The notes below the pieces were generated by a model. It was given only the letters and a program-made list of their open reading frames with translations, was not told the origin of the DNA and made no database searches. From the NCBI RefSeq assembly GCF_006345805.1, contig NW_021832231.1, forward strand, positions 1 through 64,000: a stretch of DNA of 64,000 bases. Reading direction: 5' to 3'. This document shows positions 1 through 64,000 of the stretch, one piece after another (the stretch's first letter is position 1; each line of letters opens with the position of its first letter). The DNA comes from Octopus sinensis (lineage: Eukaryota). The position numbers were made by a program, and so were the translations under genes.

Positions 1-783
1 CAGAATGAGTGCACTAACTTAGACAGTCAGCCAATCTCCTAATCTTCTGCTCATATTTCTCTTTGAGCATGTCCGAATGGTCCTGCAGTTCGAAAGAGTG
101 GGCAGATCTCATCGACTCGACTTCGTTGGCATGGTTGAGTTTGAGACGTTCGTTGATTTGGACCAACTCGATTATCCTCTCTCGATATTGCACAAGCAGG
201 AACTCCATCTTCTACCATAACTAGTCGAGTCACCTCGTAGTTCGACGGGAGGTCCTTCTCCAGGGAGTCGTCCACCACAGAACGGTTCGTCTGAACATGT
301 AAACACACCCAACCGTCAATTTGTTAAAATCCAATTCTAATTTCTCCTGTTTTTTGACAGCCTGGCTGAGTGAGAGTTCCTGGGAGCTGACTTGCTTGCT
401 GAGTAATGCAATCTGAGCAAGTAGTTAATAGACCAACGTCATTCTTGAGGGACTCGTTCAAATGACAATACAAGACTGAGTCCTCCAACAATGGACTGAT
501 GCAACTAATGTGTCGACTCAACTCCGCCAGCTCGAAATACCCAATAATTGACAACCTTGTGAGGAAGAGTGTCCAGGATTGTTGGGTCAATGTTTATAGT
601 CTCCTCCTCAGTCCCTTCCAACTCCTAGAATATGCACTCGCTGTATTTACTTGGCCTTTGTCGCCTAACGCATCACGGACTATGAATATGAGTTGGTCGA
701 ATACCGGTTACGGCCACGTCGACTGCCTCCCTCAGACATGCCAACAGACTGGTGAATTGACTGTATTTGATTGGAGTCGACAT
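1..783 (-). CDS. Rabaptin/RABEP-like coiled-coil protein, 5' part (duplicate copy, cut by window edge)
   Basis: Near-identical to 33433-34216. ATG at 783; several 22-26-nt GT-AG introns restore one frame (MSTPIKYSQF...). Confidence 0.5.
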
Positions 784-999
784 TCACCACAAAAGATATC
801 ACACTATTTTAATAATTAAATCCCTTTTATATAAAGACAAACATCAATAAATAGTGTGCTAAAAATGCATACTGGAAAAATAAAATCAAACGGCAGTCGG
901 GGAAGTTTTGCTTAATGTTCTACGGCAGTGCCCCCTCAAAACAACTTAACACAAAAGAGGACAAATACAAAAAAGGACACAATAAAGATTAAAAACAAA

Positions 1000-1821
1000 T
1001 CAGGCAGTTCTGCGACTGAGACTAACATCGACACTACAAATGTGGATAAATAACAACCTCTCCAACAACGCCTCCCTCAAACCATCGTCGGCCCCCCCGG
1101 CGAACATGAAGGCAGTCGTCTGCAATTGGAGAACTCGCTCGATCTGTCCAATCTCGGTGGGGGTGGTCGACAGTCCACAAAAGGCAGAAAAGTCATTGGC
1201 CACCAGTCCAGCCCCCACAGCCAACTTTCCACGATTGACAGTGCCCCCCATCAGAGGGATTTGGAGGAGGGAAGACAGTTCATCCAACTCCTCAACCTTG
1301 GAGGAGGCGTGAATCTAAACACAGTCAGAAGAGCAGCCAACAATTCCCCCCTTGTTTGAGAGCACGGAATATGTGCCCACCAACAGTTCATCAGCAAGAC
1401 ACGTGCGGAAGATCTCCACGCCCAACACGTCGGAAATGACCTCCTCTGTTTCTCTAGACAAGTCTGGGTGTGCTATTGCCACGTGGTCATTGCAGGAGAT
1501 GACATTCCCCAGGGCGGATAGTCGTTCGTCCACGCGGGTCACCACCACGCAGTCAGGCAGGGAATTCCGGAAGTGCTGAATTTCGGTGTCGTAGGTGGCG
1601 GGGGGGAGTACAAGACCTCGCCGGTTGCCCACTGCCAGTCTCCCGACAATCCGACACTCGCCAATGGAGGAGTGGACGACTGGCATGCACCCACTCAGCT
1701 CGGATTCGAACTTGCTGTAGAAATTTTGAGAGGACCCGACTCCCACGAGACAGTACGAGTTGGTTAGCAGAGAAAAGACTCCAATGTTGCAATTGCCTTC
1801 AATGTTCACTCGATGAGCCAT
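1000..1821 (-). CDS. EIF6: Eukaryotic translation initiation factor 6 (copy 1)
   Basis: [26 protein letters not shown]...[14 protein letters not shown]...[18 protein letters not shown]...GTVNRG. A 27-nt GT-AG intron joins ORFs 1315-1833 and 1000-1287; a further short intron near the 3' end is possible. Confidence 0.95.
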
Positions 1822-1927
1822 TACTACAAGCACACGAATATATCACGCTACAAATTATTTAATTAATTTAAAAATCAACGAGGCTAATTTAGGAGGTTTA
1901 TGTGTGGGTTGTATTAAGTAGTGTGCA

Positions 1928-4033
1928 ATGTATGGACTGAGTGTTTGGACGAGGATGGGCAATAAAGGCCGATTGTGGAATGTACTCACTCACCAGCAGA
2001 CTGTCTCCTTCAGTAGGAGGACACCCTCCCAGATAAACCTGCTGTACATAGTGCGCAAACTGGTGCCCTATGTGTGGCCGAAAGAAAGAGCAATGCGGGC
2101 GAGGGTGGTGGGGGCTGTCGGGTGTCTGCTGGCGGCCAAAGTAGTGCAGAATATAATGGCAGATCACCACCATTCAGACCCCCTTCATTTTCAAATTGGT
2201 GGTCGACCGACTCAACGACCAGAACATTGCCACCGTCTGCACATTGACTGTGGCCGGCCTCGTCGTGCTGTGTTAGTCCCCCTCCTGACTGGCAGATGGC
2301 CTCACGCGAGTGTGCACGCAGGTCTTCTCCGACCTCCGCCTGGCCATATTCTCGAAAGTGGCCCTCAAGGCCATCAAGACAGTGAACGAGAAGGTGTTCC
2401 GTCACCTGATGTACCTGGACATGTCCTACCACGCCAATAAGCAGACGGGGGCTGTTTCCCGAGTCATCCAACGGGGCTCCGGGTCACCCTCGTTTGATAA
2501 TTGTAGAGCCATCCAAGTCATTTTGACACACGTCGTGTTCAACATGTTCCCTCTCCTCCTCGAAACGTGCATTGTGGCCGGCATTCTGGTTGGGACTTGG
2601 TCTAATCCAGAAATACAAATGTGGGACACTCACTGCTATCGCCAGCGTCTCCTGCATTGCCTCCTACTTTGTCTTCACTCTCGCAGTCACTCAGTGGCGG
2701 TGCCCCTCCTCTCTCATTCACAGTCTCCAGTTTAGAAAGAAAATGAACGAGTCGGAGACTGAGGCGGGGAACAAAGTGGTGGAGTGTCTCCTCAATATCG
2801 AGACCATCAAGGTGACTCCCCTCATGACGGCAGTACTTCTCCAACGAGGAACTGGAGACGGCCTCCTATGGCAAAACATTGAGCAAATTCCAGGACTCCT
2901 CAGTCAAGACGTGGTGGAGTCTGGCATTGCTCAACTGCGGACAGAACTTGATCATCACGTCGGGAATGACTGCCATCATGCTCCTCAGTCTCACTCAAGT
3001 CGAGCAGGGTCAGCTTTGTCCCTCACTGCAGGACTCCTCACCATCGGGGATATTGTTATGATCAATGGACTCCTCTTCCAACTCTCCATGCCTCTCAATT
3101 TCCTGGGGACTGTCTACCGTGACCTCAAACAGGCCACCATCGACTTGGAGGCACTCTTCGCCCTCCTTTCGATGCAGTCAGTCATTCGGGTGGCCACTCC
3201 CTCACATCCGTAGAATTCCCCCTCTGCACGCGAACTGATCCTTCGGGACTCGTCCATTTCCTTCGAGGACGTCCACTTTGCCTACGACAGTTCGACCGAT
3301 GTGTTCAGAGGACTGTCCTTCCACATTCCCGGGGGCACATCTGCGGCCATCGTCGGGGGGAGTGGCTGTGGGTGACACTCCTCCTCTCATTCACAGCAAG
3401 TCCACCGTCGCCAAACTGCTGTGTCGACTGTACGACCCAGTGGGGGGGAGGGTCACCATCGACGGACAGGACATCCGCTCGGTCACCCTTCACAGTCTGC
3501 GCACTCAAATGTCGGTCATCCCTCAGGACTGCACACTCTTCAATGACTCCATCCGCAACAACATCCTCTACGGAGACCCATTCGGCAGTCAGGAGGCCCT
3601 CACCGAGGCAGCCAGACTCGCCGAGATTGATCGACTGGTCGAGAGTCTCCCCCACAAGTACGAGACTGTCGTGGGGGAACGTGGCATGAAGCTTTCTGGG
3701 GGGGAAAAACAGCGGATAGCGATTGCGCGTGCCCTGGTGGGACAGCCGAGGATTGTGGTGTGCGACGAGGCCACGTCCAGTCTGGATTCCCTGACAGAGC
3801 AGGTGTGGGGGCGTCTAACTGTGCAGAGCATTGCCAGGTCGTTGAGGGTGGCCACGGCGGGGCGGACAACTCTGGTGATTGCCCATCGACTGTCCACCAT
3901 TATGCATGTCGACCGGATATTCGTCATCTCGGAGGGGAGGGTGTGTGAGCAGGGCACTCACTGGCAACTCATCTCCAATCCCCACAGTTTATATCGAAGA
4001 CTGTGGACCATTCAGAGTGAGTCCGCTACATAG
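1928..4033 (+). CDS. ABCB7: Mitochondrial ABC half-transporter ABCB7/Atm1 (copy 1)
   Basis: YVWPK...RARV; [20 protein letters not shown]; Walker A GGSGCGKST after splicing 3372-3396; signature [13 protein letters not shown]; Walker [12 protein letters not shown]; H-loop IAHRLST. About 10 introns of 22-25 nt. Confidence 0.95.
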
Positions 4034-4097
4034 CTGTTGTTATGATTTATGCACTTTTTTAACAATATTCATTTGTAATAAGAGGGCAGTATATAGA

Positions 4098-5847
4098 ATG
4101 AATTGTATATTAACTATTTGCATTATTTTGATGGACAAAATAATAAAAGAATTACACGTATTGCTGGTTTATGATTCTCCCCGTCTGTGTGTTTATAAAC
4201 TGTATTCCCCAAATATTGGACAATAGACCTAACGGCTAATTGGGAGGCCGAGTCCAATTACATGAAAGGACTTGAATTATTCGCATCGTCCGAATACAGC
4301 AAAGCCATAAACTCGTTCAACAAGGCAATTGGTATGACTAGGAGTGTCCTACCCAGCAGAGTTGGATCCCGCCAATTCGACTTATTTGTTCCGCAGAATG
4401 ATTACTTTCCGAGCCACAAAGCAGCACAAGTCAATGATGAGGGACTTGGATGACCTCCTCTTTATAAATCCTCACCAGAAAACAGTTGTGATTGTTAACC
4501 AGCCAGGCATTAACATACCGAGCTGATCTCCTCACCAAAAAGTGCAATCTGGAAGAGGCGAGGAAGGACTATCAAACACTCGTTCCCATTCCTCTGACCA
4601 TGTAGTAGAAGTCTCTGGGGGAGTCAGTGGATGACCGTATTGCCCTCATTGGCCAACTGGAGGAGGCAGTGAATGGTTCTCTCAAGGCTGCTGCCAAGAA
4701 TGATCACAACTCAGTCATTGACAAACTGGGATTTGTTCTCAAGGCAGTTCCTTGTTGATTACCTTAGAATTGTCTTTACTCGGTCGTGCTCTACCAAGTG
4801 AGGGCTGCCAGTTACATTGCGAGGGGAGACTTTGAGAGGGCAGTGTCCGATTATCGACAGGTCGTGGTGCTCAAGCCTCAGGACATGGAGGCAGTACTCC
4901 GATTGTCCTTCCTGATTTATGAAAGCGGGGATTGGGAGGACTCTCTCCAGTAATTGCTATTATCTAGGAGACAGGGTTATTCGGGGTTGTCTTCGAACAG
5001 ACCCCGACAATCGGGATTGCATGAGACACTACAAAATAGTCAACAAACTCAACAAGATGTGGGGGACCATCGAGGGGGCCAAATCTCAGTCTGATTGGGG
5101 CAAGTGCATTGATGTGGCCCACACGATCACACTCCCCACCTACAACCAGGCAGTGGCATTCCAGGCCAGTCAAGTCCTTTGTTTGTGTCAGTCCAAAGTA
5201 GTCCATCACATGTCACGTAGAATGCCCAAACTGCCCAACAAGCAGTGGCCAGTTGTTCGTCAGTCTTGGAAATTGATTCAGGCTTGGTTGGGACACTCTT
5301 CAGTCGAGGGGAGGCACATCTCCTGTTGGGGAACTTTGATAAAGGTGCAGTGTGTGTTGACATGCAGCCGAGAGTGATTTCCGAGCAGTGTCGGACAAAC
5401 ATCCAAACTACGAGGGAGTGCGGGAGGCCCTTCAGAGGTGTCAGAAGATGAGGAAGCAGGCCTCTAAACGGGATTATTACAAGATTCTCGAATTGCCCAG
5501 GTCTTCAAGTCTGTGTGATGTGGCAGGAGTGCTTCGAAGGGTGACATTGTCAAGTCCTACCGTCGACTGGCCAAGATCTGGCACCCTGACAGGCATTCAG
5601 GGGACGATAAAACAGTGGCGGAGGCAAAGTTCAAGGATATTGCGGACGCGAAGGAGGTGTTGAGTAATCCGGGTTAGCCATGCTCGATTGAGGCGCAGAT
5701 ATGCGTAGGAAGTACGACAGTGGGACTGACCCTCTCGCCGAAGAAGAAGGTTCTTCCGGCTTTGAGGGATTCCACGGTGGGTTTCCCGGGGGATTCAAAT
5801 TTAATTTCCACAATGGTGGTGGAAATGATTTTTTCTTCAACTTTTGA
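4098..5847 (+). CDS. DNAJC3: DnaJ homolog subfamily C member 3 (P58IPK): TPR repeats plus C-terminal J domain (copy 1)
   Basis: TPR segments (CLRTDPDNRDCMRHYKIVNKLNK); KRDYYKILE; HPD motif (KIWHPDRH); G/F-rich tail ending FFNF*. Many 21-26-nt introns. Start codon uncertain. Confidence 0.85.
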
Positions 5848-5924
5848 GGGCGGATTAGAGTGGCTATTCGGATGTTTTATTAGTATAGTTAAGATTTACC
5901 AAATTTACATATCACAACTGTCAT

Positions 5925-6959
5925 TTAAAAATATTTCGCTTGTTTGAACGTATTTGGGCTAATCCCCCCCACGTCATGGTTAATTATATTCTCTTTACAC
6001 TCCTCATATCCCTCCCTCGGCTGTCGCTGTGCCTCCAAAATCTTAATTTTTTGATCTTTGTACACTTCGTAATCGGGGATCACGTTTATTTGGTGTGACT
6101 GACACAGAGGATTATAAGAGTTGGGTGTCCTCTGTTCGTGGTCGGGGATCACGTTTATCCACTGTGACAGAGTATTGAAGGATTTTGCTTCCTGTTCCAT
6201 GTAATATGTATTGTGGTAACTGAAGAGTCAGACTGAGTGATTACCAAGGACTAAAGTCGTCATTCACCCCAAGGTAGTACTCATTTCCGCATGTTTGTGC
6301 ATTGTCCTCCCCGTAGTAGTCCTGGGGGAGTACATCAGAGAACAAGTCAGGCCTGTAATCACCCTCGCGACCATCCTCTCTGAAGGAATAGTCGGGACCA
6401 CCCGCGTAGACGAATGACTGCTCCACCAATTTGGGACGACTAATTCTGAAAGAATGAAATATAATAATACCCTTTACGCTCATTCGTCCTCTTCCTCTGT
6501 CTTTTGTTCTTGAACCAATTGGAGACCTGCGACTCGGTCATCCCCATCGCCTTGGCCATTTCCTCCTTCTCGTCCGTGGATGCAAATTCGTTATTTCGGA
6601 AAAAGGCCTCGAGGAAATTCCTTGATTTCTGTGGCAAGTTGTACGACAACTTTTCCCCATTCCACACAGTCCGGGGTGGGGGGTACTTTTTTCTCAGTCT
6701 GAATTTTGCCACAGCCTTCAACTCTTTTCCGTGTGACCGGAGTTCTTGGTAGAACGATTCGTACCACAGTTTTTGCAGCTTATTCCAAATGTGGCAGGGA
6801 AATGTATTAGTGCTCAAGTAAGTTCGGATTTGACTGAATTGTTTTCGCGGAATAACTTGTCGATCACCTCAAATGGTACAAATCTTCGCGGTTGCTGAAA
6901 TGGGAGTAGTTACTGCACACTCGGCAGTCCATGTAAGGCATGTTGTGTGGACAGAACAT
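5925..6959 (-). pseudogene. SIX-class homeobox gene, copy 1, with two 1-nt deletions in exon 1 (pseudogene or consensus error)
   Basis: Same as 39358-40394 but missing a T near 6840 and a G near 6873, which breaks the frame upstream of the homeodomain. Confidence 0.7.
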
Positions 6960-7659
6960 TCCTCAAGCATCTCCGAATGATTTATATAGTCCTACGACGT
7001 GCGGATGACGAAGCCTGTTATCCGGATTGTCTAGTCATTGATATTCGAGAGTAACATTAGATAATTTTATTTCTCACTCGGGTCACATTCACTGCTATAC
7101 CTCTCCGTCGGGCTGATGTGCTAAGTTACTCATGCTTAGAAAACTAATCCGTGACTTGTCAATTTTTAGGTGGGATAACTTGTCAGGGAATGACGCATAT
7201 AAGAAAACTCTTATCTACGTTGGGTCTCCAAATTACGCCAAACGAGTTGATATTCTGAAATTCCAAAATAATGTAAGTATCGCACACAAAATAACAAAAA
7301 TTGACCAAGAAATTCTGACAACTAAAAACAGGGTTGTTTGTTTTAGTGCACAGTAATAATTATTATAAATTTAAATTTTATACTTATCAATTATATCTAT
7401 CTTACAAAAGTATAAGAAAATTTACATTACTTTTATTTTTTTATATTTAATGATAATTGTTGAATCAGGACAGAGGACTCGAGATTCCGGTTCCCACTTC
7501 TTCTCAGAAGTACTAAGATACCATTTTGTGTAAGTCTTTTACAGATCTCTAGAATTTTTTTAACCAAACTTACTTGTTTAAGGAGTGATTCGCAGTCACA
7601 ATTTGAAGCATTGATTAATGCTTGCTTACTTCTGTCGGTTAGTTGAAAACTTGATAACG

Positions 7660-7950
7660 ACAGTTTAGGTGTTGGTATATGCCTACATCTATATGTTTGA
7701 AAATATGCTCTTGATATTAGATCACGTATGAAGAAATCAATTATGACTGTTATAAACGTTTATGCGACCCACGCGCAAAGATTATCGACTTGTATGAATA
7801 AGCTTGATGATTTCTATACGAAAAATATATAATCAAATTGATAATATTTTGTGCAAGCAGTCGCAGAAGCGATTATTAGGCAACTCCCGTTTGTATGGAG
7901 GAGCCTTGACAAACAACGATCATAGGATCTTACTCTGCAGATTAAATCTG
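7660..7950 (+). mobile_element. Degraded APE endonuclease fragment of a LINE (RTE/CR1-like)
   Basis: GVGIC...TVINVYATH...LDDFY with in-frame stops. Confidence 0.45.
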
Positions 7951-8059
7951 AGAGACTTTACGGAATTTTACATGGAAATCATGCACAGGGTAGACAAACG
8001 CAAAAATCAATAATTAATGTCAATACTGCTTATTGCATTGTCAAAATTGTTAAAAAAAT

Positions 8060-8280
8060 CTAGCTATTATGTACTGGCTCGCAGGATTGAAAGACAATTT
8101 CCGCGTAAAACAGCCAGCGAGATCCTCTGAATAAGGAATATAAATTCCCTGGGATCTCTGGAGCGGTAGGTGCACAGGCGGCCAAGTTTCTTAAGATGAG
8201 CAAGCGTCTTGGCCCCAAAAACACAGGAAGTCTCGACGGCAATTGTCCAAAAGCGAAATCGATCGCGTAAATCCTCGAAT
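8060..8280 (-). mobile_element. CRE-like RLE retrotransposon, 3' fragment
   Basis: Encodes IAVETS.FG...ISLAVLRGNC-like C-terminus; homologous to 20160-20370. Confidence 0.75.
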
Positions 8281-8289
8281 TAATTACAA

Positions 8290-9010
8290 TAAAATTACAC
8301 GTTACAATGGTTTTTTGGATTATCTAAAGAAATGCTTTATAAAATTAAGATTTATAAAGATTCCACCTGTTTAGACAAAGAACTGGCAAAGAAAGAACGC
8401 TTTCTCGTCAGAAGTTTCTTGAATATCAGAAGAAGTTTTGACGGAGAAAAAGCTTTTATTTTTTAAAAGGGAAACTTTTGAGGTTCTTTGCAACTGACGA
8501 AGCTGAATTAAAGATGGAAACTATTGAGGTAAACTTATTGATTAAAATTTTAAGGCTGAGCACAATTCTAACTATTTTGGTAGAGATAAGCTTTTTATTT
8601 CATTAGCATCTAAACTATATGGAATAGAAACACCAGAAGTTGTAAAGTTATCGGACAGTGTACTTTTTGACAGGCAAGTTAAGTCATTTAATTTGTATTC
8701 TAAACTGTTAATAGCATCTAAACTTCTAATTACACCTATAATTGATTACAAAGTCATTGAAAATCTTAAAAAGCGGGCGAAAAAATTACCAGAAGATGGA
8801 AATTTGATGAAGAAGACATCATTGTGGAAGAGTCAGCGAGATTAAGAAACGACATCGATGCAAATAGAAGAAAGTTCCTATTATATGACGGAATATCTGC
8901 AAAAACATGTACAGTCTTAGAAATAATGGTCATTTCTATTCTATCAAAAATGAGGAAACTCGGGAAGAACTCACAAATATACACATATCAAGATTATCTA
9001 AATCAATAAT
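8290..9010 (+). mobile_element. Ginger-like transposase remnant (N-terminus/H2C2 fused to C-terminus)
   Basis: AEHNSNYFGRDKLF...LYGI (degenerate H2C2 region) after a 26-nt intron at 8529-8554. RLRNDIDANRRKFLLYD matches the C-termini at 12297 and 25159. Confidence 0.55.
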
Positions 9011-9617
9011 AATCAATGAAAAGATAGAATTATGTTTATGGTGGATATGTAGCCTGGCGGATTGCCAAACTGTTTCCCCGGATAATGGCAATCGAGAGCC
9101 GTTGCATTAGCCAGTTCGCCTCCCGAGGATCATGGGTGCAGATTATCTAAATTAAAAATAAATTATTAGTTTGCGTTGTATAAGTGGGATATTGGTATCT
9201 CATCGAGGAAAAAGTAAAATAGAGTTTAAAAAAAAACGTATATTTTAGCGTACAATTTTAATTAAAGAAAAAATTAAAAAAGTTTTTTTGGGTTCCGTCT
9301 CCGGGGTGGTTCCGCCTCTTACCTTTGATAATTAATTTAAAATAATTAAATCTATAATATTTGATTTTGTGATAAATCAACACTTCCAATGTCGGTTCTC
9401 GACAATCAATCAAAAATTTCTTATAGCTTGAGAAGGGATAGGGTTTGGTGCTCCTGTTTATGTGGTATAGTTTTTATGTGACAAAAAGGACACTGCTCGA
9501 TTAAAAGGAGATTTTTAAAAACTTATTTCTAATAAATTAAGACAAATTGCCGTTTCAGTGGCAGGGAGAGACCAAACGAGTTCTGAGAATGCCTCTCTTT
9601 TAATAATCAATGATTGA

Positions 9618-10375
9618 ATGAAGCAAAAAAGAAAGAAAATGCATAGAGTCGTTAAAGAACGTCAAATAGACTCTAATAACCTTAAAATGACTGTCCATCG
9701 GTTACAAAGTAAGGTTAATCAAATTAAAGAACAAAAAACGTGTCTCGTGAATCAAATGTGGGCTCAAATGGATTTTCATGAGCAGCTTACTCATAAATTG
9801 GAAAGTTTATTGGAAGGAAAGTTTACTCAGTCCAAAAAATTAGATAGAAAGTCAATTTATGAGTCAAACAGCCGTTTAAATCCTGAGAAGGATGAAATTA
9901 GTGAGTGTGTTAATTCTCTACAACAGCAAAATATGGTTTTTTAATCTCATTTAAAAGCAGTTAACTAATAGCAAGTTCAGGATGCTCAAGTCCACTGTGA
10001 TGTCCGGTTCTTGTGGGAAAAAATGACACCCTCAAGGCACAATTACATTTGACTGAGGTGTATTTCAGCACCACAATGTTCTAATGCCCTCAGCTGAAAT
10101 GTACAAATGACGAATTTTACTGCAAGATTAGAGAATTGGATTTATTAAGATCCCTTAACGCTGAACTTGAAAACAATATATATTTTCTAAATTTTCAAAA
10201 TTCGGAATATCTCTCTGTAATATCTCGACTCGAACAAGTGAATGTGGATAATTTAAGCGAGTTACATTCAAAAGAGTTTTATGAGGTGGAAGATGTTTTT
10301 TCTCACAATGAACCTGCAGAGAAGACAGAGAGAGCTCAAAAAACGCGAAAGTTTAAAATTATATCGAATTCTTAA
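9618..10375 (+). CDS. Hypothetical coiled-coil protein (spliced; 5' end uncertain)
   Basis: Heptad-rich ORFs 9618-9944 and 10136-10375 can be joined by short GT-AG introns. No family recognised. Confidence 0.35.
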
Positions 10376-10518
10376 ACTTTGTAAAATAATATATTTGAAT
10401 TAGATTGTTCATTTTCGAGTAATTTTTTTAATTTCCATAAAATTGTTTATTCCTGAATTATTTATTGTTCATTGACCATAAATACTTGTTATTTAAACGC
10501 CTTTACAATTATTTGAAA

Positions 10519-11110
10519 ATGATTTTTACTCCTGTATTATTACTTTGGTCATTCGGCCGAATGTCAGTTCCCAGTATTATTATAAATACATCATAAAATT
10601 AATAGAATGTTTTAATTCTACATGCTATACATATGTATCAACAGAAAAAACATATTTTCAAGCAAAAACGTATTGCAAACAAAAAGGAGGCATCATTGCC
10701 GTAAGTGACAGTTTAAAGAAGGATGAATTTTTAAGTAGATACATTTCTAAATAATATTTGCAGATAAGATACGTCAAAGTTATGGAAATAATGACATTTT
10801 TATTGGTTATGATAATATACAAAATCATGATGTTTATATCAATTCTTATGAAACAACTCAAGTTATGTTTATAAAATTTTTTTTCGGGTCTTCTACAGTT
10901 GGAGAGATCAAACAAATTACAATATTAAGAACTGCGTAATTAAAGAGGGTATTTATGGATCGTGGGCGACCGAGTACTGTTCTACTAAGCATCAATTTAT
11001 TTGTGAATTTAAAGGTTAATTATAATTTTTTCTTATTGAAAGATCATACAACATATGTGGGAACCCCATTAGATGCCTCATATTCAAAAAACTTTATGAA
11101 GTGTAGTTAA
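10519..11110 (+). CDS. Secreted single-domain C-type lectin-like protein
   Basis: Signal peptide MIFTPVLLLWSFG; CFNSTCYTYV...TYFQAKTYCKQKGG; IFIGYD; NCV...GSWATEYCSTKHQFICEFK. Four short introns. Confidence 0.75.
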
Positions 11111-11634
11111 AGCAAACTAATTACGCATTAACCAATCTTTCACTAATAAACGATTCAATCGAGTTAATTGAGCTAATGTCAGTCATAAATCTATTTTTCA
11201 ACCCAATCTCTTGCAATATCATTATAAAATAAGATCAGATGTTTTTTGAAGCACAGTTGTATCTTAAAGACTCGGTTCAATTTGACGAAATGAATATTTT
11301 TTATAAAAATGAAAATTTCCATACAATTAATTAACTAAACAATCATCATTTGTTTCAATTTTTCCTATTGAAAGATCAGCTAATTGAGTTTGCTCTCGGC
11401 ATCAACATTGTCCGTTTGTGGAGGAAGTCACACGCGCAGATCCGAGAATATAAATTAATAATTCTTTTCCCCGACTTAACGTCCATCTTTCTGGCTCGAT
11501 TCTATTTTAGGTAAAAATTCAAGAATACTTGTGGTTTCCAACCTTAAAGTGTTTTCAGAACTTTTTCAGGTTAATTTTTTTCCTCGGAACTTTTCCAGTT
11601 AAGTTATTAAAATTTTCATTTAAAACATAATTAT

Positions 11635-13403
11635 TGTCACAGGTTTTATTTTGGACCAGGTTTTATTTTGGACCGAGAAAAAAAATCAATAATAAAAATT
11701 TTATTCCACTAAAAATATATTAGTTAATGTTAAATTATACTTTTATATAGTTTTTTCTTGATTTCATTTTGTTTTTTAAAAAATGGAAGAATGCATTAAC
11801 CAACCAATCAACAAATTTGATAATTACAGCGTTGCCGTTACGATATTTATTTAAAAATTGGTCTTCCATTCCAAAAAAATTAAAAACTAAATATAATTCT
11901 ATTAATTAAAAATTTAAAAATATAACCCTAACACATATACATTCTAATAATAGCCCTAACACCCAAAATCCTAATTCTAAAACACCCTAATTTTTAATTT
12001 AATTTTAAAACCCCTATTTGCAATAGTTGTCCGAACCATAAAAAACTTAATTTAATTTTAATTATAAAAATCTTAATCTAAACTAACAAAATTTCAATCC
12101 TAACCCTAAACATTTCAACCTTAACCTTAAACAAAATTTCAACCCTAACCCTAAACATTTTAACCTTAACCCTAAACAAAATTTCAACCCTAACCCTAAA
12201 CATTTCAACCTTAACCCTAACAAAATTTTAACCCTAACACTAAAATCCTAATTTAAGCTAAAGTTATGTTTTCTTATTAGTAACAAAAAGTAAAAATTAC
12301 AATTTTTTTAACCTAGATATGTGTACATTTTTAATTAATTCTCCTTTTGATAGTGTATAATTCTGTTCTTCCTTTTCAACAATCCAAAACTTTTCAGAGA
12401 CAACGTTATCATAAAGAGGATATTTTCTTGTTGATACATTTGTATCAAAGTCAGGTTTCAATATCACCTGATCACCGATATTTATTTCCTCTTCATCGAA
12501 TTTCCACCTTCTTTTTCTCTTCATATTTTCTCCAGCTTTTTGTATGTTCTCTAACACTTCTTTTCTCATTTCCCTGATATTTTGAGTTCTGTTTTCATGT
12601 ATGAAATTATCATTTTCTTCTGCATTTTCTCCTCCCTCGAAAGCAATCATGGAATCTATTTCTGTTTCTAATATGGGTTCGTTTTTTATTATTCCCATAA
12701 AAACATTGAATGGAATATTTTTCGTTGTGGAATGATGCGTTGTGTTATAATCATATACAATACTTTGGAGAATGTTAAAATATTCCCCAAATCTCCCATT
12801 GGAATTGCTTGTTGAAGATATCCATCTTTTGATTGATTGATTAAATCTTTATATAAAAAATTAGTTACCTTTCTACTTGTCCTTGAATCCACGGGCATCG
12901 TGGTCTGCCGAATACTCGCTTGATGTTGAATTTTCCAGCAAGTTCCTCCATCTTTGAATTTTTGAACTCCAATCCATTGTCTGTATGTAGAATGACTGGA
13001 GGTCCGTATGTGTAAAAAATCTTCAAAAAAGTTGAGAAATTTCCTCAGCAGATTTTGTTTTAGATAATTCGACTACTGCAAATTTTGAAAATGAATTGAT
13101 TAAGACGAGCAACTTAAATATAAATAAAGTTTAAACCCATGAATATGAATCGTTTATTTTAGAATATCTCCTTAGATCTACGAGATCCGCGAGATATCTA
13201 TCTCGAGGTCTTTTCGCAATAATTGGAGTAATACTAGGCTTCGTACACATAAAATTTTTTGACTATTTGTAAATGAAAAATATTACCTGGCACTCAACAC
13301 ATGATTTAATTACATCGCAGATTTCAGAACGTTTGACGCAGTAAATTTTATTTCTTAATAGGCTTAACATCCTAAAACCTGGTCCAAAATAAAACCGGTC
13401 ACA
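11635..13403 (-). mobile_element. Ginger-type (rve integrase) DNA transposon, internally deleted, TGT...ACA ends
   Basis: 30-bp TIRs TGT(C/G)AC(A/C)GGTTTTATTTTGGACCAGGTTTT, flanked on both sides by ATAATTAT. Spliced ORF: CVECQ, YLADLVD, HTDNGLEF, PWIQGQVER|FNQ, YNTTHHSTTKNIPF. One homopolymer frameshift near 13025. Confidence 0.85.
11920..12260 (+). repeat. Degenerate CCCTAA/TTAGGG-derived minisatellite inside the Ginger element
   Basis: About 44-bp unit aacaaaatttcaaccctaaccctaaacatttcaaccttaaccct, roughly 3.5 copies at 12085-12240, with looser CCCTAA motifs upstream. Confidence 0.85.
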
Positions 13404-14469
13404 ATAATTATTATAACCAAAAAGAATTTTAATATGAAAATTGAAGTGAATCCCCTAACTTTCAACAATGAATCTCAAGACTAACTAACCTCTGCTCCCT
13501 ACATAAAAATCGAGCGCATTCTCTAAAAGAACTCGATTTCTCTAAGCTATCGTCTCTTCCTGTCTACCGTCTTAATCCTGTTGTTTCCTCTTTCTGTTTT
13601 ACAATAAAAATTTATTTGTTTATTAGAAACCTTTTGTGAACGTGCAGAGAGCTATAGGCCTATTAGGCTCATCAGCTCAATTTTTTTTAATTTTTCCTCT
13701 AATATTCAAATAAATTTTCATTAATTAATTTAGTGCCTATTTTCGTGATTCATGAAATAGAAAAGTACCCAATTTATTAAGCGAAGCACTTTCATATTTA
13801 GCCCAACTATTCATTCTTCAATAAACGAAACACCACTTAAAAAAGATGAATTTCTGGCACAAACACAGTCATTCATGACTATAAAAGTTTTTCAATTTTT
13901 TAAAATTTTAAGAAAAGTGAAAGTTTAGATGATTTTTCTCGGCGCTCGATCCCTCGTGGCGCAGGGATGAATAAACAAGTATCGTGAAGAAAAGTAGAAT
14001 CTCATATTGCAAAAATAAAAGAATAGTGACATAATAGTGGTCTAAGTTTATAAAGGGAAAAAAACCACAGTCAGCTAGATCACAACAGGCAAAAAAATAA
14101 ATCAACCCGTGGATACGGGCGACATAAAAATTTCTGCGAAACTAAAATATCTTGGAGTATGTCAATCAAATTGGATTTTTCATCGAATGTATAGAGACGA
14201 GAAAACAAAAAGCAGCGGGTATGCTCAAGTAGCTGCTTTGTTTTTGCTCGGAACCTGAAAACGTTCTTATTTATATACTCTGCGTGCATCGAGCCGTTTT
14301 GAATATACAGATTCCAATGGTGGTATGACTCTGAAAATAAAAACAAAGTACTTCTTCTTTTGACTTTCATACTTACATTTAATTACCTTAAGGTTTATAT
14401 GCAATAAAAGATAAGTCGGGATAAAATTATTTAAATTGATTGTTGTATTAGTTTATTTTTATTTGTTTC

Positions 14470-14960
14470 AACCATTTCTTATTTCTTTAACTGCAATCTT
14501 GTGTTCAGCATCACCAATCTGATCAGAATTGTTGTTCCATAAGAACGATTCCGTCATTTTCGACCAGTCGTAAAGATTTTCGTTGTAGGAAGTGAATGAC
14601 TGCACTAACATCACTCGCTTAAAGTTAATCCCATTTCGGTGCTCCACTAACATACTTTCAAGGGTTTTCTTTAATACAATAGATTGAGTATATGCTCTCG
14701 GAATTATATCCACATTCAAAACATCCATATATGACTTGTAGAACGTACAATTCCGTCCCAAGTTAAAACAATAGGAATAATTTTAACTTTCGCGTTGTAT
14801 ATTTGAGACAACTCTCCAGCGATGAGGTCGTATTTGTGAAGTTTTTCTACCTCGACCATCTCAACATTCTCAGTTGTTATCATTGATTGAACTAAGTAAG
14901 TCTTCAGTTTCTTTGAATATGTGAGTCCACATTTTATGACACAGGTTTAAATGAAGATAT
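14470..14960 (-). mobile_element. R4/Dong-like RLE retrotransposon, 3' fragment
   Basis: VEVEKLHKYDLIAGELSQIYNAKVKIIPIVLTWDG, then after a frameshift YTQSIVLKKTLESM. Confidence 0.7.
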
Positions 14961-15449
14961 CTCATCACCTCATTGTGGCTATAATAATAAGTCTTTGGGT
15001 AAATATCCATTTTTAATTAAAATGACGCTAAAACCTTCTTATAATATATTGTAAATTATAATCTTAGTAGTTATAAAAACATATATTTACTTTCAATTTT
15101 AGAAGTAAGCCAATCTTTACAAACTTTATAAAATTAGAAAATTTTTATTTGTTAAAAATCTAATTTTTATTGCATTGGTCTTTAATGCAATAACTGACAA
15201 GACTTTCAAATAATTATTAAATTTATTTGCAGTGTTTGTCTAGTTTTAAAATTTCTAACAACATTGAAAGTTAATGTTTCTTAATTTGGTAATAATAATT
15301 TTTTCTGTTATATCGGAACTTGTCGAATGTATATAATGCACATATCCTTCCGTTTAAAAATGCTTTCCTCATTTTTAGGACTATTTCTAGCCTACTTCTT
15401 TACATTTGGTTTATTTATGATAAATTAATATTTATCAGAATTACTTAAG

Positions 15450-15830
15450 AATCCAATAAATAGAATAGCATTTCCACCGATAGATAACAACGTGGATTTG
15501 CTGTCCATCTTTCCATGTTCCAAAGCACAACTATCTTATACTTTCCCCTGGGACAAAAAGGAGAGTGTCCTCACCATCAGAGCTGTCGAGGCAGTTAGGG
15601 ATGGCTGGTATCTGTTCAGGACGCTCAAGACCAGAACTCCATATTACATTGGGACACCAAAGAGCGTCCCTGGATCGGCTGGAAATGGAATTTACATTCA
15701 TAAGAGAAAATATGGATTGGAGGAAATTGTGGTTTTTAAACATGTTAATGAGACAAATGTACTGAATCAGCGTATTCGCATGACTGTAGAACTGAAGTGC
15801 CTTGAAATTATAAAAAATGCTTTTGTATGA
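15450..15830 (+). CDS. Possible VHL-like protein (beta-domain plus BC-box-like motif); start not resolved
   Basis: QLSYTFP ~ VHL QPYPTLP; WYLFRTLKT ~ LWLFRDAGT; TVELKCLEIIK ~ TLKERCLQVVR. By-eye alignment only. Confidence 0.3.
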   Translation, partial: NPINRIAFPPIDNNVDLLSIFPCSKAQLSYTFPWDKKESVLTIRAVEAVRDGWYLFRTLKTRTPYYIGTPKSVPGSAGNGIYIHKRKYGLEEIVVFKHVNETNVLNQRIRMTVELKCLEIIKNAFV

Positions 15831-16654
15831 TGAAATAATTTAATTTACACAAATTTGATATTACATAAATCAGTGATTACATTTTATTTTTTAAAATTAT
15901 TTCTAAACGTATAATTTTATGCCCTATTCGACCCTAGTACCCAGAGATAGCCCCTCTAACAACATATTAAACTCCCCCATTCTCTCCAAAGCATCAATTC
16001 TGTCCTCGATAGCAATTTGTCTTGACAATTTCGGTTTCTGCAAAATCAGTAAGATATTTTTTTACTGTCCTTGAAATCGACGTATTGTATAAAACACGGT
16101 TCTATATCTTTAATGGATAGTGTATTCTTAGTAATGATCTAGTAATAATTCGGATTTCGAATGTTCTCTAACGAAAATGTTTTTTCAACAGACTAAATTG
16201 AATAGTCATTGGCGAATAATCTTATAAAAAGTCACATGCTATTAAAGTTTCAAAATTTTAAATGCCATAAAAGTAGGCTACTAATCTTAATGAATTAAAA
16301 ATTCAAAATATTCTGTTTGTTGAATTCAATCAATGTTTTTAGTGACCCCAATATGATAAAGGAACAAAATTTTTAATGAATTTAATTTTTCATAAGGAAA
16401 CAAAATATTAAAAGAAAAATCATTTGTTTGCGGGGTGAATTGCTTGAACGCTCTAGCGGAGAATGACAACTTTTCCATACCCACGAGCATTCACGTATTC
16501 ACTTTCAAAGACGTAGTGAGACACCTTCCTACGGCTGAGGTTTCGAACGCGACCAAAGCGACAAAATACTGGTGCTAGTGACTTATAATAAGTTTTTAAG
16601 ATTGAGGTTTATTGGAGAATTAAAAATCCAATGAAAAAAACCAAGAAAAAACAA

Positions 16655-19382
16655 TCAGCCTGAGCACGAGAAACAACCATTTCCAAGCAATTTACATGTT
16701 TCCATTTGCTGAATATCATCGCTGTCAGTCGGTAGTTGTGAACTAGATGACGAAGATTTATTTTCCGCAGCTAATTTGGATCTGATTCTTGCCTTATCGA
16801 CAGTGAACTGTATTGCATTGGCAGCAGGCTTTGTCCGCAAGTAGTACATTCCCGTTTTTAGTCCCTATCAAGTTGTAGAAAGTAAGCTAACAAGTTTCCA
16901 AGCGTAGAAATGCATGCTCGTAATTTTCCCATAATTTGGCTCAGCAATGTGGAGGTTAATGGATTGACTCTGATCTATGAAAGGAGACCGATCAGCAGCC
17001 ATTTTTAGGATTATCTTTTGAGGGATCTCCCACACCGTTTTATACAAATTTTTGAGTTCTTCGGGAATCGATGAAATGTTCTAAATTAAAAAACACAAAA
17101 AACCCAACCTGTACAGACCCATTAAAGTGTAATAAAACATTTTTCATGTCGTCATTCCACAGACCGGCATCGACGAGATCCTTGAGGAGATACTTATTGA
17201 CAACTTGGAACTCCCCCGACAGAACACGACGAGTGTAAAAATTGCTAGTAAAAGGCTCAATCGACTCGTTATTTCCAAAAATTTGAGCAGTCGTTGCCGT
17301 TGGCATTGGTGCGATAAGAAGAGAATTCCTCACTCCATACTTAGCAATATCCGCTCGGAGGGCAGCCCAATCATGACGAGAACTATCAGAAACACCCCAC
17401 ATGTCATGCTGCAGTATTCCTTGACTTATTGGTGACCCGGGATATGACTCATATGGCCCATATTCTTGAGCAAGGAGACAACTTTTTTTCAGTGCGGAAT
17501 AGTAGATTGTTTCAAATATATTAATATTTACTTCTCTGGCTTCTTCGCTATCAAATGGGTATCTTAGCATGCAAAAGCAGTCAGCTAGTCCTTGTACACC
17601 AATCCCGATCGGCCGGTGTCTTAAGTTTGACAATTTCGCCTCGGGGATTGGATAGTGGTTTATGTCAATCACTCGATTTAGATTTTTGACGATGACACCC
17701 ACAATATACTCTAATAAACCATAGTCGAAAACTCCATTGACCACAAAAGCCGAAAGAGAAATAGAAGCAAGGTTGCACACCGCAGTCTATTAGTAGAACA
17801 ACATTTTCTCAAACCTCATCTGCAGCACTGTATTGGACAATTTCTGTGCACAGATTACTCGATTTGATAGTCCCGAGATTTTTTTGATTAGATTTTATAT
17901 TTATAGCATCCTTATAAAGCATATAAGGCACCCCAGTCTCAATCTGAGCCTCAACTATAGCCCGCCAGAGATGTTGAGCCTTTACTTTTCTAACATACTT
18001 TCCGGTCCTCTCATATCTAAACAAATTCAAACAAATCCTTAAATTACTCTTCATAAAGTTTATCGAAATTGTCCCCGTAGCAATCAAAAAGGCCCGGGGC
18101 TTGGTCAGGCGTCATTAGACACCACATCAAATCATCACTGACTCTCCTCATAAATAAATCAGGGATCCATAGACCCAGGAATAGATCTCGTGCCCTCATC
18201 TCTTCTTTTCCTGTGTTCTTTCTAAGTTCTATGAATTCGTAAATATCCGCATGCCACGGTTCGAGATAAACGGCAAACGCCCCCGGCCTCTAATCATTTT
18301 TTATTCCAGAAAACTTTATTTCCGCCTTGGTCGACGTACCTGGCTGTGGCATTGAACACTTTGAGCATCGGAATCAGTCCATTCGACCTCCCATTTGTCT
18401 GAAAATCATCAGAGCTCATTACCCCGGCAATAAAGCTTCCCGTAGATCTTATGCAATGTACGTGGATTCCGACTCCTCCAGCCCCTTTGGAAATGAGGGC
18501 ACATTCCTTCACTGTATCATATATTCCCTCAATACTGTCTGCCTTCATTGCGACCAAAAAACAACTGATTTTACACTGACATTAAGCAGAAACCTCGAAA
18601 GAGAAGAGTTTTGAGTTCCTGCGTTGAAAAGAGTAGGAGAAGCGTGAGTGAAATACTGCTGAGACATCAAATTATAGGTTTCAAGAACGGAACAAATGTC
18701 TTCTCCGTGAATTCCAATGGCCACTCGCATGTACATGTATTGAGGTCTCTCAATGACTGAAATATAACGACAAAATTACCTTTCCCATCAATTTTAATCA
18801 AATAAGACCTTTCTAATGTCTTGAATCCAAAATAAGAAATGTTGAAATCTCTCTCATCTTTAATTGCGTCGTTAATGGTCTATTTTAATCACATCAATTA
18901 TAAACTTGTTTATGGGTTTGGACTGTATTATATAGATTTTCAGACACAAGAGGGTATGGTCTCGATGTATCTTTGTGGATGTAATGGTAGAGCTCATCAA
19001 CCGCATCTGATACATTTTAAGATAATATTGTGCCTGAAAATTGGCTTTTGGTTTCTTTTTGTAGATTAGATATTGCAATTCTCGAAGCTAATGTTGCGTA
19101 ATCGGGATGTTTTGTGGTCATAGTGGCAGCCGTCTCTGCAGCCAGATTGTCAAGTTCTTTGGTTTTTACACCTGAGTAAAGGCCATTAACCACTTTGAGA
19201 GTCACCTGAGCCTATTGGAAAATAAATTCGAGCAAATAACCGGGTCTATATGATCCTCGTTTAGACCATAACAAAGCTTTGTGATTCGGCTTGTGATTTT
19301 ATCAAGGAAAACTTTTTCTGTTCTTCCATCTAATTTAGAAGGGTTTTTTTAAAACAGCAAAACCTCGTTTCTCAACAAACAT
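16655..19382 (-). CDS. RRM1: Ribonucleoside-diphosphate reductase large subunit (class Ia)
   Basis: MFVEKRDGR ATP cone; [12 protein letters not shown]; SCFL; [15 protein letters not shown]; SSNLCTEI; CNLASI; APMPTA; [10 protein letters not shown]; C-terminal CFSCSG. Twelve introns of 23-34 nt give an uninterrupted frame. Confidence 0.97.
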
Positions 19383-20159
19383 TTTTCGACAGTTTATGAT
19401 AATATAGAATTTTATTATATTTAAAGACTTGTTCATAAATATTCATTTTTTTAATTTTAAATAATAAAAATATTCAATGAATATTTTATGCCTTTTTGAC
19501 TGCTGGCAGCAAAAAAAGATTTTCGAAAATCTATTTGGATCGGATGATGCGCCCTGGCGACATTTTTGAGATTTGTTGCAAAGAAAACCTAACAAGGAAA
19601 TGAATTCATGGTTGTCAAAAAATGGGAGTCAGCAAAAAGTCCTCCCTGATGGCCATGTTTTAATGATTTTCAAATTTAATCAAATTAAATCAAATTGAGA
19701 CATGTTAGTCATAACATATGACTCATAAGTTTCCATTTTCGAAGCAATCAATGTATTTTGTTAGTCATCAGGTTTAGTAACAAAGTAATATTGACATCTA
19801 GCATTAAATAAAAGTAATCTACATTAACAAATTAATTTGTTGCTTGACTCGCCTGACTCGTTTGCCATTCGTTTTTGATAAAGAATTTGAATATAAGAAG
19901 AGAAAACCATTTTGTCATTGAGAAAGAAGAACAATGAGAAAATAATTTTCTTTAAAATGCTTAAAGTAAACCAAAAAAATTATTTATGTTTTATTAAAAT
20001 AAAAAATAGTTCTAATTGTTTTTCTTCTATATTTGCCTTGTACTTTCTTATTAAAAATTAAGAAAAATTTATGTCTCTCTTAAAATAGTGTAACAATTAC
20101 CTTTAAATTTTTTTTAATAGTTAAATTTTTTTTTAACGAAAACAAAAAATAAAAACTAG

Positions 20160-20460
20160 CTATTATGAACTGGCTCGCAGGATTGAAAGACAATTCCCGC
20201 GTAAAACAGTCAGCGAGATCCTTTGAATGAGGAATATAAATTCCCTCGGATCTCTGGAGCGGTGGGTGCACAAGCGTCCAAGTTTCTTGAGATGGCAAGC
20301 GTCTTGGCCCCAAAAACACAGGTTTCGACAGCAATTGCCCAAAAGCAAAATCGATCGAGTAAATCAACATATTTCGATAGTTTTGCAAATTCGGCCTTCT
20401 CGGCCGACGAGCCGGGACAAGCCGTCCCAAACGAGCTGTTTCCCGGATTCAAAAGCGAAC
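20160..20460 (-). mobile_element. CRE-like RLE retrotransposon, 3' fragment
   Basis: PGSSAEKAEFAKLSKYVDLLDRF.FWAIAVET...LKKLGRL...QRISLTVLRGNC, followed by an A-rich tail. Confidence 0.8.
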
Positions 20461-20635
20461 AGCGTACAGCCGTCCGAACAGCGTACCTTTAAATTGTAAT
20501 TAATCTAACTTCATGAAAGATCAGAGAACAACAAAGCGAAAACAGCGTGCAGAAACTTTTATAACTTTTAGAAGTTATTCCGACGTAAATTTATCATTTA
20601 TCAACATTATAGGGAGAAGAAGACGAACAAATAAA

Positions 20636-20754
20636 AAATGTACGACACTGTTGTTCCCAGGCGGTCACCCAGCCAAGTACTAGAACAGCCTGTAATCGCT
20701 TAACTGCCGTGTTCGGATGGGTACGGGTATTTACGACTAAGTATGATCGTGCAC
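20636..20754 (-). rRNA. 5S rRNA gene, solitary and divergent
   Basis: GTGCACGATCATAC...CAGTTAAGC...TAGTACTTGGCTGGGTGACCGCCTGGGAAC...GTCGTAC, about 119 nt, followed by a T6 terminator. Helices show compensatory pairing. Confidence 0.9.
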
Positions 20755-21508
20755 GTTAATTGTTTCCTACCTGGTCTGGGGAACCGCCTATTTTCGGAAT
20801 TTCGTTATTAGAGTTATTTAAAAACTTTGGAACACTTCCAGATCGAATCTTCGGATACGTTTTCCAAAGCCATTTTTTGAAATGGCCGTATCTTTTAAAT
20901 TCAATAACTTGTAAGAATTCTAAACAGAAATATTTTGTGTTTCCAATAATTCTGTCAAATAGTTTAACTTGGGTCTAATAAAAGTAATCTGAAAGATTCT
21001 ATAATGCCAATATAAATTAATTGAAGTAACCCCGTAGTATTTGTTAAATGAAAAAAATATTTCTATTCATACACAATTCGGCGGAATACAATGCTTAGAG
21101 CAGCTGTTAATCAATAGTAAATATTGTTTTTTATTTTTGAGCTGAATATCAAAATTAGTCAACGAATCCATAAATATAGACTAGGTCATCTAAACTCTTT
21201 GTGAAATATAGGAGCAGATGGAGTATCTATAGGCATAATTTCTAGAATTTTTGGCTTAGAAATTATCATTGGTTTCAAATTTTTTTTTCGCGTAATTTTA
21301 TTAATAAAAAGACTAGAGAAAACTTGTCATTGGCAGATAGCCAGAATATTACCTTTGACTATGGCTATGGATATTGGTTTCAAATTATGCGTTCTGTTAC
21401 TAAAGATTGCAACAGTTTCTGATTTTGCCTCATCTTAATAATAAAATGGTATGGTGTGTGTCTGTCTGTCTGTCTGTCTGTGTGTGCACACCAACTTCAA
21501 ATTGGCAA

Positions 21509-22790
21509 TACGATGTCCTCGACTTACATGATGAGGTCCTTAAAACCTTCCCCCCAAAAAAAATTTAAAAAAATTTTTCTGCATTTTGGTCAAAATGAAC
21601 AACTACGATGTCTTCGACTTACATGATGAGGTCCTTAAAACCTTCCCCCAAAAAAAAATTAAAAAAAAATTTTCTGCATTTTGGTTAAAATGAACAACTA
21701 CGATATCCTCGACTTACATGATGAGGTCCTTAAAACCTTCCCTCCAAAAAAAAATTAAAAAAAAATTTTCTGCATTTTAGTTAAAATGAACAACTACGAT
21801 GTCCTCGACTTACATGATGAGGTCCTTAAAACCTTCCCCCCAAAAAAAATTTAAAAAAATTTTTCTGCATTTTGGTCAAAATGAACAACTACGATGTCTT
21901 CGACTTACATGATGAGGTCCTTAAAACTTTCCCCCAAAAAAAAATTAAAAAAAAATTTTCTGCATTTTGGTTAAAATGAACAACTACGATATCCTCGACT
22001 TACATGATGAGGTCCTTAAAACCTTCCCTCCAAAAAAAAATTAAAAAAAAATTTTCTGCATTTTGGTTAAAATGAACAACTACGATGTCCTCGACTTACA
22101 TGATGAGGTCCTTAAAACCTTCCCCCAAAAAAATTAAAAAAAAATTTTCTGCATTTTGGTTAAAATGAACAACTACGATGTCCTCGACTTACATAATAAG
22201 GTCCTTAAAACCTTCCCTCCAAAAAAAAATAAAAAAAAAATTTTCTGCATTTTGGTCAAAATGAACAACTACGATGTCTTCGACTTACATGATGAGGTCC
22301 TTAAAACCTTCCCCCAAAAAAAAATTAAAAAAAAATTTTCTGCATTTTGGTTAAAATGAACAACTACGATATCCTCGACTTACATGATGAGGTCCTTAAA
22401 ACCTTCCCTCCAAAAAAAAATTAAAAAAAAATTTTCTGCATTTTGGTTAAAATGAACAACTACGATGTCCTCGACTTACATGATGAGGTCCTTAAAACCT
22501 TCCCCCCAAAAAAATTAAAAAAAATTTTCTGCATTTTGGTTAAAATGAACAACTACGATGTCCTCGACTTACATAATAAGGTCCTTAAAACCTTCCCTCC
22601 AAAAAAAAATTTAAAAAAAATTTTCTGCATTTTGGTTAAAATGAACAACTACGATGTCCTCGACTTACATGATGAGGTCCTTAAAACCTCCCGCCAAAAA
22701 ATCAAAAAATTATTTTCTGCATTTTGATTAAAATGAACAACGCGAATGTCCTCGACATTCATGATGAGGTCCATTAAAACCTTCCAGGCA
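21509..22790 (+). repeat. About 95-bp tandem minisatellite, 13 full units plus one degenerate
   Basis: Unit tacgatgtcctcgacttacatgatgaggtccttaaaaccttccccc(A)ntt(A)nttttctgcattttggttaaaatgaacaac. Confidence 0.95.
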
Positions 22791-22998
22791 AAAATCTCAC
22801 ATATTAAGAATATCCTTGATGAAAACGACAGCGAGAATATTGACAATGATGAACTCCCAATTATTCGCGATAAAGAAATTCAATTCATCCTATGTTTTTC
22901 TCTTTAAAATTAAATGCATATATCATTATCGACCATGAATCAAAATTAAAGCTATTATCATATTTGACTTTGACAGAATGTGCAATCACAGATTGCAC

Positions 22999-23465
22999 GA
23001 CTTTTAATAGAGTGTGCAATTAACAGATTTTGAAAAACCACTTTGATAGTTGAAACAACATTAGCACAATCATTAACACAATTTACCACCAATTGACGCA
23101 CGACCTTGAATAGAGTGTGCAATTAACAGATTTTGAAAAACACTTTGATAGTTGAAACCACATTAGCACAATCATTAACACAATTTACCTACCAATTGAC
23201 AGCGCAATCTGAAGAATTTGCGTAAAAATATTCACTATTTAGTTAAGTTTTTCGTAAAGATAGAATTTATTTTCGGTATGTCTCTTTTCCTAAACTTTTT
23301 TATTATTCAAAAATAATTTTTTCAATAGATAACCGAAGGAGGGAAGACGACCTTAAGAAAATAAGTTTTTCGTAAAGATAGAATTTATTTTCTGTATGCC
23401 TCTTTTTTCCTAATATTTTTTATTATTCAAAAATAATTTTTTAAATAGATAACCGAAGGAAGAAA
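22999..23465 (+). repeat. Two further tandem duplications inside the Helitron (about 90 bp x2 and about 105 bp x2)
   Basis: aatagagtgtgcaattaacagattttgaaaa... twice; taagttttt cgtaaagatagaatttatttt...taaccgaagga twice. Confidence 0.85.
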
Positions 23466-23559
23466 AACGAAGCTGAAGAAAAAACGGGCACCTTAAGGTA
23501 ATTAATTAAATCTTTTTTGTGTGTCGCTTTTTTGGCTGCTGCTACTCTGCCTGCCCCAT

Positions 23560-23960
23560 TTCCGCCAGTGGTTTTATTACGAAATCTTGCGCCACCTAAA
23601 TTATGCAACGGAACGAGGTTAGTTATCAAAAATTTAATGGCTAACGTAATAGAGGCGACGATATTCACAGGTAAGTATAGAGGTGATGATGTTTATATTC
23701 CACGAATTCCGATAATTTCTGATGAATTACCATTTAGATTTAAAAGGCTGCAATTTCCTTTGAGGATGAGTTTTGCAATGACAATAAACAAGGCCCAGGG
23801 ACAGTCATTAAAGGTAGTTGGGTTATTTTTAGAGAGTGAGTGCTTTTCACATGGACAGCTGTATGTGGGATGCTCGAGGGTAGGCAGAAGAGAAAATTTA
23901 TTCATATATGCCAAGGAAGGACGGACGACAAACATCGTTTATCAACAGGCGATAGAATAG
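23560..23960 (+). CDS. PIF1-family Helitron helicase, C-terminal fragment
   Basis: LLRNL...LCNGTRL...RLQFPLRMSFAMTINKAQGQSL...FSHGQLYVGCSRV...TTNIVY. Confidence 0.92.
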
Positions 23961-24407
23961 GGTTACATTAAACCAGGTAGTTTTATACATCTACATAAAC
24001 TTATAGTTGTTTGATGAAACAGGCCCTCCGCAGGAGCTAGGTCGCGGTGAGCGAAGCGAGCTGCCGAGCTAGTATTTTAATAAATGTTCAAATAATAAAC
24101 ATTTTTACATTTTTCACTTGTCAAATCAGTCGCTAACTTATCAATACAACTAACATAATAAAACGTAAGCAAACTCTTCGAATAGGACACTTTTAATGTG
24201 ACGAAGCATCCGCGTTACCCATACTACCGTGTTACACACTTGACTCATATTGTAACCTAGATTTTTTGATAATTGACCTAGATTTAAAATCTATTGTTTA
24301 AATTACTTTTCCTTCTCATTTTTTAAGTCTTTAGTGTTTTATAATTGTAATATTTTAGGAGGTCCAAAATTATAAAATAATGCTTTTAAAATAAAAAAAC
24401 CTGGAAC

Positions 24408-24811
24408 CTGGAACCCATCGGGCTTGACCGGGGAGATGGCAGAAGGCCCGATGGGATAACTCTTTTCCCGTACTCCCAGGGAAAATCACTCGCATGGGAT
24501 GCGACGTGCGTAGACACGTTCTCCCAGTCCATGATTCTTCGGAATATTCATTCGCCCGGTTGGGCCGCTAATGCGCAGAAAAGGCGAAGATATCTAAGTA
24601 TTTGGAGATCGGAAAACTTTTCCGTTTTGTTCCTATCTCGATAGAGACGTCTGGTGTAGTGGGATCCAAAACCGCGGAATTTCTCAAGGAAATTGGGGCG
24701 ATGCTGGCTAAACGAAGGAGGGACAGTCGCGAGGGGTATTGGCTTCGCCAACGTATCGGAATTGCAGTTCTTCGTGGCAACACGCACGCGATACTGGCTG
24801 CCGGAGCGTGA
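24408..24811 (+). mobile_element. CRE-like retrotransposon, 5'-truncated (RLE domain only)
   Basis: LEPIGLDRGDGRRPDGITLFPYSQGKSLAWDATCVDTF...FVPISIETSG...RQRIGIAVLRGN; one frameshift. Confidence 0.85.
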
Positions 24812-24859
24812 CGATTTATAATAACTGGGGGAAATGATTAATTAGAAACGATAAACAAG

Positions 24860-25365
24860 TTAACAAATTTAATTTTGTATAAATTGTAGTTGGTTGTGGT
24901 TATAGACTCATTTTCTAAATTCGCAGTTGTAAAACTTGCCAGGCGGAAATCAGCGGAGGAAATTACTAGAAAATTAAAGAACATTTTTTACATGATTGGT
25001 CCCGCATTTATTTTACAGACGGATAATGGGAAAGAATTTAAGAACAAATGTATTGAAACAATGTGTAATGATCTGAAAATCATACAAATAAGTGGACTCC
25101 CTAAAGCACCATGGATTCAGGGTCAAGTAGAAAGGCAAGTTATTTGTAACGAGGACGATTGAGAAATGATATTGATGCGAATCCAAATAACCGAAAATAC
25201 CCCCTATACGATCAGATTGATTCCACTATATATGAAATATCGGAGGTTGATAAATACAAATGCGTACTTAAAGATCTTAATGACGAATCATCCAAATATG
25301 TACACAAAAGTCGTATAAAAAAATATGACTCATATAAAAAATTTTTATATAATAAAAATTCATGA
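24860..25365 (+). mobile_element. Ginger-like integrase fragment with internal deletion
   Basis: VIDSFSKFA...LQTDNGKEF...PWIQGQVER fused to RNDIDANPNNRKYPLYD. Splice acceptor at the same codon as intron 2 of the 13.1-kb copy. Confidence 0.8.
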
Positions 25366-25696
25366 ATTTTTAATATTTGTTTTTAAATGGTAGACCTAAA
25401 AAATTGTATAATTATAATAAAATACGTTATTGATTCGGAAAAATTGGTGATCCGGTTTTTGCCGACTCTTTGGAAAATTCTTTCAATCAAAAAATGGATA
25501 AAAAAATTGAATAAATCGAATTAATTCCATTATCAAGTTATTTTTAATTAATTATCAGGTTATTTTCGTTTGATTTTAAAAAAAATTTAAAAGGGGTATT
25601 ATGTGACATGGGCCAAATGATACGTATGGGATGCGCGTTACACTGACCTTCAATTAATGTTAATCTGTCAATTTATCGATAGACTTCAAACAAACT

Positions 25697-26154
25697 TTTT
25701 TTTTTTTTTTTAATGAAAACCAACCAATAACTACAAGTTAAGCCGACGACGCCGACGCGATCGAGAAAGAATTAGAGCGTACTATCGCAAGGGATATCCG
25801 CTCGAAAAACCATCTCGATTCGCGGGCGTCGCCTGTGATGGCAGACATGCGGGATCCGATCTCCTGAACGAAGCTGATTGCCTTACTGCCCAAGGAACCG
25901 GAAGTCTCAACCGCGAATGGAAGGAATTGGAACTTCTCCGTAAGTGAGGAGTACTTCCGCATCTTTTTGCATCCGCGGTTGTGACAATAGATCCAGGAGC
26001 GGAGGCCGACATCAGCAGGTTCTGAGGCGAGAAAGAGTCCACACACGTGGCATCCCAGGTGAGAGGCTTCCCCTGTTGAAAGGAAACACAGTTATCCCGT
26101 CAGGCCTTTTTCCGTCCCCCCGATCGATCCCAGTGGGTTCAAGCAGGGAGGGGA
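25697..26154 (-). mobile_element. CRE-like retrotransposon, 5'-truncated, with poly(A) tail and 12-bp TSD
   Basis: RLE C-terminus (FLPFAVETSG...ERISLAIVRSN); A-tail at about 25696-25711; TSD TTCAAACAAACT at 25685-25696 and 26155-26166. Confidence 0.9.
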
Positions 26155-26997
26155 TTCAAACAAACTGATTATTGAATTAACAACTACAAAAATAATTAAT
26201 TTAATTAAGTTTTTTAATCCTGTCCATGCCGACTATAGAATTCTCCCCATTTGAGTGTTTAATCTATTAAATAAATAAATGTAAAACTACCTCTACGGGA
26301 TTATTCGACAAAATATTTATTATTTCAGCTGGCGGATAGTAATGTGATTCGAATTTATCCAGTCACAGCGATAGATTTGTAATAATTAGAAGTTTCACCA
26401 ATGGCTTTTTTTGGATCCGGATAGGAACATTTTGACTCGGAATCATTTACGTACACTCAACCCTCTCAAATTGGCATCAATGACCGTTAAATCTTTACAG
26501 TAAAGTAGCTTTGTCGGCACTGATATTCAATTTTATTCACTCCTCCGTGAGAATACTTGTGCAATGTGTCTGCAAAAAGCTCCATTTCAGATTCATTATC
26601 CAGAGTAATGACTAACTTAGAATCAGAGGATTAAGGATACAATCTGAAACTTATTGCGCATTCAAAAAAACCTTTCATTTATGATAGTGAAATTCTTTAT
26701 TTTATTGGCAAGCCTATATTTTTTGTGCCTCGAGAAATTTTCTGGAAATTTACCAGCCAACACATCCTTTAAAATCTCATATTCGATATTGTCTTTTACA
26801 AAACCCTTGTAAGAACTCATTACAACAAAATTAAACAAGAAAAAAACACGCTAGAAATGTAGGTTCGCCAACTTAAAAAATTAAAATCTTAATAATTGTA
26901 ACTTTAATAAATTAAAGATAATTTAACATGTTTGAAATCGATTAATTTAATATATTTTTTTCACCATAAAAAATTAAATTTCGGATAATCAAAGAAT

Positions 26998-29497
26998 CAA
27001 TTTTGGCACGCGCGTTGTTGTTGTTGTGGTGCACTTTTTATATTCATTTGTTCATTTGCTATTTGTTATTCAATTCAATAATTCTCTCTCTCTTTCCATT
27101 TCTCTTTATTCTCTCTCTTTTTCCATTTCTTTTTGTCATCCATTTGTTCATTGTTTTTATCTTGCTCTCTTTTTATGTCTTTCTGTTTCCAACCCACTTC
27201 TGTTCTATGCTCTACTTGCGAAGTTAGTAACAACCGCAAGAAAGGGAGAGTCTGTTCGAGTTGCGACAGATTCTTCCACCTTTCTTGCGTGCGTCTTTCC
27301 AGACGCGTTTCTGCCTCTCTCTTAATTTGGGACTGTCCTTCCTGCCGCTCTTGCCAGCCGGCTCAGTGTTCCAGCCCGCAAGAACTCCCCGAAAAACCGC
27401 CATTCGCAACATCCCCGTCTGCCGAGGAAGTTCTCAAATCTATCAAGCTCTTCCGTCGTCTCCGGAAAATCCCATCCAGAATCCCAAAAGCTGCGCGTAT
27501 CTTTGCAGCCTCCTCCCTGACCGCCGCAATCGATAAGGCTTTGGCATCTGATGGCCATTCCGATTGGCTTAAGCTGTTTTGCTTCGCCTCTTTCGGTCTC
27601 GGTTTTGCCCCATTAAGAGCCCGTGTGAAAACCTCCTCCATTTCGCTGGCTACAACCGTCAAACAAGAATTGGCCTTGTACGATAAGAACTCTTTTCCAT
27701 CCGCTGGCTGCGGACCACCTCGCTAGCACCGAATTTCCCTCTGGTTCACCATCCCATAATGTGTCCTCTCACGCGAATGACGTCGATTACCTCAACAGAA
27801 AGATTAATAGTAAACTCTTGGACGGCGACGTTCGTGGTGCAGTTAGGCTGGTTGCCTCGACAAGTTCCCTTTTGCCCACGACCCCTGCTGTTTTGAATTC
27901 CCTCAGGGAAAAACATCCCCCTCAGCCAAACGACTTCAGGCCTCAGCCGTCCCCTGACACCCTCGCTCTCAATCCTTTTGCTGTCTCGGAACTCTTGTAC
28001 TGAATGCCCTGAAGGACTTTTCACCTGGAAGCAGTGGTGGTGTAGATGGTCTGAGACCAGGTCATCTGAAAGACCTGACGTCTCCCACTACCGCCGAAGC
28101 TGGTCGAAAACTCCTACGCTCAATCACCACCTGTGCAACCGCTTCTCCGGTTCCCTCCCCGATTTTGCTCGTGATATTTTCTTTTCCGCCAACCTTACTG
28201 CCTCGGGAAAAAGGACAACGGCGTGAGGCCCATCGCCGTGGGCAATATTTTCCGGAGGCTCTCCGCTAAACTTCTGTGTCGAGCCATTGTTCCCTGCTTG
28301 TCCTCGAAGTTTCTGCCTGTCCAACTCGGGGTTGGCGTTCCTAACGGCTGCGAAGCTGCTGTCCACTCAATTCGTGATTTAACTGAATCATTTGAGGAGT
28401 TTATTATGGTCAAATTGGACGTTTCCAACGCATTCAATTCCATCAGACGGGACCACCTTCTGGAGTGCTGTCGTGAATTAGTCCCTTTCGCCTATCCCCT
28501 TGTGCATCTCTCATATGCTTGCTCAAGTATCCTTATGTTCAACGATATACCTATTTCTTCGTCTACCGGGGTTCAGCAGGGTGACCCCCTGGGCCCTGTT
28601 CTTTTCGCCTTGGGCGTTAATAATATTGCCCACTCTGTCCGTTCCCCAATTAACATTTGGTACCTTGACGATGCGACCATTTGTGGCCCTCCCGATGTTG
28701 TTTTTGGCGACCTCCGTTTCATTATTCCTTCCCTCTCGGCCATTGGCCTTTCTATAAACGACAACAAATCCGAAGTGGTGAACATCAATCTTAACCCAAA
28801 TTCATTCACTGTCGCGACTTCCACGTGCCAAAATATCCTTTCTGACGTCCAAGTCACCGACAAGTCGAATTTGATGATCCTCGGTGCTCCCATGGGTCCT
28901 TCTGCCCTTGAAGACACGCTGTCTTGCAAAATCTCTAATCTTTCCAAAATGATCGAGAAGCTCAAAGACATCGAGCCTCATGTAGCTTTCTTCCTACTGC
29001 GGAATTACTTTTCTATGCCTAAGGTCCTTTACACATTAAGGTGTGCTCCCTGTTTCAAAAGAGACGACCTTCTGTCAAATCTGGATAACATCCTCAGGCT
29101 CGGTACGAGCTCGCTATGTAATCTGGCCATTGACGATCCGGGTTGGTCTCAGGCATCGTTCTCAGAAACCTTCCCGAACGCAGAGCAGAAGAATGCTTCT
29201 CGCAGAGCAGAAGAATTAAAGATTTCAAAGTACACCAATCTCTCGGAACGCTATCTGTTTACCCCGATCGCCGTGGAGACCTCTGGCGTAATCGGTGACA
29301 GGTCACTCATTTTCCTCAAAAAGCTGGGTCGTCTGATTTCTCGCAAGAGAAACGACACGCGTGAGTGTGGATGGCTCCTTCAGAGGATTTCCCTTGCCAT
29401 TGTACGTGGAAACTGTTTCTCCATCTACGAGGCGGGGAAGTCCTCTTGTTAACTCTCTTTTCTCTCTGTTTTCGTTTACAAAATACAGATAAAAAAA
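26998..29497 (+). mobile_element. Full-length but decayed CRE-like non-LTR retrotransposon with N-terminal PHD finger; RT plus internally deleted RLE region
   Basis: ATG 27175; C4HC3 PHD; RIPKAAR and GDVRGAVR pre-RT motifs; RPIAVG, QLGVG, KLDVSNAFN, GVQQGDPLGP, WYLDD; RLE tail PIAVETSG. A-tail; TSD AATCAAAGAAT at 26987-26997 and 29498-29508. Confidence 0.88.
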
Positions 29498-29909
29498 AAT
29501 CAAAGAATTCTAATTTGACAGTTTCAATGTCAAATAATGTAACGCGCTGCCCATGTCACATATTATCCAACCCAGGGCATTATCCAGCCTGTGACATAAA
29601 ATATTAAATTTCATCCAAATTCGATAAACTAGTTTTCGAAATTACTTATGGCAATTCTGAGAGCGGTTGTACCAATTTGAACAAATACTATACTACAAAA
29701 ATTTTTTGTTTGAATCAAATAACCTTTTAGAAATTGAAAAGTTATGTCTTTTCGTATTCTCACATTTCTAAACACGTAAGAACTCAATAAAAAATTAGTT
29801 TTGTATAAAATTTAAACACAGAAACAATTTTCTCAGAAATTCATTTTATTCGTTTGCATAGAATTTTTTGAAAAAGTAACTACAGTGATTTTTGACTAGT
29901 CTATGAGTT

Positions 29910-30628
29910 GTTGACTTGACTGGCTCAAAGCTCTCCCCACTCCTAGTACGGGGTTACTACTGGACGACGAATCCTTGCGGATTGGGATCAGCTTACGATT
30001 GGGTTTGGACATCTGCCAGCCCCACCCTTGCCGGTGCGGGTCCTCAATTTCGTCAAACGGCTTGCACGCCTTGTCGTGTAAGAAGAGTGCCGGGAGAATT
30101 CCCCGTCACACTCATCTGAATGACGTTGTGAGGAGGGCTCTAGAGTCGGCTGGTTTCCCTTCCACCCTAGAGCCAGTCGGCCTTTCCCGGAGCGACGGCA
30201 AGCGTCCCGACGGGATGACGACCTTTCCTTTTAGGGAAGGCAAGTCCCTGGTTTGGGATGCCACGTGTGTCGACTCTTTTTCGGCGACAATGCTTCCCAG
30301 GACTGTCGCAAACCCGGGTTCCGCCAGTGCGCTGGCTGAAGAGACAAAGATGACGAAATACCGGTGTATTTCGGACGCTTTTGAGTTTGCCCCCCTCGCC
30401 TTCGAAACCTCTGGAATCGTCGGAAAGGCTGCGACTCAACTCCTCACCGCCATTGGTAGAAAAATCTCCACAAAAACAAACGACCGGAGGGAGACGAGCT
30501 GGCTGTTCCAGCGAATCTCGGTTGCTGTGCTCCGCGGAAACTGCCACTCAATACGCAGCGCGGCATCGTTGAGCTGACCCTCAGGCCCTCGACAATTCCC
30601 TTAGCCACCCAATTGCTTACTTTTTTCT
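29910..30628 (+). mobile_element. CRE-like retrotransposon, 5'-truncated (zinc knuckle plus RLE), 11-bp TSD
   Basis: CRCG...HALSC...RHTHLND...KRPDG...VWDATCVD...AFETSG. TSD GTCTATGAGTT at 29899-29909 and 30629-30639. No poly(A). Confidence 0.92.
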
Positions 30629-31549
30629 GTCTATGAGTTTACCTGCCAGCTAATTAGTTCAATATTAATTTTCTTTATAGTATCATATTTTACTTGTCGA
30701 AAATTTGGGTAGGAAATTTATTGTGATACTCAGTAATTTAGTTAGTGGGCTACCAGACGATTTATATTTTTATACTTAATATTGAACCAAAACAGAAGAC
30801 ATTATTCGCTGCAAGACGATTTATATTTTTATATATTTTTCTGTTACTTTTTTTTATTTTTATCTTATTGTTTGGCCTGAAACAAATATTTAATTCAAAG
30901 TAACGAAAGATTTGCTGATCATTAATTACTTTGATCCGTTGTAGAACTTATTTAGCTAACACACGACATACGTTTAAACGCAGTTTTGGAAAATATAAGG
31001 GATTTGTTTCCTTAAAATGTCAAAGTTTTGTAAAATAAACAGATTTCGGATTATTTTTAAATGCTTTATTATGTACAAATTTAGTTGCACTTTTATACTT
31101 TTGAAAAAACTTAAATATTGTATTAAAAATAAACAAGTGTCCCAAGACAAATTTGACCCACTTTATAACATACCAATAATTCAAATGATAATCAAATTTG
31201 TAAAATTATTCACAAAATTTCGAAATTAACACATTTTGTCACTAATTTATATTGTATTCCCATTCGGGGACGCAACTCTTCGGGATTAGATAATTTTTTA
31301 GACTTTGATATAAACGACTTGCACTTTCCAGAAGTCCTTTCTCCATTTATATTCTTGCTAATCTGTTCATACATTAAATAATCGAACGAGTTGAATTTTT
31401 TCGTAAAGAAATGGAACACTCGTCTACATGTCCCATTTCTTTAATCCTCTTTTTGATCGTAGAATTCCCATTAGTTGTCTGCTTAAGTGTAGTCAGAATT
31501 ATTTTGGAAATTTATTAATTCAATAAAAAATGGACTACAAACAATTTCC

Positions 31550-33123
31550 ATGGAAATACCTGAATCTCGTGGGTATAATTTTATTTTAATGGACAGTATT
31601 AAACTTGTCGAAAAAGCAGTAAATGAATTCAAATCGGATTATTTAAATAATCGGATCGAATTTGATCAACTCAAAAAAAATTTTGATTATAATCTATCTC
31701 TGATAAGTGAACGGGACTCGGAATTATTTCGTTACGAACAAATTCTATCCGGTCCTCGTTAATCCTTGACCTTCCCAGAATATCAAAAAATTATCTCTGA
31801 GAAAACAGGAACAGAAAGTGAGTTGAGAGTGGAAATAGACAAGCTCAAGGACGAGCGAAACAGCCTGGGACAGCGAGTGTTGGAGATGAGTGCTGAGATT
31901 AATGTCCTCGTCATGGAAAACCGCAAATTGGTGGAAAAGAGCAGACTGTTGGTCGGCAAGTTAACTTTGTAGAGAAATCGAGGAAGAAAGAAAAAAGTCT
32001 GGGATTCACATCAAGAACATCAAAGTCGAGGCAAACAACGAGATGAACAAACTGAAAGAACAATTTGAATCAGAAAGACGAGACCTTCTCCACAGATTCG
32101 AGCAAATCTTTCACGAAAGGACACTCGCACTAAGAACACAGATCCAATCGACGACCAAATTGTGTTCGGAGTACCAATTCGGAGTGGGTTATCGTAATGA
32201 CGGATAGGAGGTTGTATTGGAGAACGAGATCACCTCCTTGAGAGAGGATCTGCACAGGAAAGCCGAACAAATAATGAAGGACGAGGGCCAATTGGAGGAA
32301 AAGGAAAAGCAAATCCAACTGGCGAAGGTAGAAGTGGCAAACCTCCGATCCTCCTACGAAGAAAAGTAATCCGCGTGCATTTCCCAGGTGTTTCTACCTC
32401 AACAACATAATCAAGCACAACGAACAGTTGATCACTGAACTCAAGATGGAGGGGGAGATTACTAAGTTTGGTCAAAACCAACCGGAAACTCAACGACAAA
32501 TGAAGGACTTTTCAATGCAGACTTGTGAGGACTGTCGAATTGAACAGTTGACGGCCGCCAACCTTCGTCTGAAGAACGTGGTGAGTGGCATGAGAAAGCA
32601 GATCCAAGACTTGTCATCCTCGTGTAAAGAACCGAGTGAGCGAGTGAACGGTGATTGTTTGTGGGCATTCCAGAAATCATAAACTTGCAGAAGGCGTACT
32701 TGGTCAACAACATTGCCCACCAGCAAGCCACGATCACCCGACTGCAAGAGGAAGTCAAGCGAAGTAATCAGTCATCTAGGAAAGTTGTGGAGTAGTGCAA
32801 CCATCACTAGTACGAGACCACAGTGAAGAAACTGTTTCGGGGGATCGATAGAATGACAAGGAAAGGGAATGTCGAGTCGAGTCCTTCCCAGGCCGTGATA
32901 TATCTGACGCAGAAACTGAAGGAGGCGGTCTTCGTGATACACAGTCTGACTCAGGAGAAACAGCATTGTCTTGAAAATGTGTTTAAATCGGCGAAAGAAC
33001 AGTCCCCTAAAGAGTCCGAACATTGTATGTCCGTCTCCTTCTATTGTAGCTTTATCCCTCAACTCCCTCAACAACCTATTCGAGGCAGTCGACAATCTTA
33101 GCGTGGTTTCGGACTTGACTTAA
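31550..33123 (+). CDS. CCDC57: CCDC57-like centriolar coiled-coil protein
   Basis: LKKNFDYNLSLISERDSELFRYE resembles CCDC57 LQEDFVYNLQVLEERDLELERYD; ESELRVEIDKLK; ERRDLLHRFE. Several 21-25-nt introns; ends approximate. Confidence 0.65.
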
Positions 33124-33144
33124 TTTGAGTAGTAAAATAATTTA

Positions 33145-34216
33145 TTATGTGTTATTGCGCTCACATTTGAGTTGGTTGCTCATATATTCGTTGTCAATCT
33201 GCAGTTTCTGGGTGAGTCGAACCAAGTCCCTCTGCACAATCTCCGCATCGTCCAAGGATCCCCGCAAACAGCGTATTTGATTGTACAACTCGCGTATCTC
33301 CGCCTCACTCCTCTCCTGACACGTCACGACACTCCCCAACCTGCCTCTGCTTCGATTGCGTAATCATCGCACTGACCCCCTCGACGACATCCCCCTCCGA
33401 ACAAGTCATTCTCCCAATTTCGTCTAATCAGTCAGAATGAGTGCACTAACTTAGACAGTCAGCCAATCTCCTAATCTTCTGCTCATATTTCTCTTTGAGC
33501 ATGTCCGAATGGTCCTGCAGTTCGAAAGAGTGGGCAGATCTCATCGACTCGACTTCGTTGGCATGGTTGAGTTTGAGACGTTCGTTGATTTGGACCAACT
33601 CGATTATCCTCTCTCGATATTGCACAAGCAGGAACTCCATCTTCTACCATAACAAGTCGAGTCACCTCGTAGTTCGACGGGAGGTCCTTCTCCAGGGAGT
33701 CGTCCACCACAGAACGGTTCGTCTGAACATGTCAAACACACCCAACCGTCAATTTGTTAAAATCCAATTCTAATTTCTCCTGTTTTTTGACAGCCTGGCT
33801 GAGTGAGAGTTCCTGGGAGCTGACTTGCTTGCTGAGTAATGCAATCTGAGCAAGTAGTTAATAGACCAACGTCATTCTTGAGGGACTCGTTCAAATGACA
33901 ATACAAGACTGAGTCCTCCAACAATGGACTGATGCAACTAATGTGTCGACTCAACTCCGCCAGCTCGAAATACCCAATAATTGACAACCTTGTGAGGAAG
34001 AGTGTCCAGGATTGTTGGGTCAATGTTTATAGTCTCCTCCTCAGTCCCTTCCAACTCCTAGAATATGCACTCGCTGTATTTACTTGGCCTTTGTCGCCTA
34101 ACGCATCACGGACTATGAATATGAGTTGGTCGAATACCGGTTACGGCCACGTCGACTGCCTCCCTCAGACATGCCAACAGACTGGTGAATTGACTGTATT
34201 TGATTGGAGTCGACAT
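33145..34216 (-). CDS. Rabaptin/RABEP-like coiled-coil protein
   Basis: C-terminus SLDDAEIVQRDLVRLTQKLQ resembles the Rabaptin-5 Rab5-binding ELDVSEQVQRDFVKLSQTLQ. Multiple tiny introns. Confidence 0.55.
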
Positions 34217-34432
34217 TCACCACAAAAGATATCACACTATTTTAATAATTAAATCCCTTTTATATAAAGACAAACATCAATAAATAGTGTGCTAAAAATG
34301 CATACTGGAAAAATAAAATCAAACGGCAGTCGGGGAAGTTTTGCTTAATGTTCTACGGCAGTGCCCCCTCAAAACAACTTAACACAAAAGAGGACAAATA
34401 CAAAAAAGGACACAATAAAGATTAAAAACAAA

Positions 34433-35254
34433 TCAGGCAGTTCTGCGACTGAGACTAACATCGACACTACAAATGTGGATAAATAACAACCTCTCCAACA
34501 ACGCCTCCCTCAAACCATCGTCGGCCCCCCCGGCGAACATGAAGGCAGTCGTCTGCAATTGGAGAACTCGCTCGATCTGTCCAATCTCGGTGGGGGTGGT
34601 CGACAGTCCACAAAAGGCAGAAAAGTCATTGGCCACCAGTCCAGCCCCCACAGCCAACTTTCCACGATTGACAGTGCCCCCCATCAGAGGGATTTGGAGG
34701 AGGGAAGACAGTTCATCCAACTCCTCAACCTTGGAGGAGGCGTGAATCTAAACACAGTCAGAAGAGCAGCCAACAATTCCCCCCTTGTTTGAGAGCACGG
34801 AATATGTGCCCACCAACAGTTCATCAGCAAGACACGTGCGGAAGATCTCCACGCCCAACACGTCGGAAATGACCTCCTCTGTTTCTCTAGACAAGTCTGG
34901 GTGTGCTATTGCCACGTGGTCATTGCAGGAGATGACATTCCCCAGGGCGGATAGTCGTTCGTCCACGCGGGTCACCACCACGCAGTCAGGCAGGGAATTC
35001 CGGAAGTGCTGAATTTCGGTGTCGTAGGTGGCGGGGGGGAGTACAAGACCTCGCCGGTTGCCCACTGCCAGTCTCCCGACAATCCGACACTCGCCAATGG
35101 AGGAGTGGACGACTGGCATGCACCCACTCAGCTCGGATTCGAACTTGCTGTAGAAATTTTGAGAGGACCCGACTCCCACGAGACAGTACGAGTTGGTTAG
35201 CAGAGAAAAGACTCCAATGTTGCAATTGCCTTCAATGTTCACTCGATGAGCCAT
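34433..35254 (-). CDS. EIF6: Eukaryotic translation initiation factor 6 (copy 2)
   Basis: Identical translation to copy 1. Confidence 0.95.
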
Positions 35255-35360
35255 TACTACAAGCACACGAATATATCACGCTACAAATTATTTAATTAAT
35301 TTAAAAATCAACGAGGCTAATTTAGGAGGTTTATGTGTGGGTTGTATTAAGTAGTGTGCA

Positions 35361-37466
35361 ATGTATGGACTGAGTGTTTGGACGAGGATGGGCAATAAAG
35401 GCCGATTGTGGAATGTACTCACTCACCAGCAGACTGTCTCCTTCAGTAGGAGGACACCCTCCCAGATAAACCTGCTGTACATAGTGCGCAAACTGGTGCC
35501 CTATGTGTGGCCGAAAGAAAGAGCAATGCGGGCGAGGGTGGTGGGGGCTGTCGGGTGTCTGCTGGCGGCCAAAGTAGTGCAGAATATAATGGCAGATCAC
35601 CACCATTCAGACCCCCTTCATTTTCAAATTGGTGGTCGACCGACTCAACGACCAGAACATTGCCACCGTCTGCACATTGACTGTGGCCGGCCTCGTCGTG
35701 CTGTGTTAGTCCCCCTCCTGACTGGCAGATGGCCTCACGCGAGTGTGCACGCAGGTCTTCTCCGACCTCCGCCTGGCCATATTCTCGAAAGTGGCCCTCA
35801 AGGCCATCAAGACAGTGAACGAGAAGGTGTTCCGTCACCTGATGTACCTGGACATGTCCTACCACGCCAATAAGCAGACGGGGGCTGTTTCCCGAGTCAT
35901 CCAACGGGGCTCCGGGTCACCCTCGTTTGATAATTGTAGAGCCATCCAAGTCATTTTGACACACGTCGTGTTCAACATGTTCCCTCTCCTCCTCGAAACG
36001 TGCATTGTGGCCGGCATTCTGGTTGGGACTTGGTCTAATCCAGAAATACAAATGTGGGACACTCACTGCTATCGCCAGCGTCTCCTGCATTGCCTCCTAC
36101 TTTGTCTTCACTCTCGCAGTCACTCAGTGGCGGTGCCCCTCCTCTCTCATTCACAGTCTCCAGTTTAGAAAGAAAATGAACGAGTCGGAGACTGAGGCGG
36201 GGAACAAAGTGGTGGAGTGTCTCCTCAATATCGAGACCATCAAGGTGACTCCCCTCATGACGGCAGTACTTCTCCAACGAGGAACTGGAGACGGCCTCCT
36301 ATGGCAAAACATTGAGCAAATTCCAGGACTCCTCAGTCAAGACGTGGTGGAGTCTGGCATTGCTCAACTGCGGACAGAACTTGATCATCACGTCGGGAAT
36401 GACTGCCATCATGCTCCTCAGTCTCACTCAAGTCGAGCAGGGTCAGCTTTGTCCCTCACTGCAGGACTCCTCACCATCGGGGATATTGTTATGATCAATG
36501 GACTCCTCTTCCAACTCTCCATGCCTCTCAATTTCCTGGGGACTGTCTACCGTGACCTCAAACAGGCCACCATCGACTTGGAGGCACTCTTCGCCCTCCT
36601 TTCGATGCAGTCAGTCATTCGGGTGGCCACTCCCTCACATCCGTAGAATTCCCCCTCTGCACGCGAACTGATCCTTCGGGACTCGTCCATTTCCTTCGAG
36701 GACGTCCACTTTGCCTACGACAGTTCGACCGATGTGTTCAGAGGACTGTCCTTCCACATTCCCGGGGGCACATCTGCGGCCATCGTCGGGGGGAGTGGCT
36801 GTGGGTGACACTCCTCCTCTCATTCACAGCAAGTCCACCGTCGCCAAACTGCTGTGTCGACTGTACGACCCAGTGGGGGGGAGGGTCACCATCGACGGAC
36901 AGGACATCCGCTCGGTCACCCTTCACAGTCTGCGCACTCAAATGTCGGTCATCCCTCAGGACTGCACACTCTTCAATGACTCCATCCGCAACAACATCCT
37001 CTACGGAGACCCATTCGGCAGTCAGGAGGCCCTCACCGAGGCAGCCAGACTCGCCGAGATTGATCGACTGGTCGAGAGTCTCCCCCACAAGTACGAGACT
37101 GTCGTGGGGGAACGTGGCATGAAGCTTTCTGGGGGGGAAAAACAGCGGATAGCGATTGCGCGTGCCCTGGTGGGACAGCCGAGGATTGTGGTGTGCGACG
37201 AGGCCACGTCCAGTCTGGATTCCCTGACAGAGCAGGTGTGGGGGCGTCTAACTGTGCAGAGCATTGCCAGGTCGTTGAGGGTGGCCACGGCGGGGCGGAC
37301 AACTCTGGTGATTGCCCATCGACTGTCCACCATTATGCATGTCGACCGGATATTCGTCATCTCGGAGGGGAGGGTGTGTGAGCAGGGCACTCACTGGCAA
37401 CTCATCTCCAATCCCCACAGTTTATATCGAAGACTGTGGACCATTCAGAGTGAGTCCGCTACATAG
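35361..37466 (+). CDS. ABCB7: ABCB7/Atm1 (copy 2)
   Basis: Identical translation to copy 1. Confidence 0.95.
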
Positions 37467-37530
37467 CTGTTGTTATGATTTATGCACTTTTTTAACAATA
37501 TTCATTTGTAATAAGAGGGCAGTATATAGA

Positions 37531-39280
37531 ATGAATTGTATATTAACTATTTGCATTATTTTGATGGACAAAATAATAAAAGAATTACACGTATTGCTGG
37601 TTTATGATTCTCCCCGTCTGTGTGTTTATAAACTGTATTCCCCAAATATTGGACAATAGACCTAACGGCTAATTGGGAGGCCGAGTCCAATTACATGAAA
37701 GGACTTGAATTATTCGCATCGTCCGAATACAGCAAAGCCATAAACTCGTTCAACAAGGCAATTGGTATGACTAGGAGTGTCCTACCCAGCAGAGTTGGAT
37801 CCCGCCAATTCGACTTATTTGTTCCGCAGAATGATTACTTTCCGAGCCACAAAGCAGCACAAGTCAATGATGAGGGACTTGGATGACCTCCTCTTTATAA
37901 ATCCTCACCAGAAAACAGTTGTGATTGTTAACCAGCCAGGCATTAACATACCGAGCTGATCTCCTCACCAAAAAGTGCAATCTGGAAGAGGCGAGGAAGG
38001 ACTATCAAACACTCGTTCCCATTCCTCTGACCATGTAGTAGAAGTCTCTGGGGGAGTCAGTGGATGACCGTATTGCCCTCATTGGCCAACTGGAGGAGGC
38101 AGTGAATGGTTCTCTCAAGGCTGCTGCCAAGAATGATCACAACTCAGTCATTGACAAACTGGGATTTGTTCTCAAGGCAGTTCCTTGTTGATTACCTTAG
38201 AATTGTCTTTACTCGGTCGTGCTCTACCAAGTGAGGGCTGCCAGTTACATTGCGAGGGGAGACTTTGAGAGGGCAGTGTCCGATTATCGACAGGTCGTGG
38301 TGCTCAAGCCTCAGGACATGGAGGCAGTACTCCGATTGTCCTTCCTGATTTATGAAAGCGGGGATTGGGAGGACTCTCTCCAGTAATTGCTATTATCTAG
38401 GAGACAGGGTTATTCGGGGTTGTCTTCGAACAGACCCCGACAATCGGGATTGCATGAGACACTACAAAATAGTCAACAAACTCAACAAGATGTGGGGGAC
38501 CATCGAGGGGGCCAAATCTCAGTCTGATTGGGGCAAGTGCATTGATGTGGCCCACACGATCACACTCCCCACCTACAACCAGGCAGTGGCATTCCAGGCC
38601 AGTCAAGTCCTTTGTTTGTGTCAGTCCAAAGTAGTCCATCACATGTCACGTAGAATGCCCAAACTGCCCAACAAGCAGTGGCCAGTTGTTCGTCAGTCTT
38701 GGAAATTGATTCAGGCTTGGTTGGGACACTCTTCAGTCGAGGGGAGGCACATCTCCTGTTGGGGAACTTTGATAAAGGTGCAGTGTGTGTTGACATGCAG
38801 CCGAGAGTGATTTCCGAGCAGTGTCGGACAAACATCCAAACTACGAGGGAGTGCGGGAGGCCCTTCAGAGGTGTCAGAAGATGAGGAAGCAGGCCTCTAA
38901 ACGGGATTATTACAAGATTCTCGAATTGCCCAGGTCTTCAAGTCTGTGTGATGTGGCAGGAGTGCTTCGAAGGGTGACATTGTCAAGTCCTACCGTCGAC
39001 TGGCCAAGATCTGGCACCCTGACAGGCATTCAGGGGACGATAAAACAGTGGCGGAGGCAAAGTTCAAGGATATTGCGGACGCGAAGGAGGTGTTGAGTAA
39101 TCCGGGTTAGCCATGCTCGATTGAGGCGCAGATATGCGTAGGAAGTACGACAGTGGGACTGACCCTCTCGCCGAAGAAGAAGGTTCTTCCGGCTTTGAGG
39201 GATTCCACGGTGGGTTTCCCGGGGGATTCAAATTTAATTTCCACAATGGTGGTGGAAATGATTTTTTCTTCAACTTTTGA
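37531..39280 (+). CDS. DNAJC3: DNAJC3/P58IPK (copy 2)
   Basis: Identical translation to copy 1. Confidence 0.85.
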
Positions 39281-39357
39281 GGGCGGATTAGAGTGGCTAT
39301 TCGGATGTTTTATTAGTATAGTTAAGATTTACCAAATTTACATATCACAACTGTCAT

Positions 39358-40394
39358 TTAAAAATATTTCGCTTGTTTGAACGTATTTGGGCTAATCCCC
39401 CCCACGTCATGGTTAATTATATTCTCTTTACACTCCTCATATCCCTCCCTCGGCTGTCGCTGTGCCTCCAAAATCTTAATTTTTTGATCTTTGTACACTT
39501 CGTAATCGGGGATCACGTTTATTTGGTGTGACTGACACAGAGGATTATAAGAGTTGGGTGTCCTCTGTTCGTGGTCGGGGATCACGTTTATCCACTGTGA
39601 CAGAGTATTGAAGGATTTTGCTTCCTGTTCCATGTAATATGTATTGTGGTAACTGAAGAGTCAGACTGAGTGATTACCAAGGACTAAAGTCGTCATTCAC
39701 CCCAAGGTAGTACTCATTTCCGCATGTTTGTGCATTGTCCTCCCCGTAGTAGTCCTGGGGGAGTACATCAGAGAACAAGTCAGGCCTGTAATCACCCTCG
39801 CGACCATCCTCTCTGAAGGAATAGTCGGGACCACCCGCGTAGACGAATGACTGCTCCACCAATTTGGGACGACTAATTCTGAAAGAATGAAATATAATAA
39901 TACCCTTTACGCTCATTCGTCCTCTTCCTCTGTCTTTTGTTCTTGAACCAATTGGAGACCTGCGACTCGGTCATCCCCATCGCCTTGGCCATTTCCTCCT
40001 TCTCGTCCGTGGATGCAAATTCGTTATTTCGGAAAAAGGCCTCGAGGAAATTCCTTGATTTCTGTGGCAAGTTGTACGACAACTTTTCCCCATTCCACAC
40101 AGTCCGGGGTGGGGGGTACTTTTTTCTCAGTCTGAATTTTGCCACAGCCTTCAACTCTTTTCCGTGTGACCGGAGTTCTTGGTAGAACGATTCGTACCAC
40201 AGTTTTTGCAGCTTATTCCAAATGTGGCAGGGAAATGTATTAGTGCTCAAGTAAGTTCGGATTTGACTGAATTTGTTTTCGCGGAATAACTTGTCGATCA
40301 CCTCAAAGTGGTACAAATCTTCGCGGTTGCTGAAATGGGAGTAGTTACTGCACACTCGGCAGTCCATGTAAGGCATGTTGTGTGGACAGAACAT
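39358..40394 (-). CDS. Divergent SIX-class homeobox transcription factor (intact copy, 3 exons)
   Basis: LQKLWY...AKFRLRKKYPPPRTVWNGE (SIX domain end) and homeodomain with K50 (QVSNWFKNKRQR). Two 25-nt introns join ORFs 39873-40394, 39674-39916 and 39358-39633 in frame. Confidence 0.88.
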
Positions 40395-40829
40395 TCCTCA
40401 AGCATCTCCGAATGATTTATATAGTCCTACGACGTGCGGATGACGAAGCCTGTTTATCCGGATTGTCTAGTCATTGATATTCGAGAGTAACATTAGATAA
40501 TTTTATTTCTCACTCGGGTCACATTCACTGCTATACCTCTCCGTCGGGCTGATGTGCTAAGTTACTCATGCTTAGAAAACTAATCCGTGACTTGTCAATT
40601 TTTAGGTGGAATAACTTGTCAGGGAATGACGCATATAAGAAAATCTTCTTATCTACGTTGGGTCTCCAAATTACGCCAAACGAGTTGATATTCTGAGAAT
40701 TCTCCAAAATAATGTAAGTATCGCACACAAAATAACAAAAATTGACCAAGAAAAAACAAGATCCTTCAACCCGTGACATATCTTTGTAAAAATTGACTTT
40801 TCTAATAAATATATAGGTTTTATAAAAAA

Positions 40830-41400
40830 GAAGTTAAAAAGAAAAAGTCCGCCTGACGCAACTGCAGGGCGTCGGACTCCAGTTCCGAGGGTTTGCGTTC
40901 AAGCAGTTGCTCCAGGAGCCTGAACCAATTTGAAAAGGTTTTTGCTTGAATACGTGCCGGATAAAAGATCTTCATGATGTGAAAGGGAATGTGTTGGGAA
41001 ATTTTTAGCCTCAGAGCTCTGATGATCACATCGTTCTGAGCAGCGTGACGTGGCCCTCTTCTTGCACTTCTTCTGCATGATAAAGGGTGCAATCCCTTCG
41101 ACTGTTTTCCCGCGTCGGAATCATTGGTCCTGGCAAACTTCTAGCCTTTGTCCGATTCTAATCCTCAAGGAATCGTATAAAGTTCCGCAGTTTAGTATTG
41201 CACCAAGTCATGCTTCACTCCCTCACTTACAGCTGACACCAAACCCCCAAATCTGAAGCAAGTTTACATTGATTCCGACCAAGTTCGTCGAAGCGGACGT
41301 TAATTCAACAGTTTATTTGAGAGATTTGTCTATCGAAAGTAGACATTGTTTGTAGCAGAGTGAACATCGGATAGGTATAAAAGTTTGAGTAGTCTACTTT
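40830..41400 (-). mobile_element. Degraded CRE-like fragment, same subfamily as 46287-48335
   Basis: Near-identical blocks to 47150-48150 (ctactttcgatagacaaatctctcaaa; agaagtgc...gggccacgtcacgc) with deletions. Confidence 0.8.
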
Positions 41401-41479
41401 GGTGAATGTTCCACACTGCATAATCTTTGTTGAGAATGAATGCTTTAGTCATTACGTCTTCAAAACGATGTTTATATTC

Positions 41480-42600
41480 TACGAACATTCATTCTAACGT
41501 CTTCTTTAATGGCCCACTGTCTTATTAGAAGTTTTGCAATGTGGACATTTCGAACCAAGCTCGCAGGAGAAAATATTCCTGTCCTGCAGAAAGAAAAACA
41601 TGGCTTCAGATTTAGGGGAAATATTTCCTTTTACAATCCATTTTGAGAATGTGTGTAGATATGTGGTTCCAGTATAAAACCAACTATGCGGGTGACTAGT
41701 TCCGTTAATAATATTTCTGATTTCTTGAAGTAGGAATTTGTGAAGAGAATCCAATTTTTTGATGAAAAAGTTGTATACACAATCACATCCCGGAGCTCTC
41801 CAGTTAGGAAGGGATTTAATTAAATTTGAAATGAACTTGTCATTGATGTTGGAATCATGGTGCTCAGCTCCAGTAACACTTTTATTCACTCCAAAACTTA
41901 AATCATTTTTGTTCTTTTTCTTCCAACGTCCATCCAAAATTTGAGACAATCAGATGTGTCGAAACAATCAATCTGAGCATTATCAGAATTAGAATGTAGG
42001 TTTCTGTAGAATGACCTTCGATTCAACTCAAACTTCCAATTATCAATTCTGTATTGTCGTCTTAAAACTGCAATAGACACCTTTTTGTTTAGGATTCGAA
42101 TCTGGTCTGTGATTGTTGTCGAGATTCTTTCGAATTCTTCCCTATTGGATTTTTTGTAGTTGTAAGAACATAAAATGTCAATGACTTTCTTCTTTTCTTC
42201 GTCTTTCATAGTAGACATAAAGTATTTTGATTTTAATATATCCTTTTCAGTCAGACTCAATTTTATTTTGGATTCTCTGCTTCCAATTCGTTTTAATTGG
42301 ATCTCTCATTGTAATTTGTTGATACACACACTGCGCGGAATATATCAGAGTTGAAATATCTTCAATACTTGTAGGTAGGTTATTTGTTGTATTTAAATCT
42401 GGATTTACATATCGTGCAGGTATCTTTTTTGCCTGTTGCTTCGCATCGATTGGTTTGGAATTATTTGCATTAACTTGAATTAATGCTTTCTCAAGCACCC
42501 TGTTGTACAGTGCCAGATCAGGGAAATTTTTATTCATTTTATTCACAAAGACAGAAGCCAGTCCCCCAAAAGAGGGGTTTCCCTGGAATACTAACAATAA
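41480..42600 (-). mobile_element. R4/Dong-like retrotransposon with the RT core deleted
   Basis: FELNRRSFYRNL...PNWRAPGCDCVYNFFIKKL...WFYTGTTYL joined directly to SKW...GNISPKSE...LQDRN...CPHC. Confidence 0.75.
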
Positions 42601-44189
42601 AATAACGTTTTGTTAGTTGAAAACAAAAAAGATCTTTATTTTAATTTACTCTAACGATTTTAATTTTTGTCTTTACGATTTTAATCTTTGTTTTTAAAAT
42701 AATCCGTTATTTTATCTCTGATTTTGTACTTTTCTTTATTAATTGATTTATTTTTATTTTTTAAGTTATAAAATGCAGTTACTATCTGTGGAGCAAGCTG
42801 CAAAAATACCATCTTCCATCTCATCAATTGAAGAAATTAGTTTCTTAGTAGATTGGCATTTTTTAACACCGTCATATAACGTCGCGTCATTTTCTATACC
42901 AGAGATTTATACTGATATAATTTCCTTAACACTTTCTTCGATCTTTTCATCATTTATTTCTTTATTTCAACTCTTTCTTCATTTTTTTGACACCAGCACA
43001 AGTATCTGTTACCTCTACGGAGGATTTACAGTCGGATTTTTCACAAATAATCCAGTCTCATCGGGGTTGCACTGTATAATTAATAAGCACACCGCAAAAT
43101 AACGTTAGTAAAGTTATCTCGCTTGTGCAACCCTCTCCTGGATGCGTTTTATTAATCGCTTCAAGTCTCCCTGTTCCTCGATATGTAGATAAATTGATTC
43201 CAACTTTTGAAAAAAAGATTTTAAAATTCCAATCACTCAAAAAATCGTCATTCAGATTTTATAGTGTTCTCAGTTAAAATTGAGAGTTTTCATTGGTAAT
43301 GCAAATCAGAAAAGATAGGAAATTATCTTTGGACAACTGTTTCGTACCAAAAAGACATGCCGTTTCACAGGTGGCGATATTGACCTATCTCAAAAGTAGC
43401 CTTCGTGGAGTCAAACCTACGATGACCGCACTTAGCCATCTTTTATAGTGACATTTGTTGCTATTTATTATACTTTATAATTAATTAGAATTAAACAAAT
43501 AATTAATGTGTAAACAATCAATTATACCAGCGTGTTTGAGCGTTGGCTATTAATTGTTTTCATTGTGGTGCATTGTGGACGTTTTAGATTTTATTTATCT
43601 ATTTTCTGTTTATTTTCACTATTCATTATTATTATGTTTATTGATTCTTCGAGTCTTCTCTTATATCAAGGAGTCGATTTGTAGGCATCTATAAATGCTG
43701 ATAAACATTATTAACAATGATTAGTGCATTTTTTGATTTGTTTTTTATATAAAGACAGTATTGTTAAATACGATCTGTGATTTTAATTTTAATACTCTTT
43801 AATAATCATAATGGACCAAATTCCTATTAAAAATTGCAACTAAATTAATTTATTATATTATTTTTTAAAAATTATTTTTTTACAATTTTTATAATTAAAT
43901 TTAATGTACAATACTGTGGCACCCCCAAATTTCAATTTTTTAAGACTATAACAGTTTTTTTGACCATCCCCAAGTAAAATTAGTCAAATCATGAGAACTG
44001 AAAAAAACCTAACTAGCCTCTCGAAGTTATTATCAGACAAAAGGCATACTGAGAATTAATAGTTATATCAGTTTAATAATTCATTCCCGAGCCTCCACAG
44101 GGATCACTGTATCCTTTCTCGTTTCTTCTCCACCGCCATTTCAACTTCCCCAGATAAGAATTGAAAAGAACAGGGATTTTCCTTCATCC

Positions 44190-44900
44190 TTTTTAGCTTG
44201 TTCTTGGCGTGATAGCCACAATGACTCGATTCCCTGCTTATTGTGGAGCGATTGTTCTGGCACAAAATTGCGGCTGTGTTGACTCTTAAATGCGGGATAT
44301 CCTAACAATTCGATTCTATTGTAGGCTGGCCCAAAAATTTAAAAAATTCCCTCCGGTACAGATACTCGATCCGTCTGTACATGGTTTTGGATTATTGGAA
44401 TCAGCGTGTCTCGACTCCGATCAGGAACTCGACACCAGAAAAATATTCCTAGGGTTGCCCCTCTCTTTTTCCCACCAACAACCCATGCCCTTCGTGCCAG
44501 GTCCTCTTGCGTATTTTCAACGAAACTATTTTGTTTCATCCACTTAATCTACGACATTGCAACATAGGTTTCTGGGTTAATTCCACCGATAGAACCAGGA
44601 TGGTTCTCGACCCACTTTCGCATACATCACGTAAAAAGTTGCGTTTTTTGCCCACTCCATTGATGTTTTTTAAATCTGATCGAATTCTTTGCTGCAGATA
44701 CTCGTTTTCTGAGTTGAGTGCCCAAAAATAGATATAGTCCAAAATTTGCTTCAATTCAAGATGACTATGTGAGAAAAGCTGACATCTTCTCAAATCGATT
44801 TTGAGAAATTGCATGTTTTACATTTCCACTTTATTTGTCGAGTCGGGATTTGTCTGAAAGAAACGGCAATCCGTGCTGCAGTTTTCGCATTTCATCGAAT
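44190..44900 (-). mobile_element. Merlin/ISXO2 (IS1595-family)-like transposase remnant
   Basis: WVVGGKKRG...F...VPDRSRDTLIPIIQNHV...GIESLW; many frameshifts; TIRs not found. Confidence 0.6.
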
Positions 44901-46286
44901 TTTGATTAGCTGATATTGAGCCACCTAATCTTGCGTGGTCATTGTTATTTCCACAAAATCTCGGTGATTCAATTCAAATAGTAACAATCATATGTTGGTT
45001 GAGTATTATTTTAACATAAATAGTCGATACAGACTGCTTTCCACGAGACATCATTCAAAAAACTGTTAAAAAGCGTTGCAGATAAATTATTTTGATAATT
45101 ATAATAATTTTTAAAAAATAATATAATAATTTAATTTATTTGCGATTTCTAATCAAAATTGGTCCCTTATGTTTTAAGACGCTAAAACACGATATCGCCA
45201 TTGTTAAATACGATCTGTTGATTTTTATTTTGTATACTCTTTAATTTGATCTCTATATGTTCTGTCTACTGTTTCGAATGCCTACTTATGAATATTGCTA
45301 ATTTTAAAACAAATTCACTTACAATGTTGAAAATCTCTATCAAAACTCGATCTATTCTTCACTCTAAAATATCTTCGTACATGGCTCTGCGATGAATAAC
45401 AGATAATCCTGTTTGGGAGTGGGTGACTTCATCCCCAAGTAAGTTTCTTCCCCCGTACGAGAGTAGCTGGGCAATCTTTGGAGCCCTCTCGGCGCATCCC
45501 TCCACTAATCGGTCCCTCCTGACGCTGTTGAAGGCAATTCGCAGATCAAGTTTAACAGCCACGTGAGGATAGAGCATCCTTTGAGAGAAAGACAGTTCGG
45601 GCCGCGTGTACGGCAGCTTCACAGCCGTTCGCGATCACGACTCCCAGTTGAAGTGGTGATAGCGGTGAGTAGATTTTGGCCTGCGGTCGTTTGAGAAATA
45701 AGGTAGTGTCCTGGCGTAGTCCGTCTATGCCCCCACCAGTGTTCCCTCTAAGCGAGTGGTAGCTATGCGCGCTGGGCACATTGCATTGTGCAGCGTTATA
45801 AAGTGACGTGTGCAAAAAATTTTTGGGGGGGGAAAATTTTACAATTAAAAAACCAATGGTTAAAAAAATAGGTCTAGTCAATTGGATATTCTCTTCTGTT
45901 TTTATTTTGTATCCAAAATTTGTATACTCGATCAAGATCCACTGTATTCCCACTTGTTAAATAGAACTTGATTCGCATGATCATCTCCAATGGTCAATCT
46001 CAAGTCTATTACGTAGTTTAGTTTTGATACAGTTCATCAAACTAAATCCACGTTCAGCATCAGCACTCGACGCTTGAAATGTGCCACAAATATCCCAAAT
46101 GTTGCAGTGGCTGAAAATTTTTTCTCCGCTAGTATATAGTAAATTACATCTTCAAATGTTTTCAAAGCACCAGAGTGCAGTTTTTCTTTTAAAATAAACT
46201 TGAGATCTGTATATTCCGACTGCAGTTTTATGAGTGGGACTTCTGAAGAGAGTAATTAAATTTTTTTTTTCGCTAATTTAATTATC

Positions 46287-48335
46287 AGAGAATTGCTCTT
46301 CTCCGCAAGGCTACTCGCGTTCAAAAAACCCAACGGAGGAATCCGCCCCATTGCGGTCGGAAACTATTTCAGAAGACTCGCAGCGAAGATTGCTTCGACC
46401 TCTGAGCCGCCCACTCGGTGCGGAGTTCTTCCCAGAACAAATGGGTGTTAGTATCCAGAACGGATGTGAGGCAGCGGTTCATGCAGCAAGGCGTTTCTTC
46501 ACACAGAAGAATACTGCAAACGAATGCATTGGAATCAAATTGGACATAACCAATGCATTCAATTCTCTCAGAAGAGACTCCATTATGGAAAGTGTTGGAA
46601 GAGGGCTCCCATGCTTTTCCCTCTTGTTAAATTGTCATACGGAGAAGATACGTCTCTGGTTTTTGATGATGAAATCATTAAATCAAAAACTGGTGTCCAG
46701 CAGGGAGATCCGCTCGGACCCCTCTTATTTGCCCTGACAATTGATGATGTTGTGAGATCAATTGACGCACAACTAAATCTCTGGTATCTCGACGATGCCA
46801 CAATTGGAGGATCTTTCGAGGAAACATACAACTTTACGTCAAGCACTTCCCGCATTAAAACACTTGGGATTGGACATCAACATTAACAAATCAGAGTTAA
46901 TAAATGTCTCATACTCAAACACCGACTTTCTCTCTATCAAGGAGTTTTTCAACGAACTGCTTCCCGGGATCCCGACTGTGCCAGTTGATAAACTATATTT
47001 CCTTGGATGTCCACTCAGTGAAGACGAACTCAGGAACCATCTACTTTCTAAAAATGAAGAATTATCTCGCCTCGCAAAAAGATTGTCATGCCTCGACTCT
47101 CACACATCCTTCTTCCTGATGAGAAACAACATCGGACTACCCAAGCTTTTATACCTACTGCGAAGTTTCACCTGCCACGAACATTACGACAGTCTACTTT
47201 CGATAGACAAATCTCTCAAACAAACTGTTGAGTCACTAATCAACGTCCGCTTCGACGAACTCGGTTGGAAGCAATGTAAGCTTCCCTCTGGATTTGGGGG
47301 TGTCGGTCTAAGATCGGCGCTGGAGGTCGCGTACCCGGCATATCTTTCGTCTCTCTCAAGCTGCAACCATTTGACACGGCAAGTCCTTCGTCCACTATTG
47401 GACTTCGCTGGAATGAGTCATTTGATGAAGCTTGCCGGGATTGGAACGGGTCAGGACTCAAAATCCCCGAAGACACAACGAAACAAAGGAACTGGGATAA
47501 CATTGTCTGCTCCAAAATTTCAGAAGGGCTTAAAAAAGAAGCAAATCAACATCGCCTTGCTTGCCTGGTGTCAGCCTCAAGTGGAGGGAGCGGAGCATGG
47601 CTTGGTGCAATCCCTTGCCCAAATCTCGGGACTTTTTTGGACGACGATTCTTTGAGGATTGGAATCGGACAAAGACTTGGACTAGACGTTTGCCAGGAGC
47701 ACCGATGCCGCTGCGGGAAAACGGTCGATACGAAGGGATTGCACCCGCTATCCTGCAGGAGATCCGCCGGAAGAGGACCACGTCACGCCGCTCTGAACGA
47801 CGTGATCGTCAGAGCTCTGAAGGCTGCAGGCTTCCCAGCACAGCTTGAACCAGTGGGTCTCGATCGAGGTGATGGAAAGAGACCTGACGGGATGACTCTT
47901 TTCCTTTCAACTCCGGACGATCTTTAGTCTGGGACGCAACTTGCGTCGATACTTACTCAGCACGAATCTCCTTAAATCGGTTCAGACACCTGGAGCAGCT
48001 GCCTCAATCGCGGAAAACCTTAAAACCAAAAAATATTCCTTCCTCCTCGGGACCGCTACAGATTCACCCCTGTTGCGGCTGAGTCATCAGGAGCTGTTGG
48101 CCCAGCGACTGCCGAGTTCTTGCGCGAACTCGGAAGAATGCTCGCCACAAAAGAAAATGATCCTCGTGAAGGAGTATGGCTAAGACAAAGGATCGGAATA
48201 GCCATACTCCAAGGGAAACTCGCTTTCCATACAGGCAGCGGGCTTCCTCAATTGATTTCTCAAATCATCTCTTCTCTGAATTTATTAACTGACATTATTA
48301 ATATCGATAATTAGATAAAAAAAAAAAAAAAAAAA
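46287..48335 (+). mobile_element. CRE-like retrotransposon, 5'-truncated in RT, with frameshifts and a 21-nt poly(A)
   Basis: GGIRPIAVGNYFRRL; KLDITNAFN; GVQQGDPLGP; WYLDD; CRCG...HPLSC; KRPDG; A21 at 48317-48337. Confidence 0.92.
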
Positions 48336-49679
48336 AATTTACTCTAACGATTTTAATTTGTGTCTTTAATTTTAATCTTTGTTTTTAAAATAATCCGTTA
48401 TTTTAATCTCTGATTTGTACTTTTCTTTATTAATTGATTATTTTTATTTTTAAGTTTATAAAATGCAGTTAATATCTGTGGAGCAAGCTGCAAAAATACC
48501 ATCTTCCATCTCATCAATTGAAGAAATTAGTTTCTTAGTAGATTGGCATTTTTTAACACCGTCATATAACGTCGCGTCATTTTCTATACCAGAGATTTAT
48601 ACTGATATAATTTCCTTGACACTTTCTTCGATCTTTTCATCATTTATTTCTTTATTCAACTCTTTCTTCATTTTTTTGACACCAGCACATAGTATACTGT
48701 TACTTCATACAGGGGATTACAGTCGGATTTTTCACAAATAATCCCATCAGGGGTTGCACTGTTAATTGACTAGCACACCGAATAAAAATAACCGCATAAA
48801 AAACGTTAGTAAAGTTATCTCGCTGTGCAAACCCTTCCTGGATGCGTTTTATTAATCGCTTCAAGTCTCCCTGTTCCGCGATATGAGATAGAAATTGATT
48901 CCAACTTTTGAAAAAAAGATTTTAAAATTCCAATCACTCAAAAAATCGTCATTCAGATTTTATAGTGTTCTGAGTTAAAATTGAGAGTTTTCATTGGTAA
49001 TGCAAATCAGAAAAGATAGGAAATTATCTTTGGACAACTGTTTCGTACCAAAAAGACATGCCGTTTCACAGGTGGCGATATTGACCTATCTCAAAAGTAG
49101 CCTTCGTGGAGTCAAACCTACGATGACCGCACTTAGCCATCTTTTATAGGTGACATTTGTTGCTATTTATTATACTATTTAATTAATTAGAATAAACAAA
49201 TAATAATGTGTAAACAATCAATTATACCAGCGTGTTTGAGCGTTGGCTATTAATTGTTTTAATTGTGGTACATTGTGGACGTTTTAGATTTTATTTATCT
49301 ATTTTCTGTTTATTTTCACTATTCATTATTATTATGTTTATTGATTCTTCGAGTCTTCTCTTATATCAAGGAGTCGATTTGTAGGCATCTATAAATGCTG
49401 ATAAACATTATTAACAATGATTAGTGCATTTTTTGATTTGTTTTTTATATAAAGACAGTATTGTTAAATACGATCTGTTGATTTTTATTTTGTATACTCT
49501 TTAATTTGATCTCTATATGTTCTGTCTACTGTTTCGAATGCCTACTTATGAATATTGCTAATTTTAAAACAAATTCACTTACAATGTTGAAAATCTCTAT
49601 CAAAACTCGATCTATTCTTCACTCTTAAAATATCTTCGTACATGGCTCTGCGATGAATAACAGATAATCCTGTTTGGGA

Positions 49680-51850
49680 GTGGGTGACTTCATCCCCAAG
49701 TAAAGTTTCTTCCCCGTACGAGAGGTAGCTGGGCAATCTTTGGAGCCCTCTCGGCGCATCCCTCCACTAATCGGTCCCTCCTGACGCTGTTGAAGGCAAT
49801 TCGCAGATCAAGTTTAACAGCCACGTGAGGATAGAGCATCCTTTGAGAGAAAGACAGTTCGGGCCGCGTGTACGGCAGCTTCACAGCCGTTCGCGATCAC
49901 GACTCCCAGTTGAAGTGGTGATAGCGGTGAGTAGATTTTGGCCTGCGGTCGTTTGAGAAATAAGGTAGTGTCCTGGGCGTAGTCCGTCTATGCCCCCACC
50001 AGTGTTCCCTCTAAGCGAGTGGTAGCTATGCGCGCTGGGCACATTGCATTGTGCAGCGTTATAAAGTGACGTGTGCAAAAAATTTTTGGGGGGGGGAAAT
50101 TTTACAATTAAAAAACCAATGGTTAAAAAAATAGGTCTAGTCAATTGGATATTCTCTTCTGTTTTTATTTTGTATCCAAAATTTGTATACTCGATCAAGA
50201 TCCACTGTATTCCCACTTGTTAAATAGAACTTGATTCGCATGATCATCTCCAAATGGTCAATCTCAAGTCTATTACGTAGTTTAGTTTTGATACAGTTCA
50301 TCAAACTAAATCCACGTTCAGCATCAGCACTCGACGCTTGAAATGTGCCACAAATATCCACAAATGTTGCAGTGGCTGAAAATTTTTTCTCCGCTAGTAT
50401 ATAGTAAATTACATCTTCAAATGTTTTCAAAGCACCAGAGTGCAGTTTTTCTTTTAAAATAAACTTGAGATCTGTATATTCCGACTGCAGTTTTATGAGT
50501 GGGACTTCTGAAGAGAGTAAATTTTCATATTTTTTCGCTAATTTAATTATCTCCTCTTTTCCAAATTCAAAGTTTGTCTGATTTTGAATTGCTTGAGTGT
50601 CAAATGCTACCCATTCTTGATTGCAATGAAAATAGATTTACTGTCACAACTTGTAAGTTTCATTATGCTAGCAAAAACTGTTTTGTGATAATTTATCCCC
50701 GTAGGACGATATTTAATATATATAATAAGCATTTTGGTTACGGATATATCTGTGCTTTCGTCCACAATGAGTGTATGGAACCGAGACTCTCTAATTTCCT
50801 GCATACATATCTCTTTGACCACGTAGTCGATGCATTCAACAAACTCAAATGCATAATTTTTACTTCGCCAGCTATCAGGAAGTTCTACATATTTTGCCAT
50901 ATGATCATGTATATTCATAACAGAAAGTAATGAAGCATTCATGGAGAGAGCCAAAATAACATTGTCAATGAGAATTTTCACTTTTTCAATTTTACTTCGT
51001 GCACGATCACTCATTTTGAATCTCATCTGTCGGTCATCCTTAGACTCTGTGAGCAAGCAGCTGATTCCAGTTCCTGCTCGAATTCTTCTTAATTTTATTA
51101 TTGAATCTGAATGAATTTTATGGGTAATATGTCTCTTCAGATAATCCAATTTCCATATATCCCAGGTTTTTCCACTCGCAAAATCACAAGTCGCTTTAGC
51201 GTCGCCACATATTTTACAAACAACTCCGCAGTCTTCGGAAAAACTAAAAATATCACCCAGTTGCACATGTTGGGGAATTTTTGAATCTGGTGTTAAGGTT
51301 TCGACGTACTCTATCAACCATTCCGGCTTAAAAGAAGGAGAATTTTTCTTAAGTCTCATATCAATATTATAGACACGTTTTCGTTTTGAAATGAAAATAA
51401 GAATATATAAATTCATATAAAAAATTAAAAAAATAGCAATTTTTAATATTATACTTTCTACTGCGCAGAAAAAAATTTCGCTGCGCAGCAAGGTGCAAAC
51501 TGCTGCGCGGCCGCGCACGCGCGCAGCTTAGAGGGAACACTGGCCCCCACAGCTGCTTTTCCAGAATGATTGAATTGAACGCTTGATTTCCTCGTTCGTC
51601 AGAGTTAGAACTGGAGTGTCTCTTGGGTGTTCAAGAAGTCGGAGGTCGACGGGAGGGTCTGGATGTTTGGTTTTCGGCTTGCCGAGAACGTCGGGGGCTG
51701 GGAGTAAGACAGTGTCGTCGATCATGACAGTGCGGATAGCAGCTCGGATGTCGCCTTCAGCCAGCTTGTTACTGACACGTTCATTCAAGTTCCGCCCGGC
51801 GTTGTAGTCACTTCTATTCCACTTGTGCTCGAACATCCAACATATTAATA
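49680..51850 (-). mobile_element. Older CRE-like fragment interrupted by the hAT element
   Basis: NKLAEGDIRAAIR...SCGG|GIDGLRPGH is continuous across the hAT TSD; QLGV...NGCEAAVHAAR...KLDLRIAFNSVRRD. Confidence 0.8.
50000..51542 (-). mobile_element. hAT DNA transposon, internally deleted; left 550 bp also duplicated at 45737-46286
   Basis: 17-bp perfect TIR CAGTGTTCCCTCTAAGC; 8-bp TSD GCCCCCAC. ORF pieces CKIC...HITHKIH, LIVDESTD and hATC SSADAERGFSLMN.IKTKLRNRL. Confidence 0.92.
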
Positions 51851-51957
51851 GTCTCTGACTTAGTATTTCCGAGTAACAAGATCCATTCACAACAGCTATA
51901 AATATTACTATAAAAATTTAAAACTTGTATAGCTAAATTCGATTATTTATTATATTA

Positions 51958-52430
51958 TGTCACATGGGCGACTATGTCGCTATGGGCAGCCAGTCCTTTT
52001 ACGTGTTTCTATGGAAACCGCAGAAAAGGTATTAAATATTGAATATAGCAATTTATATATGGAAGAGTGTAGATTAATCAATTATTCTAATTTAAAATTA
52101 CATTTGAATTATCTTTTAAAAATGGCTTACCCAAAGTATATTAATTTTAACAACGTGGTTACTCACACTTTGTGATGTCTGGGTTTAAGGGTTACGTCAG
52201 AAATATGAACGAATACAATCAATTAAGAAGCGTTAATCGGGATATTCCGGAGGATATGAATGCTCGAAGCAAACACCGGTTGGCCAAAAAGGCTTCCAAT
52301 TTTTGTCAAAAATGTCTGAAGAATCGTCAGCAGAAACATCATTTAATTTCGAGTTTGGGTTAGGGTTAGATTTTGAATATTTATGTTGTCACTTGCCAAC
52401 GTTAGGGTTAAGATTAGGGTTATCTTGTAT
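51958..52430 (+). mobile_element. Ginger-like remnant: left end, N-terminal ORF and TTAGGG-like repeats
   Basis: Starts TGTCACATGGGC. MSGFKGYVRN...KHRLAKKASNF is homologous to the ORF at 26820. gggttagggttag...gttagggttaagattagggtt at 52355-52422. Confidence 0.6.
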
Positions 52431-52929
52431 GCTGCGTAACTTATAAAACGTGGACTAATTCTAACTGGGTTTAAGCTACAAAGAAAAAAATTAAAAACTT
52501 AAGGACCATCAGAATATAATGAAATGAAAATTAAAAGTATTTTCACTCTTTTTTTTAAATGTTTATTTGATTTTTGCAAATTCAAATTTGTAAATAATTA
52601 GTTGAAATATGTGGAAGGATGCCTAGGAAAACGAAAGACACCTAATTATGATGATTTCGTCGGATATCCTCTCTGCATGGCTGAATGATGTAAATTCCGT
52701 TTTGTCAGTGTTTATCTTCAAGAAACATCTTTGGAAAATGTTATCAGGATGTTCATTTATGTATTTGAGAAATTCAGAATCATCCAATACAAGGTCCAGA
52801 TTATTAATCAACTCATAATATTGTCCTTTGATAGATGATCTGAAATCTCTTAGTGCAGCCTTAAGATAAATAATAGAATAGGAAACAACGAATCTACTTG
52901 TGGAACTCACTTGCTTCACAGACTACCGA

Positions 52930-53430
52930 ACAGCAAATAATTATAGCCGCAAGGCGTCTAAAGACATTCCCAACAGCAATGGGTCGTATTCCACAATCAT
53001 ATCGTGGAGAAAAGTAAATCCCTTGCAAAAGGAGGGATCTCACCAGAGATAATTCTATAGGCACATGATGGCCAACATTAGGCTCTTACCGTCTTAGCAG
53101 TTACCGGAGAAAGAAGGTCCTTGAGATGGATGGGTTTCATACCATCAATACCACCACTGCTACTGAGGGGGAAAGAACTGAGAGCAGCAGATACTTCTGC
53201 TGAAGTGACGGAATATGCGTTACAAACGGAACCAGTGACCAACTCAGGAATTTCGGATAGATCGTCCGCGGGGTGTTTTGAACGTAGTTGACTAAGAACC
53301 TTGTCCGAAGGTGGGGCAATAGATGAGTTTGAGCAGATAACACAGACAGCACTGCGTACATCGCCTTGCAGACTGTTCGGTCACATTCTCAAGATGGACC
53401 TGGATGTCCCGACAAAAGAGGCTTTTGAAT
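52930..53430 (-). mobile_element. Degraded CRE-like fragment (pre-RT to RT start)
   Basis: GDVRSAV...LRSKHP...SSGGIDGMKPIHLKDLL...GIRPIAVGNVFRRLAA. Confidence 0.8.
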
Positions 53431-53849
53431 GCTATTGGTGCAAAGGGTGGTCGTGCGGCACAATTGAACTTTAATTGTTTTTTATGTATTCTCGGCAGTG
53501 CTGATAATAATAATTCCCGAAGGCTGAAAGGGGAAAAGTAAAAAATATAGAAATCTCGAGATATACGCATCGTGGGATTAAAGACAATTACAGGGGACGT
53601 TCCTCTCTCTTCGTCCACCGTAGTCCAGCAGGAGTCTGCTCTATTCTTTCTTCCCTTCCATAATGCGGACAAATTTGAAATTGTGAACATTCATCTAATT
53701 TCAATTCTATTCACTGCCCCAACTTCCAAATTATTCTTACCGACGTCCGAATTACAGCCAAACTTTGGGAATAATGGCTTCGCGCCTGCTCTGCCGCCAC
53801 CGACGTCACGGAATCGATCTGATCCGACAGGGAAGTAGTTGTGGGTCTT

Positions 53850-54300
53850 TTCATAGTATAAAACTATCATCTGCCACCGCGGTGACCAAGTTGGACGCCC
53901 TGCCTATCCATAAACTCGACAATGGCACTTCAATCAGTATAAAACAAGGCTTTGCGCACAATATCTGGGTGTCTGAAATCAACCTTAATTGATAACCTTC
54001 ACTGTGAAACAAACTTTTTCCCAATTGAAGATCATTTAAATATGAGAGGAGCGCAATTTTTATTTGCATCTCGAATTCCCTATCATTCATGTTCTGCCCT
54101 AAATGTGCTAATTCTCGTTCAGTGTAGACCCCGAATCTATATTCCCGGATCTTTGCTAAAATTGATGGCCTGCACCAATGTCCATATAAAGAGAATTCAC
54201 GATTCGACATCTACGTCAGCAATTCTTAAGCTGATGTCCAACTCTGTGCCCAATAAACCTTCGTGCTGACGAACACACAACTGCTCATCTATTCCGCTGT
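53850..54300 (+). mobile_element. Possible LINE post-RT fragment
   Basis: ISGCLKSTLIDNLHCETNFFPIEDHL resembles the region downstream of RT in APE-type LINEs. Confidence 0.4.
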
Positions 54301-54369
54301 CCCTGTCTTCTTTCGTTCCGCAAAAATTTGTCATTCACTTCCCGGAGGTCCTATGAAAGTAACCTGGGA

Positions 54370-54900
54370 GGGCGCTGTTGTTTCTGCAACCTGCTGGTCT
54401 CATAATCTAATGTGAGATCGGGGTTACTGAACAACAACAACAGCCAAACCCAATCTGACGATTTTCCGTGCTCCCATGAGTATTTCGAAGGCTCACTGTC
54501 TGGGAAAATCTCAAATCTATCCAGTGATTGAGAAGCTCAAAGACATCAAGCCTCATGTGGCTCTTTTCCTTCTCTGAAACTACTTATCCGCCCCTAGATC
54601 CTTTACACGTTTTCACAGGGGTGACTTTCTTTCGGACAATGACCATATCCTCGGGGTTGTTAAAAGCTCACTCTGCAATCTGGCTTTTGATTATCCCGGC
54701 TGGACTCAGACATCTTTATCTCTGCGCTGGGGTGGCCTTGGCATGAGATTTTATTTCGACCTACCCCTTCCGGCATTCCTATCCGCTTACTCTGCTTCTT
54801 GTTCTCTCTCAGGCATGGTTCTCAGAAACTTTCCCAAACAGAAATTGTCTAAAGATTACTCTTGTGAACGGTGTGAAGCTCTGTTTGTCCGAGGCTGCCC
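54370..54900 (+). mobile_element. Degraded CRE-like fragment, same subfamily as 26998-29497
   Basis: IEKLKDIKPHVALF...GWTQTSLSLRWGGLGMR...LPAFLSAY. Confidence 0.75.
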
Positions 54901-55158
54901 AATTCCCCATCTATTTAGCGGTAGTGGGACGACTGACTCTCCAATTCCTGATTAAGTAGTATTATAGATAATCAGAATGTTCTGTTTGAATGTGCCCATA
55001 CAGTCATTCCTGTATAAACAACTGCCAATGAGACTCAATTACTTCCACACAAATGACAAGTCTGTGAGAGGGAGACCCAGGAATCTCTGAAAAAAGGTAA
55101 TAATTAAATGAAATTTATGATTTATTTAGTGAAAATATAAAAGGGCAATTAAAAGTGA

Positions 55159-55477
55159 ATGGGTTGTTGTGGGGTTAAGTCGACAGCTTGTTGGAGTGTG
55201 ATAAGCATATGGGGGGCCATCATGCTGGTTCGGCCATGTAAATCAACATTAGTGTCTCCTGGGGATATTCTTTAAAATTGAATCGGTGGCTCTAATCGAG
55301 GACATAAGCATTGACGAGAGTGAGTTTATTCTTCAGGGAGATTCTTACATAAGTCAGCAGTACAACGTGACTGCAGTCAATTGCTTCATTGCCGCCGGGA
55401 TGTACCTGTTTCTACTCGTGGCACTCATCATTCACTATAACCTTAACCTCCGACGCAAAACCACAAGAACTGATTAA
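55159..55477 (+). CDS. RNASEK: Ribonuclease kappa / V-ATPase subunit f
   Basis: MGCCGVKSTACWSVISIWGAIML|CLLGIFF...LIED...NCFIAAGMY; one 25-nt intron. Confidence 0.9.
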
Positions 55478-55813
55478 TCTTTTAATATTTTCTTTACTTT
55501 TCTTGTCTCCTCATCTTAGGTGTATATACTCCCTTGAAGTAATAAGGGGACACCCCATTCATAGAGACGGTCTCCTTATTGCTTCTCTTATGCCACCACC
55601 CACTAAAGACTGATTTGTTAAGACATTTTATTCACCAAAGGACAGGGTAAGCCAGTCAATTACAATCCCCCATTCATGTTGCAAGCAAAGTAGATCCTTC
55701 TGAAAGGATCGAGCTGCCCACAATGATCGGACTGAGACGACAATGTCCTAGGGTCAGAGTTCTGATTTTGTAGATAAATTTGTGTAAAGATTAAATTATA
55801 AATATTTTTGTTG

Positions 55814-56445
55814 ATGTGGGGCCTGTCAAGTCTGAGTGTCGTCAAGTCATTTGTACGTTTGGAGTCCAACTTTTGTGCCCGTCCGCGGTATTGTTGTGCA
55901 TTATATATCCAAGACTGCCCAAACAGGAGTGTAGGAGTGACCCCGACTACTACAAACCACGGAGTCCCTACCACCAGACTGACCGGAACTGGCACTACAA
56001 CTATTTCCCCCGATTCCACACAGGGGGACTCCTCCCACGACTGAAGGACCACGTGGAATTGAAATCTCTGCCGGCCTACCGAGACAACAATGTCTGGACA
56101 AATGAGAAGGCTATTTTTGGACAGAATGACTACATTGGTCTGCCCTGCCCAACATGTTCAGATATTTTAGGAGATGGGGATGTCGAACCAAAGGATCTGA
56201 TCAGTGGCCCTCCCCATCTGATCGGATTTAAAGGACGGGAACTGCTGCGACTGATTCGACTGCTTAACTTTGAGGGACTGAAAATAAAGCACTTTGAGCC
56301 TGCGAGATATCACAATATTTGCAAGCGAATTCGCTATTTGTACAAACACGACAACATGCGGAAGAAGGGGTATGTGCGTGGCCGGCCAATGGGACATTAC
56401 CCAATCGACCCCAAGAAACATCATTCCGTTGCCAGGGCTAAGTAA
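55814..56445 (+). CDS. MRPL51: Mitochondrial ribosomal protein L51
   Basis: AIFGQNDYI|DILGDG...GPPHLIGFKGRELLRLIR...KRIRYLYK; introns of 26 and 24 nt. Confidence 0.85.
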
Positions 56446-56856
56446 TTTCACTCTCCTTTAATAATAAAATGTTCAATGTCCTCTAATAATGCGCGTAGGC
56501 AGTGCATCATCTTTTCTTTTTAAACGACGATTGCCACAATTTCTTACAAATGGTTTTGTGTTTCCACACAATTATTCTCTTCTTTGGAGTGGTAAAACAT
56601 TCATCGATAAATCAGTCAACACAACCAATTATGGGGACAGCAGAAGAACGGAAATATCACTCAGTCTATTTAGGACTGGCATTCGCTGTCGTCATTTTGT
56701 GTATGATTTTTTACACTTTGGGGTTAGCAATTATTCTTCATATTTAAGACAGTTTAGTAACCGAATTCTGAATGCTCGCAGTGACTGGGGGACTTGATGC
56801 ACTTTACATTATTTTAACAATGCCTAGTGCTACTAAGAAAGAATAGGAGATTAAAG

Positions 56857-57773
56857 TCAATGCCAGGCCAGCATCTGCCTCTTTAGGAGATAGGAGAGTG
56901 AAGAGTCCACCAAATAATGAACCACCAACAAGACCGGCCAATACTGAGTCCACGCGTTGAAAATGACTCGCTCAAAACTCGGGCGTGTTCTCATTACTCA
57001 ACCGAGTGGAATACCTGATAGGACTGTGAGGATAGTCAACGTGGAGGACAGCACTCATAGCAGAACTCCCCGTTTGTGGGCGTGTCCGTACAATCGAGTT
57101 GGCAAGCTCCACGTAGACTTGGATTGAGCCAATCAGGAGTACTTGCATGCCGTTTATTGTTGGCGAGGATATATTCGTTCAAACTAGTCGGGGATGTCGT
57201 GTTGGGGAAGGATATCTTCACAGTCCTCCCTTCTGTCAGGGGCACGTTCTGTCTAATCTGCAGTCTCGTCCACACTTCCACGTTGTGGGCATTAAGTGGG
57301 ACGTGGACTGGGCTCTCCATTCGCAGTTTGGGGGTTCCCTTCGACTCCCCCAACTCGACTCCAAACGTGAGGAGAATGGCCGCATAGTCATAGTTGGGGA
57401 CAATCCTGAACACATTGAGCTCCAACTCGAGGCCGGACCCCCGTTCTCCATACTGGGATTAGAATAACAGTTACTCGGAGAGACATGTTGCACGACTGGA
57501 GGGATTGACTGGCTGTGCACGTCTGGACGATGGCATTCCCCCGAAATAACAAAACTTGTGCCTCACCTCCGAATTGGTAAACTGGTTTATCGAAATGGAG
57601 AGTGCCAAATGTCCACAAACCTGTGGTCAGTCCAACTTATTACCGCCGGCGGAGTAAATGATGAGGAAAGGAATGAGTACTTTGAAGAGAGTCCCGCACT
57701 TACACACAATGGAGGAGGACGAGAGAGGCCGCGCCCGACACTCGATCCAGTCTTCATGTCCATGTAGATGCAT
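56857..57773 (-). CDS. TMEM231: TMEM231-like ciliary transition-zone membrane protein
   Basis: N-terminal TM then GLW...DKPVYQF; C-terminal VDYPHSPIR...FNAWTQYWPVLLVV resembles TMEM231 IRYP...KFAWVQYVSILL. Exact splice sites uncertain. Confidence 0.6.
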
Positions 57774-57842
57774 GTTACTTGGTTACTTCTAATTTTGTTT
57801 ATTTTAATTCATTCTATTTAAATAAAATAGACCACTGATTAT

Positions 57843-58630
57843 ATGGACACTTCTCATCCAAAGTGGTACCCCTCAATCCCCCAATTGCTTACATGTAATC
57901 ATGTCTCATTAATCCACCTCAGCCCCCAATTCCCTGGGAGTCCGAGCCTGGTTCCGGGACTACTATATTTGCAGTAAACAGAAACTATTAGAAAAGTAGT
58001 ATTGGCGGATTGTCGTAGAATTGGCTTGTCTCCCCCCTCATACCCTGACCAAATGTACGAGTCGTTGGTGGAGCGGGCAAAGAGAGTGCGGGATGAGAGC
58101 CAGTCCTTCCTCGAATGCATAAAGCAGTTCGTGCTGAGTTTGTCGGCCACAATCCAGGCCCAACAAAAACTATACCAAACAACATTCTCGCAGGACTGCC
58201 TGTTCAACTCCGTGCACGTGGAAGAACAGCCGCTGGGACTGCGCCTTGTGCAGAACGGGAACAAGTTCATTGCCCTCCTGACATTCGCGATCGACTCACT
58301 AGAGACGATGTGCGACAAAACAATCCCCGACACCCTCCAGTCGATTGGGCAGTGCGAGACGTGCAGGTGGGAGGAGTGCCACAGTTTAGACTGCGGTGTG
58401 GGGGGTACGAGGGGGAGGAGAGGGCAGTCCACCTGGGGGAGTATGAGGCACTCAAACTGACTGTGAGTGAGAAGGTGAAGCAGTTGGAACTCAACCAGTC
58501 CCGAGTGTTTCGTCGGACGGTCGAGTTTTACGAATATGGGATAATTAATTACATCTCCTCCTCCAACAAGGACATTTCCGGGTGTGTGACTGCCCCCCTC
58601 CTCCACATGCAGGGACTCCCTGATTTGTGA
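57843..58630 (+). CDS. ARFIP: Arfaptin (AH/BAR domain)
   Basis: YICSKQKLLEK|IG; LVQNGNKFI...SLETMCDKTIPDTLQSI; YEALKLTVSEKVKQLELNQ. Confidence 0.8.
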
Positions 58631-58679
58631 CTTTATATTTAAATTGTAATAAATTAATAACCCGCGTGTGTTGTGGTTG

Positions 58680-60039
58680 ATGGCCGACTTTGACCCTCTC
58701 TTCATCGAGGAATATCTCTCCATCTACTACAACAGACTATTCCCCTACTCTGAATTGTATCGCTGGCTGTCCTATGGCCAAGGTATGCCCTTCCCACATT
58801 CCAGCCACCTTCCCCAACAGGGAGTTTTCCTTCATTCTGAAAGACGACGTGTATGTCCGACACCTCTCCTTCGCCAACCCCGCAGAAATGCAGACAGCAG
58901 TCGCCCAGCGGTGTCCGTGGAAAATCGACATTGGGGGGGTCTACAACGTCCGCCCGAAGGACCACAAGGCTGTCCGACCGGGGGCTGTGCAGGTCGTGGA
59001 AAAGGAGTTGGTCTTCGACGTCGACTTGACTGACTTTGACGATGTCCGGAAGTGCTGCAAGTATTCCACTCCCCCATTCGTAGAGGGGCTGCCGTCTGTC
59101 GGGTTTGCTGGACTTTGCTCGTCATGGCTGCCAAAATACTCAACTCCGCCCTCCGAGGTCTCCTGTCCGCGTATTTCCAGAGGATTTCGGGTTCCGTGAC
59201 CTGCTGTGGGTGTACTCGGGGAGGCGGGGAATCCACTGCTGGGTGTGCGACAAAACAGCCCGTCAACTGTCACAGCGAGCTCGCGGTGCAGTGGCCGAAT
59301 ATCTTTCATTGATTTCGGTGGACTGACATTAATATTCTCAGGGCAACGAGAACAACAAACACAAAGTGCAGTTTGGGAGGGAATGTGTGCTCCACCCAAG
59401 CATAACTCGAGCCCTCACCACAATCGAGACATATTTCACGGACTATGCCCTCGTTCGGCAGGAAAGTTTGCGCACGGAAGAGGACTGTCGCCTCATTCTG
59501 GACTTGTTCGACAACCAAGGTGTCTTTATTCGAATAGTCAGAATTCACCGACCAAATGTTGGAGGAACTGAGCTGTTTTGAGGGGAGTGTCCGCAAGTGG
59601 AGACACATTGAAATGAGAGTGAACAATGCCGAGTCCGCCAATTGGAAGAGAGGACTCGTGGAAGCCAAGCTGTTGTTGTGCTACCCCAGATTGGACGTGG
59701 AGGTGAGTCGGGGACTCAACCATCTCCTCAAAAGTCCCTTTTCCGTCCACCCGAAGACGGGTGCCTACTCTGTGGTATTGTAGGGCGAGTGTGTGTCCCC
59801 ATCGACTTTGATGTGATTGACACCTTCGACCCGACGACTGTTCCTATTGTGGGGTTGTGTTTGTGTTCATTCTCTCAGAGATCTTGTCGATGCACTGCGA
59901 ACGTCTGTTGAAGGTGTATTGATTTGACGTATTTTGAGGGAAGGGCAGGACTCCTCTGGACAAGTCTCTCTCCTTCTTCCGACGGTTCGTGAACGGGCTG
60001 GCGAGGACAGATGTAGTCGAGGGAGGATTGGACTTTTAG
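58680..60039 (+). CDS. PRIM1: DNA primase small (catalytic) subunit
   Basis: YYNRLFPY; REFSF; KIDIGGVY; [15 protein letters not shown]; [13 protein letters not shown]; [13 protein letters not shown]; ends DF*. Eight introns of 22-25 nt. Confidence 0.96.
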
Positions 60040-60223
60040 TTTTCACTTTTGTTTATGCCTGTGTGACATTTGATGTGGTTAGCGACACGGTAATAGAGCG
60101 GAATAATCAATCTGAGTGAGTATATATAAATGTGGCCGATCACAATGAGGATATTGACTGCAGGTGAGTAGTTCATCACAATAGTATTACGTGCGTGTCA
60201 ATATTGTACTACACGCTTAGGTC

Positions 60224-62450
60224 ATGCTCACCGCTCACAACTCGCCCATCCCTCCCACACGCCATGCCTCCCAACGTCCTGCCAAGGTTGCCCCCCACTG
60301 TCCACCCCAGCTTAAGTTTCTCATAAACGGGGACCCCAATTACTGCGGAATGACCATTATTCTTAGTCCCACGTCTAATTTCCACGCCCTCCTGCGACTG
60401 CTCAGTAAAAAGCTGCCAATCTCGGCCAACATTCCCAACGGAGTACGTCGGATTTACAGTCTCGAGACATGCAGACAAGTCAGGAGCATTGCCGAGTTGC
60501 GAGATGGGGCATATTATATTTGCTCGGGGTTTGAAAGTCTGAAACACGGCCGCTTCCTCGCCAACGGTACGATGACTGGCTCATTTTAGAGGCGGGACTC
60601 AAAAAGGCGATGGCCAACCACAGGTTCGATGTCAATCCCGTCCTCGCGTGGAATTCTCGCCAAAAAGTAGCCAAAAGAAGGCCAGATGACAATGTCATGA
60701 AGACCCGAGAAGTCAAATTATTGAACGAGAGGGCGTGTACGAGCAAAATTGTGACAATTTGGGAGTATGGCCCCCCTCCCTGCAAGAAAATATGTTTGAT
60801 GGTGGCCCAAAATTCGCCACGGCTAGCCAACTTTGGTCGGTTCGTGGGGGACATTGCAGACCATTTCAGCAAACTAAACCAACGTGGGAGAACTCACGGC
60901 ACGCTGTACTCCATTCAGGGGACAATAATGAGCAATACAAGTGACTTGTTCTGCAAGGAATCGGTCTTTTTGTTTGTGCCACTCAGTCTGGCTGTCAAAC
61001 TCTCGATTATTCGGGACATGCTCATCAGCATCTACTCTGACGGGATGTATGCGGCCCAGCTCGTCTGCTGTTGGGCGCAAGTCCTCAAAGCATCGGACAC
61101 GATACACAAATCGTTCAAAACCAGGAGACCCGAAGTCGTCAAACCCCGAATTGACAAAAAGTCGTCGAATATCCCGCATTTCCCCCCAATTTCACAAAAA
61201 GCAGCTCAAATCGATTCGCCAGCAATCAAAACAAAGTGCCACTAAGTGTGTATAATGAGTAGTAAAAACAACATTGACGTTCGGCCCAAAAACAAAAGAG
61301 TGGTGATTAAACCCCTCAAACGCTCCAAAAGCCCGGAGACGACGGCGTTTGAGAGCAAGGCAATCAAGACGGAATGTCCCAAATTGTACCCCTCGACCAC
61401 CGTTGGCCAATTGTGATGATTCCCAGAAAAGAGTGGCCGAACTGCCCAAGAAAGTCTGCTTCTGCCAGGAATATTTGCTCCACGGGAAAATCGGTGACGG
61501 AAACTTCGCGGTGGTCTACAGAGCCAAGAAAATAGAGACTGGTAGTGGAGTGGAGTGAGACCAAGGCCGTGTGTTCGCAGTGAAAATAGTGGACAAAAGC
61601 AAGTACAGCGGGAAGCAAGTGCTTTTGAAGCAGGAAATCGACATTCTTCGGCAGTGCGCGCACGAAAACATTGTGAGGTTGGTGGAGACATTCGACAGTC
61701 CGGGTGAGGTGCACGTGGTGATGGAATTGGCGGAGGTGGGCCACTGGGGTCATTGTAGGCGGGGGATTTGTTCGACTTGATCAAACTGCATGCCAAGTTC
61801 CCCGAGAAAACCTCCGCGGGGATGGTGAAGGACATTGCCAGTGCCCTGTTCTACCTCCATTCGCGACAAATAATGCACAGGGACGTCAAGCCGGAGAACA
61901 TTCTCGTTGTCCTCTGCCTCTACTGTAGGTCTTCCAAAACAAGAACGGGACCACTCGTCTCAAACTGGGGGACTTTGGGTTGGCCATGCAGGCCACCACG
62001 CTGACATACACTGTGTGCGGGACTCCCACTTATGTGGCCCCCGAAATCCTCAAGCAAGTGGGGTATGGCGTGGAAGTGGACTGTTGGGCACTGGGGGTCA
62101 TTTGTTATCTGTTCATTGTGGGGTTCCCTCCCTTCCGTTCTCCCGACGGGCGGCAGACTGGTCTGTTCGATCTGATAAAGCGGGGGACTTTTGCGTTTAT
62201 GAGGCCCCACTGGGACTCGGCTGCATCCTGTAGGCCACTCATTTCACGTGCAGCTGTCAAGGATTTGATATCCCATTTGCTGAGGACGGACAGACACAAA
62301 CGGTTCAAGGCGATCGACGTGTTGTGTCATCCTTGGATACTGTCCCGGGGCAACAGTGTCGACCTCCCCGACCGACTAGACGTCCTCAGGTCACAGAGCA
62401 GACTCGCGTTGGAAAGGGAGGCACTCCAGGCCAATCAGTTGATAGTCTAA
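60224..62450 (+). CDS. DCLK: Doublecortin-like kinase (DCX domain, degenerate second DCX, CAMK-type kinase)
   Basis: FLINGDPNY...GVRRIYS...YICSGFE; IGDGNFAVV; HRDVKPEN; KLGDFG; CGTPTYVAPE; GFPPFRS. Start may lie further upstream. Confidence 0.88.
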
Positions 62451-62580
62451 CTGCTTTTAATCGATTTGTAATTTACTGAGAGGTACATTGGGGTACATTA
62501 ATGATCACTAATGACCTATTGATGTGCCACAAATAACCACTAATTAGTCCCATGCGGGATGTACAATTATATAAGAAAGC

Positions 62581-64000
62581 ATGTCCACCACCCCCACGAT
62601 GAGGACGAGGCCGACGGTGGGCAATCTTGGACTGCGCGCGCCTCAAAACACCTTCCTGGACGAAATAATCTCCCGATTCGACAAGAAAGGTGAATGTGTG
62701 AGTTAGCAAAGATGTCATGATCATCCTCGGAAACCAGAACTTGCCCGGCTGCCCTTTCGTCCACTGCAGCAAAGCATTCAGCACTTTTTTCGGATATAAA
62801 AAAGAAGAAATCATTGGGCAAAGTCTGTTCAGAGGATTCATTTCCGGCAACTTGACCGACCAGTCCAAAGTCCGAGATATAAAGGACTGTCTGGATGCCA
62901 ACCGGGGCATAAAAGTATCTCTGATGCTCTACACGAAAAGCGGTGGGTGTTTGTGGTTACCTGTAGGCCGCAGTCTGTTCTTCTCCGTGGAAATGTCGCC
63001 CGTGTCCGACGTGGGCAACAACCCGATCTTGTACCTGGTCACATTCCAGGAAATGAAATCCAAATATTCGCAAAACAGTTCGTCGCGTATTGCCTTCCCT
63101 CATCTGCGTAGACCGGAAAGTTATGCGGTCACTTCGATGCAAGTTTTCCAAGACGAACCCCAACCTGAAGCCCTCAGTGCTCTCGGTGGTGGGTGTATGC
63201 AACAGGCCTAGTTGATGAACTTGAACGACGAGCCACTCCCCAAGTATCGCGTGGAGGTCCCGAAGAGTGGGTCGTTCATAATCCTGCACTACTCCAATTC
63301 CAAAACGTCGTGGGACTGGATTATCCTCCTCCTGACTTTCTACACGGCCATCATGGAACCGTTTTACGTCTCATTCAACTTTGGACAACGCAACCTGGGG
63401 ATTATCATTTCCGACTTGATTGTGGACGCCATCTTTTTTGTGGACCTCGTTTTGAACTTCCGGACAACCTTCGTGGACGGCAATGGGAAAATAATATCCG
63501 ACCCGAGACTGATTCGACGGAATTATTTCAAAACGTTTTTCATAATCGACTTGTTGTCGTGTCTGCCATACAACGCCATCCAACAGACCAATCTCAGTAA
63601 CAGGGTTTGTGTCTCCTCTCATTCTGCAAGGGGGCAGAACTCCTGGCCCTCCTCAAAGTGGCCAAAATGCTGCGCCTCCTAAAAGTTGCCCGAAAGTTGG
63701 ATCACTACTTAGAATATGGGGCGGCAGTGCTGGGAATCCTCATTTGCCTGTTTTTGCTGACCGCCCATTGGTTTGCCTGTATTTGGTACGTCATCGGGAA
63801 ACAAGAACTGGAGCGCAATGTCACCTATGGCTGGCTCTCCAAGGTGCGGGCTGAGACCAAAACAAGTATTCCTGTGTGTGACAGAGCAGACCACCTGGGA
63901 ATGAGCTATTTGTCTGCCCTGTACTACACCATGACTTGCATGACGAGCATCGGCTTCGGGAACATTGCCCCCACCACGATGAGTGAGAAAGTATTCACCA
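62581..64000 (+). CDS. KCNH: EAG-subfamily (KCNH1/5-like) voltage-gated K+ channel, cut by window edge
   Basis: APQNTFLD PAS cap; IILHY...WDWIILLLTFYTAI; ARKLDHYLEYGAAVL; pore TMTCMTSIGFGNIAP. Confidence 0.93.

Follow-up and report, generated by a model that had tools for sequence, protein, structure and literature searches.

A conserved N-terminal PHD finger in a dead CRE-group non-LTR retrotransposon of Octopus sinensis

Background

Why would a retrotransposon of a site-specific kind carry a PHD finger where its DNA-binding domain should be? LINEs with a restriction-like endonuclease (RLE), namely R2, CRE, NeSL and R4, are the textbook case of site-specific retrotransposition, and efforts are under way to engineer them for gene insertion; where they land is set by DNA-binding modules at the N-terminus. 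In a stretch of 64,000 nt from Octopus sinensis (contig NW_021832231.1, positions 1 to 64,000; here called the window) a first-pass annotation had described a CRE-like element with a complete PHD finger in place of the N-terminal zinc-finger (ZF) or Myb modules, and had suggested that its lineage may choose targets by chromatin state. Is the finger real, does it belong to the element, and what may it bind?

Results

The ORF of the element starts with an exact C4HC3 motif (Table 1). A six-frame scan of the window gave no second instance of this pattern, and the Trp two residues before Cys7 is present at canonical PHD spacing. The Pfam PHD model PF00628, proposed at first pass as a check, scores 24.7 bits (E 2.4e-5; threshold 24) and, on the trimmed sequence, 25.1 bits, which for the focal copy alone is a narrow pass and a marginal match. 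A profile of the family matched solved PHD fingers in the PDB at E ~2e-8. An AlphaFold (AF2) model has a pLDDT of 95–98 over residues 1–50 and mostly 80–98 over the helices at 75–163. In Foldseek the predicted model was aligned to the AL1 PHD (5y20) with a TM of 0.88 and an rmsd of 1.1 Å, and dozens of PHD structures were found at probability 1.00, in agreement with an interleaved two-zinc PHD fold. The best solved matches of the family profile are H3K4me3-reading PHDs (PHF2, PHF8, BPTF, TAF3, Alfin-like), with Pygo 2vpb/3zpv and PHF8 1wep as further structural matches. Upstream of the RT, Pfam detected neither C2H2 nor Myb in the window ORF or in the related proteins P0140, P0155 and P0170, but the PHD only. 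Motif, Pfam, PDB profile and model agree on a complete PHD finger at the N-terminus, and its position in place of a ZF or Myb module was borne out.

The 11-bp TSD AATCAAAGAAT has exactly two occurrences in the window, one on each side of the element; a match of at least 11 bases was obtained in 12 of 2000 shuffles. These are hallmarks of TPRT, with TSDs of 11 bp in the window and 12 bp in the O. sinensis copy L010 and tails of A9 and A13, respectively. Ends with an A-run are also seen in the relatives L001, L003 and L010. The sequence following A9 was considered as a 3' UTR and rejected: the TSD speaks against this, and other copies are without it. At the other end, the start GTTGTTG...GTGGTGCAC is also located 5' of the PHD in the O. 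sinensis copies L003 and L010, and L011 has just a short GTTGTTG run ~70 nt upstream of its PHD.

Table 1. Features of the focal element and of its neighbours (positions in the window)
Feature	Position	Strand	Evidence or remark
5'-truncated superfamily copy, head-to-head with focal element	25738..26152	-	3' flank homologous to focal 3' flank
TSD 5' copy AATCAAAGAAT	26987..26997	+	one of two window occurrences
Whole element between 11-bp TSDs	26998-29497	+	ends in A9
5' UTR, conserved start ...CAC(GCGC)GTTGTTGTTGTTGTGGTGCAC	26998..27174	+	
ORF segment 1: PHD, low-complexity linker, helical pre-RT region (RIPKAAR...W..LF.F)	27175..27726	+	frame 1, 183 codons
PHD finger, C4HC3: CSTC-x11-CSSC-x4-H-x2-C-x13-W-x-CPSC	27208..27345	+	Pfam, profile, model
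Pre-RT continuation KLLDGDVRGAVRLVAS...LREKHP, frame 2, after frameshift 1	27716..28003	+	tblastn with P0010, P0140, P0170; three-frame translation
RT motif 0 onward (SSGGVDGLRPGHLKDL...), broken across frames 1, 3, 2 by three more frameshifts	27997..28247	+	
RT and thumb (RPIAVG, VKLDVSNAFNS, GVQQGDPLGP, WYLDDA)	28202..29155	+	Pfam RVT_1 54 bits; blastp Cre-1_BM; NJ tree
Endonuclease domain, C-terminal tail, after internal deletion at ~29155	29153..29452	+	P0140 alignment gap
Short 3' UTR, A9 end	29453..29497	+	
TSD 3' copy AATCAAAGAAT	29498..29508	+	second of two window occurrences
5'-truncated copy, related subfamily	29921..30577	+	whole CCHC knuckle and RLE (CRCG..H...C, RH, LEP, KRPDG, WDAT, AE..K..KY, RGN)

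The frame-1 ORF extends over 27133-27726, has its first ATG at 27175 and reads MSFCFQPTSVLCSTCEVSNNRKKGRVCSSCDRFFHLSCVRLSRRVSASLLIWDCPSC. It holds the PHD and the conserved pre-RT helical region in one frame of 183 codons before the first of four frameshifts (frame 1 to 2 at ~27716, 2 to 1 at ~27997, 1 to 3 at ~28130 and 3 to 2 at ~28202-28226). Further downstream, at ~29155, residues 626-851 of the full-length relative P0140 are absent (~225 codons), a deletion by which the copy has lost its linker, its CCHC knuckle and the RLE segment with E/PD/D. The focal copy is dead, with four frameshifts and ~225 codons gone. What had been annotated as a run from PHD through pre-RT motifs into the RT inside one TSD-bounded element is indeed found in that order; an intact ORF is not. 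As far as the octopus genome is concerned, this is an ordinary dead insertion. The copy at 29921-30577 is separate from the focal element and shows what the latter has lost.

Among reference RTs the closest is that of Cre-1_BM from Bombyx mori (41.7% identity over 302 residues, E 3.6e-84 in blastp). CRE2, CZAR, SLACS and CRE1 follow at 1e-12 to 1e-19 with an RT identity of 25–29%, R2 at 1e-8 to 1e-11, and HERO, R4 and NeSL at 1e-5 or weaker. The best RT matches overall are from Octopus sinensis itself, at 83–84% identity. In a neighbor-joining (NJ) tree calculated from 305 columns with 200 bootstraps and a limited reference set (supplement of PMC5678591), CRE (CRE1/CRE2/SLACS/CZAR) and CRE-II form one clade with 83% bootstrap and the focal RT inside, and branch support within CRE-II is weak. 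Judged by its RT, the element falls into the CRE group, more exactly into the CRE-II branch of Repbase/RepeatMasker (type Cre-1_BM, LINE/CRE-II), not to HERO, R4, NeSL or R2, so that its first assignment to CRE was upheld by the tree. Membership in HERO was rejected, with an RT similarity at E 2e-4 or weaker and a position outside the clade. In a published mollusc LINE tree an O. sinensis clade is the sister of CRE.

In the C-terminal part, the CCHC and RLE motifs C..C..H...C, RH, LEP, RPD, WD.T and E..K..Y are invariant in the relatives and in the copy at 29921-30577. The C-terminal profile A4 has its best PDB match in residues 932-997 of R2Bm (8gh6), a weak one at E 0.023; a phmmer search of P0170 against the PDB matched the PHD finger only and did not reach R2.

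The PHD is present, with the same spacing, in each of the four cephalopod copies that extend to the 5' end (the window copy, L003, L010 and L011). When the 183-aa N-terminus was the query, a word-indexed protein search gave no match; with a profile of 25 sequences it gave six. Exhaustive phmmer yielded 173 protein clusters, most of them aligned over query residues 8-170, that is, over PHD plus pre-RT region. The C4HC3 pattern is found in 99 of the 149 matches listed, not counting one already known from the RT search; about 100 diverged protein clusters carry the PHD. Across 25 relatives there is no variation in any of the eight zinc ligands, in the Trp or in an Arg-Lys pair, and PF00628 matches each of these 25 with an E-value of at most 0.01, the lowest being 4.4e-8. 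Loop 1 has 11 residues in 74/92 relatives and loop 3 has 15 residues in 86/92. Uninterrupted proteins with PHD, RT and RLE are P0170 (985 aa) and P0155 (1035 aa); P0140 (953 aa) is likewise uninterrupted and begins inside the PHD. The full-length PHD proteins come from Tara Oceans, other metagenome or Logan contigs and one NCBI assembly. None of the best 120 RT matches has a precomputed PHD annotation, because their gene models are truncated N-terminally and the Pfam scores (17–21 bits) stay below the threshold.

The PHD belongs to the element and is conserved in a large lineage. Proteins of this lineage begin with the PHD and a short linker, followed by a helical pre-RT region, the RT, a second linker that carries the CCHC knuckle, and the RLE. 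Two variants, P0074 and P0081, have a SAP domain at the position of the PHD and the same downstream helical region. We found no description of a UCH domain in non-LTR elements in a literature search; several relatives possess such an extra C-terminal ubiquitin-specific protease (UCH) domain in the same ORF, which is found neither in the octopus copies nor in P0170, P0155 or P0140.

In H3K4me3 readers the methyl-lysine is held by a cage whose Trp lies two positions ahead of the His ligand, with further aromatics before Cys1 and in loop 1. Alignment with PHF2 confirmed that the focal copy has Phe at the cage-Trp site of PHF2/BPTF-type readers, as had been noted at first pass. Among 92 relatives, 16 have Trp at this site and 35 an aromatic residue, so that some members could still bind methyl-lysine. 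The residue before Cys1 is aromatic in 3/92, and an aromatic anywhere in loop 1 is found in 19/92. The finger therefore lacks the cage of the H3K4me3-reading subclass (BPTF, PHF2, TAF3, ING). It is also strongly basic, with a mean net charge of +5.5 and the invariant Arg-Lys in loop 1; the H3 tail, itself basic, would be an ill-suited ligand, and the charge argues against it.

Complete junctions were available for two copies. Their TSDs, AATCAAAGAAT in the window and AAATGTAACAAT in L010, represent unrelated A+T-rich sites, and at neither junction do we see the site-specific insertion into a multicopy gene that is the canonical CRE trait. This fits a loose sequence specificity. With regard to chromatin the different sites are uninformative. 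An RNA gene as target was also considered and rejected, as the element flanks gave no Rfam or tRNA match. The window contains at least 14 fragments of the superfamily, which are clustered and mostly lack the 5' parts.

Discussion

The locus holds a PHD-type zinc finger at the N-terminus of a single-ORF non-LTR retrotransposon of the CRE group, here a dead copy between TSDs. Our preferred explanation, to which we assign a probability of roughly 0.6, is that this lineage-conserved PHD of a CRE-II element serves as a general tether to DNA or nucleosomes. The PHD would replace the ZF and Myb DNA-binding modules of R2-type elements, and the ribonucleoprotein would most likely be tethered to DNA or nucleosomes via a basic surface (Arg-Lys of loop 1, net charge ~+5). 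Strict sequence specificity would not be expected, and the finger would probably not be an H3K4me3 reader. We infer the ligand from composition only. A generic chromatin or DNA tether role of this slot is supported by the sister lineage, because it has the DNA-binding SAP there. Two neighbouring copies have ~245 bp of 3' flank in common, which hints at some target preference not accounted for by the tether model. The fact that the best solved matches of the family profile are H3K4me3-reading PHD fingers stands against it as well.

The PHD could instead be a histone-tail reader, and the lineage is then predicted to pick its insertion sites by chromatin state, much as chromodomains steer chromoviruses. 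Fold and best solved matches, which are histone H3-binding PHD fingers, speak for this, as do the two TSD-bounded copies at sites unlike in sequence and the clustered fragments in the 64 kb, since a regional preference could yield clusters. For the CR1/L2 PHDs, too, such a role has been put forward (PMC4120745). However, conservation of the aromatic cage is lacking (16/92 have Trp at the key site, and the other cage sites are non-aromatic), the acidic residues by which K4me0 readers hold H3 have given way to a basic Asn-x-Arg-Lys loop that is itself invariant, and the mean charge is strongly positive, while the clustering may just reflect a genome of ~57% transposons (PMC10294476). We consider chromatin-state reading unlikely. 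The same grade applies to a wider proposal, namely that a widespread animal CRE-type branch swapped sequence-specific ZF/Myb targeting for an N-terminal chromatin module that can be exchanged (a PHD in cephalopods and marine animals, a SAP in the sister lineage, sometimes joined by a C-terminal deubiquitinase), with the PHD steering integration via a nucleosome or histone feature. This is a doubtful proposal; if true, this would be the first chromatin-guided RLE LINE.

A role in protein-protein or ubiquitin-linked contacts, be it host-factor recruitment, nuclear import or protection from degradation, appears distinctly improbable. PHD fingers resemble RING, and zf-RING_2 was weakly matched in the Pfam scan, but with 10 bits against a threshold of 27 this is far too low. 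Some PHDs bind non-histone partners, and the structures of PHF2-VRK1 and Pygo-BCL9 were among the Foldseek matches. The ubiquitin-specific protease of several relatives points to the ubiquitin system, yet its absence from the octopus copies and the three long proteins, and the filling of the slot by a DNA-binding SAP in the sister lineage, argue the other way. As for the capture of a host exon by a single dead copy, an alternative already raised at first pass, or a chance cysteine pattern, the degenerate state of the focal copy, its marginal Pfam score and the lack of precomputed annotation would be in agreement with it. The last is explained by the truncated gene models and low Pfam scores, however, and the finger is found with the same spacing in 4/4 cephalopod 5' ends and fused to the pre-RT region in 173 clusters, with all ligands invariant. 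Cephalopod copies, exhaustive search, C4HC3 counts and ligand invariance refute this explanation, which we regard as extremely improbable.

The PHD-CRE lineage is large and little described. With PHD or SAP in the slot, or a C-terminal deubiquitinase added, the targeting slot is modular, and these natural variants could be used for studying how an RLE LINE without a sequence-specific reader finds its target. HERO is a non-site-specific RLE clade from animals. In the literature searched, with Repbase and Dfam outside the search, a PHD is described neither in CRE, HERO and NeSL nor in other RLE LINEs; 'PHD' matches in R2 reviews were to the academic degree.

Among known systems, R2 (R2Bm, 8gh6) resembles the lineage in its single ORF, N-terminal nucleic-acid/chromatin-binding module, RT, CCHC knuckle and RLE. 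It differs by its C2H2 zinc fingers plus Myb, its specificity for 28S rDNA and the lower RT similarity. Cre-1_BM has the motifs GGLDG, RPIAVG, QLGVG..GCEAAVH, VKxDxxNAFN, QQGDPLGP and WYLDD in common with the focal element, and its C-x-C-G-x8-H-x3-C knuckle is matched in the relatives; it was compared without its N-terminus, and its nearest relatives in the set have SAP (P0074, P0081) or truncated gene models. The canonical CRE elements, CRE1/CRE2 of Crithidia, SLACS of T. brucei and CZAR of T. cruzi, also combine RT, CCHC knuckle and RLE in a single ORF. They insert site-specifically into spliced-leader genes and have been described with zinc-finger modules at the N-terminus (PMC4640811), whereas here the N-terminal module is a PHD and two copies are located at unrelated A+T-rich sites.

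For the single-ORF CR1/L2 LINEs an N-terminal PHD is already published and a general targeting role has been proposed, with no functional study (PMC4120745). These are APE-endonuclease elements of the Jockey superfamily, whereas the focal element is of the RLE type and comes from the CRE group. The known range of the PHD in LINEs is thus widened from the APE-type CR1/L2 to the RLE-type CRE group, which raises the question whether the PHD moved between LINE groups by domain shuffling. In both, the N-terminal PHD comprises ~50 residues and gives the same type of structural match (Pygo 2vpb/3zpv, PHF8 1wep).

The PHD finger and its structural relatives

Within the window, an ORF on the forward strand carries exactly the C4HC3 pattern that the first-pass annotation had read as a PHD finger, and this is the sole occurrence of the pattern in all six frames (Table). 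Against Pfam PHD the finger passes narrowly (24.7 bits, gathering score 24, E 2.4e-5). The same Pfam model is matched individually by all members (25/25) of a family alignment, at best with 4.4e-8, and the profile of these 25 members finds solved PHD fingers (PHF2, PHF8, BPTF, TAF3, Alfin-like, CFP1) at E ~2e-8. An AlphaFold2 model from this alignment has residues 1-50 at pLDDT 95-98; the modelled finger is closest to the AL1 PHD finger (5y20; TM 0.88, rmsd 1.1 Å), followed by dozens more PHD structures. Judged by profile and predicted fold, the domain is a PHD finger.

PHD fingers are established in the APE-type CR1 and L2 LINEs, some of which are single-ORF elements with the PHD at the N-terminus; a general targeting role has been proposed there, with no functional study (PMC4120745). 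For RLE elements, the N-termini described are zinc fingers, Myb, Ulp1 protease or RNase H (PMC4640811; PMC5678591). CR1 and L2 combine a PHD with the APE type; the lineage studied here has it in the RLE-type CRE group. In the full-text literature, Repbase and Dfam entries being outside the scope, no PHD is described in CRE, HERO, NeSL, R4 or R2, and a PHD in an RLE-type LINE provisionally appears to be undescribed.

Coordinates of the finger, of related loci and of other features of the window
Feature	Position	Strand	Remarks
ORF	27133-27726	+	first ATG 27175; MSFCFQPTSVLCSTCEVSNNRKKGRVCSSCDRFFHLSCVRLSRRVSASLLIWDCPSC...
PHD finger, C4HC3	27208-27345	+	CSTC-x11-CSSC-x4-H-x2-C-x13-W-x-CPSC; CSTCEVSNNRKKGRVCSSCDRFFHLSC...WDCPSC
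PHD finger, cephalopod copy	L003:5959		CLICSTNNTRKKARKCFDCQRDVHLSC...WKCPTC
PHD finger, cephalopod copy	L010:2382		CSVCNIRNNRKKTIRCDRCYAFFHLSC...WVCSAC
PHD finger, cephalopod copy	L011:2105		CASCRLSNRRKKSRTCSSCQDYFHLSC...WNCKNC
Relative P0216	L005:286-4473		complete UCH, 195 bits; Tara Oceans marine metagenome contig
Relative P0259			complete UCH, 142 bits
Relative P0148	L007:16-4326		partial UCH
Relative P0212			partial UCH
Homologous 3' flank	29468-29714	+	
Homologous 3' flank	25482-25720	-	
Separate 5'-truncated copy	29921-30577	+	intact knuckle and RLE module
CRE-II superfamily fragments	8076-9131, 20172-20474, 24408-24802, 25777-26152, 29921-30568, 41006-41098, 45404-48218, 49726-50033, 51543-54919	both in full set	
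Match to integrase core, retroviral type	24890-25162	+	90-codon ORF; Pfam rve 32.3 bits, cut-off 32.6

A dead element of the CRE-II branch

The 64 kb contain AATCAAAGAAT at two places only, 26987 and 29498; when the two junction regions were shuffled 2000 times, a repeat of this length came up 12 times. Therefore, the element spans 26998-29497, with an A9 run as its 3' end, and PHD and RT indeed lie within one TSD-bounded element, as had been claimed. The PHD is followed by a short proline-/serine-rich linker, a helical region (RIPKAAR...W..LF.F), the KLLDGDVRGAVRL...KHP region, RT motif 0 (SSGGVDGLRPGHL) and the RT (Pfam RVT_1, 54 bits), whose best matches are Octopus sinensis proteins of 83-84% identity, which places the window in an octopus genome. 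The copy is dead. It has four frame changes from 27716 to 28226. A deletion at ~29155, equivalent to residues 626-851 in the full-length relative P0140, has cost it a linker and the CCHC knuckle together with the endonuclease's catalytic half, so that the endonuclease is reduced to its C-terminal tail (...ETSG...QRISLAIVRGN).

Using reference RT sequences from the alignment deposited with PMC5678591, blastp ranked Cre-1_BM (RepeatMasker LINE/CRE-II) highest (E 3.6e-84, 41.7% identity), followed by CRE2, CZAR, SLACS and CRE1 (1e-12 to 1e-19), R2 (1e-8 to 1e-11) and NeSL/Utopia, HERO and R4/Dong (1e-5 or weaker). By neighbour joining (305 columns, 200 bootstraps, small reference set), the window's RT, the octopus, PHD-bearing and SAP-bearing proteins, Cre-1_BM, Cre-1_HM and the four canonical CRE elements grouped together at 83%, with weak resolution inside CRE-II. 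Ranking and tree support the designation "CRE-like" and make it more exact: the element is of CRE type, namely CRE-II. HERO, an RLE clade of animals without site specificity and at first thought the likelier assignment, falls outside this 83% clade and was rejected. The placement fits a survey in which, among molluscs, CRE, R2-Hero and R4-Dong types occur almost only in cephalopods and an O. sinensis clade is sister to CRE (PMC10294476).

Conservation of the finger in the lineage

Two close relatives of the focal copy (L001 and L002/L003) are 5'-truncated. Every cephalopod copy traceable to its 5' end, i.e. the window's, L003, L010 and L011, has kept the finger with the same spacing. Upstream of it the window, L003 and L010 share a similar 5' UTR start, GTTGTTG...GTGGTGCAC; L011 has a short GTTGTTG run only. 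With the 183-aa N-terminus as query, HMMER was run exhaustively against 1.84 billion representatives and matched 173 clusters at E <=1e-3 and 50 at <=1e-10; most of the 173 alignments cover query residues 8-170 and take in both the PHD and the pre-RT region. The C4HC3 pattern is present in 99 of 149 listed matches (excluding one already found by the RT search). The 25 aligned members share, without exception, the eight ligands, the Trp and, in loop 1, an Arg-Lys pair. Uninterrupted PHD, RT and RLE are found, among the matches of this search, in the proteins P0170 (985 aa) and P0155 (1035 aa); P0140 (953 aa) begins within the PHD. The finger belongs to the lineage, and its capture by one copy is refuted by the cephalopod 5' ends together with the 173 clusters. 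Among the 120 best RT matches none has a precomputed PHD annotation, because most gene models begin downstream of the finger and because the family scores 17-21 bits, just below the Pfam threshold.

A second TSD-bounded, near full-length member lies at L010:2181-5356 (O. sinensis VCDQ01001009.1). It has a 12-bp TSD (AAATGTAACAAT), an A13 tail and an RLE aligning with the family C-terminal query, and would serve better than the window's copy as a reference.

In four PHD-RT-RLE relatives the ORF continues past the endonuclease into a ubiquitin-specific protease domain (Pfam UCH; Table). The literature we searched describes no non-LTR element with a deubiquitinase.

Possible function of the finger

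The finger cannot be assigned to a single reader subclass by sequence comparison: the second half of the family profile (CV.L....A..L..W.C..C) resembles the PHF2/BPTF/TAF3 type, and the single octopus sequence is best matched by MLL3/4, ATXR5, KAT6A and UHRF1 fingers. The first-pass annotation had proposed target choice by chromatin state, noting a Phe where H3K4me3 readers have Trp. This site does correspond to PHF2's cage Trp in the alignment; 35/92 family members have an aromatic residue there, and in 16/92 it is Trp. The residue preceding Cys1 is aromatic in 3/92, and 19/92 have any aromatic in loop 1; the aromatic cage is not conserved. Instead, loop 1 has an invariant Asn-x-Arg-Lys signature (basic pair in 81/92 members), and the finger's net charge averages +5.5 (from -1 to +10 over 92 members), whereas the aligned stretch of PHF2 is strongly acidic, as expected of a domain gripping the basic H3 tail. 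Chromatin targeting is kept as a hypothesis, with family-level features leaning against its H3K4me3 version; a histone reader is possible but unsupported.

P0074 and P0081 represent a sister lineage that the tree places close to Cre-1_BM; in them a SAP motif, scoring 27 and 25.7 bits against a cut-off of 23.9, stands at the place of the PHD, ahead of the same helical region, here IPKxSR. SAP is a DNA-binding domain. Owing to this replacement, the N-terminal slot looks modular. The two complete insertions, the focal one and L010, are at unrelated A+T-rich sites. On our best reading, the finger would act as a generic DNA or nucleosome tether and may have taken over from a sequence-specific zinc finger/Myb module. 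A protein-protein or ubiquitin-linked role would be a third option.

Neighbouring copies and other features of the window

Past the A runs, ~245 bp of homologous 3' flank follow both the focal element and an inverted neighbour (25738-26152), with a local score of 89 against 46.5 ± 7.2 for shuffles (maximum 75). Both flanks contain the 17-mer TGTAACGCGCNNCCCAT, which is absent elsewhere in the window (0.06 expected). This homology was not seen in the other copies examined, nor was an RNA gene found in the shared stretch. Since the TSD puts the end of the focal element before it, the simplest reading is that both copies may have inserted into the same host repeat.

Including the focal element, the window holds at least 14 CRE-II superfamily fragments. 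The at least 13 others lie on both strands and are mostly 5'-truncated, and none reaches the PHD; several cluster at 24-31 kb and 45-55 kb. In the separate copy with an intact module, C..C..H...C, RH, LEP, RPD, WD.T and E..K..Y are invariant among relatives, and the best solved match is the R2Bm knuckle/RLE, a weak one (E 0.023). The ORF that matches the integrase core just under the Pfam cut-off, between CRE-II fragments, is probably a piece of an LTR retrotransposon or similar. The G+C content alternates between blocks of ~46-56% and of 28-37% (1-6000, 32000-40000, 56000-64000).
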